Below, one piece after another: positions 1 to 46,184 of a DNA stretch of 46,184 bases. Position 1 is the stretch's first letter; every line of letters begins with the position of its first letter. Source of the DNA: Candidatus Woesearchaeota archaeon (GTDB lineage: Archaea > Nanobdellota > Nanobdellia > Pacearchaeales > UBA284); assembly GCA_964493265.1 (NCBI GenBank), contig CAZBLY010000002.1:43962-90145 (forward strand), in the 5' to 3' direction. The notes under the pieces were generated by a model. That model saw nothing but the letters and a program-made list of their open reading frames with translations. It did no database searches and had not been told where the DNA came from. The position numbers and the translations under genes are program-made.

Positions 1-26
1 TTTCTATTTTTTTAATGAATTGAATT

Positions 27-2327
27 TTATATTTTTTTCCTTTTTAATTCTTTTTTTAGCCAATCCTGCCATTCCTTGAAAACACGACTGCCTTTTGGAA
101 CACCTATTTCTTGTCTTACTTTATCACTTATTTCATGAAACATATTATTATATTTTATGACCCATGGCGCTTCAAGTAATTCTGGTTTTTTAAGTTTAGT
201 AGCAATTTTAACTGTTGCCTCTTTTATTTTTGCTCTAAGAAGAATATTATCCCAAACAGCATCCCAACTGCCTGCCCAGCCTTTAACCTGGCCTGCTATA
301 TCTTTTAAAATTTCACTTTCTCCATTTATAAGATCATCTGTTGGAATAAGATTGTCTTTTCTTACATCATATTTCATTAAATCAAGAAAACCTTTTTCAA
401 GAGCTGGATCTTCTTTCCAGTGTTTTTTAACTTCCGTAATCTGCAAAACACGACGCCATCTATGTAAACCATCTGCACTTTTAATAGGATTACAGACAAT
501 TATTACATCAGTTGCTTTGAAACTTGTTGCTGGAACTTTTAAATCATTAACAACCCTGTCAAATACGCCGTAAGGAGATGCCCCATGAATTGTTCCTGCC
601 ACTACATTAGCCAGGGCACCAATTCTCATTGCTTCATAGAGAGCCAGGGCCTCTTCACTTCTAACCTCTCCAACTATTAAACTAGAATCTCCTAATCTAA
701 GAGAGGTTCTAATTCCTTCAGCTGCACTAAATTCTGTTGTTTCTCTTGCTAAAGCTTCTCGAACTTTCATCCTTAGAATATCATATCCTAATTCTCTAAA
801 TGAAACAACTGGAAGTTCCATTGTACCCTCAATAGCAATAATTCTATATCTAGGCATAATTTCTAACATAGATGCTCCTAACATAGATGTTTTTCCAGAA
901 CTTCTGGTTCCAGCAATTAGCATTGTTCTTCCACCATCAACTAAAAAAGAGATTAAACCAGATGCAAGAGGATTTATCATTTTGTTTTGTATAAATAAAG
1001 GCAAGGTCCAGGGTTTTTCTCTGTGTCTTCTTAAAGCATAAGCAAGACCATAAGGACTAAGAGGTTGTTGGATTATTGAAACTCTTGCTCTGGCTGTTCC
1101 AATTATTAATTCAGTATCTAAAACAGGATTCGCCTCATCAAGAGGACGGCCTGACATCATTCTAAATTTAGCTGCCCATGATTCAGCATCTTCATGACTA
1201 GGCATAATATTTGTATCACACTCATCATATTTTTGATGTCTTACAAATAAAGGAACTACACCAACAGGGGCATTAATCATAATATCTTGTAATTTTTCAT
1301 CTTGAAGAAGAACTTCAACTAAACCAAAACCAATAGTATGTCTCACTAAAATTATAGCCAATCTATTAATCTGTCTATAACTGAGTCGGATTTTTTTTGT
1401 GCTTGCAAGTTCTCTTATAAGATCTTTTGCTATATTTAAGAAAACGTGCCTTATTCTGCCGGGATCTACAAATTCTTCTGCTTTTGGTTTATGTTCAAGC
1501 AAAACATTTCTTGCAAGATTGATTATTGTTTGAAGATCTTCAGATAGGGTAAATTCAGGAGCCATAATATGATAAACATATTTTGTTTTTCCAGGAATCT
1601 TAAGAATTGTTACAGTGCTTTTATCATATACCGGGCCTATCTCATATTGGTCAATTATTTCAGCTTCTGGTGGAAAAGAAGCCATTAATCTTGTAAAAGT
1701 AAAATTAGGAATTATCTGTGGACGGAAAATATTTTTATAAAGAATTCTAGTTCCTAATTTATAACCAAGAAGATGCTCTTTTGCTAATTTTATAATTTCT
1801 AATTTTTCTAATAAGTAGAGTATTTTAGTAAGTAGTTTAATATAATAATTTTCGCATTTTGTTTCTTGTTTATCTTCTTTTGAAATTCTTTTAGTTATAA
1901 TTTTTTCTTCTCTAAGTAATCTTTTAGCTTCAACATAACAACCAATTGGGTCTTGTTTAAGAAGTGTTAAAATAAGATATCTCATAGCATCGTATCTTTG
2001 GGGAAGATGTCTTTTACATTTAAATGGCTCTAGAGTTGAAGCTTCTAGAACTTTTTCTTGTTTGATTAAATGAACATAAAGCTGCCCTATCTCAATTAAT
2101 AAAGCGACTTGCCTAAAATCATAACTATAATTTCTCTGCTGAACAAAAACAACTCTAGAAATATTTGGAGATTCAATTAAAGATTCTATAGTTCGCGCCA
2201 TAACAATAGAAGATTCTGCAATGCCAGGCACATAAGGGGCCCCAAGATAATTAATATACATTATATCCTGGCCAGCTTCTCTCTTAACTTCATACCCGTA
2301 TATTTTTGTTCCTGGTTTGAATATCAT
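27..2327 (-). CDS. Type IV pilus/archaellum-family assembly ATPase (FlaI/PilB/VirB11 secretion-ATPase superfamily), 766 aa
   Basis: ATG at 2327-2325. Walker A IAGTRSSGKTS, Walker B-like DSSLIVGEVR and His-box VAGTIHG lie in the C-terminal half. Long N-terminal extension of unknown function. Confidence 0.85.
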   Translation of the reverse strand: MIFKPGTKIYGYEVKREAGQDIMYINYLGAPYVPGIAESSIVMARTIESLIESPNISRVVFVQQRNYSYDFRQVALLIEIGQLYVHLIKQEKVLEASTLEPFKCKRHLPQRYDAMRYLILTLLKQDPIGCYVEAKRLLREEKIITKRISKEDKQETKCENYYIKLLTKILYLLEKLEIIKLAKEHLLGYKLGTRILYKNIFRPQIIPNFTFTRLMASFPPEAEIIDQYEIGPVYDKSTVTILKIPGKTKYVYHIMAPEFTLSEDLQTIINLARNVLLEHKPKAEEFVDPGRIRHVFLNIAKDLIRELASTKKIRLSYRQINRLAIILVRHTIGFGLVEVLLQDEKLQDIMINAPVGVVPLFVRHQKYDECDTNIMPSHEDAESWAAKFRMMSGRPLDEANPVLDTELIIGTARARVSIIQQPLSPYGLAYALRRHREKPWTLPLFIQNKMINPLASGLISFLVDGGRTMLIAGTRSSGKTSMLGASMLEIMPRYRIIAIEGTMELPVVSFRELGYDILRMKVREALARETTEFSAAEGIRTSLRLGDSSLIVGEVRSEEALALYEAMRIGALANVVAGTIHGASPYGVFDRVVNDLKVPATSFKATDVIIVCNPIKSADGLHRWRRVLQITEVKKHWKEDPALEKGFLDLMKYDVRKDNLIPTDDLINGESEILKDIAGQVKGWAGSWDAVWDNILLRAKIKEATVKIATKLKKPELLEAPWVIKYNNMFHEISDKVRQEIGVPKGSRVFKEWQDWLKKELKRKKI

Positions 2328-2476
2328 ATTAAATGTTTCCTCTTTTTATTATTATTTAAACAAATCTATATTTTTAATTATTACTATAAATTATAATACG
2401 AGATAAATATTTAAATCAAAAGTTCTTTGAAAACTAATAAGAGAAATATAAGAAAAAACAAAAGAGGCAAAAAAAT

Positions 2477-2875
2477 ATGGATGAAAAAGAACTTGGGGCT
2501 ATTTCTGCATTTCTTTCAGATTTTAGCACTAGGGTGAATGACGTTGAAGAGAAAATGAGATTGATTAAAGAAAAACTTTTAACTTTGGGTCAGACTGTTT
2601 TAAAACAAAATGATAGATTAAATAAAGAAACAATTTTAATAAAAGAAGATATAAGAAATATTAAAAATGAAAATGACCGTTTAAAAGAGGTGGTTGAGCA
2701 TATTGTTGGGGAGACTGCAGAATTTGCAAGAAAAAGCGAACTTCAAATTTTAGAGAGATATATGAAAATTTTTGAACCTCTTAAATTTGCAACAATGGAA
2801 GATGTTAAAAGATTAATAAATAAGGCTTTGAAAGAAAAAAAATATATTATTCCTGTTGAAGATGAAGAAGAGTAA
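2477..2875 (+). CDS. Hypothetical coiled-coil protein, 132 aa
   Basis: ORF with a GAGG-like motif (aaagaggc) about 10 nt upstream of the ATG. Heptad-like pattern (EEKMRLIKEKLLTL, NENDRLKEVVEHIV). Divergent from the ATPase gene. No family recognised. Confidence 0.5.
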   Translation: MDEKELGAISAFLSDFSTRVNDVEEKMRLIKEKLLTLGQTVLKQNDRLNKETILIKEDIRNIKNENDRLKEVVEHIVGETAEFARKSELQILERYMKIFEPLKFATMEDVKRLINKALKEKKYIIPVEDEEE

Positions 2876-2924
2876 ATAATAAAAAGTCAATTTGTTATTT
2901 TTAATTGAATAAAAATAAATAAAA

Positions 2925-3704
2925 ATGAAAAAAAGGGTTCCAGTAGGTGAGATTCTGAAATTAAGTAGAGAGGGTTATACAGATGCTGATATAATTAAAT
3001 ATCTTAGAGAAGAGGGCTATAGCCCTATCCAGATAAATGATGCAATTAATCAAGCAAAAATTAAACTTGAATTAGCAAGAACAGCTGGAATAGAACCTGA
3101 TGAAGAATATTCTGATTCTGATTATGATGAAAGCGAGAATCAAGGTGAAGAGCAGATGACTCCTTCAATAATGAATCAGGAACAACCAGAAGAAAATTAT
3201 TATGCTCCCCCTGCCCGGTCTCAACCAATGGCAGCCCCAGCAGTTGCTCCAACAACCCCGGGACCAGGACCAGGAGAAGCTTATCCTAGTTATCCTTATG
3301 CATATGAAGCTAAAGCGCCATCAACAGAAACAATGGAAGAACTTGCTGAAGAAATCATAGATGAAAAATGGCGGGATTTTTCAAAGAAAGCTGGCAATAT
3401 TTCAGAATTTAAAACATATATTGAATCAAGATTAAAAAACCTAGATGATAGACTCAAAAGAATAGAAAAAGCTTTTGACAAGCTTCAATCAGCCACCTTG
3501 GAGAAGTCAAGAGAATATGGAAGAGATGTTAAGAGTCTTGGATCGGAAATGCAAGCTCTAGAGGGGGCTTTTGGGAAAATAATTCAACCCCTAACTGGTT
3601 CTGTAAAAGAATTAAGAGAATTAAGTGAAGATATGAGAAGAGCCAAGACAAAAACAAGGATAACAAAAACAAAGTCAATAAGGACAAAAAAGAGGAAAAA
3701 GTAA
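2925..3704 (+). CDS. Hypothetical protein, 259 aa: small N-terminal helical domain, acidic/Pro-rich linker, C-terminal coiled coil, Lys-rich tail
   Basis: Long ORF 49 nt after the previous gene. Linker PPARSQPMAAPAVAPTTPGPGPGEAYPSYPY; tail KTKTRITKTKSIRTKKRKK. No family recognised. Confidence 0.5.
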   Translation: MKKRVPVGEILKLSREGYTDADIIKYLREEGYSPIQINDAINQAKIKLELARTAGIEPDEEYSDSDYDESENQGEEQMTPSIMNQEQPEENYYAPPARSQPMAAPAVAPTTPGPGPGEAYPSYPYAYEAKAPSTETMEELAEEIIDEKWRDFSKKAGNISEFKTYIESRLKNLDDRLKRIEKAFDKLQSATLEKSREYGRDVKSLGSEMQALEGAFGKIIQPLTGSVKELRELSEDMRRAKTKTRITKTKSIRTKKRKK

Positions 3705-3788
3705 GATTATTGTTTTTTATTACCAATTAGTCAAGATATGTGATTTTTTATAACAAACTTTTTATATTTTTGTATAGGTTATATATTG

Positions 3789-5939
3789 ATGAAACTTGCA
3801 TATATAATACATACAGAACCTATTAATCATTTTTCAGGAAATGAAGTAAGATTTTTTATTAGGGAATTTGATAATGAAACTAAAAAAGGCAAATCTGGTG
3901 TTTTTATAAAAAAAATTGATTATATTATTCCAACATTTGAAATAAAAAATAATGAAGTTGGGGATTTGTTTCAAAAATGTAAGAATGAATTTCCACAAAT
4001 ACAGTTTAAGCAAAAATATTATAATTCAAACAAATCAATAATTTGGGCTTATATTAATGATTTAAAATCGTTAAATTCTAGAAAAAAAGAAGAAAGGATA
4101 AAACTTCCAAATAAATTTCTTGTTCATAAAACTTCCCGTTCGCAACAATTAAGATTTTATTATCCTCCTTTTACAATGGTCAATGTAATTAATAATAATA
4201 TGGTATTACCTGCAAAACAAGAAAAAAGTATGATTGATTTAGAATCTATTTTAGAAGATAAAAAATGTGCAATAGATATTGAAACTATTGATTATGATAC
4301 CCCTAATGAAAGAATAAGCAATGTTGTACTCAATTTTGGAAATAGGGGCTATATAATAACCACTTTTAATCCACCATTCAATAATTTTAAAAATTATAAA
4401 ATTATTTCTGTTTCTGATGTTAGTTTAGATAAATCTACAGACGAAATTAAAAAAAGGGTCACCGAAATAATTCAAAAAGAAGATCCTTTATTTTTTTATG
4501 GTTTTAATATTGAATTTGATCAAAGAAAATTAAGAGGATTAGGTAAAGATAATGAATATTTGCCAGGAATAGGAAAAACAGGACCAATTTATAAATCTGT
4601 TCAAGGCATGAAAAACATGATTACAAAAGGCAGATTTACAGTTGATCTTTATCCTTATTTATTTTTTTATTATAATATTTTTGAAAATAATAAACTGGAA
4701 ACGCATGCAAGAATGTCTGGTATTAATTTTACAAAGAGCCTTCCATATGGGGTCTTAGCACATAGAACAAAAAAAGGAGAGCAAGGGTCTTTAGATGATA
4801 TGATTGAAGTTCTTACATATGTTGTAGAAGATGGAAATGTCACTTATCAACTTGGAGAAAAAAATATTAAAAAAATAATATTAAAAAGTAAATTTGTAAA
4901 GAGAAAACCTTCTATTATTTGTACGACATCTGGCAAAAATATTATGAAAGAATTTTGGAGACAAAAGTTTTTTCTTAAAAAAAATACATTACAAGATAGG
5001 TATGAATATAGTTATAAAGAGAATAAATTTTCAATTGAAGAATATAAAAAGGAATTTCTTAATTTAGATAAAAAGGATGGACTTTTTAAAAATATTTCAA
5101 TTATCTATCCCACACTTTTTATAAAAGCCTTATGGGATACAGTAATTGCAGGTACGGCTGATAATTTAAGATTTAATACCCCTGAAGAAAAATATGATTC
5201 TTATCAAACCATTAACGAATATGTTTCTCAAATTATTGAAGATACCAATTCTTTTAAAGAAAAAAGTAAAAATAAATCAGATTTAAGGAACAAATTAAAT
5301 TATGTACTTAAAGACGAATATGGTGTTGATATGAATACTATAGAAACAAAATTAAATGAACATTCAATACTTTTTAATGATTTGTTAGATAAAGCAGAAC
5401 TTATAACTTATTCAAAAAAATTCTTATATGTAAAAAATCCAAACCAAATTGTAAAAAGAGGATTGGGATTCATTCTTGCTAAAGGTAATTGTTTATCTGC
5501 TGGCAAAAAAATTGTTTCTTTAGTTGAAAATGCTCATTTTCCAAAATTTATTTATCAAGGATTTAATATTTCTAAAGGCAAAAAAACAAATTTTGATATT
5601 GAACTCATGAAAGATTTTTTGCTTAGAAGATTATGTTTGGAGAATGAAAATAATACAATTTCTTTTTTAAAAAATAAAATAAATAAATTAAGAAAAGGAA
5701 AAGTAAATAATGAAAACCTTATCTATAAAGGATTTTTTAGAAAGAATGAAAAAGAAATAGGCCCTGGTTATGGTTTTGTTATAAATAATAAAGAACCTCT
5801 TAAAACAGATGATTTTTTAATGACATCACAACAGCCAAATTATGAAATTTATATTAGTAATTTTTTGAAGACATTTAAGGATGTTATTACTGCTGGTTTT
5901 GATAATAAACAGGAACTTTTAGATATTTTTAGAATTTAA
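3789..5939 (+). CDS. Family B DNA polymerase homologue, exonuclease motifs intact, polymerase catalytic residues substituted (predicted polymerase-dead)
   Basis: Exo I AIDIETID, Exo II FYGFNIEFDQRKL and Exo III YVVEDGNVTYQL are present. Motif A reads KNISIIYPTLF where DxxSLYPS is expected. Motif C reads FLYVKNPNQ where YxDTDS is expected. Thumb-like segments FIYQGFNISKGKKTNFDIELMKDFLLRRL and NYEIYISNFLKTFKDVITAGF resemble canonical archaeal PolB. The track start at 3786 is TTG; the ATG is at 3789. Confidence 0.7.
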   Translation: MKLAYIIHTEPINHFSGNEVRFFIREFDNETKKGKSGVFIKKIDYIIPTFEIKNNEVGDLFQKCKNEFPQIQFKQKYYNSNKSIIWAYINDLKSLNSRKKEERIKLPNKFLVHKTSRSQQLRFYYPPFTMVNVINNNMVLPAKQEKSMIDLESILEDKKCAIDIETIDYDTPNERISNVVLNFGNRGYIITTFNPPFNNFKNYKIISVSDVSLDKSTDEIKKRVTEIIQKEDPLFFYGFNIEFDQRKLRGLGKDNEYLPGIGKTGPIYKSVQGMKNMITKGRFTVDLYPYLFFYYNIFENNKLETHARMSGINFTKSLPYGVLAHRTKKGEQGSLDDMIEVLTYVVEDGNVTYQLGEKNIKKIILKSKFVKRKPSIICTTSGKNIMKEFWRQKFFLKKNTLQDRYEYSYKENKFSIEEYKKEFLNLDKKDGLFKNISIIYPTLFIKALWDTVIAGTADNLRFNTPEEKYDSYQTINEYVSQIIEDTNSFKEKSKNKSDLRNKLNYVLKDEYGVDMNTIETKLNEHSILFNDLLDKAELITYSKKFLYVKNPNQIVKRGLGFILAKGNCLSAGKKIVSLVENAHFPKFIYQGFNISKGKKTNFDIELMKDFLLRRLCLENENNTISFLKNKINKLRKGKVNNENLIYKGFFRKNEKEIGPGYGFVINNKEPLKTDDFLMTSQQPNYEIYISNFLKTFKDVITAGFDNKQELLDIFRI

Positions 5940-5941
5940 AT

Positions 5942-6805
5942 CTATATCTCATCCTGCAAACCATTTTTTGTAATAAAGAAAATACATTCACCTTCTGGAA
6001 GATTAGGGGAGTCAATCATCTTGCCAACCCTGCTGCCTTTTTTTCCTCTTCTTAAATAAATTCTATATGTGGAGGCATGTCCAACTATATGCCCTCCTAT
6101 TGCCTGTGTTGGATCTCCAAAAAGAACATCTGGACGGGACATAACCTGGTTTGTTATATAAATGGCCAAGTTATTAGCTTCAGCAATTCTCATTAAACTA
6201 TGAAGATGTTTGTTAATTCTTTGTTGTCTGTCTGCTAGCATTCCACGCCCTGTAAATTCCGCTCTAAAATGTGCTGTGATTGAATCAACTATAACAAGTT
6301 TTATTGGTTCTCCTCTTCTTATTAATTCAGTAACTTTATCTACAAGAAGAATTTGATGGTCGCTATTAAATGCGCGAGCCACAAAAATATTTTTTAGGGT
6401 TTTCATAAAATCTAAACCAAAATATTCAGCAATCTGCCTTATTCTTTCTGGACGAAAAGTCCCTTCTGTATCTATCCAAACAACCTTGGCATTTGCACCG
6501 CCTTTTTCTATAGGGAGCTGGGTTGTTACAGCAAGAACATGGGCAATCTGGCTTTTTCCACTGCCATAAGCTCCAAAAGTTTCTGTCATCGCTCTGGTTT
6601 CAATTCCACCACCTAATAACATATTAAGATTTTTTGATCCTGTAGTGATTTTAATAACTTCTTCCCTTTTCTTTAGATATTGTGTTGCATCTTCAAATTC
6701 AAGATGAAGCATTTTTCTGGCTGCACCTATAGCCTTTCTAGCTACGCTTGTACTTATATCTGCTAAAGAACTTAAATCAGATGGAGTCATGACAGCAATA
6801 CTCAT
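5942..6805 (-). CDS. radA: DNA repair and recombination protein RadA (coordinates are the minimal ATG-started ORF; the coding frame clearly continues upstream to about 6925)
   Basis: Walker A FGAYGSGKSQIAH, Walker B LVIVDS, and overall RadA/Rad51 architecture. The in-frame upstream sequence encodes the HhH motif LTDLPGIGQTTASKLEGAGYGDL. Confidence 0.9.
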   Translation of the reverse strand: MSIAVMTPSDLSSLADISTSVARKAIGAARKMLHLEFEDATQYLKKREEVIKITTGSKNLNMLLGGGIETRAMTETFGAYGSGKSQIAHVLAVTTQLPIEKGGANAKVVWIDTEGTFRPERIRQIAEYFGLDFMKTLKNIFVARAFNSDHQILLVDKVTELIRRGEPIKLVIVDSITAHFRAEFTGRGMLADRQQRINKHLHSLMRIAEANNLAIYITNQVMSRPDVLFGDPTQAIGGHIVGHASTYRIYLRRGKKGSRVGKMIDSPNLPEGECIFFITKNGLQDEI

Positions 6806-6970
6806 TAAGTCGCCATAACCAGCCCCTTCAAGTTTAGATGCTGTTGTCTGGCCTATTCCAGGAAGATCTGTAAGTTTAAGTTCTCCTTCCTTTTCTTTTT
6901 TGGTTTTAATTTTAGTGATTTTAATTACCCCCGATCTTGACCCTTAACCGTAAAAATAACGTATGAAAGT

Positions 6971-6978
6971 TTTATAAA
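6971..6978 (-). promoter_or_regulatory. Candidate TATA box (TTTATAAA, palindromic) for radA
   Basis: It is the only strong TATA-like element between the upstream in-frame stop (6944-6946) and the RPA gene. It lies about 45 nt upstream of the first plausible radA codons. Confidence 0.35.
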
Positions 6979-7016
6979 TATTATCCTAATATGTAATATG
7001 TTTCAGAACTTCATCA

Positions 7017-7988
7017 TTATTTGTTTAATTCATCTATAATATCTTCTGGTTTTGATTTTTGAATATTGTTTATGATAAATTCATTTCTATTAAACATGAC
7101 GTTTTTTCTAGCCCGGCCTGTAAAGATTATTTCTGTTCCTAAAATATCTTGTTTTTTATCTAGGAAAAAAGAAGCATCCTGAAGTTTTTCTATTTCATTT
7201 TCTTCTATACTAAGAAGTTTGATTATTGTTTCATTAAAAGCAACTGCCCTAATATTCTCAGTCCCATCATCAATAACTAAAGGGATAAGAGCTCTTTTTT
7301 TTGCCACAACAACGTTGTGTTTTATACATATTGCTTTATCACCTTCATAAGTAACTTTCATTCCACATTCAGGACAAGTTGAAAAGAAATTTGGTTGGAA
7401 AAGCTGTACAATATTTCCTCTAATGCTGGTTCTATCACCTGGCTGTAATTCAGATATTTTTTTAATTGGCAGTTTTTCTTTTATTATTCGAACATTTTTA
7501 ATTTCTTTATCACTTAATTCAATTTTTGCATTAGAACTTAAATGCAGTTCTCTTATTGTTGTTCCTCTTACATCTGCATTTTGTATATCTATAACAGAAT
7601 CTTTTTTTATTGTTTTATTTTTTATTAAATCAATATGACTAGTATCCCATAAAACTACACGGATGCTTGAAGTTTCATCAGCTAATAAAAAAGAACCTAT
7701 TTCTCCTTCATGCTCTGCTCTTTTATATTTTCTGATCGGATAGATTTCTATTATCTTGCCGATAGTTTGAATTTTTTTCATTCCTATAAGCATATCAATT
7801 ACCTTAAATTTTTGTTTTTCAAATGAAATGCCAAGTTCTGCAGCAACTACTTGGGCAGCTCCAATACCACTTATAAGGCCAGAAAGTTTAGCTTTTTTAG
7901 CATCAATTCTTCTTTGAATTTCCTCTAGAGCAAGACCAGAAAGACGAGCTATCCTTTCAATTAATTGTTGATAAGTAGCTTTAATCAT
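7017..7988 (-). CDS. rpa: Replication protein A / replication factor A (ssDNA-binding, OB folds plus zinc finger)
   Basis: N-terminal helical domain IERIARLSGLALEEIQRRIDAKKAKLSGLIS, as in archaeal RPA. OB-fold-like repeats. Zinc knuckle CPECGMKVTYEGDKAICIKHN. The first ATG is at 7988; the track start at 8003 is TTG. Confidence 0.7.
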   Translation of the reverse strand: MIKATYQQLIERIARLSGLALEEIQRRIDAKKAKLSGLISGIGAAQVVAAELGISFEKQKFKVIDMLIGMKKIQTIGKIIEIYPIRKYKRAEHEGEIGSFLLADETSSIRVVLWDTSHIDLIKNKTIKKDSVIDIQNADVRGTTIRELHLSSNAKIELSDKEIKNVRIIKEKLPIKKISELQPGDRTSIRGNIVQLFQPNFFSTCPECGMKVTYEGDKAICIKHNVVVAKKRALIPLVIDDGTENIRAVAFNETIIKLLSIEENEIEKLQDASFFLDKKQDILGTEIIFTGRARKNVMFNRNEFIINNIQKSKPEDIIDELNK

Positions 7989-8036
7989 TTTAATAAAAAA
8001 CAATAGCTTTTTTTAAATATTCTTATGCTCGAATAA

Positions 8037-8855
8037 TTATACTATCATGACAAAATTTAACTTTATTTGTTTAAAATCTTGTCTTCCTTCGCTATCTTTA
8101 AAGAAAAAATACTTATTTGTTTTAAGTTCGAAAATAAAATTTGATGATGATTTTTGAATTTTGGTTGTCCATCTTTTAAAATTAAGTTTATTTTTAATGC
8201 AAATTTCTGGATTTTGCTGTTCTTTACACTCTTGAACAGCTAGATTTGTTGTATGATAAATATCTATAAAATCATCTAAATAAATTTCTTGTTCACTAAG
8301 ATTTAGATTGATGATAGGATTTAGATTATAACTTATATTATAGGTGGCGAAAGCTGTTGCCTTTTCTGTTTTAAGAACTTTGATTGGAGCGGTTGATTTA
8401 ATTATCTCTTCCTCTAAATTATGAATATATTCTATTTTCTGCAATTCAAAACCGCTTTCAAAGCCACTTTCTGGATATTTTTGTAAGAAATCATAAAAAC
8501 TTTGATTATATTTTTCAACAAATAAGTCTTCTATAAATTGTTGTTCTGGTTTGCAATCTGATGACCACATAAAATAATTTTTTTCTGAATAAACATTGCA
8601 ATTAGAATTTTCTTTGTTAATTGCTGCTTGTTTTGCAATATCATAAAATGACTGTGTTGAAGACAGTTTTGCCACACCATTCATATAAAAAGAGAAAGTA
8701 TTTTGCAGATTTTTGTAATTTGTTGCATCACTTATTTCAATTCCAGAATTAATGTTTTTATTTGTACTTGAAAAAGCATACCAGGCAATTCCTATAAAAA
8801 TTATCATTCCCAAAACCATTCCCACCGCAAAAATTCCTGCTTTTTTATTTTTCAT
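8037..8855 (-). CDS. Pilin-like protein with class III signal peptide, 272 aa
   Basis: N terminus MKNKKAG|IFAVGMVLGMIIFIGIAWYAF (short basic leader, G/A, hydrophobic helix). Last gene of the co-directional pilin-like array. Confidence 0.55.
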   Translation of the reverse strand: MKNKKAGIFAVGMVLGMIIFIGIAWYAFSSTNKNINSGIEISDATNYKNLQNTFSFYMNGVAKLSSTQSFYDIAKQAAINKENSNCNVYSEKNYFMWSSDCKPEQQFIEDLFVEKYNQSFYDFLQKYPESGFESGFELQKIEYIHNLEEEIIKSTAPIKVLKTEKATAFATYNISYNLNPIINLNLSEQEIYLDDFIDIYHTTNLAVQECKEQQNPEICIKNKLNFKRWTTKIQKSSSNFIFELKTNKYFFFKDSEGRQDFKQIKLNFVMIV

Positions 8856-8885
8856 CTTTCTTTTTTCATTTATTTTTTATTTTTA

Positions 8886-9401
8886 TCATTTCAAATTTAA
8901 AATTTCTAGATTAACAAAAATTGTTTCATTAGATGGAATATAAAAAAATGATCCTGTTGTTTGTTTTACTGCTGGCAAAATCATTGGAACCCCTCCAATA
9001 GTAATAATTTCATAACTCAAAATATCAAACTCTTCTGGATTTTTAGCTTCAACATTATAATCATATAAATTACCATATGCTTTTTTAATTTCTTGATCTA
9101 AAGTTTCTTTATAGTTATAATCTATTTTTGATAATCTTATTAAATCAGCCATCATAATCTCTTGTTTTTGTCCATTAATATCTATTTCAATTGTTTTTTG
9201 CAGCCATGAGTAAAGAGAAAGATGTTCTTGGTTTTGTAATATATTTTCTGTTGTTATTGTCTGCATCTCTTTTTTTCCAAATCCCCAGAAAGCACTTGAT
9301 ATTATGAAAAAAACTATTAATAACAAGGCAACAACAATCAAACCAACAGTGTCTTGAATAATATCTCCTGCCTGCCCCTTTTTATTTTGTCTTTTTATCA
9401 T
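8886..9401 (-). CDS. Pilin-like protein with class III signal peptide, 171 aa
   Basis: N terminus MIKRQNKKGQ|AGDIIQDTVGLIVVALLLIVFFII. Its first 10 codons are identical in DNA to those of the neighbouring gene. Confidence 0.6.
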   Translation of the reverse strand: MIKRQNKKGQAGDIIQDTVGLIVVALLLIVFFIISSAFWGFGKKEMQTITTENILQNQEHLSLYSWLQKTIEIDINGQKQEIMMADLIRLSKIDYNYKETLDQEIKKAYGNLYDYNVEAKNPEEFDILSYEIITIGGVPMILPAVKQTTGSFFYIPSNETIFVNLEILNLK

Positions 9402-9403
9402 TT
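9371..9403 (-). repeat. 33-nt exact repeat copy A (start codon plus leader MIKRQNKKGQ)
   Basis: The sequence cctgcccctttttattttgtctttttatcattt is identical at 9371-9403 and 9842-9874. Confidence 0.9.
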
Positions 9404-9416
9404 TTATTTTTCGTTT

Positions 9417-9872
9417 CTAAAGATTTTTTTCAGTTTTTCTAATTGCTAAAAAAATTCCTAACTCTTTTTCTTGATTATCTTCAAGAACATAATATTTTTC
9501 TTCAAGACATGATGGATATTTTTTAACTTCAGTTTCTTTTTCTGCTTGACATAAAATTTCTAAATATTCATACCCTATTGCGACATTATCCTTTCCTAAA
9601 CTTATATTAAGAAAAATTTCTTTTTCATCAATAGGTAAGCAATCTCGAATTGCTTGTTCACTAAAAACTTCAATTTTTCCTTCTGGCGCAATACATTCAA
9701 CTATTTTTCTTGCAATAGTGTTGGCCTCATAATTACGAATGTCGTATTGTTGAGAATAGTGTGTTAAAATAACTGCAACTATTCCCCCTATAACAAGAAC
9801 AAGAATAAAGAACTTATGAATCCAAGTCACTGCGTGTCCCACCTGCCCCTTTTTATTTTGTCTTTTTATCAT
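9417..9872 (-). CDS. Pilin-like protein with class III signal peptide, 151 aa
   Basis: N terminus MIKRQNKKGQ|VGHAVTWIHKFFILVLVIGGIVAVIL. Confidence 0.6.
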   Translation of the reverse strand: MIKRQNKKGQVGHAVTWIHKFFILVLVIGGIVAVILTHYSQQYDIRNYEANTIARKIVECIAPEGKIEVFSEQAIRDCLPIDEKEIFLNISLGKDNVAIGYEYLEILCQAEKETEVKKYPSCLEEKYYVLEDNQEKELGIFLAIRKTEKNL

Positions 9873-9874
9873 TT
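9842..9874 (-). repeat. 33-nt exact repeat copy B
   Basis: Identical to 9371-9403. Confidence 0.9.
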
Positions 9875-9900
9875 CGTTATTTCTTTATTTTATTATAATT

Positions 9901-10251
9901 TCATTTTATCTCGATTATTGTAAAATCATCTTTTTTTGAAAATTCAATATTGTCTTTAAGATAACAGTCATAAAAATAACCAACTTTATCATGTTCATTT
10001 TGTTTGACTAAAATTCCTGTTCCACTTTTTTCTATAATAATATTTTTATCATGTTCTATTGTAATTTTTGTTTCGGGCTCTGCTGATGATATTAATAAGC
10101 ATGTTTCTTTTGCCAGAATTTGTTTTTGCAGAGCAGAACCACTAGCTTGAGAACTTATCCACATACTTAATATAAGAATTATCGCTATTACAAACAAAAG
10201 ATTGAAAATAAATTCCCAACCAATCTCAATACCCCTCTTATCTTTAAACAT
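9901..10251 (-). CDS. Pilin-like protein with class III signal peptide, 116 aa
   Basis: N terminus MFKDKRG|IEIGWEFIFNLLFVIAIILILSMW. Confidence 0.6.
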   Translation of the reverse strand: MFKDKRGIEIGWEFIFNLLFVIAIILILSMWISSQASGSALQKQILAKETCLLISSAEPETKITIEHDKNIIIEKSGTGILVKQNEHDKVGYFYDCYLKDNIEFSKKDDFTIIEIK

Positions 10252-10298
10252 AATTTTGATAGGAAAAATGTATTAATAAATTTTTAGAATATGGTTTT

Positions 10299-11222
10299 TT
10301 AAGGAATACTTTCTATATTTTGACAGGTTGTTGAGAGTTCTTCTGCTGATAATGGAACCAAATAAAGAATAAAACAACCAGGGTCAGAAACTGAAAATTC
10401 TTCATTACATCTTATAGAAGCTATGTTTGCATTTTGTATTTCTTTTATTCCATTTAGATAACCAAGAAATTGTCCTACTGTTGCACCTATTCCAGCACCC
10501 CAGAGCATTCCTTTTGGTCCTAATAAAGAGCCTATCATAAATCCTGTGAAAGCTCCACCACCCATAGAGATACCAAGATCTTTAACCGCATTACCAAAAC
10601 TTCCACCCCTTATTCCCATAAAGACTACAACATAATCTTGGTTTGTGTTTAATTTATTTATTTCTATATTTGTTGGAAGTTTAGCATCTTCTTGGCCAGA
10701 TAAATATTCTAAATAAGTTATATTTTTTATTGGTACTTTCGTAGTTTCCATAAATTCAGTAACGTGTATTTCCATTTGTTTTTCTTTTACATTATCTTCA
10801 AATCTAATTATTGAACAGATAACACAATTTGCTTTTGCTGTTCCTTGAAATGATCCTACTTCTATAATAGTTTCTTGCCACGTTGGATTAGAAAAAAAAT
10901 CATATTTACCTTCTCCTAACATCCACCAACAATCATACATTGCATTGGATATTTCTCTTGCTATGAATATTTCATTTGTTGAACTGATTGTTATTTCTTC
11001 TGTTTTACAATTTAAAGGGATTGCAAGTTTTCCTGGCGCAATTCCAGCAACAGATTGGCCTCTTAGAATAACAGATTGATGACAAGCTTCTTTGTCTATT
11101 GTGGATTTATATGGGAAAGCATTAAAAAAGAAAAAAATAATTGCAGCACTGAGAATAATTATTATAATAGATATGATTGTTGTTTGAACTAATGCTCCTT
11201 TTTTATTATATTTTTTAATCAT
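10299..11222 (-). CDS. Pilin-like protein with class III signal peptide, 307 aa, Gly-rich C-terminal hydrophobic segment
   Basis: N terminus MIKKYNKKG|ALVQTTIISIIIIILSAAIIFFFF. C-terminal part GGGAFTGFMIGSLLGPKGMLWGAGIGATVGQFLG. Confidence 0.6.
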   Translation of the reverse strand: MIKKYNKKGALVQTTIISIIIIILSAAIIFFFFNAFPYKSTIDKEACHQSVILRGQSVAGIAPGKLAIPLNCKTEEITISSTNEIFIAREISNAMYDCWWMLGEGKYDFFSNPTWQETIIEVGSFQGTAKANCVICSIIRFEDNVKEKQMEIHVTEFMETTKVPIKNITYLEYLSGQEDAKLPTNIEINKLNTNQDYVVVFMGIRGGSFGNAVKDLGISMGGGAFTGFMIGSLLGPKGMLWGAGIGATVGQFLGYLNGIKEIQNANIASIRCNEEFSVSDPGCFILYLVPLSAEELSTTCQNIESIP

Positions 11223-11288
11223 TTTTTATTCTTTTATTGTTTAATTTGGCTATGCTTAATTTGATTGGTGTTTTATTTATATAAATTT

Positions 11289-11405
11289 TTACAATACTCC
11301 AAATTTTTTCAATAAATGATAAATTGAAAATCCAATTAATGCAAAAAGTACAAGAAGCAATAAAATTTTAATTAGGGTTTTTGCCACAATTGCTTTTTTA
11401 TTCAT
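11289..11405 (-). CDS. Small pilin-like/membrane peptide, 38 aa (not in ORF track; an in-frame upstream ATG at 11423 would give 44 aa)
   Basis: Hand translation of the minus strand gives MNKKA|IVAKTLIKILLLLVLFALIGFSIYHLLKKFGVL, with stop at 11289-11291. Same leader style as the neighbours. Confidence 0.4.
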   Translation of the reverse strand: MNKKAIVAKTLIKILLLLVLFALIGFSIYHLLKKFGVL

Positions 11406-11466
11406 TTTCAGCTTGATTTTCATTTTTTTATCTTGTTTTTAATTTATTTTAATTTAAAGATTTTAT

Positions 11467-11940
11467 TTAAGGTTCTATTTCAGGTTCTTTTGTAGTTATC
11501 TCATAATAATCTCCTTTATTGATCAGCCAGACATCTTTAATTTGGATTTGAATGCTTGTTAATTCATTATCTGTTTTTAATGGCAGACTTAAAGCACTAC
11601 AAAATTTGGTTTCACATTTTTTCTTGCAAAGACAAACTAAGTTGGGCTGAATCATTGGCGGTTTTTGAAAATTACCATTAAAATTATGTTCTCTATCAAA
11701 AGAAATTATATACCAACCAACAGGACTTTGTAAAGTATAATTGAAAATTGATCCTTGTTCAAGATTATTTAATTTTTCTACAAGGTATTCTAAAGTTCCT
11801 TGTGCTTGCATATCATCTTGTTTTCCAAAATAAGTCCGAAAGAGAACAAAACCGGCATAAAGAATAATAACTATGCCGATAAGTGCAATAATAAGTTTAA
11901 TTATTTGCTCTAAAAGCAATTGCGTTCCTCTTTTGTTCAT
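11467..11940 (-). CDS. Pilin-like protein with class III signal peptide, 157 aa from ATG 11940
   Basis: MNKRG|TQLLLEQIIKLIIALIGIVIILYAGFVLF. The longer track start (11970) adds 10 residues that do not fit the leader pattern. Confidence 0.6.
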   Translation of the reverse strand: MNKRGTQLLLEQIIKLIIALIGIVIILYAGFVLFRTYFGKQDDMQAQGTLEYLVEKLNNLEQGSIFNYTLQSPVGWYIISFDREHNFNGNFQKPPMIQPNLVCLCKKKCETKFCSALSLPLKTDNELTSIQIQIKDVWLINKGDYYEITTKEPEIEP

Positions 11941-11999
11941 TTTGTTTATAAAACAATAAGAGAAAGACAATATTTAAAATTTCTTATTTTTGTTAATTC

Positions 12000-12179
12000 T
12001 TATTGCGCAATTTTAGTAGAATTCCAAAGCCCAAGAGCATTTTTAAGTTTTGTAAATAAATCAGCTGCAAATCCCCTCATTGCCCCGCTAAAAATAAAAA
12101 CAATTATAACAAGAACCAATACTGCAATTATTATAATAATTAAAGTATTAATAGAAAGTTCTACTCCTTTCTTGTTCAT
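12000..12179 (-). CDS. Short pilin-like protein, 59 aa (candidate major subunit)
   Basis: MNKKG|VELSINTLIIIIIAVLVLVIIVFIFSG. The track start at 12224 would overlap the upstream gene; ATG 12179 gives the canonical short basic leader. Confidence 0.65.
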   Translation of the reverse strand: MNKKGVELSINTLIIIIIAVLVLVIIVFIFSGAMRGFAADLFTKLKNALGLWNSTKIAQ

Positions 12180-12196
12180 TTTATTTTTTATATATT

Positions 12197-12556
12197 TTAT
12201 TCTATTGTTCGATAATTGCCGCAATCAAGATCTTCAAAATTAGTACAATCTGGAGATTTTTGCGCTTCTATAGGGAATTGGTCGCAATATTTTACTTCTG
12301 TCACATCTCCTTTTTTTAGATTAAATGGTGTTGCGCAAAAAGATTGTTCATCATCTACCACACAAAATGTTCTACATAATTGTCTAGCACTTGTAACATC
12401 AGCCTCATTATAAGTTCCTGAGACTCCTGTAATTTTTTCCCAGAGCGCTTTCATACCGCCTGTAAAATATAGTGCTAAAATTACTAAAACAAGAATTGCA
12501 AGAATTACTACGATTATTGTCGTAATGTTCATTTCAATAGCTTTTTTATTTTTCAT
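12197..12556 (-). CDS. Pilin-like protein with class III signal peptide, 119 aa, Cys-containing globular part
   Basis: MKNKKA|IEMNITTIIVVILAILVLVILALYF. A GAGGT motif lies 4 nt upstream of the ATG (aaaagaggtaaaatg on the minus strand). Confidence 0.65.
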   Translation of the reverse strand: MKNKKAIEMNITTIIVVILAILVLVILALYFTGGMKALWEKITGVSGTYNEADVTSARQLCRTFCVVDDEQSFCATPFNLKKGDVTEVKYCDQFPIEAQKSPDCTNFEDLDCGNYRTIE

Positions 12557-12686
12557 TTTACCTCTTTTGGTTTTCTTTATTTATTTTAAAGGTATGTGCT
12601 GTTTTTAAAATTTTCTTTTATCTTTCTATCTTTATTTTTGTTATTTTATTCTTTTTTATTCTTTTTTTAATGCTTTTTACTCTTTT

Positions 12687-13304
12687 TTATTCTTCTTGTT
12701 CTTCTCCACAAATTTTTAAATCTGGATCTGGAAATGTAGATCTTTCATATTCTGGATACCATATTATAAAAAAGAGCTCATTATTTTTTTTATATATTTT
12801 TTTACTTATAATTCGTGGATAATATTTTCTTATAGGCATTCTTTTTGTTAAACCTGTTTGTTTAAATTCTGGGGGTTCTTTAGAAAAATCAATTGTTTTA
12901 TCAGATAAATAAGGAATTTCTTGTCGTGTATTAAAATATATTGCTGAGATTTTTAAATTTTGAATTATCTCACTCTTATATGTTTGTTTATTATAGGTCC
13001 AGTTAATTTGTGTATTTTTATCTTGCATTTCTTTTATAATTATTTTAGATTTTACTGGAAGAAAAGCTGGAAACGGTTCAAAACCATCACATAAACAATT
13101 ATCATCTTCAACTAAAAGACATTCTTCTATATTATTAATCAAAAGATCAAAATTGGTTGTAAATTCTTCTTCAGCTTCTGGAGTCAGTTTTTCACTAAAT
13201 TCAGCATATAGTGGTTGAAACCAAATTCCTGCTATTAAAATAACTGCAACAATTACAAGTGAGGCGGCTATTGCTTTAATAAGGGTATTTATTTCAATAG
13301 CCAT
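12687..13304 (-). CDS. Pilin-like protein with minimal leader, 205 aa from ATG 13304
   Basis: MA|IEINTLIKAIAASLVIVAVILIAGIWF. The mature-end motif IE(I/M)N is shared with the 12556 gene. The track start at 13316 is TTG. Confidence 0.55.
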   Translation of the reverse strand: MAIEINTLIKAIAASLVIVAVILIAGIWFQPLYAEFSEKLTPEAEEEFTTNFDLLINNIEECLLVEDDNCLCDGFEPFPAFLPVKSKIIIKEMQDKNTQINWTYNKQTYKSEIIQNLKISAIYFNTRQEIPYLSDKTIDFSKEPPEFKQTGLTKRMPIRKYYPRIISKKIYKKNNELFFIIWYPEYERSTFPDPDLKICGEEQEE

Positions 13305-13305
13305 C

Positions 13306-13467
13306 TTAACCACCAAACCTTAGAAAGTTTTTTATTTTTTCTAATAGGGTTAGACCTTGTTTATTTAATATAAAAATAAATATAATAACAAGAGCAAGAA
13401 CAACCAAGCCAATTACCCACCAAGCAATTTCAGACCAAACAAGCCCCTTTTTATTTTTAAAATTCAT
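13306..13467 (-). CDS. Small pilin-like protein, 53 aa (not in ORF track)
   Basis: Hand translation gives MNFKNKKG|LVWSEIAWWVIGLVVLALVIIFIFILNKQGLTLLEKIKNFLRFGG. Its stop TAA (13308-13306) lies one base before the ATG of the next gene. Confidence 0.45.
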   Translation of the reverse strand: MNFKNKKGLVWSEIAWWVIGLVVLALVIIFIFILNKQGLTLLEKIKNFLRFGG

Positions 13468-13511
13468 ATTCTTTATTTTTCAAAGTTTTTCAAGTTTAAA
13501 AATTTATAATA

Positions 13512-15671
13512 TTACATTATACCCCCAACTGCCACTGTTGCTAGGAGTGCAAGAGCAATTATAGCTATAAATGCGGCAACTGTATAGAGAAGCATTCCTG
13601 TCATTAACATTTTTCCTATTTCTGCTTTTTCTCCAAGTCTGTCTTCCCCTGATTCAATTGTTGTAAGAGTTCCGGTCAAAATAAAGATAATTTCAATAAT
13701 ATAAATTCCAACAATAATTTGCAACCAATAAGGTGGAATCATTTTAACTATATTAAACATTTGGGTAATTTGGTTAAGCCCCATTCCGCCGATTGCTTCT
13801 GTTCCTGTTAATTCTCCTGCTGTTATCATCATTTCAAGTCTTCCTAAAATACTGGTTATCATAGATGCGAGTCCAACTACAATTGCAGATAATAAAGGGG
13901 CAAGAAAAGTCATATTACTTTTCATTCCAGAAATGATATCAGCCAATAAATCTCTTAATCTTTCATTTACTTTATGAATATTTTTCACATATTCACTTAT
14001 AGACATTAATGCTTTTGCAGCAACACCTAAACCTTTTTTCACACTCTCAATAAGAATTCTCATACTTGTTTTGATAAGATCAGAAGGATAATAATTGATA
14101 GCCCCTCTACCTGTACTGAATATGGCTGTTTTAATATCCATCCCTGCTTGTTGTATATTCAAATTAACAAGACTAAAAAAACCAGCTGTTGGTGTTCCTC
14201 TTAATGTTTGCGCCACTCTGCCAAAAGCCATTTCAGCAGGAATTCCGTCTGCAAGCCGATTGCCAAGCTGAAAAATGCTTGAAGCAAATTCTTTTTCAAG
14301 TTTTTTTGTTTGAATTCTTGTTTGAATTAATTTTTGTGTTTTTAATCTATAAGAAATGGCAAAAAATAATGCGATTGAAAGAGGGATGCATAAACTTAAT
14401 AATAAAGCAATTGGCCCAAAAGGTCCTGCCACCCCCTTTGTATCTGGATCAATTTTAAAATCGAAAAAAGTTTGATTTCCCAAAAAATTTCCCAAACCAA
14501 TTTGGCCAAAACTATAATCAACAGGGGTTGAAGGAATATAATATAATAATAAAGGCAGTAATCCGATTATTAAAAAAGGCAGGGCTATAATGGCAGCTAT
14601 GAAATATGGTTTTTTTGATTTAAAGTATTTATAATTTGGATTTCTCTCAAGAAGTTCTGTTTCACCAAAACCTCCTGGACGTTTACTTAGAACAGAGTTT
14701 GTCATATAAAAAACAACAAAAGGAATAAGAATATTAAATAATAGGGCTACATGATACCATTTAATTGCTCCTTGTAATAGTGTGGAAGCCAAAGGCAATA
14801 AGGCTAGACCAAGAGTTGGAAGAACAATTCCTAACATATAGACATTTGTAATAGGACTTTTAACTTCATGACTATAATGCAACATTTTTTCATAAACCCC
14901 ATCAAGAATTACTTCGAGAGATTTTTCAAGAATTTGTATACGTCTAGCTTCTGATGGTTCATAAAGAGAGGATTCAATCAAATGAAAAGCTTCTAAAAAT
15001 TCAAGATTATGTTCGCGCCAAGTTTCAAGATAAGCATCCAAGGCATCTTTTATTGTACTGTATTTGCCAGTTTCAACATTCCAAAATATTTTTTTTAAAT
15101 CCAATGAAAGGGGTGGTTGTAGATGTTGGGATGCAAAGTGTATAGCCCTTTCTAGATTTGATGTGTGTCTCATATAAACAACCATATATAAAATACATGG
15201 AACCATTTGAGAGGATGCTTTAAGACGCCATTTTTGTTCTAATCTTTGTGGCAGGGTATTAAAAAAATAGAATAAAAAGAAACCAATAAAAAAAATCAGT
15301 GCAAAAATTAAAAAAGGAAATACCTCTGTTAGCATAAATATTGCAAATGAAATTAATGATGCAAGGATTATTGTTGCAATCAAGGCAAAAATAGCCAATC
15401 CGCTTGCCTCTTCTGGCTCAACATCGAGGTGGGCTCTTTCCAGCGCTTTTCTTGTTCTTTCTTCATCTTTTTTTGAAATTCTTAATTTTATAATTCTACC
15501 TATGCTTTTACAAGCTCTCTTATATTTACTAAGACCTGCAAGAGTTTCTTGTCTAAATTTTCTATACTCTCTAGAATATTCAGCAGGGGCTTCAGAAACA
15601 TCTTCTCTTAATTCTTTTGCTACTTTAGCTTCAAATTTTTTTAGAAGGTCTTTAACTTCTTTTCTTTCCAT
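13512..15671 (-). CDS. Polytopic membrane protein, FlaJ/TadC/PilC-like type IV pilus platform protein, 719 aa
   Basis: Charged cytosolic N terminus, many hydrophobic spans, and two soluble helical inserts (e.g. EFASSIFQLGNRLADGIPAEMAFGRVAQTL) resembling T2SS-F-type cytoplasmic domains. Directly upstream of and co-directional with the pilin-like array. Confidence 0.65.
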   Translation of the reverse strand: MERKEVKDLLKKFEAKVAKELREDVSEAPAEYSREYRKFRQETLAGLSKYKRACKSIGRIIKLRISKKDEERTRKALERAHLDVEPEEASGLAIFALIATIILASLISFAIFMLTEVFPFLIFALIFFIGFFLFYFFNTLPQRLEQKWRLKASSQMVPCILYMVVYMRHTSNLERAIHFASQHLQPPLSLDLKKIFWNVETGKYSTIKDALDAYLETWREHNLEFLEAFHLIESSLYEPSEARRIQILEKSLEVILDGVYEKMLHYSHEVKSPITNVYMLGIVLPTLGLALLPLASTLLQGAIKWYHVALLFNILIPFVVFYMTNSVLSKRPGGFGETELLERNPNYKYFKSKKPYFIAAIIALPFLIIGLLPLLLYYIPSTPVDYSFGQIGLGNFLGNQTFFDFKIDPDTKGVAGPFGPIALLLSLCIPLSIALFFAISYRLKTQKLIQTRIQTKKLEKEFASSIFQLGNRLADGIPAEMAFGRVAQTLRGTPTAGFFSLVNLNIQQAGMDIKTAIFSTGRGAINYYPSDLIKTSMRILIESVKKGLGVAAKALMSISEYVKNIHKVNERLRDLLADIISGMKSNMTFLAPLLSAIVVGLASMITSILGRLEMMITAGELTGTEAIGGMGLNQITQMFNIVKMIPPYWLQIIVGIYIIEIIFILTGTLTTIESGEDRLGEKAEIGKMLMTGMLLYTVAAFIAIIALALLATVAVGGIM

Positions 15672-15835
15672 CTCTTTTCTTTTAATTTACCCCTTTTTAT
15701 TAGTTTTAAAAAAGAAAAAAGATTATAAAAAGATTTCCAAAAGCCAAGATAAATCAACAAAAAATATTTAAAGGTATTTTAACTATAAACATTAACTAAA
15801 TAGTAAAAATTACAAATATAAAACAAATATAAAAG

Positions 15836-16126
15836 ATGGTATTAAAAATTTTGAGAGTAAGTGATGTGGTTGGAATGAAGATTTTTACAGATTCTGGCGA
15901 TTATATAGGGATTATAGAGGAAGCTAACGTGGTTGGAAATAAGATAGAGAGCTGGCGTGTTAGAATTGCTCGCGATAGTAGTTTTTCTTCTTTACTTTCT
16001 GGAGCAAGAGGTTTGATAATTCCTCACCAATATGTTAAAGCAGTAAGTGAAGTAGTAATTATTAGTAAAAGCGCCATTCCTGCACAAGATGAGATCATTG
16101 AAGGAACAGAAACAGCAATAGAATAA
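15836..16126 (+). CDS. PRC-barrel domain protein, 96 aa
   Basis: VSDVVGMKIFTDSGDYIGIIEEANVVGNKIESWRV matches the usual small archaeal PRC-barrel pattern. Confidence 0.55.
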   Translation: MVLKILRVSDVVGMKIFTDSGDYIGIIEEANVVGNKIESWRVRIARDSSFSSLLSGARGLIIPHQYVKAVSEVVIISKSAIPAQDEIIEGTETAIE

Positions 16127-16146
16127 ATAAAAAAATTCAATTTAAA

Positions 16147-16629
16147 ATGGCTGCAGAAACTTTTGTCATATTTACACATCCTTTTTTTACAAACATACTT
16201 CTACCTTTTTTATTGGTTTTTGTTGTTATTTATGCTATTCTTGAAAAAACCAGAGTTCTTGGCGAGGAAAAAAAATATGCTAATCTGATTGTTGCTATTA
16301 TTGTTGGGTTCATATTTATTGGAGTCCAATCTCTTGTTGGCTTCACACTCAGATTTATTCCTTTAATAGCCACTATGGTTATTATTTTATTAGGTTATTT
16401 TCTGGTTTTTGGTTTTATTGGGGTAAAACAAGAGGCCAAAGGGATGCAAATAACTCTTGGAATATTATTTGGATTAGCTATTTTAGCATCAATAGCTTGG
16501 TCCTTTGGGTTATTTGAAAAAATTCAATTAGGTAATATGAATAGCGATGTTATAGCTATGATAATTTTCTTTGTTATTTTTGGAGGAGCAATAGCTTTGG
16601 TATTAGCTACAGGTAAAAACCAAAAATAA
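16147..16629 (+). CDS. Multi-pass membrane protein, paralog 1 of a tandem trio
   Basis: Shared N-terminal motif LLPFLLVFVVIYAILEKTRVLGEEKK. 4-5 hydrophobic spans. Confidence 0.6.
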   Translation: MAAETFVIFTHPFFTNILLPFLLVFVVIYAILEKTRVLGEEKKYANLIVAIIVGFIFIGVQSLVGFTLRFIPLIATMVIILLGYFLVFGFIGVKQEAKGMQITLGILFGLAILASIAWSFGLFEKIQLGNMNSDVIAMIIFFVIFGGAIALVLATGKNQK

Positions 16630-16817
16630 AATAGAGATAAAATAGAGATAAAAAGAGATAAATAAAGAAAAATAAATAAAAAAAGAAATCAGATAAAATC
16701 AGATAAAAAGAAAAGTATATAAAACATAATTTTTTTAAATATAAGTAAGCATAAAAAATTAAATTAAAGGATAAAAAGATAAAAAAAGAGGAAAAAACAA
16801 AATAAATAAATTAAAAA

Positions 16818-17363
16818 ATGGCTAATTATTATCCAAGTTATGCTTGGAACAGTCTTTATGGAATAATACAACAATGGGAAGCTTTTGGTGTTTTTACTGT
16901 TCTTCTGCCTTTGGTTTTAGTTTTTACTATTGTTTTTGCAATACTTGAAAAAATAAATCTTTTTCATAATCGTGGAGTAAATTTACTTATTGCTTTAGTT
17001 ATCGGATTTTTTACTGTAAGCAACCCTTATGTTGGGGCTTTTTTTATGAATTTTTTTGCTAATATAGGAATTGGCATAGCTATAATTATTGGCCTAGTTG
17101 TTTTATTAGGTGTGTCATTAAAACCAGATACTGATTCATGGAGATGGATTTTTAGCATATTTGGCGGGGTTATATTTTTAGTTGTTCTTGCTCGTTCAGG
17201 AGTTTTTGAAACAGTTGTAGGAAATAATTTTTGGTATTGGTTCCAAGCTAATAGTGCCATAGTTATAATTTTCATATTTGTTGGTTTAATGGTTGCAGCT
17301 GTTTTAATAGGGTCTATAGCAGCTCAGAAAAAATCAAATATTCAAATTCCAATGGGGAGATAG
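16818..17363 (+). CDS. Multi-pass membrane protein, paralog 2
   Basis: Motif LLPLVLVFTIVFAILEKINLFHNRG. Hydrophobic throughout. Confidence 0.6.
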   Translation: MANYYPSYAWNSLYGIIQQWEAFGVFTVLLPLVLVFTIVFAILEKINLFHNRGVNLLIALVIGFFTVSNPYVGAFFMNFFANIGIGIAIIIGLVVLLGVSLKPDTDSWRWIFSIFGGVIFLVVLARSGVFETVVGNNFWYWFQANSAIVIIFIFVGLMVAAVLIGSIAAQKKSNIQIPMGR

Positions 17364-17377
17364 ATTAAAAATAAAAA

Positions 17378-17857
17378 ATGGTAGCAATAGATTTAACAGG
17401 AATTTCATCTTTTATTCCTGTTTTTGGTTTCTTACTAATTTTTGTAGTTACTTATGCTCTTTTAGGTAAGACACAAGCTTTAGGAGAAAACAAGTTTGTT
17501 CATATTTTTGTTTCATTTGCAATATCTATAATTTTTCTTGTTTCAGCAAATGCTGTAAATTATGTTAAAATAATTGCTCCCTGGTTTGCTGCTTTTATTG
17601 TTTCCTTATTATTTATTGTTCTTCTTGTTGGATTAATTAAAAAAGATATTGATACTTTTTTCAACCCACGTTTTGCTTGGGTTTTAGTAGCAGCATTAAT
17701 TATTGTTTTTATTGTTTCAGCAATTTTTGTTTTTGGCGATCTTCTTAGCAAATATTTCGCAGGACCAAAAACTTTTTTAATGCAACCACAAATAATCGGT
17801 ATTATTGTCCTTTTAGGAATAACAGTATTTGCCGCATGGCTTCTAACAAGGAAATAA
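17378..17857 (+). CDS. Multi-pass membrane protein, paralog 3
   Basis: Motif FGFLLIFVVTYALLGKTQALGENKF. Hydrophobic throughout. Confidence 0.6.
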   Translation: MVAIDLTGISSFIPVFGFLLIFVVTYALLGKTQALGENKFVHIFVSFAISIIFLVSANAVNYVKIIAPWFAAFIVSLLFIVLLVGLIKKDIDTFFNPRFAWVLVAALIIVFIVSAIFVFGDLLSKYFAGPKTFLMQPQIIGIIVLLGITVFAAWLLTRK

Positions 17858-17943
17858 ATAAAAATTTTTTCTTTCAGTTTTTTAATAAATTATATAAGCT
17901 TCTTTTTCCATAATTTTACAATAAGAAAGATAAAAGAGATAAA

Positions 17944-18513
17944 ATGAATAAGAAATTTTTGTTGATATTTGTAATTGCAACATTTATGTGCTTTTTTATT
18001 CTAAATTCTCAAGTAAAGGCAGACTGCATCGGAGCAACAACAAATTTTACTTGCGGAGATACTGTAACTGAATCTTGCACATTAAATCAATCAGAACCTG
18101 AACATAATGATAGCTGTTTTATAATAAATGCCAATGATACAATTATAGATTGTAATGGTTATAATTTAACAGGAAATGGAAGTATTGATTCTTCTGGAAA
18201 AGGTTTTATAGGAACAAACCTTGATAATGTAACAATAAAAGATTGTATTATTGTTGATTTTGATTATGGTATATGGATTAATTATTCCACCCACTTAATA
18301 ATCTATAATAATACTCTTACTTCTAACCAATATGGCGGAATTGGTTTGAATGCTACTAGTTATAGTAATTTATCAAGTAATATTGCTAGCCAAAATAGAC
18401 TCTATTCTTTTTATATAGGATACAATTCTTCTCATAATTTTATTTATAACAATCTGTTTAATTCTTCACAACTTGTTGGAGGGGGGGCCAATGGCAGGTC
18501 TTTTTGCTCTTAA
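17944..18513 (+). CDS. Secreted parallel beta-helix (PbH1/NosD-like) repeat protein, N-terminal fragment ending just after a G7 tract
   Basis: Signal peptide MNKKFLLIFVIATFMCFFILNSQVKA. Repeats such as IIYNNTLTSNQYGGIGLNATSYSNLSSNIASQN. The frame terminates 24 nt after the G run. Confidence 0.6.
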   Translation: MNKKFLLIFVIATFMCFFILNSQVKADCIGATTNFTCGDTVTESCTLNQSEPEHNDSCFIINANDTIIDCNGYNLTGNGSIDSSGKGFIGTNLDNVTIKDCIIVDFDYGIWINYSTHLIIYNNTLTSNQYGGIGLNATSYSNLSSNIASQNRLYSFYIGYNSSHNFIYNNLFNSSQLVGGGANGRSFCS

Positions 18514-20419
18514 AGAATTTAATTATAATAATATAACACAAAATATAGCAACATACAATGAAGATATTGGAATAAGAATATTAAATGGTTCACATAATAC
18601 AATTTCGTATAATAATATCGGCCATAATTGTAATGGTTTAATTATTAGAACTTATTCATATAATAATACTATCACAAATAATCACCTGGAATATAATGGT
18701 GTGGGAACTTGTGGCGCTGCACCATCTCTTAATCTTTATGATTATGCACAAAACAATATCGTTGAGAATAATGTAATTAAATCAAACTCAGACTCGGGAA
18801 TTACTATATATCAAGTATCTAATAGTAATTTAATAAGAAATAATACATTAACAAATAATACAGAAGGAATTAATATTGGGGGGACTTTTACAAGTTCATC
18901 TTATAATAAGATTTTCAATAATATTATCAATAAATGTAATGATGGAGTCATTTTTGGTTATGGATGGTATAATGTTGTGAAGAACAACACAATTAATAAT
19001 TCTAAGAATTATGGTATATCTATTTCTAATTTTGCATTTGAAAATTTAGTTTGGAATAGTTGGATAATAAATTCAACAACAAAAGATGTCTATATTCTAG
19101 GCACAACAAATCCAAATATTACTTTTCTTAATGTTTCCTTCAACAATAGCCATGTTCAACTTCAACATGGAAAGCTGTCTATTAAATGGTATCTAGATGC
19201 TTATGTTAATTATTCTGATGGAAATCCAGTTTCTGGAGCTTATGTAACAGCCTATATAGATGATTATTGTGAGGGTGTTGCTGATGCTTGTAGCGATTTT
19301 AAATTTTTTCCATATGGTTGTGAAGAACATTATGGATGCACGTGGAATGATCCTTTGTGTCAAGGGACAGCCATTCCATGTAGTAATATCGCAAATTCTT
19401 CAGGTTGCAATCAACAACATGGCTGTTCTTGGACCTCCCCAGATATAATTAATGTAACAACTAATTCTTCTGGTTATATTCAAAGACAAAATATTACAGA
19501 ATATTATGATACTTCTTATGGTAAAGTATATTTAACAAACTATTCCATCAATGCAAGCATAAATCCACATTCTGAAACAGAATCCGTTAATTTAACAACA
19601 AATAAAATAATAGATGATAATACGGAAATAGTTTTGACAATCACAGAAGAGCCAACAACCCTCACAGCAATCTACCAACCATCACTTTACACAAACACCT
19701 ATTTTAATATTAGGGCAAATTATTCAACAACATCAGGAACTCCAATCAGCGGAGCAACTTGCAACCTAACAATAATCCCAAGCTTAGATGGTGTTGCAGC
19801 ATCTTCTTTTTATGTTATGGGTTATAATTCAGGAACAGGACTTTATGAAACCCTCGGACTTGCAACATCGTTTGCAGATACATATTCAATTGTAATAGAA
19901 TGTGGAAAACAATATTATCAATTTCAATCAGGAGCAGGATCCTTCACTGTAAATGAACAGTCTGGTGGAGGTGGTGGAGGTGGTAGTAGTCCAGGACAAG
20001 AACCTGTTTGTGGAAATAAGATATGTGAAGAAGGAGAAACTTGTATTAATTGTCCAAATGACTGTGTTTGTGTTTGCGGAAATGATATTTGCGAGCCAGG
20101 AGAAACTTATAAAACATGTAATGAAGATTGTTGTGCTCCAGAAGGAATTCAAGTTAGTCCTCCTTATAATTGCTGTCCTGGTTTAATTTCTGTTTCAGAC
20201 TGCTTATTTGGACCCTGCCCTTTTTCAATTAGATATTGTATAAGATGCGGTGATGGTATTTGCAAAGAATATGAAACAATAAAAAATTGTCCAGAAGATT
20301 GCGGTGTTTGTAATTTTAATATTCCAATAAAAATAAGATTTGTTAAAGGAACTAGCGGCGGAGTTGTTCCTCAACAACCAACCCAACCAGAAGAACCTAG
20401 CCAGCCAGGATTAAGATAA
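18473..20419 (+). CDS. Parallel beta-helix repeat surface protein, C-terminal fragment with Cys-rich CGxxICExxE...C..DC repeats
   Basis: Beta-helix repeats continue immediately (NITQNIATYNEDIGIRILNGSHNTISYNNIGHN). Many N-x-S/T sequons, a G6SS linker and three Cys-rich repeats follow. The first ATG in this frame is at 18491; the track start is TTG. Confidence 0.6.
   Translation: MLEGGPMAGLFALKEFNYNNITQNIATYNEDIGIRILNGSHNTISYNNIGHNCNGLIIRTYSYNNTITNNHLEYNGVGTCGAAPSLNLYDYAQNNIVENNVIKSNSDSGITIYQVSNSNLIRNNTLTNNTEGINIGGTFTSSSYNKIFNNIINKCNDGVIFGYGWYNVVKNNTINNSKNYGISISNFAFENLVWNSWIINSTTKDVYILGTTNPNITFLNVSFNNSHVQLQHGKLSIKWYLDAYVNYSDGNPVSGAYVTAYIDDYCEGVADACSDFKFFPYGCEEHYGCTWNDPLCQGTAIPCSNIANSSGCNQQHGCSWTSPDIINVTTNSSGYIQRQNITEYYDTSYGKVYLTNYSINASINPHSETESVNLTTNKIIDDNTEIVLTITEEPTTLTAIYQPSLYTNTYFNIRANYSTTSGTPISGATCNLTIIPSLDGVAASSFYVMGYNSGTGLYETLGLATSFADTYSIVIECGKQYYQFQSGAGSFTVNEQSGGGGGGGSSPGQEPVCGNKICEEGETCINCPNDCVCVCGNDICEPGETYKTCNEDCCAPEGIQVSPPYNCCPGLISVSDCLFGPCPFSIRYCIRCGDGICKEYETIKNCPEDCGVCNFNIPIKIRFVKGTSGGVVPQQPTQPEEPSQPGLR
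18481..18487 (+). repeat. Homopolymeric G7 tract at the junction of the two beta-helix ORFs
   Basis: The sequence ttggaGGGGGGGccaatg lies in an otherwise AT-rich gene. Removing one G joins the two frames. Confidence 0.9.
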
Positions 20420-20430
20420 AATCAATTAAT

Positions 20431-21801
20431 TCAGAATAATTTTCTACCGAATTTTTTCGCTAATTTTTGAAGAGTTTTTTTATCCATTTGGCCTGGACCA
20501 AGATCTTGCATTCCTCCTTTTGCTCCAGAAACCAATTCTTTAACAACTTTATATTGTTTAATTAATGTTCTGATGTCTGCAGTTGAAACATTACTTCCTT
20601 TAGCTATTCTTGCAATTCTTCCTGAACTAAGAACATCAGGATTTTCTCTTTCTTCTGGAGTCATACTATCAATTGCATATCTCCATTTTTTTAACTTGGA
20701 TTCTTGAACATCAAAAACCCCTGGAAGTTTTGTTTTAATATTACCCATTCCAGGAATCATTTCAGCGATCTTACTCATTGGACCCATTGATTGCATTGCT
20801 TTAATTTGATCATAAAAATCATTTAATGTGAATTTACCTTCCTTAAGTCTTGTTTCTATTTTTTTCTGTTCTTTTTCTTCAACAGCTGATTTTGCTTTTT
20901 CTAGCAAGCCTTTAAGGTCACCCATTCCTAATAAACGGGATACAAAAGCACTTGGATCAAAAGTTTCTATATCTTGTAATTTTTCTCCTGTTCCAATAAA
21001 AATAACTTTGGCATTAGTTTCAGAACAACTAACTAAAGCCCCTCCACCTTTTGCTGTTCCATCCATTCTTGTAATAATGACTCCATCAATTTTTCCTGTT
21101 TTATTAAATCCTTGGGCTTGTTTAGATGCTGCCTTACCTATATCTGCAGGCATTACTAGAATTACAAGATTTGGTTTTATTTCACGATAGAGAGATTTAA
21201 GTTCATTAATTAAGGAGTTATTTAAAATATCTCTTCCAGCAGTATCAATAATAACTAAATTATATTTTTTAAGTTTGTCTTCAAAATTTTTCCATATTTT
21301 TCCAGCTTGTTTTTCTTTTTTATCAATCATGTAACCCAGGTTTGCTTTTTTTGCAAGTTGTTCAAGTTGTTCTGGTGCTGCGGGACGATGAACATCCAAA
21401 CCAACTAAGCAAGTTTTGTAGCCTCTTTTACCATAATAAAAACCCAATTTGGCTGCCGTGGTTGTCTTACCCGCACCATACAAACCAAGAAGCATAATTT
21501 TGAATGGCTTCTTTTTTTTATCTATTTTAATTTCCTGTTCTTCTTTTCCTAAAATTTCAATAAGTTCATCATGAATTAGTTTTATTATTTTTTCCTTTTT
21601 TTCTAGGCCTGGAATTTTTTGGCCTGCTTTTTTTCTTATTTTTTCACAAAGTGTGTTGGTTGTTTTAATATCAACATCAGCTTCAAGTAAAGAATATTTG
21701 AGATCTTTGATAATTTCTTCAGTAATCTTTTTATCAATAAATACAGCCCCAGCTAGCTTTGACATTGTTTTTTTCAATACATCGCCGAGTCTGTCTAACA
21801 T
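20431..21801 (-). CDS. srp54: Signal recognition particle protein SRP54
   Basis: N domain, G domain with GLYGAGKTTTAAKLG, DTAGR and TRMDG motifs, and a Met-rich M domain (MQSMGPMSKIAEMIPGMG). Confidence 0.95.
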   Translation of the reverse strand: MLDRLGDVLKKTMSKLAGAVFIDKKITEEIIKDLKYSLLEADVDIKTTNTLCEKIRKKAGQKIPGLEKKEKIIKLIHDELIEILGKEEQEIKIDKKKKPFKIMLLGLYGAGKTTTAAKLGFYYGKRGYKTCLVGLDVHRPAAPEQLEQLAKKANLGYMIDKKEKQAGKIWKNFEDKLKKYNLVIIDTAGRDILNNSLINELKSLYREIKPNLVILVMPADIGKAASKQAQGFNKTGKIDGVIITRMDGTAKGGGALVSCSETNAKVIFIGTGEKLQDIETFDPSAFVSRLLGMGDLKGLLEKAKSAVEEKEQKKIETRLKEGKFTLNDFYDQIKAMQSMGPMSKIAEMIPGMGNIKTKLPGVFDVQESKLKKWRYAIDSMTPEERENPDVLSSGRIARIAKGSNVSTADIRTLIKQYKVVKELVSGAKGGMQDLGPGQMDKKTLQKLAKKFGRKLF

Positions 21802-21922
21802 ATTAAAATCAAGAGTAAGGAATTTATAAAACTTTATAGTAATCTAAATATTTAAAAGGAAAGAGTCTGTTATTTATTGGTTAAAGTTGAAAGAGGTAAA
21901 TAAAACAAATAAAACAAATAAA

Positions 21923-22825
21923 ATGAAATTAAAACAGAATATATTTTTATTTGTATTTTTAATATTTGTTTTAAGTTTTTTAATTAATATTCCAAAAGTT
22001 ATGGCTATTGAAGGGGTTTTTCATCTTGATATCACATTATTAAATCAAGACCCATATCCTGCTGAACCAAATAGTTATGTTGATTTAGTTTTTCAAATTG
22101 AGAATAATGGGGATAGAATAGCGCAAGACACCATGGTTGAGCTTATTTTAGATTATCCTTTTTCTTTAGATGCTGGAACTAGTTCAATTCAAAGTATAGG
22201 AACAATAAGAATCATGCATATTGATGAAAAGCCTATTTTAGTTAAATATAAAGTGAAAGTTGACAAAGATGCTCTTGACGGAGATAATGAAATTATATTA
22301 CATTATACGTGCAATACAGGAGGAACATGGAGCAGTTATAATGAAGAAAAATTTAATATTAATATAGAAGAGTCAAAAACAGATTTTGATGTAGCAATAC
22401 AAGATTTTTCACCTTTAACAAATTCTTTAAGTTTGGCTATTGCAAACATAGGTAATAAAGATGCTAATTCTGTTACAATAGTTTTGCCTGAACAAGCCGC
22501 AATTGAGATTTTAGGTTCAAATAAAAATATTGTGGGGGGAATAGAAACAAATGACTATACTATAGCTTCTTTTAAAATTCTGCCTAAAAAAGACGATTCT
22601 TTAATTGTTCAAATATCTTATACTGATAACATAGGTATAAGAAGAGAGGTAGAAAAAACAGTTATGTTTAAATCTTCAACTTATGGTTTGGATGGAAAAA
22701 GCAGCAGCAAGAGTAATTTTAAAGCTATAATTTATGTTGTTATTGGAATAATAGGAATAATAATTATTTTTATTTTGTTCAGAATTCTAAAAAAGAAAAG
22801 AAGAAAAAAATCAAAAATAATTTAA
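21923..22825 (+). CDS. Secreted Ig-like/COG1361-type envelope protein with C-terminal membrane anchor
   Basis: Signal peptide MKLKQNIFLFVFLIFVLSFLINIPKVMA. LNQDPYPAEPNSYVDLVFQIENNGD is typical of the archaeal COG1361 'S-layer domain' family. C-terminal TM plus KKKRRKKSK tail. The track start at 21887 is TTG. Confidence 0.55.
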   Translation: MKLKQNIFLFVFLIFVLSFLINIPKVMAIEGVFHLDITLLNQDPYPAEPNSYVDLVFQIENNGDRIAQDTMVELILDYPFSLDAGTSSIQSIGTIRIMHIDEKPILVKYKVKVDKDALDGDNEIILHYTCNTGGTWSSYNEEKFNINIEESKTDFDVAIQDFSPLTNSLSLAIANIGNKDANSVTIVLPEQAAIEILGSNKNIVGGIETNDYTIASFKILPKKDDSLIVQISYTDNIGIRREVEKTVMFKSSTYGLDGKSSSKSNFKAIIYVVIGIIGIIIIFILFRILKKKRRKKSKII

Positions 22826-22867
22826 ATAATCTAGATAACAAATAATAAATAGTAATAAATTGATAAG

Positions 22868-24112
22868 ATGAAATTTAAAGATTCATTTAAATTTGCTTTA
22901 AATAATTTAACTACAAGAGGTTTAAGGAGTTGGTTAACTATTATTGGAATAATTATAGGTGTTGCAGCAATAGTTGCTATAGTTTCTGTTGGACAAGGAC
23001 TCCAAGGAACTATTCAAAATCAATTAAGTAGTTTAGGTAGTGATATTATTTATGTTTTACCTGGTTCTTCTCTTGAATATAGTTTTATGCAAAGTCTAGC
23101 TCCAGAACCTGGTAATTTAACAGAAAAAGATTTGAAACTAATAAAAATTGTAGAAGGAGTTCTTTATGTTGCTCCAGAAATAGTTGGAATGGTAGATATG
23201 GAATATTCGGGTAATACTAAAAATCTTTATCTTTTAGGTACTGATGAAAACTGGAAAAAAGTTAGAGAAAGTAGTGCCGGTCTTGAATCAGGAAGATTTT
23301 TAATGAAAGGCGACAAAAATGTTGTTGTTTTGGGTAATAAAATTGCAACAGATGCTTTTGATAAACCCATTTATATTGGTTCTCAAATAAAAATTGAGGG
23401 TGATTCTTTTAGAGTTATAGGAATTTTAGAAGAATTTGGCGGAATGGCTGGAATGGGTGAAGATAGTTATATTTTTGTAAGTCTTGAAGATGCAAAAGAA
23501 TATTCTTCATTTGGTTCTAATGAAGAAGAATATTATGCTATGGAAGTTAGGGTTGAATCTGAAAGAACTGAGGAAATTGCTGAAAAAATAAAACAACAAT
23601 TAATGATTTCAAGACATGTTAATGAAGAAAATATTAATTTTGGTATTATGACTCCAAAAATGATTTCATCAATAGTTAGTAATATACTTAATGCAATAAA
23701 TTTATTTTTATATGGGATTGCAGCAATTTCTCTTTTAGTTGGGGCTGTAGGAATTGCAAATACAATGTTTACTTCAGTTACAGAAAGAACTAGACAGATA
23801 GGAATTCTTAAAGCATTAGGTATGACAAATAAAGGGGTGATGAATCTTTTTCTTGTTGAATCTGCTTTAATTGGTTTTGTTGGAGGGATTCTTGGACTTT
23901 TCATAGGCTTTGTCATTTCTGGAATAATCGGGCAAGCAGCTACATTTATGTTAGCTACTACAATGATTGGTGGAGGATCATTAGTTTCTATAGGTCCTGG
24001 TTTAGTTATTTTTGCACTTTCATTTTCAGTTATAGTTGGAGTTATTTCAGGAATTTTTCCAGCTAGAAGAGCATCAAGACTTCAACCAGTAGAAGCTTTG
24101 AGATATGAATAA
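22868..24112 (+). CDS. ABC transporter permease, MacB/FtsX family
   Basis: N-terminal TM, large extracytoplasmic MacB-like domain, and a C-terminal FtsX 3-TM bundle (ERTRQIGILKALGMTNKGVMNLFLVESALIG). Confidence 0.85.
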   Translation: MKFKDSFKFALNNLTTRGLRSWLTIIGIIIGVAAIVAIVSVGQGLQGTIQNQLSSLGSDIIYVLPGSSLEYSFMQSLAPEPGNLTEKDLKLIKIVEGVLYVAPEIVGMVDMEYSGNTKNLYLLGTDENWKKVRESSAGLESGRFLMKGDKNVVVLGNKIATDAFDKPIYIGSQIKIEGDSFRVIGILEEFGGMAGMGEDSYIFVSLEDAKEYSSFGSNEEEYYAMEVRVESERTEEIAEKIKQQLMISRHVNEENINFGIMTPKMISSIVSNILNAINLFLYGIAAISLLVGAVGIANTMFTSVTERTRQIGILKALGMTNKGVMNLFLVESALIGFVGGILGLFIGFVISGIIGQAATFMLATTMIGGGSLVSIGPGLVIFALSFSVIVGVISGIFPARRASRLQPVEALRYE

Positions 24113-24138
24113 AATAAAAAAATATTCAAAAAAATAAA

Positions 24139-24867
24139 ATGAAAAACAAAAAATTCAAAAAAACAAAAAAAATCAAGAAAATCAAAAAAACAATAAAACC
24201 AAAAAAAGAAGCTTTGTCAGTAAAAGATTTGGCAAAAATTTATGAATTAGATGGTGTAAATGTAAAAGCCCTTAATGGGGTAACATTTAGCATTCCAAAA
24301 AATAAATTAACAATAATTATGGGGCATAGCGGTTCTGGGAAATCAACTCTTTTACATTTAATTGGTTGTTTAGATAAACCAAGCAGAGGAAAGGTGTTTT
24401 TAGGTGGTGTTGACACTTCTAAATTAACAGAGGATGAATTAGCTAGATTAAGAAATAAAAAAATTGGTTTTGTTTTTCAATTCTTTAATCTACACCCTTT
24501 ACTTACTGCTATAGAAAATGTTGAGTTGCCTTTAACAATAGCTAATGTATCAGGAATACAAAGAAGAAAAAAAGCTATGGAACTTCTTAGAATGGTTGAT
24601 TTAGAGAATAGGGCAGATCATCTACCAAATCAATTATCTGGTGGAGAACGGCAAAGAGTGGCTATAGCAAGATCTATGATTAATGAACCTTCGATTATTA
24701 TGGCTGATGAACCAACTGGAAATTTAGATACAAAATCAAGTAGCGAAATAATGAATACCCTAACAAAATTAAAAAAGAAAACCACAATTATCGTAGTGAC
24801 TCATGATCTGGAAATTACAGAAGATGCAGATAAAATTATAAAATTACGAGATGGAAAATTAGTTTGA
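24139..24867 (+). CDS. ABC transporter ATP-binding protein (MacB/LolD-type) with Lys-rich N-terminal extension
   Basis: Walker A GHSGSGKSTLL, Q-loop FVFQ, signature LSGGERQRVAIAR, Walker B IIMADEPTGNLD, H-loop VTHD. Confidence 0.9.
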   Translation: MKNKKFKKTKKIKKIKKTIKPKKEALSVKDLAKIYELDGVNVKALNGVTFSIPKNKLTIIMGHSGSGKSTLLHLIGCLDKPSRGKVFLGGVDTSKLTEDELARLRNKKIGFVFQFFNLHPLLTAIENVELPLTIANVSGIQRRKKAMELLRMVDLENRADHLPNQLSGGERQRVAIARSMINEPSIIMADEPTGNLDTKSSSEIMNTLTKLKKKTTIIVVTHDLEITEDADKIIKLRDGKLV

Positions 24868-25923
24868 AAATATACTTTTAATAAGTTCTTCTTTACTGAA
24901 TTTTTTTATCTGGTCATATTCTTGCCCAATTCCAAGAAAGATAATTGGTTTTTTTGTTACATAACTAACGCTAATCATTGCTCCACCTTTTTCATCAACA
25001 TCTGCTTTGGTAAGAATTATCGCATCTATTCCAATAGCTTCATGAAATGCTTTTGCTTGCTCAACAGCATCATTTCCAACTATAGCCTCGCCAACAAAAA
25101 CTTTTAAATCGGGTTTAGCCACCCTAATAATTTTTTCCATTTCTCTCATTAAATCTTTTTTAACATGAATCCTTCCAGCAGTATCAACTAAAACAACATC
25201 TATCCCTTTAGCTTTTGCATGAGCAATTGCATCAAAAGCAACAGCAGCAGGATCAGCTCCATAATTATGTTTAATAACTTTAACATCTAATTTAGAGCCG
25301 TGTTTTTCTAATTGTTCTATTGATGCCGCTCTAAAAGTATCAGATGCTGCAAGAATAGAATTAAGATTTTGATTTTTGAGCATATGAGAAATTTTAGCTA
25401 TTGTGGTTGTTTTACCAGAGCCATTAATTCCAAAAAAAACAATTGTATATGGTTTTTCTTTTTTTATTTTATATTTAATTTTTTCAATAAGATCAAAAGG
25501 TTCAATTAAAAGTTCATTTATGGTTTCTTTAAGGATATTTTTAATTTCTTCTTCAATTTTTCTTCTTGGAATTTCTTTTCCAATAAGTTTTTTCTTTAGA
25601 TTTTCTTTTAAAAATTGAATGGCTTCCATAGCCACATTATTTTCTATTAATGCTATTTCAAGTTCAGAAAAGAATTTATCAAAATTTTCTTCTCTTATTT
25701 TTACAAAGGTGGCTATTTTTCTTAATTTAGTCAGAAGATTTTCCTTTTTTTCTTCTGCTTTCTTTTTTACTTCTTTTGGTTCTTCTTTAATTTCTTTTTT
25801 TTGTTTTTTTATTTCTTTAATCTCTTTTTTTATTTCCTTTTCTTCCTTATCTTTTTGGTTTTCCAACTCTGTTTTTGTTTTGCTAAATACCTTTTTGAGT
25901 TTTTTCTTAAGGAAATTAAACAT
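24859..25923 (-). CDS. ftsY: SRP receptor FtsY
   Basis: K/E-rich N terminus. NG domain with GINGSGKTTTIAKI, DTAGR and TKADV motifs. Confidence 0.9.
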   Translation of the reverse strand: MFNFLKKKLKKVFSKTKTELENQKDKEEKEIKKEIKEIKKQKKEIKEEPKEVKKKAEEKKENLLTKLRKIATFVKIREENFDKFFSELEIALIENNVAMEAIQFLKENLKKKLIGKEIPRRKIEEEIKNILKETINELLIEPFDLIEKIKYKIKKEKPYTIVFFGINGSGKTTTIAKISHMLKNQNLNSILAASDTFRAASIEQLEKHGSKLDVKVIKHNYGADPAAVAFDAIAHAKAKGIDVVLVDTAGRIHVKKDLMREMEKIIRVAKPDLKVFVGEAIVGNDAVEQAKAFHEAIGIDAIILTKADVDEKGGAMISVSYVTKKPIIFLGIGQEYDQIKKFSKEELIKSIFSN

Positions 25924-25973
25924 GAAGCTGAGAAGTGAGAAATATTAATAAATGTTACTTTGCTTGTAAAATC

Positions 25974-26603
25974 ATGAAAAAGAGAAAAAAGAGAAAAAAA
26001 ATAAAAAAGAATAAAATATGTAAGATTTATATTTTTAGGCATGGCCAAACTTTTTATAATAGGGGGGGATATGAAAAAGATAAAAGATTTACTGGATTTA
26101 AAGATTCTGGCCTAACCCCCTTGGGAATTAGACAAGCTAAGATTGTTGCCAAAAAACTGAAAAATAAACATATAGATGTTGCTTTCTTTACAAGACTTTC
26201 TAGATCAAAAAATACTTTAAAAGAAGTTCTTAAATATCATCCAGAATGTAATATTCTTATTAAAAACGATAAGATGATTGAAAGAAGTTATGGAAAATTA
26301 GAGGGTTTTAAACATAAAACAATAATTAAAAAATATGGAGAGAAAAAATATCTTTTGTGGCACCGTTCTTATAATGTTCGCCCCCCTGGTGGCGAGAGTA
26401 TTAAAATGGTTGAAAAAAGAGTGAGCAGTTTTATTAAAAGTCTTTTAAAATTTATTAAGAAAAATAAAGTGAATGTTGCTTTATCAGCCCATGGCAATTC
26501 AATGAGGCCTTTTAGAAGATATTTTGAGAAATTCTCTATTAAGAAGATGATGAAATTAGAGATACCTTATGATAATTATTTTGAATATTCTATTAGATGT
26601 TGA
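25974..26603 (+). CDS. Histidine phosphatase family protein (dPGM-like)
   Basis: Motifs IFRHGQTFYN, ERSYGKLEG, PPGGES and SAHGNSMR. Lys-rich N-terminal tail. The track start at 25935 is GTG. Confidence 0.75.
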   Translation: MKKRKKRKKIKKNKICKIYIFRHGQTFYNRGGYEKDKRFTGFKDSGLTPLGIRQAKIVAKKLKNKHIDVAFFTRLSRSKNTLKEVLKYHPECNILIKNDKMIERSYGKLEGFKHKTIIKKYGEKKYLLWHRSYNVRPPGGESIKMVEKRVSSFIKSLLKFIKKNKVNVALSAHGNSMRPFRRYFEKFSIKKMMKLEIPYDNYFEYSIRC

Positions 26604-26705
26604 ATAAAGAAATTTAAGAAGATTTTTAAATTACTTATTATTATTCATTAGTAAGCTTAAAAAAGCTAAGGGAAAAGCTAAGAGGAAGTTAAAAGGAAAG
26701 ATAGA

Positions 26706-27278
26706 ATGATAACTTATCAAGAAATTTATGACATATTAAGGAAAGAAAAGTATAATGAAGCCTTGCAGCAACTTCCTAAGAAATTTTTAAAGGAAATAGC
26801 TTCTTATCTTGCTGAGAAAAAAGACATTGTCAATAGAGAACAGAAAAATACCGGGCTTTTTTCAGACACTTTAAGAATAACAAGAAAGCAATTGGATAAT
26901 ACCCTATCTATAATAAAAGAGATTATTGCAATTCGTGAACGTAAGGTTCTAAATCTATCTTTTACAGCAGCATTAACTGAAATAAGTAAAAGGGATACTG
27001 ATAATTTACTTGAACATGAGAAAGAACTTTTTAAAGTTACAGTTAGTAAACTTGAAGAAAATCAGAAAATGGTGAGCAGAAAATTAAATGGCCAAACAAA
27101 AGAAGAGAAGAAAGATTTAAAAAATATTCTTATTAGGTTTAAAGATGAAGTATCGGCTTTTCTTGATGCTGAAGGTTCTGAACTTGGACCTTTTAAATCA
27201 GGAGACATTGTTAACCTTCCAAAAGATATAGCTGAAATTCTTTTGAGTGATGAAAAAGCTGTATTAGTTAATGAATAA
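26706..27278 (+). CDS. GINS complex subunit (Gins51-like)
   Basis: The N-terminal pattern YQEIYDILRKEKYNEALQQLPKKFLKEI, then IIKEIIAIRERKVLNLS, HEKELFKVTV and the C-terminal beta domain GDIVNLPKDIAEILL match the archaeal Gins51 layout as I recall it. Confidence 0.6.
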   Translation: MITYQEIYDILRKEKYNEALQQLPKKFLKEIASYLAEKKDIVNREQKNTGLFSDTLRITRKQLDNTLSIIKEIIAIRERKVLNLSFTAALTEISKRDTDNLLEHEKELFKVTVSKLEENQKMVSRKLNGQTKEEKKDLKNILIRFKDEVSAFLDAEGSELGPFKSGDIVNLPKDIAEILLSDEKAVLVNE

Positions 27279-27337
27279 TAAATAATAAAAAATAAAGTCA
27301 AAAAACGAAAAATAAAAAATAAAATGGAATTAAAGAA

Positions 27338-27547
27338 ATGATATTAAATTATCTTGATGAATGTGTTGGGAAAACAACGCCAATAAAAGAAGGGTGTAAA
27401 ATTTGTAAAGATGGAGAGAATGATTATATAAATAAAGAATGTACATTACGTATTACTTATAGAGAATTAATTACAGATTATGCAAAAAATAAAGAAAACC
27501 GTTCTAAACGGGAGATCTTAGAATCTTCTCTAACATATCTAAAATGA
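27338..27547 (+). CDS. Hypothetical small Cys-containing protein, 69 aa
   Basis: Its stop overlaps the L44e start (ATGA at 27544-27547), which suggests translational coupling. Four Cys (C8, C20, C23, C34). Confidence 0.4.
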   Translation: MILNYLDECVGKTTPIKEGCKICKDGENDYINKECTLRITYRELITDYAKNKENRSKREILESSLTYLK

Positions 27548-27861
27548 AAATTCCAAAAAAAACAAAAAGATATTGCCCATATTGTAAGAAGTATACAGAA
27601 CATAAAATTACGCAGGCAAAAACAGGGCATAAAAGAGGAAAACTTAAGAGAGGTTCTTTGGAAAGGGTTAAAAAAAGAGGTCTCGGAAGAGGAAAAGGAA
27701 ATCTTGGCAGGTGGGGAAGTAAACCAGCCATAACAAAATGGAAGAGAAAATCTAAAAGCACTAAAAAAACAAATCTGCTTTATACTTGCAAGGTTTGTGG
27801 TAAGAGCAAGATTCAAAAAAAAGGAAAAAGATCTGGAAGAATAGTATTTAAAGAGAAATAA
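27544..27861 (+). CDS. rpl44e: 50S ribosomal protein L44e (eL42)
   Basis: Motifs MKIPKKTKRYCPYCKKYTEHK and YTCKVCGK form the zinc ribbon. Basic composition. Confidence 0.85.
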   Translation: MKIPKKTKRYCPYCKKYTEHKITQAKTGHKRGKLKRGSLERVKKRGLGRGKGNLGRWGSKPAITKWKRKSKSTKKTNLLYTCKVCGKSKIQKKGKRSGRIVFKEK

Positions 27862-27911
27862 AATATAAAATATATTGAAATAAGATTAAATTAAAAGATT
27901 AAAGATAAAAA

Positions 27912-28439
27912 ATGGTTGTACTAAAGAAAAAATATTTTGATGTTAAACTTGAAATTTTTAATACAACAATCTCTTTATTGGCTTTTAAACCAGAAGAACT
28001 TAAAGGTAGAAAAGTAAAATTTGATTTAACAAAAATTTTGAAAGGTAAAAATTGTGAAGGTCGTTTTGTTGTCAAAGAGAAAAATGGCCAACTTATAGGT
28101 GAGATGTATGAATTTAAACTTCATCTTTCATATATCAGAAGATTAATAGGTAGAAATATTAGTATTATTGAGGATTCTTTTATATGTAAAACAAAAGAAG
28201 GGGATTTTATAGTTAAGCCTTTTTTAATAACTAGAAAGAGAGTCCATAGATCTGTCAGAAAAGCTTTGAGAGATGAAGCAAAAGAGTTTTTAATAAAAGA
28301 TTTAGAAAATAAGACAAGAACCAATTTATTTCAAGAAGTTGTTTTATCAACTATTCAAAAACAACTTAGTAAAAAACTCAAGAAAATCTATCCTCTTGCA
28401 GTCTGTGAACTTAGAATAGTTAAAGTAAAAGCCAAGTGA
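27912..28439 (+). CDS. rps3ae: 30S ribosomal protein S3Ae (eS1)
   Basis: KKKYFDVKLEIF, IVKPFLITRKRV and the C-terminal KKIYPLAVCELRIVKV match conserved S3Ae blocks. Confidence 0.8.
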   Translation: MVVLKKKYFDVKLEIFNTTISLLAFKPEELKGRKVKFDLTKILKGKNCEGRFVVKEKNGQLIGEMYEFKLHLSYIRRLIGRNISIIEDSFICKTKEGDFIVKPFLITRKRVHRSVRKALRDEAKEFLIKDLENKTRTNLFQEVVLSTIQKQLSKKLKKIYPLAVCELRIVKVKAK

Positions 28440-28453
28440 AATTAAAGATAAAG

Positions 28454-28460
28454 TTTAAAA
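28454..28460 (+). promoter_or_regulatory. Candidate TATA box (TTTAAAA) for tRNA-Thr
   Basis: Lies about 25-31 nt upstream of the tRNA 5' end. Confidence 0.4.
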
Positions 28461-28484
28461 GTTTTCTAATATAAGTTATTTTAT

Positions 28485-28556
28485 GCTTCAGTAGCTCAGT
28501 TGGTAGAGCGACGGTTTTGTAAACCGTAGGTCGGGGGTTCGGATCCCCCCTGAAGC
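28485..28556 (+). tRNA. tRNA-Thr (anticodon UGU), 72 nt, no intron, CCA not encoded
   Basis: Hand-folded cloverleaf: acceptor GCTTCAG/CTGAAGC, D stem GCTC/GAGC, anticodon stem ACGGT/ACCGT with loop TTTGTAA, T stem GGGGG/CCCCC. Confidence 0.9.
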
Positions 28557-28575
28557 TTTTGTTAATCTTTGTCTT

Positions 28576-28941
28576 TTATTTGCTATTTTTTAATTTTTTA
28601 TATTTGTCATAGATATTCTTTATTTCTGGTTCATTAGTTTCTCTGGATAAAAAAGCTTCTCCTTCCATTGCCGCAAACCTCTCAAACCATCTTGCAGCCC
28701 CGGTTTCTGTTTTAGTGTCTCCTATTTTTTTAATATAATATATATTTTTTCCAAAAGGATCTCTTATAGTTAAGTAAATATTATAAAAATTCTTTTTCTT
28801 AGTTATTTGACATAATCCTTCCATGCTGGTTTCTTCTGAAAGCTTATACATTCTAACAAACTTCTCATCATTTTGAACAAGCTCCCAATTTATTTTTTCT
28901 AATTGTTCTGTAACTTCATCTATTGTTTTATTCAGTATCAT
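28576..28941 (-). CDS. Hypothetical protein, 121 aa
   Basis: ORF only. No family recognised. Confidence 0.45.
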   Translation of the reverse strand: MILNKTIDEVTEQLEKINWELVQNDEKFVRMYKLSEETSMEGLCQITKKKNFYNIYLTIRDPFGKNIYYIKKIGDTKTETGAARWFERFAAMEGEAFLSRETNEPEIKNIYDKYKKLKNSK

Positions 28942-28991
28942 ATTCTTTTGTTTAACATAATCTTTAAATAAGTATCTTCTTTTTATTTTTT

Positions 28992-29381
28992 ATGATAAAA
29001 ATTTATGAGATTCCAACAGATAAGTTAGATAAAATAAAAAATATTCTTGAAGCTCCTGAAAAAGCTGTTGGTGAACTTGATGTTGAGATTGAAAAAGAAG
29101 CTGGCAGAAAAGGAAGCAAAGTTGAAAAAGCTAAAGAATGGAAAATTAATGAATTTAAAAGACAAGGTTATATTTTAAGAGATGCTAAAGCTTTAGAAAT
29201 AGACAAGAAAATTTCTTATCTTTATATTGATGCTAACGAGGATTTTTTTGAAAGAAATGAAAAAGTTTTGGTTGAAGCTGGGGCAGAAGTTTTAAAAGAT
29301 AAAGAATATAATGAAATAAAGGAAAAGATAGATAAACTTGAGAGTGGCGCTTCACAAGGTATGGGTTTAATTTTTAAATAA
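28992..29381 (+). CDS. Hypothetical acidic protein, 129 aa, C-terminal GMGLIF tail
   Basis: ORF only. See the finding on the stalk-like C terminus. Confidence 0.45.
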   Translation: MIKIYEIPTDKLDKIKNILEAPEKAVGELDVEIEKEAGRKGSKVEKAKEWKINEFKRQGYILRDAKALEIDKKISYLYIDANEDFFERNEKVLVEAGAEVLKDKEYNEIKEKIDKLESGASQGMGLIFK

Positions 29382-29385
29382 TAAA

Positions 29386-29838
29386 ATGGCGTATGAAAAT
29401 AAAAAACAAAATATAATTATAGATGAAAAAGAAGAACAGGATTTTAATGAATATTTTTCTGGAAAATTAGGGCATCATCAAGTTTTGGAAATGCTCTGTA
29501 AAGATAGGCAAACGTCGCTAAAAAAATTATCTACTTCTTTTAATTATTTTGGCAATAAGGAGAGAATTTATGTAGTAAGTAAGAAAGCAGGAGTAAATTT
29601 AAAAGATTTAAAATCAAAAAAACATAAAGAAATTGTTGATTTATTATCTAATATAAAAGGAAAGACCACACAACATTATTCTCTTGATTTTTCTAATTAT
29701 AATATTCATTTTTTTAATTTTATTGAACATGAAGATAAAGAAATCTATGGTTTGGGCAGATATTGTCCTTGGAGTTATAGTGAATCTTATTGGGAAGGAT
29801 TAAGGCAAAATGCTATTAAAGAAGCAGAAGCTGCTTAA
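29386..29838 (+). CDS. Hypothetical protein, 150 aa
   Basis: Starts 4 nt after the previous gene. No family recognised. Confidence 0.45.
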   Translation: MAYENKKQNIIIDEKEEQDFNEYFSGKLGHHQVLEMLCKDRQTSLKKLSTSFNYFGNKERIYVVSKKAGVNLKDLKSKKHKEIVDLLSNIKGKTTQHYSLDFSNYNIHFFNFIEHEDKEIYGLGRYCPWSYSESYWEGLRQNAIKEAEAA

Positions 29839-29868
29839 ACAATCTTAATCTTTTTAAATTGCTTTTTC

Positions 29869-29876
29869 TTTATATT
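29869..29876 (+). promoter_or_regulatory. Candidate TATA box (TTTATATT) for tRNA-Val
   Basis: Lies about 17-24 nt upstream of the tRNA 5' end. Confidence 0.4.
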
Positions 29877-29892
29877 TTTGTTATTTTTGGTT

Positions 29893-29965
29893 GGGCCCGT
29901 GGTCTAGTGGTTATGACGTTGCCTTGACGTGGCAAAGATCGCAGGTTCGAGTCCTGCCGGGCCCA
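29893..29965 (+). tRNA. tRNA-Val (anticodon GAC), 73 nt, no intron, CCA not encoded
   Basis: Acceptor GGGCCCG/CGGGCCC, anticodon stem TTGCC/GGCAA with loop TTGACGT, T stem GCAGG/CCTGC, T loop TTCGAGT. Confidence 0.9.
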
Positions 29966-30013
29966 CTCATAAAATAAAAGAGGAAAAAAGAAAAAAGAAA
30001 CAAAAAATAAAAA

Positions 30014-30343
30014 ATGATAAAAAAAGAAGAAGAAAAACTTTTTGCATTTTTGTGTTATCTAATTTCAATAATTGGCGTGATTATTGTATTAGCAACAAAA
30101 AAGGAAAGAAGCAAATTCAGCATTTATCATGCAAAACAAGGGTTAGTGTTATTTATAGCATATATTATTGTAGCAATTTTGTGGTCTATTTTAGGATTTA
30201 TACCTATAATTGGAGCAATAATATCTGCGGTTTTGTGGTTATTGATGCTGGCTTTATGGATTATTGGAATAGTTAATTCATTGAATGAAAAAATGGTTCC
30301 ATTACCTGTAATAGGGCAATTTGCAAAAACTTTCAAATTTTAA
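30014..30343 (+). CDS. Small membrane protein, DUF4870-like
   Basis: Three hydrophobic spans and the K..S.F..YHAKQGL pattern seen in DUF4870-type proteins. Confidence 0.5.
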   Translation: MIKKEEEKLFAFLCYLISIIGVIIVLATKKERSKFSIYHAKQGLVLFIAYIIVAILWSILGFIPIIGAIISAVLWLLMLALWIIGIVNSLNEKMVPLPVIGQFAKTFKF

Positions 30344-30457
30344 AAACACTAAAAATAAAGAAGAGAAGCAAAAGTAGAAGTAGTAGAAATGTAATAAAAT
30401 TTATATATGCATTTTTCTTTTCCAAAATAGAAGAGAAGAGAAAAAGAGGCGCCTCAA

Positions 30458-32317
30458 ATGCAGAAGAAAGCACAAGTTACTCTTTTTATAATAATAGCTG
30501 TAATAGTGTTAGCTGCTGCTCTCTTCTCTTTCTTTTATTTTAGACAACCAATAATTAATATTCCTTCTGAAATCAGGCCAGTTGAAAATTATTTTATTGA
30601 TTGTGTTTCTGAGCACGTTAAAGAAGCTTCAAAAATAGCTGGAATGCAAGCTGGTTATTTAGAGATGCCAGAATTTGAAGCTGGTTCAGAACATATGCCG
30701 TTTTCATCTCGTTTGGATTTTCTTGGAATGGAAGTTCCTTATTGGTTTTATGTTTCTGGAAATAATTTGGCCAGAGAAAAAAGACCAGAAATTGTTGATA
30801 TTGAAAAGCAATTTTCAAATTATTTAACAAAAAAGATTCAAGAATGTAATCTTGATGATTTTGTTAATAAAGGTTATGAAATTGAAAAAGAAAATGAACC
30901 AGTTATTAGTGTTGATATAAAAGAAAATTCTATTGAGACCAATGTTTATTGGCCTTTTGTTATTAGTTTTGATGAAACCACATCCAGGATAAATGAACAT
31001 AAAGTTTCAACAAAATCTAATTTTGGCAGCTTATATGAAACAGCCAACACCATTTATGAAGCTGAACAGGATAAATATTTTTTAGATAATTATGCTCTTG
31101 ATGTTTTGAGATTATATGCTCCTAATACAGGTATTGAATTAAGTTGCGCTCCCAAAACCTGGTTAGTTTCTGAAATTAAAGATGAAATTAATCAAGCTCT
31201 TGAAGGCAATATTGGCGCTGTAAAAGTTTCTGGAAATTATTATAGATTAGCTAGTTCTGAAAACAAATATTTTGAAGTTGATGTTGGAAGAAAAATCAGT
31301 GAGAATGTTTATTTTCTTTATTCTAGAAATATGCCCCATATTTTTGAAGTCTGGCCTTCTGAAAATGATCTTATGATGGCTGAACCAATTGGAAATCAAC
31401 CCGGTCTTGGCTTGCTTGGAAGTATTGGTTTTTGTTATGTTCCTTATCATTTTATTTATGATTTAAAATTTCCTGTTATGGTTCAAATTATTGATGGGGA
31501 GAATATTTTTCAGTTTCCTGTTCTTATTATGATTGATAAAAACACTATAAGAAATGTTTCTGAAGTTGAAAGTGGGGAGGTTGTTTTTGATATTTGTGAC
31601 CATAAAACTCAACAAGCCACAATATTTACTTATGATGAAAATTCAGCCCCTCTAAAAGCAGATATTGGTTACAAGTGCTTTAATCAAATTTGTGATGTTG
31701 GAAAAACAACCCTTAAAGAGGGGAAAGCCTCTCTTACCACTTTATTACCTCAATGTTATAATGGATTTTTAATTGCCAAAGCGCCAGATTATATAACTTC
31801 AAAACTCCAAGTTTCAAGTACAGAGTCTTTTGTAACTAACATATTCTTAAATCCAATTCATACTTTTGATGTTGAAATTAATTTAGGCAGTAATGAAAAT
31901 GCTGTAATTAATTTTGTTTCAGATGATTATTCCACCACCTTATATTATCCAGAACAAAAAACAGTAACTTTAGCTGAAGGAACTTATGAAATTTCGGTTC
32001 AACTTTTTAAGGAATCATCTATCACTCTAGAAGCTCAAACTGTTGAAAAATGCATTAAAATTCCTGAAGGTGGTGTTGCTGGAATGTTTGGAGCAATGCA
32101 AGAACAGTGTTTTGATCTTGAAATTCCTGCAGAAAGTTTAACTAATGTACTTTTTGGCGGGGGCTCAACAGAATTTTCAGTTACAGAATCTGAATTATCT
32201 AGCAATTCAAAAATAAAAATCGATGTTCCTTCATTTGATGTTCCAAAAGATGTGCTTGAATTAACAGATATTTATAGTATTATTGAATTAAGTGAGGTTC
32301 AAATCAGTTTATCATAA
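30458..32317 (+). CDS. Envelope protein with pilin-like N terminus, 619 aa, no recognisable domain
   Basis: MQKKAQ|VTLFIIIAVIVLAAALFSFFYF. GAGG motif upstream (aaagaggcgcctcaaatg). Lies 41 nt upstream of the giant gene on the same strand. Confidence 0.6.
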   Translation: MQKKAQVTLFIIIAVIVLAAALFSFFYFRQPIINIPSEIRPVENYFIDCVSEHVKEASKIAGMQAGYLEMPEFEAGSEHMPFSSRLDFLGMEVPYWFYVSGNNLAREKRPEIVDIEKQFSNYLTKKIQECNLDDFVNKGYEIEKENEPVISVDIKENSIETNVYWPFVISFDETTSRINEHKVSTKSNFGSLYETANTIYEAEQDKYFLDNYALDVLRLYAPNTGIELSCAPKTWLVSEIKDEINQALEGNIGAVKVSGNYYRLASSENKYFEVDVGRKISENVYFLYSRNMPHIFEVWPSENDLMMAEPIGNQPGLGLLGSIGFCYVPYHFIYDLKFPVMVQIIDGENIFQFPVLIMIDKNTIRNVSEVESGEVVFDICDHKTQQATIFTYDENSAPLKADIGYKCFNQICDVGKTTLKEGKASLTTLLPQCYNGFLIAKAPDYITSKLQVSSTESFVTNIFLNPIHTFDVEINLGSNENAVINFVSDDYSTTLYYPEQKTVTLAEGTYEISVQLFKESSITLEAQTVEKCIKIPEGGVAGMFGAMQEQCFDLEIPAESLTNVLFGGGSTEFSVTESELSSNSKIKIDVPSFDVPKDVLELTDIYSIIELSEVQISLS

Positions 32318-32358
32318 AATATCATAAAATAAATTAAAATTAAAATTAAGAATAAAGA

Positions 32359-35300
32359 ATGAAAATAGAAATTCAAATAAAAGAAAGAACAATGTTTTTA
32401 TTTGTAATAGGTTTTATTTTTATTTTAATGGCAATGATTTTGACTTCTGTTTTAATTTTAGCTGAAGAAACTCCTGGATTTAATCAACAAGTTCAATCAC
32501 AACCATATATTTATGAAAATGCACAAGCAAGTCCCTGGATGCAAGTTCCCTGGCAAGATAAATATTGTAATGAATCTGAAATGGGGATGGATTTTATTGT
32601 GGAAATTCCTCCTGATGCTTGTACTCCTGCAGTTGTTCGTTCTGATTTATTGGAAGAACAGGATGTTCCTGTTTTTTGTAGAATGACCGGAATCAAAATA
32701 AATCCTTTAATTCAAATCCCTTATATAAAAAGCATTGTTCCAACTGTTGAAGACAGATCTCCTGAAATTAATTATATTACTTTTCTTCCTGCTAGATATG
32801 CTTTGAGTTATTATGCTTCAAAAGATCAAAAACCAGCAAGTTTCCAAGGTGTTCCTAGTATGTCTAATCTAGGTTATCTTTTAATTGATTTAAAAAGCCA
32901 GCCAGTAGAAGAAAAGATGCCTGATAATGTTAGAGCAAATATTTCCTTGAAATTAAGATATGATGTTGGAAAAACTTATGGAATTAATGAACACCAATTT
33001 ATTCTTCCTTTATTGGGTAATGATGAATGGCAAAAAGAATATGAAAAATATAATTTTTGGCAAGGTAAGGGTTTTTTAAGATTAAATGAGATAACTGGTC
33101 CAAATACTGCTAAAGTTTCTGTCTATACTTCTGTTAATTCAATTCCAACCACCAAAGAAGTCCGTGTTGGTGTTGTTCCAGGAAAAGGAGATGAAATTAT
33201 GTTGCCTGGATTTTATTGTGGAGTTGGTGTTAACTTAAGATTAGATGAGATAACTGTTCCAAAAACAAGAGCAAGACTTATTGTAAATGGTGATGAGCTT
33301 TTGATAGGTGAAGGAGAAGAGATTCAAGATTCAGATTGTTATGTTGTTTCAATTATTCCATCCCTTTATTCTTATGGCGGGGATGTTAAAATTAGATGTG
33401 GTTCAAAAGATCCTCAATTTTTATCATTAGAAGATCTAGAAGCAAATATTGAAATAAGAGATGGTGCAGAAATAACATCAAAAAAAGTTGGTATTGGTGA
33501 TGATTTGGAATTAAGTAAAGATGTTGAAGGAATAAATCACGTTTATGTTGGGTTTATTGGAAAAGAACTTGCAAAAGATGGTTTAACTGATATTATGGTT
33601 TTATTTCAAAAAGAAAATGCAGATGCGCTTAATGAAAAATCAATAGAAAAAATTTCTAAAGTTATTCATGATTATGTTGAAGCAAAAAGACAGAAAGCAT
33701 TGAATGTGATGTCAGAAGGGATGTGGAAGACTGAAATAGAAAAAGAATTAATTAAGAAAAAACATTCTGAACTTAAAAAAACAAAAATTTATGTTGTGAA
33801 AAAAGGTGCAGGATATAAAGATATAAATGGGGCAAAATCTGAAGTTAAGTTGGTTTCTGTTGAAGGCCCTATGCAGGCAAAATATTCAAACGGGGTTGAG
33901 GCAGCTTATAAAGAAGCAATTGAACAATACAAAGATATTGCATATGGTTATTCAGAAACATATAATGAAGAAGGAACATATTATGGAATTAAAGCTTATG
34001 ATGAAGCAGTTAAATTAGCAGAATATATGCATAAAACCAATGATCAAGTTTCTTTGCTTCAAGAAATGATTAATAAATATTCTGATTCTGAAGAATATGA
34101 AGTAATAGAAGAGGTTGAACATGCAAGAGAAATATTAAGAAGAATAACAGCGGTTGGCGGAGATAATGTTAAACAATTTAAAAGTCAGGAAGGACTTTTT
34201 TTAATCCGGTTAGTTTCAATTGAAAAACCTTCTACAGAAATGCAATCTGCTGAAATAGAAGTTGATGGCGTAAGGAAAATTTATTCAATTTATACTGAAG
34301 TTAATGATTGGGAAATTATTAATATAGATGATGCCAGTATTATCCTTGAAAATAAAACAGGAAGTAAGGAAACAATAGTTAAAGGTTCTTGGAAATATTT
34401 AGATAAAAAGAAAATTTATCTTATTGATACAAAAATAAAAAGAGAGGTTAAAATAAGTGTTCTTCCATTTGAGAAAGAAAGAACAACCACAGTAAACTTC
34501 ACTGTCCAGATAGGAATTGAAAAAAGAGCTATTAAATTAAGTCCAGAAAAAACCAAAGACATGATTAGAAATTTAGATAATCTGATTTCTAAATTTGAAG
34601 GAATAAATAAAAATCTTGGCAATGTTGTAAGTTTTTGGAATAAAGCTTGTTATGTTGGGGCTGGTGCTTTATGGATCAAAAATTTTATAACAGGTTTAGG
34701 TGGAAAAGCAACTGCAAGAAAGATGGTTATGGATAAATGGTCTATTAAATGTTCTAATAAAGCTTATCAAAACCAGATAGGTGCAAAAAGTATTTCAGAT
34801 TGTTATAGGAAAAAAGAAACTGCTATAAATGATGATATAGAAATTATGCAGAATTCTTTGAATGGTGCTAATGATTTTATTAAAGATGTTAAAAAACAAG
34901 ATGGTGTTATGGTAAGTGGTGGTTTATTGGGTTTGGATAAGACACCTAATGAAAAAAAATTCATGGAAGTTGCTCAAGAAAATTTTCCTCAAGAACTTCG
35001 AGATATAAAAATAATAGGTAAGGATGGTCAAGAAATAGATTCATCAGAAATCATAGACAATATAACTAGTTTAAATAATCAAGGTTATATTTTTAAGGAC
35101 GATGTCAAAGATCTTCACTTAAGACTTGATTTATATAAAAATTGTCAAGGCAATCCAGATTCTGTTTTATGTGGTTCTGTTTTGGAAGGAACTTATGGAC
35201 AATTAGATTATTTCACCGAGAGTCTTGAAAATGTTGAAACAAAAAGTGCTTATAACTCTCTTTTTGGTCATAATCCTGTGGTTGTAAGAGAAAAAGATAT

Positions 35301-38300
35301 GCAAATAATCCCAGCCCCTCTTTATGTTGTTAATGATGCTTTTATTAGTAAATTTGAACAAGGAAGTCGAAATATAATGTTTGACAATAAGGGTTTTAGA
35401 TATGCTGAATTTAATTTTGAAAGTACTTATTATATTGCAATACTTGCTTCTCAAGGTGATGGAATTTTTAGTATTGAAAAACTTTATGAAATTGATAAGG
35501 AAAAATTGCTAAATAATAAAGGAATTATTAAAGAAAGATATGAAAAAGAAGAATTGGTTCCTCAACTAAAATTAATGAAGATAGCAGATGTCCAAGAAAT
35601 AGATATTACTTTATGTAATAATAATATGATTTCAAGAGGTTTAGATGATGGCGAGCCTTGGAATACTGTAAAGTTCTGGGAGTCTGGCCCTTATAAAGGT
35701 CTTGTAGCTTATCTACCTCTAAGAAAAAATGATGGTTGGTATATGGCAACAACATCTTATACAGGAATGGAAGGTGCTATGACTGCTTATAAAGAATCAG
35801 GAAATATTAACACTTTTTATATTTGTAATGTTGGACAGGATGGAATCCCTAATTTTGATTTTTTAAGCGGGCAAAAAGGAGATGATTGTTGTACTTTAGT
35901 TTCAGCTGTTCAGGGAATTCAAAATTTAGAAATTGCTCCATTAAATGCTGCTGGCTCTAAGGCAGTTCATCAAGAAGCTATAAAATGTGCTTCAGAAGCA
36001 AGTAGACAATTTTTACAAGGCAGCAGAAAAATTTCTACTTCATGTGTAAGAACTTTGGTTCATGGAAAACCCCCAAGTTCTAGAGCAACAGTAGAATGTG
36101 AAGATTTTATGTCTCCAAGTGATTGTTGGAAAATGTTCAATTTATGCGATCCTGTAATGTGTCCTCCATCAAGATGTGATTTTGGCGGAAGAATGCCGGT
36201 AAGTAATGTTGTTCAATCAGGAGTTATTGGCTCATTATTATTATGCTGGCCTAATTTTGAAGGCGGCAGGGGTGTTTTAGTTCCAATATGTTTGACAGGA
36301 GTTCATGCCGGTCTTGAGAGTTTTACAGGGGTTCTTAAGTCTGGAAGAGATTGTTTACAAGAACAATTAGATACTGGAAGAACAATAGGGATATGTGATC
36401 AGATTATGTCTGTTTATATGTGTGAATTTTTTTGGCGTCAGTTTGATCCTTTTATAAAAGCTGGATTGCCTGCAATAACAGAATCTCTAATGAATAGAGG
36501 TGGGGGAGAATATGCTTTATTTAGTGATTCATGGAAACAATCTATAGAAGGTGTTAATTACTTTACAGACTTTTATGGTAAAAATCAAATACAGGCTTTC
36601 AAAGCAAGGTCAACAGCTCAGATTGGAAGTGAAATTTGTAAAAAGTTTGTTTCAGTTGCATATCCAACCCAGGCAAAATTCTGGGATGAATTATCTGAAC
36701 CAGAAAGTCCTACACAGGTAACAGCATGGTTTGATGAAATTGCTGTTGGTGGTCCAAGTCCTGAAGGCCATTATAAAGTTTTTTCTTATATTTGGGCTGG
36801 CAAGGATCAAGGAGTTTATTATTCTGTTTATCTAACAAACCCTTCAACAACCGGTGGTTATTATCAAACACCTGAATATTATCCTGTTCCAAAAGCTTCT
36901 GGTTATCTTAAAGCAGGGGAATATATAAGCATTAGTCCGGATTTTAGAGCCCCAAGCGGTTATAAGGAAATTTGTGTTAATATTAATGGACAACCAATTT
37001 GTGGTTTCGGTCAGGCTACAACAGATTTTGCATTAAAAGAATTACAAAATCTTTATATTGAAAGTCAGGCAACAGATGATATTAAGACAGCTAAAGAATG
37101 TGTTTCTGGAAAGCCAACAATTATTCCAACTGCTACTTTAAATATTCAATCTGCTGTAGAACATTCTTTAGAACCTAGCATCTATAAAAAAGGCATTATC
37201 AGAATTTGCAGCAAATTAAATCCAGGAACAGGAACAGGAAAATCAAATTGGAAAAATATTGGATATTGTGATAATCCTGATGTTGGTTGTTGGTTAGATA
37301 CAAATAGTGTTGAAGGGGCTGTTTCTGACCTTGGTATAAAAGAAGAAATTATGCAAGAAGCTGAATTTAAAGATATGCAGCACATGATTGACAAACTTGG
37401 ATATGATCATCCAGATGAGAGTAGAGCTAAAATAGATAAGATAAGAAAAAAAATTCCTGATGTTAAAGAATCAGCTGAAAGATTAATGGATGAAATAGAT
37501 AAAATCGAGAAAATAGAAGATTTGGAAAAACAAAAAACAACATATAATACTAAAGCGAAGATTATAGATAAAACTATTAGTTCTCTTATAGGGGAATTCC
37601 AGGACACACTTGCAACATGTGTGAATGAAGAAGAAAAAGTTAAAGCAGAATGGCATATTGCCGAACTATTTGATTTAAGAACAAAACTTCTTTCAAAATT
37701 AGAAGTAGCAATACTAGAAAAAGAACTTGAAAAACAAATTAAAGAAGAAGGAAGAATAACATGTACTTCTTTAGGTGGGCAGTGGAAAGATAAATGTTCA
37801 GATTTTGAAGACCAAATAACAAGTGATGTTGGTTCAAAAGATAGATTAGAACATCCTGGCAAGGTTTGTTGTAAAATGATAGAAGCTGAATTACCTTTCC
37901 AAGCATGGCCTTCTGATACTATGAAATATATTATTGATTGTAAATGGTCTTCAGGAATTATGAAAAGATCTCCAATAGAAATAACAATCAGAAGCCCTAT
38001 GAAACCAATTATTAAAAGATGGAATGAAGAAGAACTTTATGTGAGAGTTATAGGGAGAGGAGTAGTTCTTCTAGCTGCTGATAATGAAAAACCAGGTAAA
38101 AAATACGTTATAGTTAAACATGGAGATTCTCTTTATACTTATTATGGAAATCTTAAGGAAATTGTAGTAAAGAATGGCAAAGTTGTGAATGAAAACAATG
38201 TTATTGGATTGGCAACTTCTACTACTGTATTTCCTATCAAGAGGGCAGAATTTACATTTAGGGTTTTAACGCGCCCTTATCTTGATTTAGATCATGAAGA

Positions 38301-40479
38301 AGATCCAATGTGTTTTTTTAGCAAAGATTTAGTTAAAAAGATTCCATATGATTATTTTAATGCTCTTTGTTATTCAACGAAAATGGAAGAATATTATGAT
38401 TCTCAAGAATGTGTTGAGGCAAGACGAAAAGCAATTGTACAAACTGGAGAATATGAAGAGCCTATTGGACCTTTTCCCCTTCCACCTTATGGAGAACCAA
38501 TTGGGCCAGAACCATCAGAGGAACCAATTATTGCAACAAAAACATTACAAGAAGCAGTAATTGTTATTGATCCTGGTCATGGCACTTATATTAAAGATGG
38601 GAAGACAATATATGATCCTGGAACAGTTTGGCCTTTACCTCCAAAAGAAGCTGAGTTCACAGAAGAAGAAATTGTTTTATCTATTTCTAAAAAATTAAAA
38701 ACACTTTTAGAAAATCAAGGGGCTACAATATATATGACAAGAGAAGATAGCAAGACACCCAAAACAAAAGGTTCTACTTTAGCTAATGATAAAAATGCTG
38801 ATCTTCTTCTTTCAATTCATGTTAATGGAGGGGGTGGAGATGGAACCGAAATATGGATTCCATGTGGTGGCTGCGAATCACCAGAAGAAATAAGAGAAGG
38901 GTTTTATTATTGTAAAGTTGAAGATTTATGTGAAACTAACGAAAGAGAATTTTTAGAAAGCAAACAAGTTAGTGAATATATTCTTGAAAAAATAACTAGT
39001 GCTATAGGAACAAGAAAAAGAGATTGGAGTGAAGAAGGAATTGGTTATAGTTTAAGTTATGGTATTTTAAAAGTTGATGTGCCTGCCATGATAATTGAAA
39101 CAGCTTTCTTATCAGATGAACGGGAAAGAGCTATTTTAACAGATGCTGAAGGCCAACAAAAAATTGCTAATGCTGTTTCTGATAGTTTAGCTGAATATTA
39201 TGGAACAGCTGAAATTATGGAAAAAAAATGTTCTGAAATTACAGATCAAACAAATTGCGAGATTAAAAAAGAAGAATGTTGGTTTGATTCTGATGATTCT
39301 ATATGTAAAAGTTGTCCTCAACTTGTTAGACCAAATGCTGGATGTGAAGGAGCTCGCGAAGGATTTTTTGACTGGGGAAAAAGAAATATTTTATTTAATA
39401 ATCAAAAAGATTGTGAAGAAAATAATTGTGGGCTTGATTGTAAGTGGTTAAATAATGAATGTGTTTCAAGTTCAGTTGCTGCTGAACAAGAAATTGACCC
39501 AGAACTTGAACAATATCTTAATGAGTTTGCAATAGAGAATTTAAAAACAGAATCTGGAATATATATTTGGCAAGAAATAACCCCGTCAGATACTTTGGCT
39601 TTGATGGATGCAAAAGTGGAATTTCAAGAAGTAGAAAGTCAACTTGGTCAATTTGCTGAACAATATGAAATTCAAGGCAATGAATATGTTCTTAGTTGGG
39701 AGGAAAAATTAAATTATAAAATAGAAGAAATTAATGAAGATCTTAATTCACAAATGTCAGATGAATGGGATGATTTTGTTAAAGAAGATGCTGAAAAATT
39801 AATAACTGAGAAACATAAGGCTGATTGTGCTGATTTTGCTATTCAACTTCTTGCAGATTTTGCAGAAAGTCTTTGTACTGATCTTGATAGAAATTATGAA
39901 CTTAATGTTTATGGTTCTTCTGGAAATCTTATTATTGGTGATGCAAGCAAAATAAGAGACAGCGTAGGAACAAGAGGATTATTAGATGATAGAAGCACTG
40001 TTAGAGCAATAGATTTAGAATTTATTAGCATTCAAAATGATTTATTAGGATATCCTCAAAGAATAAAACAAGATTCTTATAATCCAAAGAATCTTGAACC
40101 AGGGGATATTTTGATTTATAGATGGCGTGATGTAGGCAACAACGTTGGTGGTTGGGATAGTGTTGTTTATGTAGATAAAAAATATGTTGGAAAATATATT
40201 CCTGAACAAAAAGAAATATGGCAACACATTCTTGGAAAAGGAAATCTCGTTAATGGACAAATTAGTGCGGTAGAATATAGAAAAACAGTTAATTTTGATA
40301 TAAAAAGAGATAATTGGGAAGATATAATAATTGATGATGATTATTTAGCAGAAAAAGGAACAGTGGCAGCTTCTACTTTTTCAAGACAATATGGGAAATA
40401 TAATTATTACTTTTTAGATGAAGATCTTTATGATATTAGAAGATGGAATTTTCCTGAAGTTGTTGTTTGTAAAGCTTAA
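32359..40479 (+). CDS. Giant membrane-anchored/secreted multidomain protein, 2706 aa, with LytM-like and Amidase_3 cell-wall hydrolase domains
   Basis: An uninterrupted 8.1 kb ORF in a stop-rich AT genome. N-terminal hydrophobic anchor FLFVIGFIFILMAMILTSVLILA. Domains are described in the entries below. Confidence 0.85.
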   Translation: MKIEIQIKERTMFLFVIGFIFILMAMILTSVLILAEETPGFNQQVQSQPYIYENAQASPWMQVPWQDKYCNESEMGMDFIVEIPPDACTPAVVRSDLLEEQDVPVFCRMTGIKINPLIQIPYIKSIVPTVEDRSPEINYITFLPARYALSYYASKDQKPASFQGVPSMSNLGYLLIDLKSQPVEEKMPDNVRANISLKLRYDVGKTYGINEHQFILPLLGNDEWQKEYEKYNFWQGKGFLRLNEITGPNTAKVSVYTSVNSIPTTKEVRVGVVPGKGDEIMLPGFYCGVGVNLRLDEITVPKTRARLIVNGDELLIGEGEEIQDSDCYVVSIIPSLYSYGGDVKIRCGSKDPQFLSLEDLEANIEIRDGAEITSKKVGIGDDLELSKDVEGINHVYVGFIGKELAKDGLTDIMVLFQKENADALNEKSIEKISKVIHDYVEAKRQKALNVMSEGMWKTEIEKELIKKKHSELKKTKIYVVKKGAGYKDINGAKSEVKLVSVEGPMQAKYSNGVEAAYKEAIEQYKDIAYGYSETYNEEGTYYGIKAYDEAVKLAEYMHKTNDQVSLLQEMINKYSDSEEYEVIEEVEHAREILRRITAVGGDNVKQFKSQEGLFLIRLVSIEKPSTEMQSAEIEVDGVRKIYSIYTEVNDWEIINIDDASIILENKTGSKETIVKGSWKYLDKKKIYLIDTKIKREVKISVLPFEKERTTTVNFTVQIGIEKRAIKLSPEKTKDMIRNLDNLISKFEGINKNLGNVVSFWNKACYVGAGALWIKNFITGLGGKATARKMVMDKWSIKCSNKAYQNQIGAKSISDCYRKKETAINDDIEIMQNSLNGANDFIKDVKKQDGVMVSGGLLGLDKTPNEKKFMEVAQENFPQELRDIKIIGKDGQEIDSSEIIDNITSLNNQGYIFKDDVKDLHLRLDLYKNCQGNPDSVLCGSVLEGTYGQLDYFTESLENVETKSAYNSLFGHNPVVVREKDMQIIPAPLYVVNDAFISKFEQGSRNIMFDNKGFRYAEFNFESTYYIAILASQGDGIFSIEKLYEIDKEKLLNNKGIIKERYEKEELVPQLKLMKIADVQEIDITLCNNNMISRGLDDGEPWNTVKFWESGPYKGLVAYLPLRKNDGWYMATTSYTGMEGAMTAYKESGNINTFYICNVGQDGIPNFDFLSGQKGDDCCTLVSAVQGIQNLEIAPLNAAGSKAVHQEAIKCASEASRQFLQGSRKISTSCVRTLVHGKPPSSRATVECEDFMSPSDCWKMFNLCDPVMCPPSRCDFGGRMPVSNVVQSGVIGSLLLCWPNFEGGRGVLVPICLTGVHAGLESFTGVLKSGRDCLQEQLDTGRTIGICDQIMSVYMCEFFWRQFDPFIKAGLPAITESLMNRGGGEYALFSDSWKQSIEGVNYFTDFYGKNQIQAFKARSTAQIGSEICKKFVSVAYPTQAKFWDELSEPESPTQVTAWFDEIAVGGPSPEGHYKVFSYIWAGKDQGVYYSVYLTNPSTTGGYYQTPEYYPVPKASGYLKAGEYISISPDFRAPSGYKEICVNINGQPICGFGQATTDFALKELQNLYIESQATDDIKTAKECVSGKPTIIPTATLNIQSAVEHSLEPSIYKKGIIRICSKLNPGTGTGKSNWKNIGYCDNPDVGCWLDTNSVEGAVSDLGIKEEIMQEAEFKDMQHMIDKLGYDHPDESRAKIDKIRKKIPDVKESAERLMDEIDKIEKIEDLEKQKTTYNTKAKIIDKTISSLIGEFQDTLATCVNEEEKVKAEWHIAELFDLRTKLLSKLEVAILEKELEKQIKEEGRITCTSLGGQWKDKCSDFEDQITSDVGSKDRLEHPGKVCCKMIEAELPFQAWPSDTMKYIIDCKWSSGIMKRSPIEITIRSPMKPIIKRWNEEELYVRVIGRGVVLLAADNEKPGKKYVIVKHGDSLYTYYGNLKEIVVKNGKVVNENNVIGLATSTTVFPIKRAEFTFRVLTRPYLDLDHEEDPMCFFSKDLVKKIPYDYFNALCYSTKMEEYYDSQECVEARRKAIVQTGEYEEPIGPFPLPPYGEPIGPEPSEEPIIATKTLQEAVIVIDPGHGTYIKDGKTIYDPGTVWPLPPKEAEFTEEEIVLSISKKLKTLLENQGATIYMTREDSKTPKTKGSTLANDKNADLLLSIHVNGGGGDGTEIWIPCGGCESPEEIREGFYYCKVEDLCETNEREFLESKQVSEYILEKITSAIGTRKRDWSEEGIGYSLSYGILKVDVPAMIIETAFLSDERERAILTDAEGQQKIANAVSDSLAEYYGTAEIMEKKCSEITDQTNCEIKKEECWFDSDDSICKSCPQLVRPNAGCEGAREGFFDWGKRNILFNNQKDCEENNCGLDCKWLNNECVSSSVAAEQEIDPELEQYLNEFAIENLKTESGIYIWQEITPSDTLALMDAKVEFQEVESQLGQFAEQYEIQGNEYVLSWEEKLNYKIEEINEDLNSQMSDEWDDFVKEDAEKLITEKHKADCADFAIQLLADFAESLCTDLDRNYELNVYGSSGNLIIGDASKIRDSVGTRGLLDDRSTVRAIDLEFISIQNDLLGYPQRIKQDSYNPKNLEPGDILIYRWRDVGNNVGGWDSVVYVDKKYVGKYIPEQKEIWQHILGKGNLVNGQISAVEYRKTVNFDIKRDNWEDIIIDDDYLAEKGTVAASTFSRQYGKYNYYFLDEDLYDIRRWNFPEVVVCKA
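37921..38270 (+). other. Degenerate LytM/M23-like domain within the giant protein (aa ~1855-1970)
   Basis: GKKYVIVKHGDSLYTYYGNLKEIVVKNGKVVNENNVIGLA follows the M23 core pattern (G.yv.i.H..g..t.Y.hl....V..G..V..G..IG). The metal-binding HxxxD is absent, and HxH is replaced (AEFTFRV where PHLHFEV-like is expected). Confidence 0.4.
38557..39204 (+). other. N-acetylmuramoyl-L-alanine amidase (Amidase_3) domain within the giant protein (aa ~2067-2282)
   Basis: VIVIDPGHG, EEEIVLSISKKLKTLLENQGATIYMTRED, ANDKNADLLLSIHVNGG, VPAMIIETAFLSDERE and QQKIANAVSDSLAEYY. All four canonical Zn/catalytic positions (H, E, H, E) appear to be present. Confidence 0.8.
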
Positions 40480-40511
40480 ATTAAATTTTTCTAAAAATAA
40501 ATAAAAAGTAA

Positions 40512-40595
40512 TGCGGAGGACAGGATTCGAACCTGCGTAGGGACTGACCCATCAGGTCCTAAGCCTGACCCGTTTGACCACTCCGGCACCCCCGC
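40512..40595 (-). tRNA. tRNA-Leu (anticodon UAG), 84 nt with long variable arm, no intron, CCA not encoded
   Basis: The minus strand reads GCGGGGG TG CCG..CGG G TCAGG CTTAGGA CCTGA, then a long variable arm TGGGTCAGTCCCTAC, T arm GCAGG TTCGAAT CCTGT, and acceptor CCTCCGC A. Confidence 0.9.
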
Positions 40596-40619
40596 ATAAT
40601 AATTCTAACTTCTAAAGAC

Positions 40620-40627
40620 TTTTAAAA
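40620..40627 (-). promoter_or_regulatory. Candidate TATA box (TTTTAAAA) for tRNA-Leu
   Basis: Lies 25-32 nt upstream of the tRNA 5' end on the minus strand. Confidence 0.4.
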
Positions 40628-40679
40628 TTATCGAGAAAAATTTCAATTTAAATTAGAGAATATAAATTATAGAAGATAA

Positions 40680-40928
40680 TTAAGATATTAAATTTGCTGG
40701 GGCTGGCGAAATATAAATTATTGTATCTCCTCGAATAAATGCAAGACCAATATTTCTTTTTACTTCTCCTTTTTCTAATTCTTTTGTATTATCTAAGACT
40801 AAATTTATGTGAATGTCAAAAGCAAGTAGCTTACCAACAAATTGTCTGTCGCCTTTAAGATGTATAAGTATTTCCTTTTGTTTTGATTGATTCAATAAAT
40901 CCAAAGGTCTTTCAATTCCATTAATCAT
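40680..40928 (-). CDS. Sm-like archaeal protein (SmAP/LSm)
   Basis: Sm1 motif ILIHLKGDRQFVGKLLAFDIHINLVL and Sm2 motif IGLAFIRGDTIIYISP. Confidence 0.9.
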   Translation of the reverse strand: MINGIERPLDLLNQSKQKEILIHLKGDRQFVGKLLAFDIHINLVLDNTKELEKGEVKRNIGLAFIRGDTIIYISPAPANLIS

Positions 40929-41039
40929 TTTGTATTTGTTTTTTGCGGTTTTTTATTTTTTATTTATGTTTATATTAATTTCTCACGTTTTTAGTTTTTA
41001 AATCTTTTGTTATTCGACGAAAAATCAAGAAAAGAAAAA

Positions 41040-41047
41040 TATTTAAA
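41040..41047 (+). promoter_or_regulatory. Candidate TATA box (TATTTAAA) for rps8e, implying a leaderless or near-leaderless mRNA
   Basis: The box ends 21 nt before the ATG at 41069. Confidence 0.35.
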
Positions 41048-41068
41048 GACTTTTCTTATAGAATTTTT

Positions 41069-41446
41069 ATGGTAACTAGAAGAGGAAAAAAAATAACCGG
41101 TGGAAAGTATAAGAAAAGTAGAAAAAAAAAGTTTAGCGAATTAAAACAAAAACCGAGGGTTGTTTTATTAGGAAAAGAAAAAAAGAAAAAAATTAAAACA
41201 AGAGGCGGGAATTTTAAAATTATTCTTTTGAAAACAAATAAAGCCAATATTATGGATAAAAAAACCCACAAAGCAAAAAAAGTTGAAATAAAAAACGTTT
41301 CTGAAGTTCCTAGTAATATTTTTCTTGCAAGAAAAAATATTCTTGTTAAAGGGGCTGTAATAGAAACCAGTATTGGAAGAGCAAGAATTACAAACAGGCC
41401 CGGTCAAGAAGGTTTTGTTCAAGCAGTTTCAATAAAATCTGTTTAA
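41069..41446 (+). CDS. rps8e: 30S ribosomal protein S8e
   Basis: Conserved blocks GKKITGGKYKKSRKKK, TRGGNFKIILLKTNKANI, VKGAVIETSIGRARITNRPGQEGFVQAV. Confidence 0.9.
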   Translation: MVTRRGKKITGGKYKKSRKKKFSELKQKPRVVLLGKEKKKKIKTRGGNFKIILLKTNKANIMDKKTHKAKKVEIKNVSEVPSNIFLARKNILVKGAVIETSIGRARITNRPGQEGFVQAVSIKSV

Positions 41447-41582
41447 TTTTTTTATTTTTTTATTATATGAATTAAATATATGTATTGTAATCAACAAATA
41501 TTTAAAAAGCCATACCATAAGGTTTATAAACCTTTTTTCTTTTTGTTTATAAAGCTTTTGTTGAATTTTTAAGTAATAAAAA

Positions 41583-42542
41583 ATGCCATCTAGACATATA
41601 AAAAAGTGTCCCGAATGCGGTTCTAAGAATTTGATTTATGATGAACAAAAAGGAGAATTAGTTTGTAAGGATTGTGGACTTATTATTGAAGATAAAATGA
41701 TTGATATGGGTCAAGAATGGCGTCAATTTGAACAAGGAACTAAAAAAGGCCGTGGTGGAGCCCCTTTAAGTATGCAAAAATTTGATCAAGGTCTTACTAC
41801 TAATATTGGAGAAGTTTCTGATATTTATCAATTAGGATCTGAAAAAAGAATAAGAAAATTTTTTAGGTTAAAAAAATGGCAAGAGAGAGTTTCTACAAGT
41901 ATTGAAAGAAATCTAAGACTTGCTATGGCTGAATTAAGAAGAGTGGCTTCTTTCTTAAATCTTCCAAATTTTGTAAAAGAAGAATCTTCTAGAATCTATA
42001 ATCTTGTCCTACAACGTGGACTTGTAAGAGGAAGATCAATGGAAAGTGTTGTTTCAGCTTGTATTTATGCTGCATGTAGGAGTTATAGTATTCCTAGAAC
42101 ACTTGATGAAATTTCAGCTGCTAGCGATGTAGAGAGAAAAGAAATAGGTAGAACATATAGATTTATAACAAGAAAACTTTCTCTAAAAATTACTCCAAGT
42201 AATCCTAAAAATTATATTTCTAGATTTGCATCAATTTTGCATCTCTCTCCTAAAACACAAAATGATGCTCTAAAAATTCTAAAAAAAGCAGAGAGTTCAG
42301 AATTAACAAGTGGAAGAGGTCCGGCAGGGATTGCAGCAGCCGCTTTATATGTTGCCGCCCTTCTTAATGATGAAAAAAAGACACAAAGAGAGGTGGCAGA
42401 TGTTGCTGGGATTACAGAAGTTACAATAAGAAATAGATATAAAGAATTACTTGAAAAATTAGGGATGGAAGAGAAACTTAAGATTAAAGAAGCAGAATCA
42501 AAAAAGAAAAAGAAAAAAGAAATTAAGAAAAAGAAAATTTAA
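41583..42542 (+). CDS. tfb: Transcription initiation factor B (TFB/TFIIB)
   Basis: Zn ribbon CPECGSKNLIYDEQKGELVCKDCG, B-reader/linker, two cyclin repeats (GRSMESVVSACIYAACR, GRGPAGIAAAALYVAA) and a Lys-rich C-terminal tail. Confidence 0.95.
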   Translation: MPSRHIKKCPECGSKNLIYDEQKGELVCKDCGLIIEDKMIDMGQEWRQFEQGTKKGRGGAPLSMQKFDQGLTTNIGEVSDIYQLGSEKRIRKFFRLKKWQERVSTSIERNLRLAMAELRRVASFLNLPNFVKEESSRIYNLVLQRGLVRGRSMESVVSACIYAACRSYSIPRTLDEISAASDVERKEIGRTYRFITRKLSLKITPSNPKNYISRFASILHLSPKTQNDALKILKKAESSELTSGRGPAGIAAAALYVAALLNDEKKTQREVADVAGITEVTIRNRYKELLEKLGMEEKLKIKEAESKKKKKKEIKKKKI

Positions 42543-42544
42543 TT

Positions 42545-43444
42545 TTATAATTTAATTCTCATAAAATCTTCTGCAAGTTCTGTGCTTTTGAAGATTTTTT
42601 TTGCTTCATTTAAAATTGGACTAGGATTTTTTGCATATCTTTGAGATAAATGTATTAAAATAAGTTTTTTTACTTTTGCTTTTTTTGCAATTGTTGCTGC
42701 TTGTTTTGCAGTAAGATGTTTTCTTTCTTTTGCTTTATTAGAATGTTTGGAATCAAGAAAGGTAGATTCGCTTATTAAAATATCTGCTTCTTTAGCAGCT
42801 TTTATACAGTTTTTATTAATTAAAGTATCAATAATAAATGAAATCTTTTTTCCTTTTTTTATTTTTGTTGCCTGCTTTGCTGTAATTTTCTTCCCATTAA
42901 ATGTAATGCTTTTGCCTTGCTGAAGTTTGCCAAGAATTGGTCCTGGCTTAATTTTATGTTTTTTAATAAAATTTATATTAATTTTTCTTTTATCTTTTTC
43001 AACAAACCTATAAGCTAAACAGGGGGTTGTATGTTGCATTTTATATGCTTCTATATAAAAATCCTTACTATCAATTATCTTGCCATTTTTATTTATTTCA
43101 TGAATTTCTGTTTTTACTTTCTCTTTGAAAACAAAAGTTTTGAGAAGTAATTTAACAAAATGTTTGGTTCCTCTAGGGCCATAAATTTTTAATGTTTTAT
43201 TATAATTGTTTAGGGCAAAAGTTTGTAATAAGCCAGGCAAACCAAAAACATGGTCCCCGTGCCAATGACTAATGAGAATTCTTGTGATTTTGAGAAAATT
43301 AAGCTTGGCAATTTTAAATTGTCTTTGAGTTCCTTCTCCACAGTCAATAAGTATATTTTCTTTATTATATTTTAAAAGCATAGCTAACTGGCTTCTTCTT
43401 GCTGTTGGGGTAGCTTCAGATGTTCCAAGTATTGTAATTCCCAT
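42545..43444 (-). CDS. rnz: Ribonuclease Z (tRNA 3' endonuclease, metallo-beta-lactamase fold)
   Basis: MGITILGTSEATPTARR and the HxHxDH motif ISHWHGDHVFGLPGLL. Length is typical of short-form RNase Z. Confidence 0.8.
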   Translation of the reverse strand: MGITILGTSEATPTARRSQLAMLLKYNKENILIDCGEGTQRQFKIAKLNFLKITRILISHWHGDHVFGLPGLLQTFALNNYNKTLKIYGPRGTKHFVKLLLKTFVFKEKVKTEIHEINKNGKIIDSKDFYIEAYKMQHTTPCLAYRFVEKDKRKININFIKKHKIKPGPILGKLQQGKSITFNGKKITAKQATKIKKGKKISFIIDTLINKNCIKAAKEADILISESTFLDSKHSNKAKERKHLTAKQAATIAKKAKVKKLILIHLSQRYAKNPSPILNEAKKIFKSTELAEDFMRIKL

Positions 43445-43531
43445 ATCAAAAAAAGGGTTTTTTCATTTTTAATTGTTTTTGTTAATCTTTTAGTTAATAA
43501 AGTTTAAAAACAAAAGCAAACTCTTTTTATT

Positions 43532-44194
43532 ATGGTTAAGAAAAAAACTAAAAAGAAAACCAAAAATAAAATAACAAAGAAGAAAACTACAAAGAAAAAG
43601 CAGAAAAGAATTAAGAAAAAGATTACGAAGAAAAAGCAAAAAATAACTAAGAAGAAAATTTTGAAAAAGAAAACTAGCAAAGCTTTTAAGGTTTTTATTG
43701 CAGATGAAAGAGTTATTACTAAAGATAAAAAAGCCATTGACCTTTATGGAAAAAGTCGTTTTGGTCAAGTTATAAGGGATAAGGTTTATTATTCTCTTGT
43801 TGAAGCTGCTTATCTTTTTGAGAAAGGAAAAATTAATATTTATGATGAAAGAAAGAAATTAGGTTTTGATAATTTTATTGCTAAAGCAAGAAAACTTGAA
43901 CCCAATTTCTGGACCCGTTTTTGTGTTTTTAGAGATATAAGAGATAGGGGTTATATTGTTAAAACAGCCCTCAAATTTGGGGCAGATTTTCGTATTTATG
44001 ATAGGGGAATTAAACCTGGAGAAGCCCATGCTAAATGGATTTTATTTCCAGTTTATGAATCTTCAATTATGACCTGGCATGAATTTGCTGCTAAAAACCG
44101 TGTTGCTCATTCAACAAGAAAAAATTTATTGATTGGAATTGTTGATGAAGAAGGCGATGTAACATATTATGAAATAAATTGGACAAGACCGTAA
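43532..44194 (+). CDS. endA: tRNA-splicing endonuclease EndA with ~50-aa poly-Lys N-terminal extension
   Basis: FRDIRDRGYIVKTALKFGADFRIYDRG, GEAHAKWILFPV and VAHSTRKNLLIGIVD supply the Y/H/K catalytic-block pattern. Confidence 0.85.
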   Translation: MVKKKTKKKTKNKITKKKTTKKKQKRIKKKITKKKQKITKKKILKKKTSKAFKVFIADERVITKDKKAIDLYGKSRFGQVIRDKVYYSLVEAAYLFEKGKINIYDERKKLGFDNFIAKARKLEPNFWTRFCVFRDIRDRGYIVKTALKFGADFRIYDRGIKPGEAHAKWILFPVYESSIMTWHEFAAKNRVAHSTRKNLLIGIVDEEGDVTYYEINWTRP

Positions 44195-44208
44195 TTCTTA
44201 TAAGAAAG

Positions 44209-45138
44209 ATGGAAAGAAATGAATATAATCTAAAAAATTTGAAAGAAAAAAAGAACAAAATTATTGAGGTTTTACAAAATAAAGGCCCTGCCCTGCCAGC
44301 TGTTATTTCTCGGGAAATAGGTGTTTCTCTACTTTTAACTTCGGCTTTGCTTAGTGATATGAGGGCTGAAAGATCTGTTATATTGAGTGATTTAAAAATA
44401 GGTGGTTCGCCTCTTTATTATATACAAGGTCAGAAAGGTCAGCTTGAAAAGTTTATTAAACATCTAGCCCATAAAGAACAAGAAGCTTTTGAATTGCTCA
44501 AGAAAAAAGAAGTTGTTGATGAGACCAAATTACAGCCAGTTCAGAGGGTTGCATTTAGTCATATGAAAGATTTTGCTTTTCCTATAAAAGTTAAAACCAA
44601 TGAAGAAGAAAAAACTTTCTGGAGATTTTATTCTATAGATCAAGATGAGGCATCAAAAAGAATTTCAAAATTACTAGAAAAAAAACAGATGAAAATTAAA
44701 ATAAAAAATGAAGCAAAAGAAACAAAACAAGTAACAAAACAAACAAAAGAAATAAAAGAAGAAAGAGAAGAAAAGAAAGAAGATAAAGAAAAAGAAGAAA
44801 AAATAAAACCAAAACCACGAAAAAAAAGAGCCAGTAAAGAAGAATTTAGAAAAAGAGTTTTTTCATGGCTAAATTCTAAAAATATTAAAATTGTTGAGGA
44901 ACTTGATGATGACGATGCTTTTTGTAAAGTTTCAACAAAATCAGCTTTTGGAGATTTAAATTTTATTGTTGTGGCTAAGAAAAAGAAAACAATTAATGAA
45001 GCCGACTTAAGTTTTGCTTATCAAAAGGGTCAGCAGGTAAAGACACCCGTATTGTTTTTGACAACAGGAAAATTGACAAAAAAAGCAAGTTCTTATATTA
45101 AAAATCTTGGAAAATTTATTATTATTAATTCTTTATGA
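44209..45138 (+). CDS. Hypothetical protein: N-terminal winged-helix-like domain, K/E-rich linker, C-terminal restriction-endonuclease-fold-like (Mrr_cat-like) domain
   Basis: IIEVLQNKGPALPAVISREIGVSLLLTSALLSDM resembles a wHTH. The C-terminal GDLNFIVVAKKKKTINEADLSFAYQKGQQVKTPVLFLTTGKLTKKA resembles the Mrr_cat layout (tentative). The track start at 44179 is TTG. Confidence 0.45.
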   Translation: MERNEYNLKNLKEKKNKIIEVLQNKGPALPAVISREIGVSLLLTSALLSDMRAERSVILSDLKIGGSPLYYIQGQKGQLEKFIKHLAHKEQEAFELLKKKEVVDETKLQPVQRVAFSHMKDFAFPIKVKTNEEEKTFWRFYSIDQDEASKRISKLLEKKQMKIKIKNEAKETKQVTKQTKEIKEEREEKKEDKEKEEKIKPKPRKKRASKEEFRKRVFSWLNSKNIKIVEELDDDDAFCKVSTKSAFGDLNFIVVAKKKKTINEADLSFAYQKGQQVKTPVLFLTTGKLTKKASSYIKNLGKFIIINSL

Positions 45139-45452
45139 ATTTTATTTATTAGAAGAATTATATTTCTTTTTTGTAATCTTCTTCTATTTTTTCAAGCTGG
45201 TCAATTGCAATTTTACAACTTTTAATTAACTCTTTTAATAGTTCTATATTGCCTTCTATTGGAATATATCTTGTTATTTCAAATGTTTCTTCACCAATTA
45301 CTTCAACATTGTTAAGCCTGAATATAATTGAACAATGTGGTTCTGCTTCTTCGTTTCCTTTAAATAAATCTTCAATTTTGAATCCATACTTTTCATAATT
45401 AAATACCGTCTTAACTAATACTAATTAATATTTGTAATTCTTTATGAAAAGA

Positions 45453-45460
45453 TTTTAAAG
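45453..45460 (+). promoter_or_regulatory. Candidate TATA box (TTTTAAAG) for tRNA-Gln
   Basis: Lies about 24-31 nt upstream of the tRNA 5' end. Confidence 0.4.
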
Positions 45461-45483
45461 TAATAATTGTTTATGATTTTTAT

Positions 45484-45556
45484 AGCTCCGTAGTGTAGTG
45501 GTCAAGCATTCAAGGCTTTGGACCTTGGGACGGCGGTTCGAATCCGCCCGGAGCTA
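45484..45556 (+). tRNA. tRNA-Gln (anticodon UUG), 73 nt, no intron, CCA not encoded
   Basis: Acceptor AGCTCCG/CGGAGCT (A1-U72, as in archaeal tRNA-Gln), anticodon stem CAAGG/CCTTG with loop CTTTGGA, T stem GGCGG/CCGCC, T loop TTCGAAT. Confidence 0.9.
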
Positions 45557-45558
45557 TG

Positions 45559-46029
45559 TTATCTAAATGCCCTTGGTGTTTCTCCAATATCGGCTTGCAT
45601 TATAACACCGTCATTGCCTCTTATTATAAATTCTAAATAAAGGGGTTTTTCCATCCATTGCTCACTTGAAAATTTAACATACCAATAATATGTTTGTGGC
45701 CAATTGTAATTATCAATTTTTTGAAGGATTTCTAAATCTAGACAAGGTTTGGTATACATTGTTTCTGTTGAACATAAATAATAACGTTCTACTTTAATAT
45801 TTTCAGGATCCATTACAAGTATTTCAAAAATTCTGTAATTTCTTGTTTGTTCTAAATAATCTATAACAATTTGATAATCTTTAACATCTGTTGGCAGAAT
45901 TATGTAACCTGTTAGGCTGGCTTTTTCAAAAACAAAAAAAACCATTGATGACAAAATAACTGCGAAAGCCAGGACTATGAAAAAGTGTTTATATTTTTGT
46001 TTTATATGTACTTTTAATTTTTTTGTCAT
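45559..46029 (-). CDS. Hypothetical membrane-anchored protein, 156 aa
   Basis: Basic N terminus followed by one hydrophobic span (FFIVLAFAVILSSMVFFVF). No family recognised. Confidence 0.45.
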   Translation of the reverse strand: MTKKLKVHIKQKYKHFFIVLAFAVILSSMVFFVFEKASLTGYIILPTDVKDYQIVIDYLEQTRNYRIFEILVMDPENIKVERYYLCSTETMYTKPCLDLEILQKIDNYNWPQTYYWYVKFSSEQWMEKPLYLEFIIRGNDGVIMQADIGETPRAFR

Positions 46030-46184
46030 CTTCTTTTTTTGTCTTTGTTTTTATTTTACTTTATTTTAAATTGGCTTGATTTTAAAAATGTTTTTTAACA
46101 TGTCTTTTGATTTTTCTTAAATAACCATTCCTTTCTTTTCTTTTTTATTTATAATTTCTTTAATCATTTTTATTTTTAATTTTT

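Follow-up and report, generated by a model that had tools for sequence, protein, structure and literature searches.

The window analysed here, a stretch of 46,184 nucleotides from Candidatus Woesearchaeota archaeon (GCA_964493265.1 CAZBLY010000002.1:43962-90145), contains a pair of adjacent genes that may encode a conserved, exported two-protein surface apparatus of Pacearchaeota-type DPANN archaea, tethered to the archaeal cell and cutting the murein of a neighbouring bacterium. We put the probability of this reading at about one half. The pair consists of a gene for a partner protein of 619 residues and, 41 nucleotides downstream on the same strand, a gene for a giant protein of 2,706 residues. 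Their features, in window coordinates, are as follows.

30458..32317, + strand, partner gene, 619 aa, open reading frame; predicted to be exported, rich in invariant Cys, outside known families
30458..30535, + strand, partner prepilin-type (archaeal class III) leader and hydrophobic helix, MQKKAQ/VTLFIIIAVIVLAAALFSFFYF, a family-wide motif
32359..40479, + strand, giant gene, 2,706 aa plus stop codon, open reading frame with 228 homologues
32359..32463, + strand, giant N-terminal export signal or membrane anchor, aa 1-35, from hydrophobicity
32479..36078, + strand, conserved N-terminal core, aa 41-1240, kept in 119 of the 119 homologues listed
36079..37338, + strand, Cys-rich core, aa 1241-1660, the most conserved region of the giant
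37339..37758, + strand, coiled-coil stalk, aa ~1661-1800, long helices with pLDDT >90
37861..38367, + strand, degenerate LytM/M23 domain, aa ~1835-2003, from Pfam M23 and Foldseek
38449..38532, + strand, Pro-rich EPIGP linker, aa 2031-2058, read from the sequence
38560..39192, + strand, Amidase_3 domain, aa 2068-2278, Pfam PF01520
38860..38958, + strand, four-Cys insertion CxxC...C...C inside the amidase, aa 2168-2200, from alignment
39229..39618, + strand, Cys-rich spacer, aa 2291-2420, 10 Cys, read from the sequence
39619..40476, + strand, C-terminal domain, aa 2421-2706, without assigned family, shared with four relatives

The locus and its inheritance

Both reading frames are real, and the organism is an archaeon. 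Upstream of the pair lie archaeal genes for RadA, RPA, SRP54, FtsY, and GINS51, and downstream those for TFIIB and a tRNA-intron endonuclease; G+C content is uniform across the window. The identical pair of 619 and 2,706 residues is present in three independent assemblies (JGI 3300032062, JGI 3300031654, and Logan SRR9707468), which excludes a chimeric join. The same neighbouring genes are found on the two longer, JGI contigs, and a complete 710-kb Pacearchaeota chromosome carries the pair in the same gene order. The first-pass annotation had described two open reading frames on the + strand separated by 41 nucleotides, had taken the giant as genuine coding sequence, and had assumed an archaeal source; coordinates, strand, and gap are as it gave them, and the three assemblies, the archaeal flanks, and the Pacearchaeota genomes with the same locus bear out the rest.

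In many genomes, the pair is flanked by rpS3Ae, GINS, and FtsY and, at its other end, by LSM, S8e, and TFIIB; in the window, tRNA-Leu and LSM lie downstream of the giant. This fixed position between housekeeping genes argues for vertical inheritance and against a mobile island. No immunity gene was seen downstream of the giant. The two genes are also strictly linked to each other: a giant homologue lies immediately 3′ of the partner homologue in every informative species genome (76 of 76), and the genes overlap or are closely spaced across the family's loci. The two-gene unit proposed from the window thus recurs throughout the related genomes surveyed. A three-gene module that would include the small DUF4870 membrane protein encoded upstream was rejected, since conservation of that gene does not extend beyond 8 close relatives. 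For a possible functional link to the MacB_PCD/FtsX permease and ATPase encoded at 22868-24867, 8 kb from the pair, the support is confined to synteny among close relatives: of 80 loci, only 6-7 have such a transporter no more than 10 kb from the pair, and all of these come from close relatives. A type IV pilus-like cluster, with a T2SSE-type ATPase and pilin-like genes, occupies positions 27-12556, and no Peptidase_A24 (prepilin peptidase) gene lies within the window.

The pair is a lineage-wide family, not a peculiarity of this contig. The giant family comprises about 900-1,000 clusters (50% identity) from Pacearchaeota/Woesearchaeota-type archaea, and the named sources of giant homologues are without exception Pacearchaeota, Woesearchaeota, Nanoarchaeota, or "archaeon". 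The best 120 of the giant's 228 homologues match at E<1e-215 and are 1,744-3,188 residues long. For the partner, there are at least 862 homologues of 610-660 residues, and 353 matches in species-representative genomes.

Architecture of the two proteins

The partner is predicted to be exported by means of a prepilin-type leader. It begins with a charged N-region leading to [KR][GA], then Q/A and a hydrophobic stretch of ~20 residues, as in archaeal class III signals. The motif [KR][AG]Q[VIL]T[LI]F[IV]I[IL]A is conserved family-wide (in loose form in 89 of 120 members), and Q6, T8, F10, I12, and A14 are nearly invariant. The resemblance to nearby pilin-like genes that had been remarked on from the window alone holds for those at 8-12.6 kb, whose leaders are like that of the partner. 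Ten Cys are invariant in the alignment of partner homologues. The partner has no match in Pfam, NCBIfam, or the PDB, and its sequence profile retrieves only compositional or coiled-coil noise from the PDB. At 619 residues, it is far larger than typical pilins. In the literature, our search found no paper that names the partner gene, and a search on the isolate Pace33H found no data.

The giant has a single segment of transmembrane-grade hydrophobicity, residues 1-35 (Kyte-Doolittle maximum 2.92), in agreement with the lone N-terminal anchor initially proposed, and most of its homologues start with Sec-type signal peptides that have cleavage-like sites such as VYA/Q and ANA/A. The family plan that follows is an orphan core of ~1,650 residues, then a coiled coil, then a swappable C-terminal head. 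In the AlphaFold model (pLDDT 77), the N-terminal part of the core, aa 41-1240, has beta-sandwich-rich regions, helical bundles, and very long helices; it also contains an invariant GIEKR motif at aa 719-723. A fold search with this part gave nothing significant (best E=0.022 in the PDB and 0.017 in BFVD), and core sequence profiles brought up only noise from the PDB, for example Huntingtin, a tape-measure protein, and HisF. That the N-terminal part resembles nothing known had been stated for the first ~1200 residues; in fact, the first ~1,650 are without a match in Pfam, NCBIfam, PHROGs, the PDB (by sequence profile or fold), and BFVD.

Within the core, the Cys-rich region at aa 1241-1660 is the best conserved. 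It holds 17 of the 60 Cys of the giant, not the 12 first counted, along with the motifs CDPVxCPxSRC and GGGEY and two Gly-rich stretches of mild hydrophobicity. Identity is 45-77% among its best 150 matches, all of which are giants or giant fragments, and matches extend to 1,006 clusters (50% identity) at E<=1e-3, or 886 at E<=1e-30. Pfam and the PDB contain no match to it, and its model is poor: pLDDT falls below 50 over aa ~1235-1450. The structure model was built from an alignment of only 36-38 whole homologues, and the amidase and C-terminal parts were for this reason modelled poorly or not at all; the amidase part has low confidence.

Beyond the core, most of the elements recognised in the first-pass annotation are present. 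The long coiled coil (aa ~1661-1800) has a confident model (pLDDT >90), and the EPIGP linker (aa 2031-2058) and the Cys-rich stretch (aa 2291-2420, with its 10 Cys) are found as described. The LytM-like domain was correctly identified as to fold and incorrectly as to hydrolase hardware. A Peptidase_M23 profile matches aa 1895-1956 (E=4.8e-9, 36.7 bits versus a cut-off of 28.7), and the modelled domain has a Foldseek probability of 1.0 to ShyA, Csd1/Csd2, DipM, and the EnvC LytM domain. The HxxxD motif, the catalytic His, and the HxH motif are, however, all replaced (SPIEITIRS, YYGNL, and AEFTFRV, respectively), which rules out an active M23 peptidase; the domain is predicted to be catalytically dead and EnvC-like. 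The metal and catalytic residues of M23 are retained in other family members (P0009, P0014, and P0027). Taken together, the coiled coil and LytM domain find their best fold match in full-length EnvC from FtsEX-EnvC (8tzl_E, 402 columns, E=1.2e-6), followed by a cyanophage A4 pre-ejectosome protein (9k2v_A, 492 columns), and they also match the EnvC LytM domain bound to AmiB (8c0j_B; Foldseek). LytM is dead in all six family members that combine it with Amidase_3. In P0002, the closest relative, a second LytM stands where the giant has Amidase_3, which indicates exchange of cassettes and also that a dead LytM, which there precedes the second one, is not specific to amidases.

The Amidase_3 domain, also named in the first-pass annotation, is recovered over almost its whole length (profile positions 1-173 of 174) at E=1.3e-31, with 110.4 bits versus a cut-off of 27. 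Alignment to AmiA, AmiB, AmiC, CwlD, and CwlV places the active-site residues, all intact, at H2074 (in DPGHG), a Glu of E2102-2104, H2154 (in SIHVN), and E2247 (in IIETAF); amidase domains across the family keep the same Zn ligands and catalytic Glu. The domain is thus a predicted zinc N-acetylmuramoyl-L-alanine amidase with its catalytic residues in place. Its four-Cys insertion, of roughly 34 residues, sits where AmiA/B/C have their autoinhibitory helix, and the distance from strand 4 to the last conserved block is 58 residues, compared with 24 in CwlV and ~80 in AmiB. The insertion is a four-Cys element and not obviously a helix of the AmiB type. Each of the five family amidases preceded by a dead LytM has it, and it is missing from four of the five complete amidase domains that occur without LytM, the exception being P0041. 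An origin of the head in phages was considered and rejected, as the nearest phage endolysins are only ~27% identical.

The remainder of the chain is less easily placed. Some 30 family members share the Cys-rich spacer, which in them follows hydrolase domains. The C-terminal domain is found otherwise only in P0002, P0012, P0022, and P0018; C2490, a Cys within DCADFA, is invariant, and the domain also contains a GDILIY motif. It had been suggested to be papain-like, a suggestion that we do not accept: its papain-clan scores are below threshold (Peptidase_C93, E=0.047-0.07, 13.9 bits versus 27; Amidase_6, 0.066), and the position expected for a catalytic His is occupied by Asp in the giant (D2599) and in P0002 and P0012, with His in P0018 and P0022. 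A CHAP match in relatives of the domain is likewise sub-threshold (E=0.23), its profile has no match in the PDB, and assignments to NlpC-P60 or CHAP peptidases fail on the same grounds.

Across the family, the heads include at least seven kinds of domain: SLT, M23, Amidase_3, Amidase_2, glucosaminidase, M15/M15_4, and NlpC/P60. SLT (PF01464) is found in many homologues that share the core (E=0 to 1e-215), and profile search finds none in the giant of the window. Single proteins usually carry only one or two enzyme types, and about 56% of the 119 homologues listed have no recognisable murein hydrolase; most tails from species-representative genomes also lack one, even at relaxed thresholds. Because over half of the listed members are hydrolase-free, the conserved function of core and partner cannot be murein hydrolysis itself. 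Judged from these sequences, murein cleavage is an add-on of the family, which would be defined by its orphan core rather than by any hydrolase.

Proposed role and its alternatives

The most likely role for the pair is that of a cell-tethered enzyme acting on bacterial murein. In this mechanism, the partner would be exported by its prepilin-type leader and probably held in the membrane or in a pilus-like fibre by its hydrophobic helix. The giant would be exported via its Sec-type signal as a disulfide-rich orphan core, a coiled-coil stalk, and a variable distal head. Here, the head would be a regulated murein amidase, composed of an EnvC-like coiled coil and dead LytM, a flexible linker, and Amidase_3. 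Held on the archaeal surface, it would cut stem peptides from the glycan strands of a neighbouring bacterium's peptidoglycan, and local opening of the sacculus could then give the conserved core access to the bacterial envelope. Gating or positioning of the amidase is the probable task of the dead LytM. We infer from this architecture that tethering occurs through the partner, that LytM controls the amidase, and that the apparatus is used against living bacteria; its purpose may be attachment, killing, or scavenging, and the contact-dependent attachment, penetration, or lysis first suggested for it would be in keeping with such a device.

As to the substrate, this very small archaeon has no wall of bacterial type, and a bacterial wall is the only plausible one, as the first-pass annotation had presumed, since the heads of the family carry enzymes for most murein bond types. 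Pseudomurein was rejected as a target because the repertoire, which consists of SLT, MurNAc-L-Ala amidases, and D-amino-acid peptidases, fits the established chemistry of bacterial murein and not that of pseudomurein. We know of no bacterial host of any Pacearchaeota.

It is possible, although we hold this more tentatively, that the pair is a previously unrecognised archaeal surface machine that engages and breaches the envelope of another cell, with interchangeable murein-cutting heads acquired repeatedly in lineages that target bacteria; the head seen here would be a self-contained unit of EnvC-like activator and amidase. The Cys core, which is Gly-rich, mildly hydrophobic, invariant, and poorly modelled, would then be the candidate membrane-active element. 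Such a machine, if real, would provide a first molecular handle on archaeon-to-bacterium episymbiosis or predation.

Several other explanations compete with a tethered apparatus directed at living bacteria. The giant could be a tethered digestive enzyme that frees peptides and amino sugars from wall debris and needs no living bacterial partner. The archaeal genomes are small (~0.65-0.7 Mb where complete) with very limited biosynthesis, the variety of murein-cleaving heads would suit full digestion, and dead-cell peptidoglycan has been proposed as an amino-acid source for Pacearchaeota, in which muramoyl-tetrapeptide carboxypeptidase is reported as abundant (Takamiya et al., PMC11537232). A conserved core of ~1,650 residues with an obligatory partner would, however, be very costly for a simple exo-enzyme, the hydrolase-free majority of the listed family would have nothing to digest with, and those members that do carry enzymes usually have one or two types and not a full digestive set. 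The apparent regulation by a dead LytM also suggests controlled, local cutting, and we consider scavenging unlikely. A structural function, in which core and partner mainly serve as part of the surface layer of the archaeon itself or as a scaffold associated with pili, and the heads are secondary decorations that play no part in contact with a host, would sit well with lineage-wide, vertical inheritance at a housekeeping locus, with the beta-sandwich-rich regions and coiled-coil stalk, with the many members that lack a hydrolase, and with the type IV pilus-like cluster in the same window. But surface-layer proteins usually evolve fast, in contrast to a Cys core that is 45-77% identical across its best 150 matches, and if these proteins never met bacterial walls, it would be hard to see why at least seven kinds of murein hydrolase were repeatedly and independently recruited to the distal end. 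We therefore regard a mainly structural function as quite improbable.

Secretion of the giant as a free bacteriolysin against competitors, after cleavage of its signal peptide, seems less probable again. External amidase alone rarely lyses Gram-negative cells, free lysins are small, and this explanation leaves the conserved orphan core, the linked pilin-anchor partner, and the hydrolase-free members unaccounted for. On the other side, the signal peptides of most homologues do have cleavage-like sites, an immunity gene would be neither needed nor is one seen downstream, and peptidoglycan hydrolases of other archaeal lineages have been shown to kill bacteria (Strock et al. 2025, PMC12352652). 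Finally, M23 and Amidase_3 are domains usually seen in bacteria or phages, and the ~27% identity to phage endolysins could be taken to mean that the giant is an artefact, made by joining with bacterial DNA or by misattribution of a murein-making organism. Given the identical pair in three assemblies, the same architecture and neighbours in complete Pacearchaeota chromosomes, the archaeal informational genes on both sides, the uniform G+C, and the in-frame fusion of the hydrolase domains to a core confined to Pacearchaeota/Woesearchaeota-type archaea, the probability of such an artefact is negligible.

The heads also bear on the question of which cells Pacearchaeota and Woesearchaeota, uncultured archaea that rank among the most widespread, depend on. 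A vertically inherited apparatus that takes up ~1% of a ~0.7-Mb genome, and in many lineages ends in enzymes able to act only on bacterial murein, is the strongest genomic pointer to bacteria as partners or prey of these archaea.

Relation to known systems

Large extracellular proteins with lytic transglycosylase domains have been described in Pacearchaeota and Woesearchaeota as fam00969 (Castelle et al. 2021, PMC8204110) and noted in Castelle 2015 and Vigneron 2022 (PMC9723730). Going by the portions of this literature available to us, these giants occur in the same lineages, reach ~3,000 residues, are predicted to be extracellular, and have a murein-cleaving domain, and they have likewise been read as directed at bacterial murein (PMC8204110, PMC9723730). 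The giant of the window differs in having a dead LytM and Amidase_3 in place of SLT. The family is probably the one already known (PMC8204110), by description rather than by accession. The same portions of the published descriptions make no mention of a 619-residue partner, an orphan core as the defining part, exchange of heads among at least seven families, a dead LytM, or a hydrolase-free majority. What our analysis adds is the obligatory partner, the family-defining core, this exchange of heads, and the fusion of an EnvC-like dead LytM to an intact amidase.

The modular murein hydrolases of Strock et al. (PMC12352652), reported as prominent in Nanoarchaeota, are similar in being bacterial-type domains in archaea that lack murein, but they consist of a catalytic and a wall-binding domain and are not described on a 1,650-residue core with a partner. 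Phage tape-measure, tail-associated, and ejectosome proteins are also long, part-helical, and equipped with exchangeable hydrolases (M23, SLT, or NlpC/P60) that breach the bacterial wall at the point of contact. The core of the giant, however, is unrelated to phage proteins in sequence or fold (PHROGs, BFVD), and its locus is chromosomal, at a housekeeping position and without a provirus. With polymorphic toxins (CdiA, Rhs, and MAFB), the family shares a constant N-terminal part and a C-terminal effector that is exchanged between close relatives; but its effectors all target murein and many members have none, and Pfam and NCBIfam searches reveal no known pre-toxin or delivery domains in the giant.

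A close parallel to the head itself is provided by EnvC-AmiA/AmiB of Gram-negative bacteria, and similarly NlpD-AmiC, in which a coiled coil is followed by a dead LytM and the Amidase_3 enzyme is extended where the regulatory helix lies. The EnvC systems act at the cell's own septum, whereas the target of the giant would be a foreign wall. In FtsEX-EnvC, a transporter is part of the system; the nearest candidate here is the MacB/FtsX-type transporter, which is 8 kb away and so placed only in close relatives. In the giant, moreover, a single archaeal polypeptide joins the activator-like part to the enzyme, with a four-Cys element at the position of the regulatory helix; this would be a naturally occurring one-chain form of a circuit that controls cell division in bacteria.

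An archaeal gene pair and its inheritance

The first-pass annotation described a two-gene module, and both reading frames were found, on the + strand and separated by 41 nt:

30458-32317, + strand, the partner, 619 aa
32359-40479, + strand, the giant, 2,706 aa

Informational genes of archaeal type lie on either side of the pair, with RadA, RPA, SRP54, FtsY, and GINS51 on the 5' side and LSM, S8e, TFIIB, and tRNA-splicing endonuclease on the 3' side. G+C content is even across the window (about 0.24-0.34). Both proteins recur exactly on contigs of three assemblies made independently of one another, two from JGI metagenomes and one from a Logan run; the neighboring genes are likewise present on the two longer JGI contigs, and the gene order matches that of the complete Pacearchaeota chromosome CP061211.1 (710,724 bp). 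A chimeric join or a bacterial source of the contig, either of which would have overturned the annotation, is thus excluded; the pair is genuine and archaeal, not an artefact.

The surroundings of the pair hold several minor features. tRNA-Leu (40511-40596, - strand) begins 31 nt past the stop codon of the giant. The listed 115-aa ORF 29929-30276 is probably spurious because tRNA-Val (29893-29966) overlaps its start. A gene for a small DUF4870 (MamF/MmsF-like) membrane protein (30014-30343, + strand) adjoins the partner gene 5', and it is probably not a member of the module because it is kept upstream of the partner in only 8 loci, which are closely related.

The partner matched no known family in Pfam, NCBIfam, or PDB searches. 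Its homologues number at least 862 and hardly vary in length (610-660 aa). The partner begins with a conserved leader of the archaeal prepilin type (class III), [KR][AG]Q-VTLFIIIA..., whose style is indeed common to the pilin-like genes at 8037-12556, beside a T2SSE-type ATPase. Partner and giant are strictly co-inherited, and both are exported and Cys-rich. Relatives of the partner are encoded in 353 stretches from GTDB species-representative genomes; a giant-core homologue lies directly downstream on the same strand in 76 of 80 fetched loci, and the other four loci end within 360 nt. The two genes overlap by 4 nt in two relatives. In many genomes, rpS3Ae, GINS, FtsY, LSM, S8e, and TFIIB are found near the pair, which indicates that it has been inherited vertically at a fixed housekeeping locus.

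A constant core with exchangeable heads

The giant comprises a constant orphan core (the ~1,650 N-terminal residues), a stalk, and an exchangeable C-terminal head. Its only segment of membrane-spanning hydrophobicity is at the N terminus, and its homologues open with ordinary Sec-type signal peptides; it is therefore predicted to be extracytoplasmic, in agreement with the single anchor and external remainder proposed initially. The N-terminal part, described then as resembling nothing familiar, remains so: searches of Pfam, NCBIfam, PHROGs, and PDB sequence profiles gave no match to residues ~41-1660, and a model of residues 41-1240 (pLDDT 77), which combines regions rich in beta-sandwiches with helical bundles and very long helices, has no significant match among PDB and BFVD folds. 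No other segment of the family is as well conserved as the Cys-rich core (aa 1241-1660; window 36079-37338), which has about 20 invariant Cys and two Gly-rich, mildly hydrophobic stretches containing invariant Gly (aa 1279-1297 and 1305-1326). Although best conserved, it is the worst-modelled segment (AlphaFold pLDDT <50 for aa ~1235-1450).

A search with the whole giant gave 228 homologues, the best 120 of which have E<1e-215 and lengths of 1,744-3,188 aa; named sources among the homologues listed are all Pacearchaeota, Nanoarchaeota, or "archaeon." The Cys-rich core alone, searched against 1.84 billion cluster representatives, matched 1,006 clusters at E<=1e-3, of which 886 reach E<=1e-30, and the best 150 matches were all giants or giant fragments with the core at an unchanged position (45-77% identity). 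Alignment coverage is constant over residues ~50-1700 and variable beyond, where the ends carry SLT, M23, Amidase_3, Amidase_2, glucosaminidase, Peptidase_M15_4, NlpC/P60, and a few other domains. About 56% of the homologues listed have no annotated domain, and five of these still had none when rechecked at relaxed thresholds.

The closest relative, P0002 (57% identical, 2,604 aa), has the giant's LytM and C-terminal domain but a second LytM at the Amidase_3 position (tandem domains at aa 1870-2033 and 2051-2227), which shows that the head is swapped as a cassette. The first LytM of P0002 is dead like that of the giant, and the second has no HxxxD match and HLD for HxH; several further homologues (P0003, P0004, P0019, and P0020) combine HLD with TxxxD at the HxxxD site. 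Many of the family's "M23" annotations may thus denote inactive peptidases.

An amidase behind a dead LytM domain

In the giant, the head contains a dead LytM of EnvC-like type, followed by an amidase that is intact. Amidase_3 (aa 2068-2278, E=1.3e-31), as annotated initially, and Peptidase_M23 (aa 1895-1956, E=4.8e-9) both score over the curated Pfam cut-offs. Alignment to AmiA, AmiB, AmiC, CwlD, and CwlV showed that the amidase zinc ligands and catalytic Glu are kept (H2074, one Glu of 2102-2104, H2154, and E2247). The proposed LytM-like fold is present, but as a hydrolase it is dead, since HxxxD, the catalytic His, and HxH are all gone; several relatives retain them. An AlphaFold model of aa 1150-2349 was poor overall (pLDDT 59), its confident parts being the LytM (80-94) and the expected long coiled coil (aa ~1661-1800, helical, >90). 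The best PDB match of this model was full-length EnvC of FtsEX-EnvC (8tzl_E, 402 columns, E=1.2e-6); the EnvC LytM domain, alone and AmiB-bound, ShyA, Csd1/Csd2, DipM, and the cyanophage pre-ejectosome protein 9k2v_A were also among the best.

The giant's amidase has ~34 extra residues of pattern CxxC...C...C (the 4-Cys insertion) at the site where AmiA/B/C carry an autoinhibitory helix. A Pro-rich linker (aa 2031-2058) separates LytM and amidase, and a spacer with 10 Cys, common to ~30 relatives, follows the amidase; both had been noticed previously. The last 286 aa form a domain found in only four relatives, in which the Cys of DCADFA is invariant and a GDxLxY motif is present. The suggestion that it is papain-like is not established, because all profile matches to papain-clan families were sub-threshold and the giant has Asp where two relatives carry His.

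Taken as a complex, the pilin-type helix of the partner would anchor the pair on cell or fibre, the head would cut the murein of an adjoining bacterium, and the dead LytM might gate the amidase by way of the 4-Cys insertion. The bacterial substrate presumed earlier fits well: the family's hydrolase set suits bacterial murein chemistry, unlike pseudomurein, and so, given established wall chemistry, the substrate must be foreign. Support for gating is correlative. LytM and Amidase_3 are combined in six family members, the LytM is dead in all six, and the insertion occurs in all five of those examined, whereas it is missing from four of five complete amidase domains without LytM. Against this idea, the fifth such amidase, P0041, carries the insertion without LytM, and the dead LytM of P0002 precedes another LytM. 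The hydrolase-free majority implies a conserved role of core and partner other than murein cleavage, and the guess with most appeal is that they serve to engage another cell. If the two do form a cross-domain envelope-breaching machine, the interest would be high.

The general idea is not new. Castelle et al. 2021 (PMC8204110) describe a protein family specific to Pacearchaeota/Woesearchaeota, whose members reach 3,000 aa and carry a lytic transglycosylase domain, and propose attachment to or degradation of bacterial walls; Vigneron et al. 2022 (PMC9723730) argue along similar lines. Peptidoglycan hydrolases of archaea were shown by Strock et al. 2025 (PMC12352652) to be able to kill bacteria and to be prominent in Nanoarchaeota. 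The giant appears to be a variant member of the partly described family of Castelle et al. Neither the available text of PMC8204110 and PMC9723730 nor a literature search yielded the obligatory partner gene, definition of the family by its orphan core, the wide range of exchanged heads, the predominance of members that lack a hydrolase, or the dead-LytM and amidase arrangement.

Other genes of the window

A type IV pilus-like cluster (27-15671, - strand) may supply machinery for the partner's leader, and a transporter lies between it and the pair:

27-2327, - strand, T2SSE/FlaI-type ATPase
8037-8855, 8886-9401, 9417-9872, 9901-10251, - strand, first four of seven small prepilin-leader genes
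10299-11222, 11467-11970, 12197-12556, - strand, last three of the seven
13512-15671, - strand, 719-aa protein, weak DUF2207_C match
21887-22825, CARDB-domain secreted protein
22868-24112, MacB_PCD/FtsX-type permease, next after the CARDB-domain gene
24139-24867, ABC ATPase, next after the permease

The best fold match of the giant's coiled coil and LytM is EnvC of the FtsEX-EnvC complex; of 80 loci, however, just 6-7, which all belong to close relatives, have the MacB/FtsX-type transporter <=10 kb from the pair. Three tandem small membrane-protein genes (16147-16629, 16818-17363, and 17378-17857, + strand; 159-181 aa) have similar-looking N-terminal hydrophobic segments (...VFVVIYAILEKT / ...VFTIVFAILEKI / ...IFVVTYALLGKT) and look like paralogues. 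They are followed by a secreted Cys-rich 189-aa protein and an overlapping 648-aa right-handed beta-helix/NosD-like protein (17944-20419, + strand), the latter a probable further surface protein.

Follow-up and report, generated by a model that had tools for sequence, protein, structure and literature searches.

The window (the whole stretch of 46,184 nucleotides analysed here) encodes a giant archaeal protein that includes a domain predicted, on the basis of conserved residues and a structural model, to be a catalytically competent zinc N-acetylmuramoyl-L-alanine amidase. The protein probably acts from the archaeal surface, to which it would be anchored, breaching or holding bacterial peptidoglycan by means of this amidase. 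The carrier is a Pace-/Woesearchaeota-type archaeon (GTDB Nanoarchaeota), and the genome context is that of a reduced, DPANN-type organism.

The Amidase_3 assignment rests on a Pfam hmmscan match to PF01520 (E=1.3e-31; 110.4 bits against a gathering cut-off of 27) which covers profile positions 1–173 of 174 and is full-length and far above chance. The four conserved blocks quoted in the preliminary description of this DNA all occur in the plus-strand translation of the open reading frame at 32359..40479, namely VIVIDPGHG (aa 2067–2075), EEEIVLSISKKL...GATIYMTRED (aa 2102–2130), NADLLLSIHVNGG (aa 2146–2158) and PAMIIETAFLSDE (aa 2242–2254). That description had also recognized the His/Glu/His zinc ligands and the catalytic Glu of AmiC/CwlV-type enzymes and had regarded the domain as active-looking rather than decayed, and both points are borne out. 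In a phmmer comparison with PDB sequences, the His of DPGHG, the Glu of T-E-EE, the His of SIHVN and the Glu of IETAF (H2074, E2102, H2154 and E2247, all intact) align with their equivalents in AmiA (8c2o), AmiC (4bin), CwlD (7rag) and CwlV (1jwq). These four columns are invariant in all 82 Amidase_3 domains aligned with MAFFT, including the query (11 from giant archaeal relatives and 71 other matches). The 11 family amidases retain them even though most are only 27–41% identical to one another, which indicates selection on catalysis.

The AlphaFold2 model of the domain agrees with this assignment, with pLDDT values of ~85–97 throughout except for a 26-aa insert, and predicts the Amidase_3 α/β fold. 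Only Amidase_3 structures appear among its top Foldseek matches in the PDB (e.g., CwlD, E=9e-13; CwlV, TM 0.86; AmiC2, TM 0.84). The domain shares with CwlV, AmiC2 and CwlD (1jwq, 5emi, and 7rag) the fold (TM 0.78–0.86), the His/Glu/His zinc site and the catalytic Glu, but is only 21–24% identical to them in structural alignments, has an extra β-hairpin after DPGHG as well as a four-Cys insert before the catalytic Glu, and forms part of a giant archaeal protein. As a compact unit of ~230 aa with all catalytic residues intact, it is expressible and assayable.

The four-Cys insert sits between the third zinc ligand and the catalytic Glu, a segment of 92 aa in the query and of 61–116 aa in the other matches. 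It is common to the amidases of several giant relatives (P0006-8, P0026, and P0041) and occurs in only one of the 71 non-family matches. In AmiA/B/C this inter-motif segment is occupied by an autoinhibitory helix, whereas no extra helix is predicted here and the insert is modelled as a small hairpin with a pLDDT of only ~51. As the insert lies in a segment that is regulatory in AmiA/B/C, the amidase could be latent, the placement of the hairpin relative to the active site being ill-defined at this model confidence.

The modules of the giant protein and its upstream neighbor are listed in Table 1. The preliminary description dealt with the amidase by itself and overlooked that it is one module of an anchored protein of 2,706 aa which belongs to a large family and is encoded at a conserved locus. 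The segment near the N-terminus is the sole strongly hydrophobic one in a Kyte-Doolittle scan, and the ~2,670 residues that follow it are predicted to lie outside the cell; the whole protein contains 60 Cys. The scaffold includes an invariant Cys-rich core (aa ~1243–1442) and a long helical/coiled-coil stalk (aa ~1658–1790), and its fold has no match in PDB or BFVD.

Table 1. Features of the giant protein and of its upstream neighbor in the window (nucleotide positions of the window).
Feature	Position	Strand	Basis
619-aa ORF upstream of giant gene	30458..32317	+	tblastn synteny
Giant ORF, 2,706 aa including the stop codon, bearing all modules	32359..40479	+	ORF list; same protein in 3 assemblies; 228 giant homologues
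Predicted N-terminal signal anchor or signal peptide, aa ~12-34	32392..32460	+	Kyte-Doolittle scan
Conserved family scaffold, aa 1-~1780	32359..37698	+	BLAST map of homologues, invariant columns, AF2 model
Degenerate M23/LytM module, aa 1840-2000 (Pfam stretch aa 1895-1956)	37876..38358	+	PF01551, alignments, Foldseek
Pro/Glu-rich linker between LytM module and amidase	38449..38532	+	sequence; pLDDT <50
Amidase_3 (MurNAc-L-Ala amidase) domain, aa 2068-2278	38560..39192	+	Pfam, phmmer, alignment, AF2 model, Foldseek
Predicted Zn ligand H2074	38578-38580	+	alignment
Predicted Zn ligand E2102	38662-38664	+	alignment
Predicted Zn ligand H2154	38818-38820	+	alignment
26-aa insert with four Cys (C2170, C2173, C2185, C2191)	38863..38940	+	AF2 model, alignment
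Predicted catalytic E2247	39097-39099	+	alignment
Cys-rich module, aa 2286-2400, ~10 Cys	39214..39558	+	homologue alignments
C-terminal domain, aa 2401-2705	39559..40476	+	sub-threshold Pfam matches, alignment

A M23/LytM module, which also escaped the preliminary description and which by its sequence is catalytically dead, precedes the amidase and is joined to it by the linker EEPIGPFPLPPYGEPIGPEPSEEP. Its match to PF01551 is partial (positions 16–76 of 96, E=4.8e-9), and all five catalytic/metal positions are substituted in the family alignment (I, N, N, R, and E); the alignment includes a lysostaphin reference, and its columns are corroborated by the canonical motifs of the relative P0010. 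Compared with TagE and ShyA, the HxH motif has become R-A-E and YAHL has become YGNL. An active M23/LytM metallopeptidase was considered and rejected, the HxxxD and HxH motifs having been lost. Foldseek relates the module to the LytM domains of EnvC (TM 0.72) and DipM, and the protein resembles the EnvC/NlpD-AmiA/AmiB/AmiC systems (8c0j, 4bh5, and 8c2o) in that a helix-preceded, putatively dead LytM module is paired with an Amidase_3 domain, here in one polypeptide, and in that Foldseek also returns AmiA/AmiB. It differs in that its model has no predicted AmiB-type autoinhibitory helix. The LytM module is probably not an amidase-specific partner, since the closest relative (P0002) has the module but no amidase.

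Downstream of the amidase, the Cys-rich module (motif CWWD...C..CP..CEG...DCE.N.C.L.C.W) has no Pfam match and occurs in many family members, with or without an amidase. The C-terminal domain gives weak hints of a papain/CHAP/NlpC-like fold: it has an invariant Cys in 'DCADFA' and a 'PGD-LIY' motif, and its Pfam matches are all sub-threshold (Peptidase_C93, E=0.08; CHAP, E=0.15; Amidase_6, E=0.04). The expected His is replaced by Asp in the query (GWDSVVYV) and kept in the relatives P0018 and P0022; the AlphaFold2 model has a pLDDT <40 in this region and no PDB match was obtained. Pfam searches of separate segments at E<=5 detected no LysM, SH3, SPOR, PG_binding or choline-binding domain in the giant protein, and hmmscan detected no SLT domain (PF01464).

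The archaeal setting, already proposed in the preliminary description, is confirmed: the gene is genuinely archaeal. The same contig carries genes for LSM, ribosomal proteins S8e and S3Ae, TFB, tRNA-splicing endonuclease, GINS51, RadA, RPA, SRP54 and FtsY, and the identical giant gene with identical neighbors occurs in three independent assemblies. An assembly or binning artefact, in which a bacterial or phage fragment had been fused to archaeal DNA, has nothing in its favor and is effectively refuted, its probability being negligible, considering that the modules lie in one unbroken reading frame of native composition, that the contig structure is the same in the three assemblies and that other archaeal MAGs also hold homologous amidase-bearing giants. 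Across 28 genome loci the giant gene is accompanied by LSM (21/28), S8e (23/28) and TFB (23/28), and 27 of these loci are labelled Pace-, Woese- or Nanoarchaeota or 'archaeon'. The 619-aa ORF, which stops 41 nt before the giant gene, is a conserved partner in the genome, adjoining it in 21 of the 28 loci (tblastn). Its product carries an anchor at the N-terminus and 10 Cys, and matches no Pfam family.

The first ~1,780 residues define a family of giant proteins that comprises at least 1,000 clusters and whose labels are almost exclusively Pace-/Woesearchaeota/Nanoarchaeota (aa 1060–1780 of the scaffold are matched by 1,038 cluster representatives, with E<1e-30 for 892). The 228 giant homologues of the window protein include relatives of 1.8–3.2 kaa. 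Among the best 120 of them, M23 (23), SLT (22), Amidase_3 (11), glucosaminidase (3) and NlpC/P60 (2) domains are found, all of which are murein-specific enzymes, and 70 have no recognized hydrolase domain. The closest relative (P0002, 57% identity) has a M23 module at the position of the amidase and is the sister of the query in the scaffold tree (bootstrap 100), in which amidase-bearing members are distributed over at least four separate clades. Throughout the family the scaffold descends vertically and keeps its locus, whereas the modules that cut the wall come, go and replace one another.

As to the origin of the amidase, the preliminary description had argued for acquisition from bacteria and suggested a comparison of base composition and codon usage. 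Such an event is not visible: the best non-family matches are only 25–33% identical, with no bacterial amidase above 33%, and the composition is native (GC 0.330 vs. 0.316 and GC3 0.115 vs. 0.142 in the amidase region and the rest of the gene, respectively; codon usage rank 10 of 51 sequence windows), none of these measures setting the amidase region apart. Recent transfer from bacteria is unsupported on these grounds. Considering the low outside identity, the native composition and the insert common to several giant relatives, any bacterial origin is old, and since then the module has evolved, and probably moved, within the archaeal protein family.

How the protein may work can be outlined from the order of its modules. 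The single hydrophobic segment would hold it in the archaeal membrane or export it through the membrane, and the Cys-rich scaffold with its terminal helical stalk would project the C-terminal modules outward, a role suggested only by the module order together with the anchor and the stalk-like helices, as the scaffold has no recognizable fold. The resulting 'tool head' (degenerate LytM, amidase, Cys-rich module and possibly papain-like domain) would contact a neighboring bacterium, where the amidase would detach the stem peptides of peptidoglycan from its glycan strands, and the wall, opened or gripped locally, would allow attachment, cell access or muropeptide release. Extracellular topology, a bacterial peptidoglycan substrate and a contact-dependent role are all inferred. 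The bacterial wall, named as the target in the preliminary description, is still the most parsimonious one since relatives of the same protein bear other murein-specific hydrolase domains.

Other roles were weighed against this contact-dependent one. The C-terminal modules might be cleaved off and, no longer tied to the scaffold, spread as a bacteriolytic enzyme in competition, a reading with a small but real chance of being correct: killing of bacteria by archaeal peptidoglycan hydrolases is documented (PMC12352652), a flexible Pro-rich linker lies ahead of the amidase and the patchy, swappable modules look arms-race-like, but the scaffold occupies a fixed locus beside housekeeping genes in most relatives, unlike patchy bacteriocin-type genes, and Pfam detects no target-recognition or wall-binding domain. 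Digestion of free peptidoglycan debris, from which an archaeon of poor metabolism would draw amino acids and amino sugars, fits the reduced genome context and the proposal that peptidoglycan of dead bacteria is an amino-acid source for Pacearchaeota (PMC11537232); it is nonetheless unlikely, given that an anchored scaffold of 2,700 aa is a costly carrier for a digestive enzyme and that no muropeptide transporter or downstream catabolic genes are seen beside the giant gene.

That the amidase fold binds peptidoglycan without cutting it, like the adjoining LytM module, is very unlikely: the degenerate M23 neighbor shows non-catalytic hydrolase folds to be tolerated in the family, yet the query and all 11 family amidases keep their four catalytic or metal positions at low overall identity, in contrast to the LytM module, which has lost all of its own. 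Bacterial Amidase_3 enzymes are autolysins for the most part, and a self-directed enzyme may be envisaged whose substrate for remodelling is a glycopeptide polymer, murein-like or otherwise, in the archaeon's own envelope; it is highly improbable, as no murein-synthesis genes occur within the 46-kb window and, to our knowledge, no archaea make MurNAc-L-Ala linkages. Few hydrolases, moreover, are found in pseudomurein producers (Strock et al., 2025; PMC12352652).

Beyond the contact-dependent role of this one protein, a broader and decidedly tentative proposal is that the giant family represents a lineage-wide, contact-dependent 'wall-breaching head' of Pace-/Woesearchaeota that live on bacteria by cross-domain episymbiosis or predation, that its interchangeable modules (amidase, M23, SLT, glucosaminidase and NlpC/P60) track the wall chemistry of the host, and that the conserved 619-aa neighbor and the invariant, fold-less Cys-rich core are parts of an undescribed archaeal machine for cell-cell interaction. 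If so, the type of hydrolase module would predict the type of bacterial host. Pace-/Woesearchaeota are among the most widespread uncultured archaea, and a conserved surface protein with murein-specific distal modules is among the few direct molecular hints that bacteria may be their partners or prey. Polymorphic C-terminal effector proteins such as Rhs/CDI-type toxins are built from a large, conserved N-terminal carrier to which differing enzymatic modules can be fitted at the C-terminus, and giant surface proteins of DPANN archaea, including the 'SPEARE' proteins of Nanohaloarchaeota, are thought to mediate host contact. The window family resembles these systems in its conserved carrier and swappable modules; however, it has no sequence or fold relationship to them, its modules are wall hydrolases rather than nucleases or proteases, and its carrier is a lineage-wide single-locus gene.

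Bacterial-wall hydrolases of archaea, active ones among them, have already been published (PMC8204110; PMC9723730; PMC12352652), and the present finding extends that knowledge and does not overturn it. Archaeal peptidoglycan hydrolases, including Amidase_3 enzymes, have been catalogued and shown to kill bacteria, with Nanoarchaeota singled out as hydrolase-rich; the set contains 'Woldo', which is an M23 enzyme, and one LysM+Amidase_3 protein attributed to a Woesearchaeales MAG (Strock et al., 2025; PMC12352652). Like these, the window protein is archaeal and has a bacterial-type wall hydrolase domain with conserved catalytic residues, whereas theirs combine a catalytic domain with a recognized wall-binding domain and the window protein is a 2,706-aa, anchored polypeptide in which no such domain is recognized, so that the screen of Strock et al. 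(2025) would have missed it.

Giant proteins of Pacearchaeota and Woesearchaeota with murein lytic transglycosylase domains have been described and given a proposed part in binding or degrading the walls of bacteria: fam00969 of Castelle et al. (2021; PMC8204110), earlier AR20 of Castelle et al. (2015), and the 'large lytic murein transglycosylase' of Vigneron et al. (2022; PMC9723730). Matched by these descriptions, the window family very probably corresponds to fam00969, with which it shares size (up to ~3,000 aa), a predicted extracellular site, restriction to Pace-/Woesearchaeota and a proposed role at bacterial walls; the window protein itself has the size, the single N-terminal anchor and relatives labelled Pace-, Woese- or Nanoarchaeota, 22 of the best 120 having SLT domains. 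It differs from the fam00969 description in lacking SLT and in having Amidase_3, a putatively dead LytM module and an unassigned C-terminal domain, and the parts of these accounts at hand do not state module interchange, a fixed locus or a 619-aa partner. Together, the fixed scaffold and locus, the partner and the swapped modules sharpen the 'large SLT protein' label into testable predictions that concern host range and module exchange.

The segment 38557–39204, in which the preliminary description recognized an apparently catalytically complete Amidase_3 domain, is contained in a single uninterrupted open reading frame (ORF) that encodes a giant protein (the query), and all four sequence blocks quoted in that description are found in its translation. 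The Pfam match to PF01520 (E = 1.3e-31; 110.4 bits vs. a cut-off of 27) covers 173 of 174 profile positions. In phmmer comparisons with PDB sequences, the His of DPGHG, the Glu after FT, the His of SIHVN and the Glu of IETAF match the metal-binding/catalytic residues of AmiA, AmiC, CwlD and CwlV; all four positions (H2074, E2102, H2154, E2247) are kept, and their columns are invariant when 82 Amidase_3 domains are aligned with MAFFT. In an AlphaFold2 (AF2) model of aa 1840–2706 the amidase is predicted with pLDDT values of ~85–97, one insert excepted, and the top PDB matches of this predicted structure in Foldseek are Amidase_3 structures only (CwlD, E = 9e-13; CwlV, TM 0.86; AmiC2, TM 0.84). 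The NCBIfam models for CwlD, AmiA, AmiB and AmiC also match, all far under their equivalog cut-offs, which identifies the query amidase as a family member and not as an orthologue of any named enzyme. The earlier observation of a complete-looking enzyme is confirmed.

Features of the giant protein and of surface or membrane genes in the window
Positions	Strand	Residues	Feature	Properties
27–2327	-	766 aa	T2SSE-type secretion/pilus ATPase	
8037–13316	-		Run of seven small ORFs	One N-terminal hydrophobic segment each (pilin-like)
13512–15671	-	719 aa	Polytopic membrane protein	
16147–17857	+	160, 181 and 159 aa	Three tandem paralogous small membrane proteins	~5 hydrophobic segments each; family not assigned
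18473–20419	+	648 aa	Right-handed β-helix (NosD-like) protein	34 Cys
21887–24867	+		CARDB-domain surface protein, then MacB/FtsX-type permease and ABC ATPase	
30458–32317	+	619 aa	Upstream ORF	41 nt between its end and the giant gene; hydrophobic anchor at the N-terminus; 10 Cys; no Pfam family
32359–40479	+	2,706 aa	Giant protein (query)	60 Cys
		aa ~12–34	Only strongly hydrophobic segment of the giant protein	
36085–36684	+	aa ~1243–1442	Most conserved stretch of the family	Many invariant Cys; moderately hydrophobic; motif ~CEDFMSP.DC...NLCDPV.CP.SRCD (dot spacing approximate)
		aa ~1658–1790	Long confident helices (AF2)	N-terminal to the dead LytM module
37423–37635	+	aa 1689–1759	Sub-threshold NCBIfam match, alpha-xenorhabdolysin binary-toxin subunit B	E = 1e-4; 21.8 bits vs. 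cut-off 40
		aa 1840–2000	M23/LytM fold	Pfam covers only profile positions 16–76 of 96
38560–39192	+	aa 2068–2278	Amidase_3 (PF01520)	
39214–39558	+	aa 2286–2400	Cys-rich module	~10 Cys; motif CWWD...C.CP..CEG...DCE.N.C.L.C.W; no Pfam family
		aa 2401–2705	C-terminal domain	Invariant Cys in DCADFA; expected His is Asp in the query

The giant gene is truly archaeal. The window has a GC content of ~29% throughout and includes the archaeal genes for LSM, the ribosomal proteins S8e and S3Ae, TFB, a tRNA-splicing endonuclease and a tRNase-Z-like protein, as well as those for GINS51, RadA, RPA, SRP54 and FtsY and four tRNAs. Contigs of three independent assemblies carry the identical protein in the same gene neighbourhood; these matching assemblies, together with native GC and codon usage, exclude an assembly chimera or contaminant for practical purposes. 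A single hydrophobic segment combined with 60 cysteines predicts that ~2,670 residues are extracellular.

A search with the whole protein retrieved 228 relatives; among the matches listed, all are giants of 1.7–3.2 kaa, and those with a named source are Pacearchaeota, Nanoarchaeota or "archaeon". The BLAST map shows a scaffold (aa 1–~1780) common to the relatives, followed by a variable C-terminal region. Matches to the scaffold core (aa 1060–1780) comprise 1,038 cluster representatives (50% identity), and 892 of these matches have E < 1e-30. When contigs of one genome per species were scanned, 28 loci were found, of which 27 are labelled Pace-, Woese- or Nanoarchaeota or "archaeon" and one "bacterium". 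Homologues of the 619-aa upstream ORF adjoin the giant gene in 21 of the 28 loci, and LSM (21), S8e (23) and TFB (23) are recurrent neighbours; this conserved context indicates that the giant gene is vertically inherited at a fixed locus beside housekeeping genes and is not an island. Recurrent proximity makes the 619-aa protein a likely functional partner. The exceptional record, L013 (JAUUWR010000007.1), deposited as "MAG: bacterium isolate CSMAG_44" yet carrying the giant scaffold and archaeal LSM, S8e and TFB, is probably mislabelled.

The scaffold has no significant match to a known fold. Pfam searches with overlapping 500-aa segments (E ≤ 5) returned nothing significant, a profile of 30 full-length relatives gave just a weak TPR/BamD-like match among PDB sequences (E = 0.005), and Foldseek searches of PDB and BFVD with an AF2 model of aa 1100–1790 gave generic β-sandwich matches only (E ≥ 0.002). 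The stretch most conserved in the alignment of 51 full-length giants is modelled at pLDDT < 50 in spite of these 51 sequences and has no fold match in PDB or the viral models of BFVD. The alpha-xenorhabdolysin match falls within the confident helical stalk and probably reflects mere coiled-coil similarity.

The tool head, i.e., the variable modules that follow the scaffold, differs among relatives. According to precomputed Pfam domains of the best 120 of the 228 relatives, M23 occurs in 23, SLT in 22, Amidase_3 in 11, Glucosaminidase in 3, NlpC/P60 and PF07759 in 2 each, and M10 and TPM in 1 each, while 70 are without a recognized peptidoglycan-hydrolase domain. When a tree of the scaffold core is built by neighbour joining, the query is sister to its closest relative, P0002 (bootstrap 100), and this pair joins relatives P0003–5 (bootstrap 94), all four of these relatives being without amidase; the other amidase bearers (P0006–8; P0026; P0028; P0039–43) are scattered over at least four further positions, among bearers of other modules. 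P0002 carries a dead M23, then an M23 with motifs largely kept, then the C-terminal domain of the query, an order that places the query amidase in the slot of the second M23. The nearest species-level locus (L004) also has the flanking modules and no amidase. An insert with four or five cysteines, after the third zinc ligand and before the catalytic Glu, is common to the amidases of the query, P0006–8, P0026 and P0041 and was found in only 1 of 71 non-family matches, located on a 1-kb fragment. This shared insert points to a common origin of these amidase modules within the family, with later loss or exchange, which the neighbour-joining tree of the domains is too weak to prove.

That tree, comprising 82 amidase domains, is poorly resolved, and the query groups with P0006–8 and P0026 at bootstrap values of at most 14 of 200, so that monophyly of the family's amidases is neither shown nor rejected. 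Searched alone, the domain retrieves ordinary Amidase_3 proteins only (25–33% identity); two of the best outside matches occur in plainly bacterial settings (beside PanB/FtsY and MutS/MiaB) and are too distant to count as donors. A comparison of GC and codon usage, proposed in the preliminary description, found the amidase segment no different from the rest of the gene: GC is 0.330 vs. 0.316, GC3 is 0.115 vs. 0.142, and its codon usage ranks 10th of 51 equal-sized windows. Recent horizontal transfer is rejected by the lack of anomaly in these measures and by outside identities of at most 33%. Amidase_3 is overwhelmingly bacterial or phage-borne, and an ultimately bacterial origin of the query amidase is therefore likely. 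Such an origin is old, its donor cannot be named, and the amidase sequence is fully adapted to the genome. Acquisition from bacteria, as first suggested, stands as a reasonable inference but is shown by nothing in the sequence, and the earlier interpretation as a whole is partly supported.

The LytM module that precedes the amidase has lost all five metal/catalytic residues (I, N, N, R and E stand in their place), whereas H-D-H-H-D is retained in some relatives. With its predicted model, Foldseek finds dead LytM domains, those of EnvC (TM 0.72) and DipM, among other matches. The order helices, dead LytM, Amidase_3 resembles EnvC with AmiA/B; however, the modelled query amidase lacks a predicted autoinhibitory helix, and the dead LytM module also occurs in amidase-less relatives. 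Both differences, the latter including the amidase-less sister, weaken the proposal that the dead LytM is an EnvC-like activator specific to the amidase. EnvC-like control may be retained as a minority possibility; it is just as possible that the dead LytM serves in peptidoglycan binding or positioning. In Escherichia coli, the dead LytM protein EnvC is driven by FtsEX and in turn switches on Amidase_3 enzymes; to connect the permease/ATPase pair in the window with the giant protein, 8 kb away, in which a dead LytM and an amidase are combined would be pure speculation. The Cys-rich module recurs in many family members whatever hydrolase they carry, and the C-terminal domain has only sub-threshold CHAP/NlpC-type (NlpC/P60/CHAP) matches and a low model confidence.

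The C-terminal modules of this archaeal giant include an intact zinc amidase, and relatives of the protein carry other murein-specific enzymes. In the probable mechanism, the N-terminus would anchor or export the protein, the scaffold and helical stalk would bring the C-terminal modules within reach of a neighbouring bacterium, the amidase would take stem peptides off the glycan strands, and the wall would be locally opened or gripped, allowing attachment, access or nutrient release. A more novel and less likely reading is a host-tracking, contact-dependent apparatus that breaches bacterial walls; if true, these archaea would be symbionts of bacteria or predators on them. The same modules might instead act as a released bacteriolytic weapon, which is unlikely, or serve in the scavenging of wall debris, which is slightly more doubtful; a role in adhesion only is very improbable, a self-directed one still more so, and an artefact has a negligible chance.

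The core idea of wall-directed giants is already known. Castelle et al. (PMC8204110) proposed bacterial-wall binding or degradation by a giant SLT protein family, in Woesearchaeota, Vigneron et al. 2022 (PMC9723730) found genes of a "large lytic murein transglycosylase", and Strock et al. 2025 (PMC12352652) demonstrated that bacteria are killed by archaeal peptidoglycan hydrolases, which they found prominent in Nanoarchaeota, a LysM+Amidase_3 protein of a Woesearchaeales MAG being among those listed; NCBI labels P0006 "N-acetylmuramoyl-L-alanine amidase family protein" (Pacearchaeota archaeon). The excerpts of these three articles contain no description of the amidase/dead-LytM variant, of evidence for exchange of hydrolase modules on a vertically inherited scaffold, of the fixed locus with its conserved 619-aa partner or of the shared 4-Cys insert.

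Elsewhere in the window, the T2SSE-type ATPase, the pilin-like ORFs and the polytopic protein together resemble an archaeal type IV pilus locus, with a possible additional role in cell-cell contact. The NosD-like protein is probably secreted or surface-located as well.
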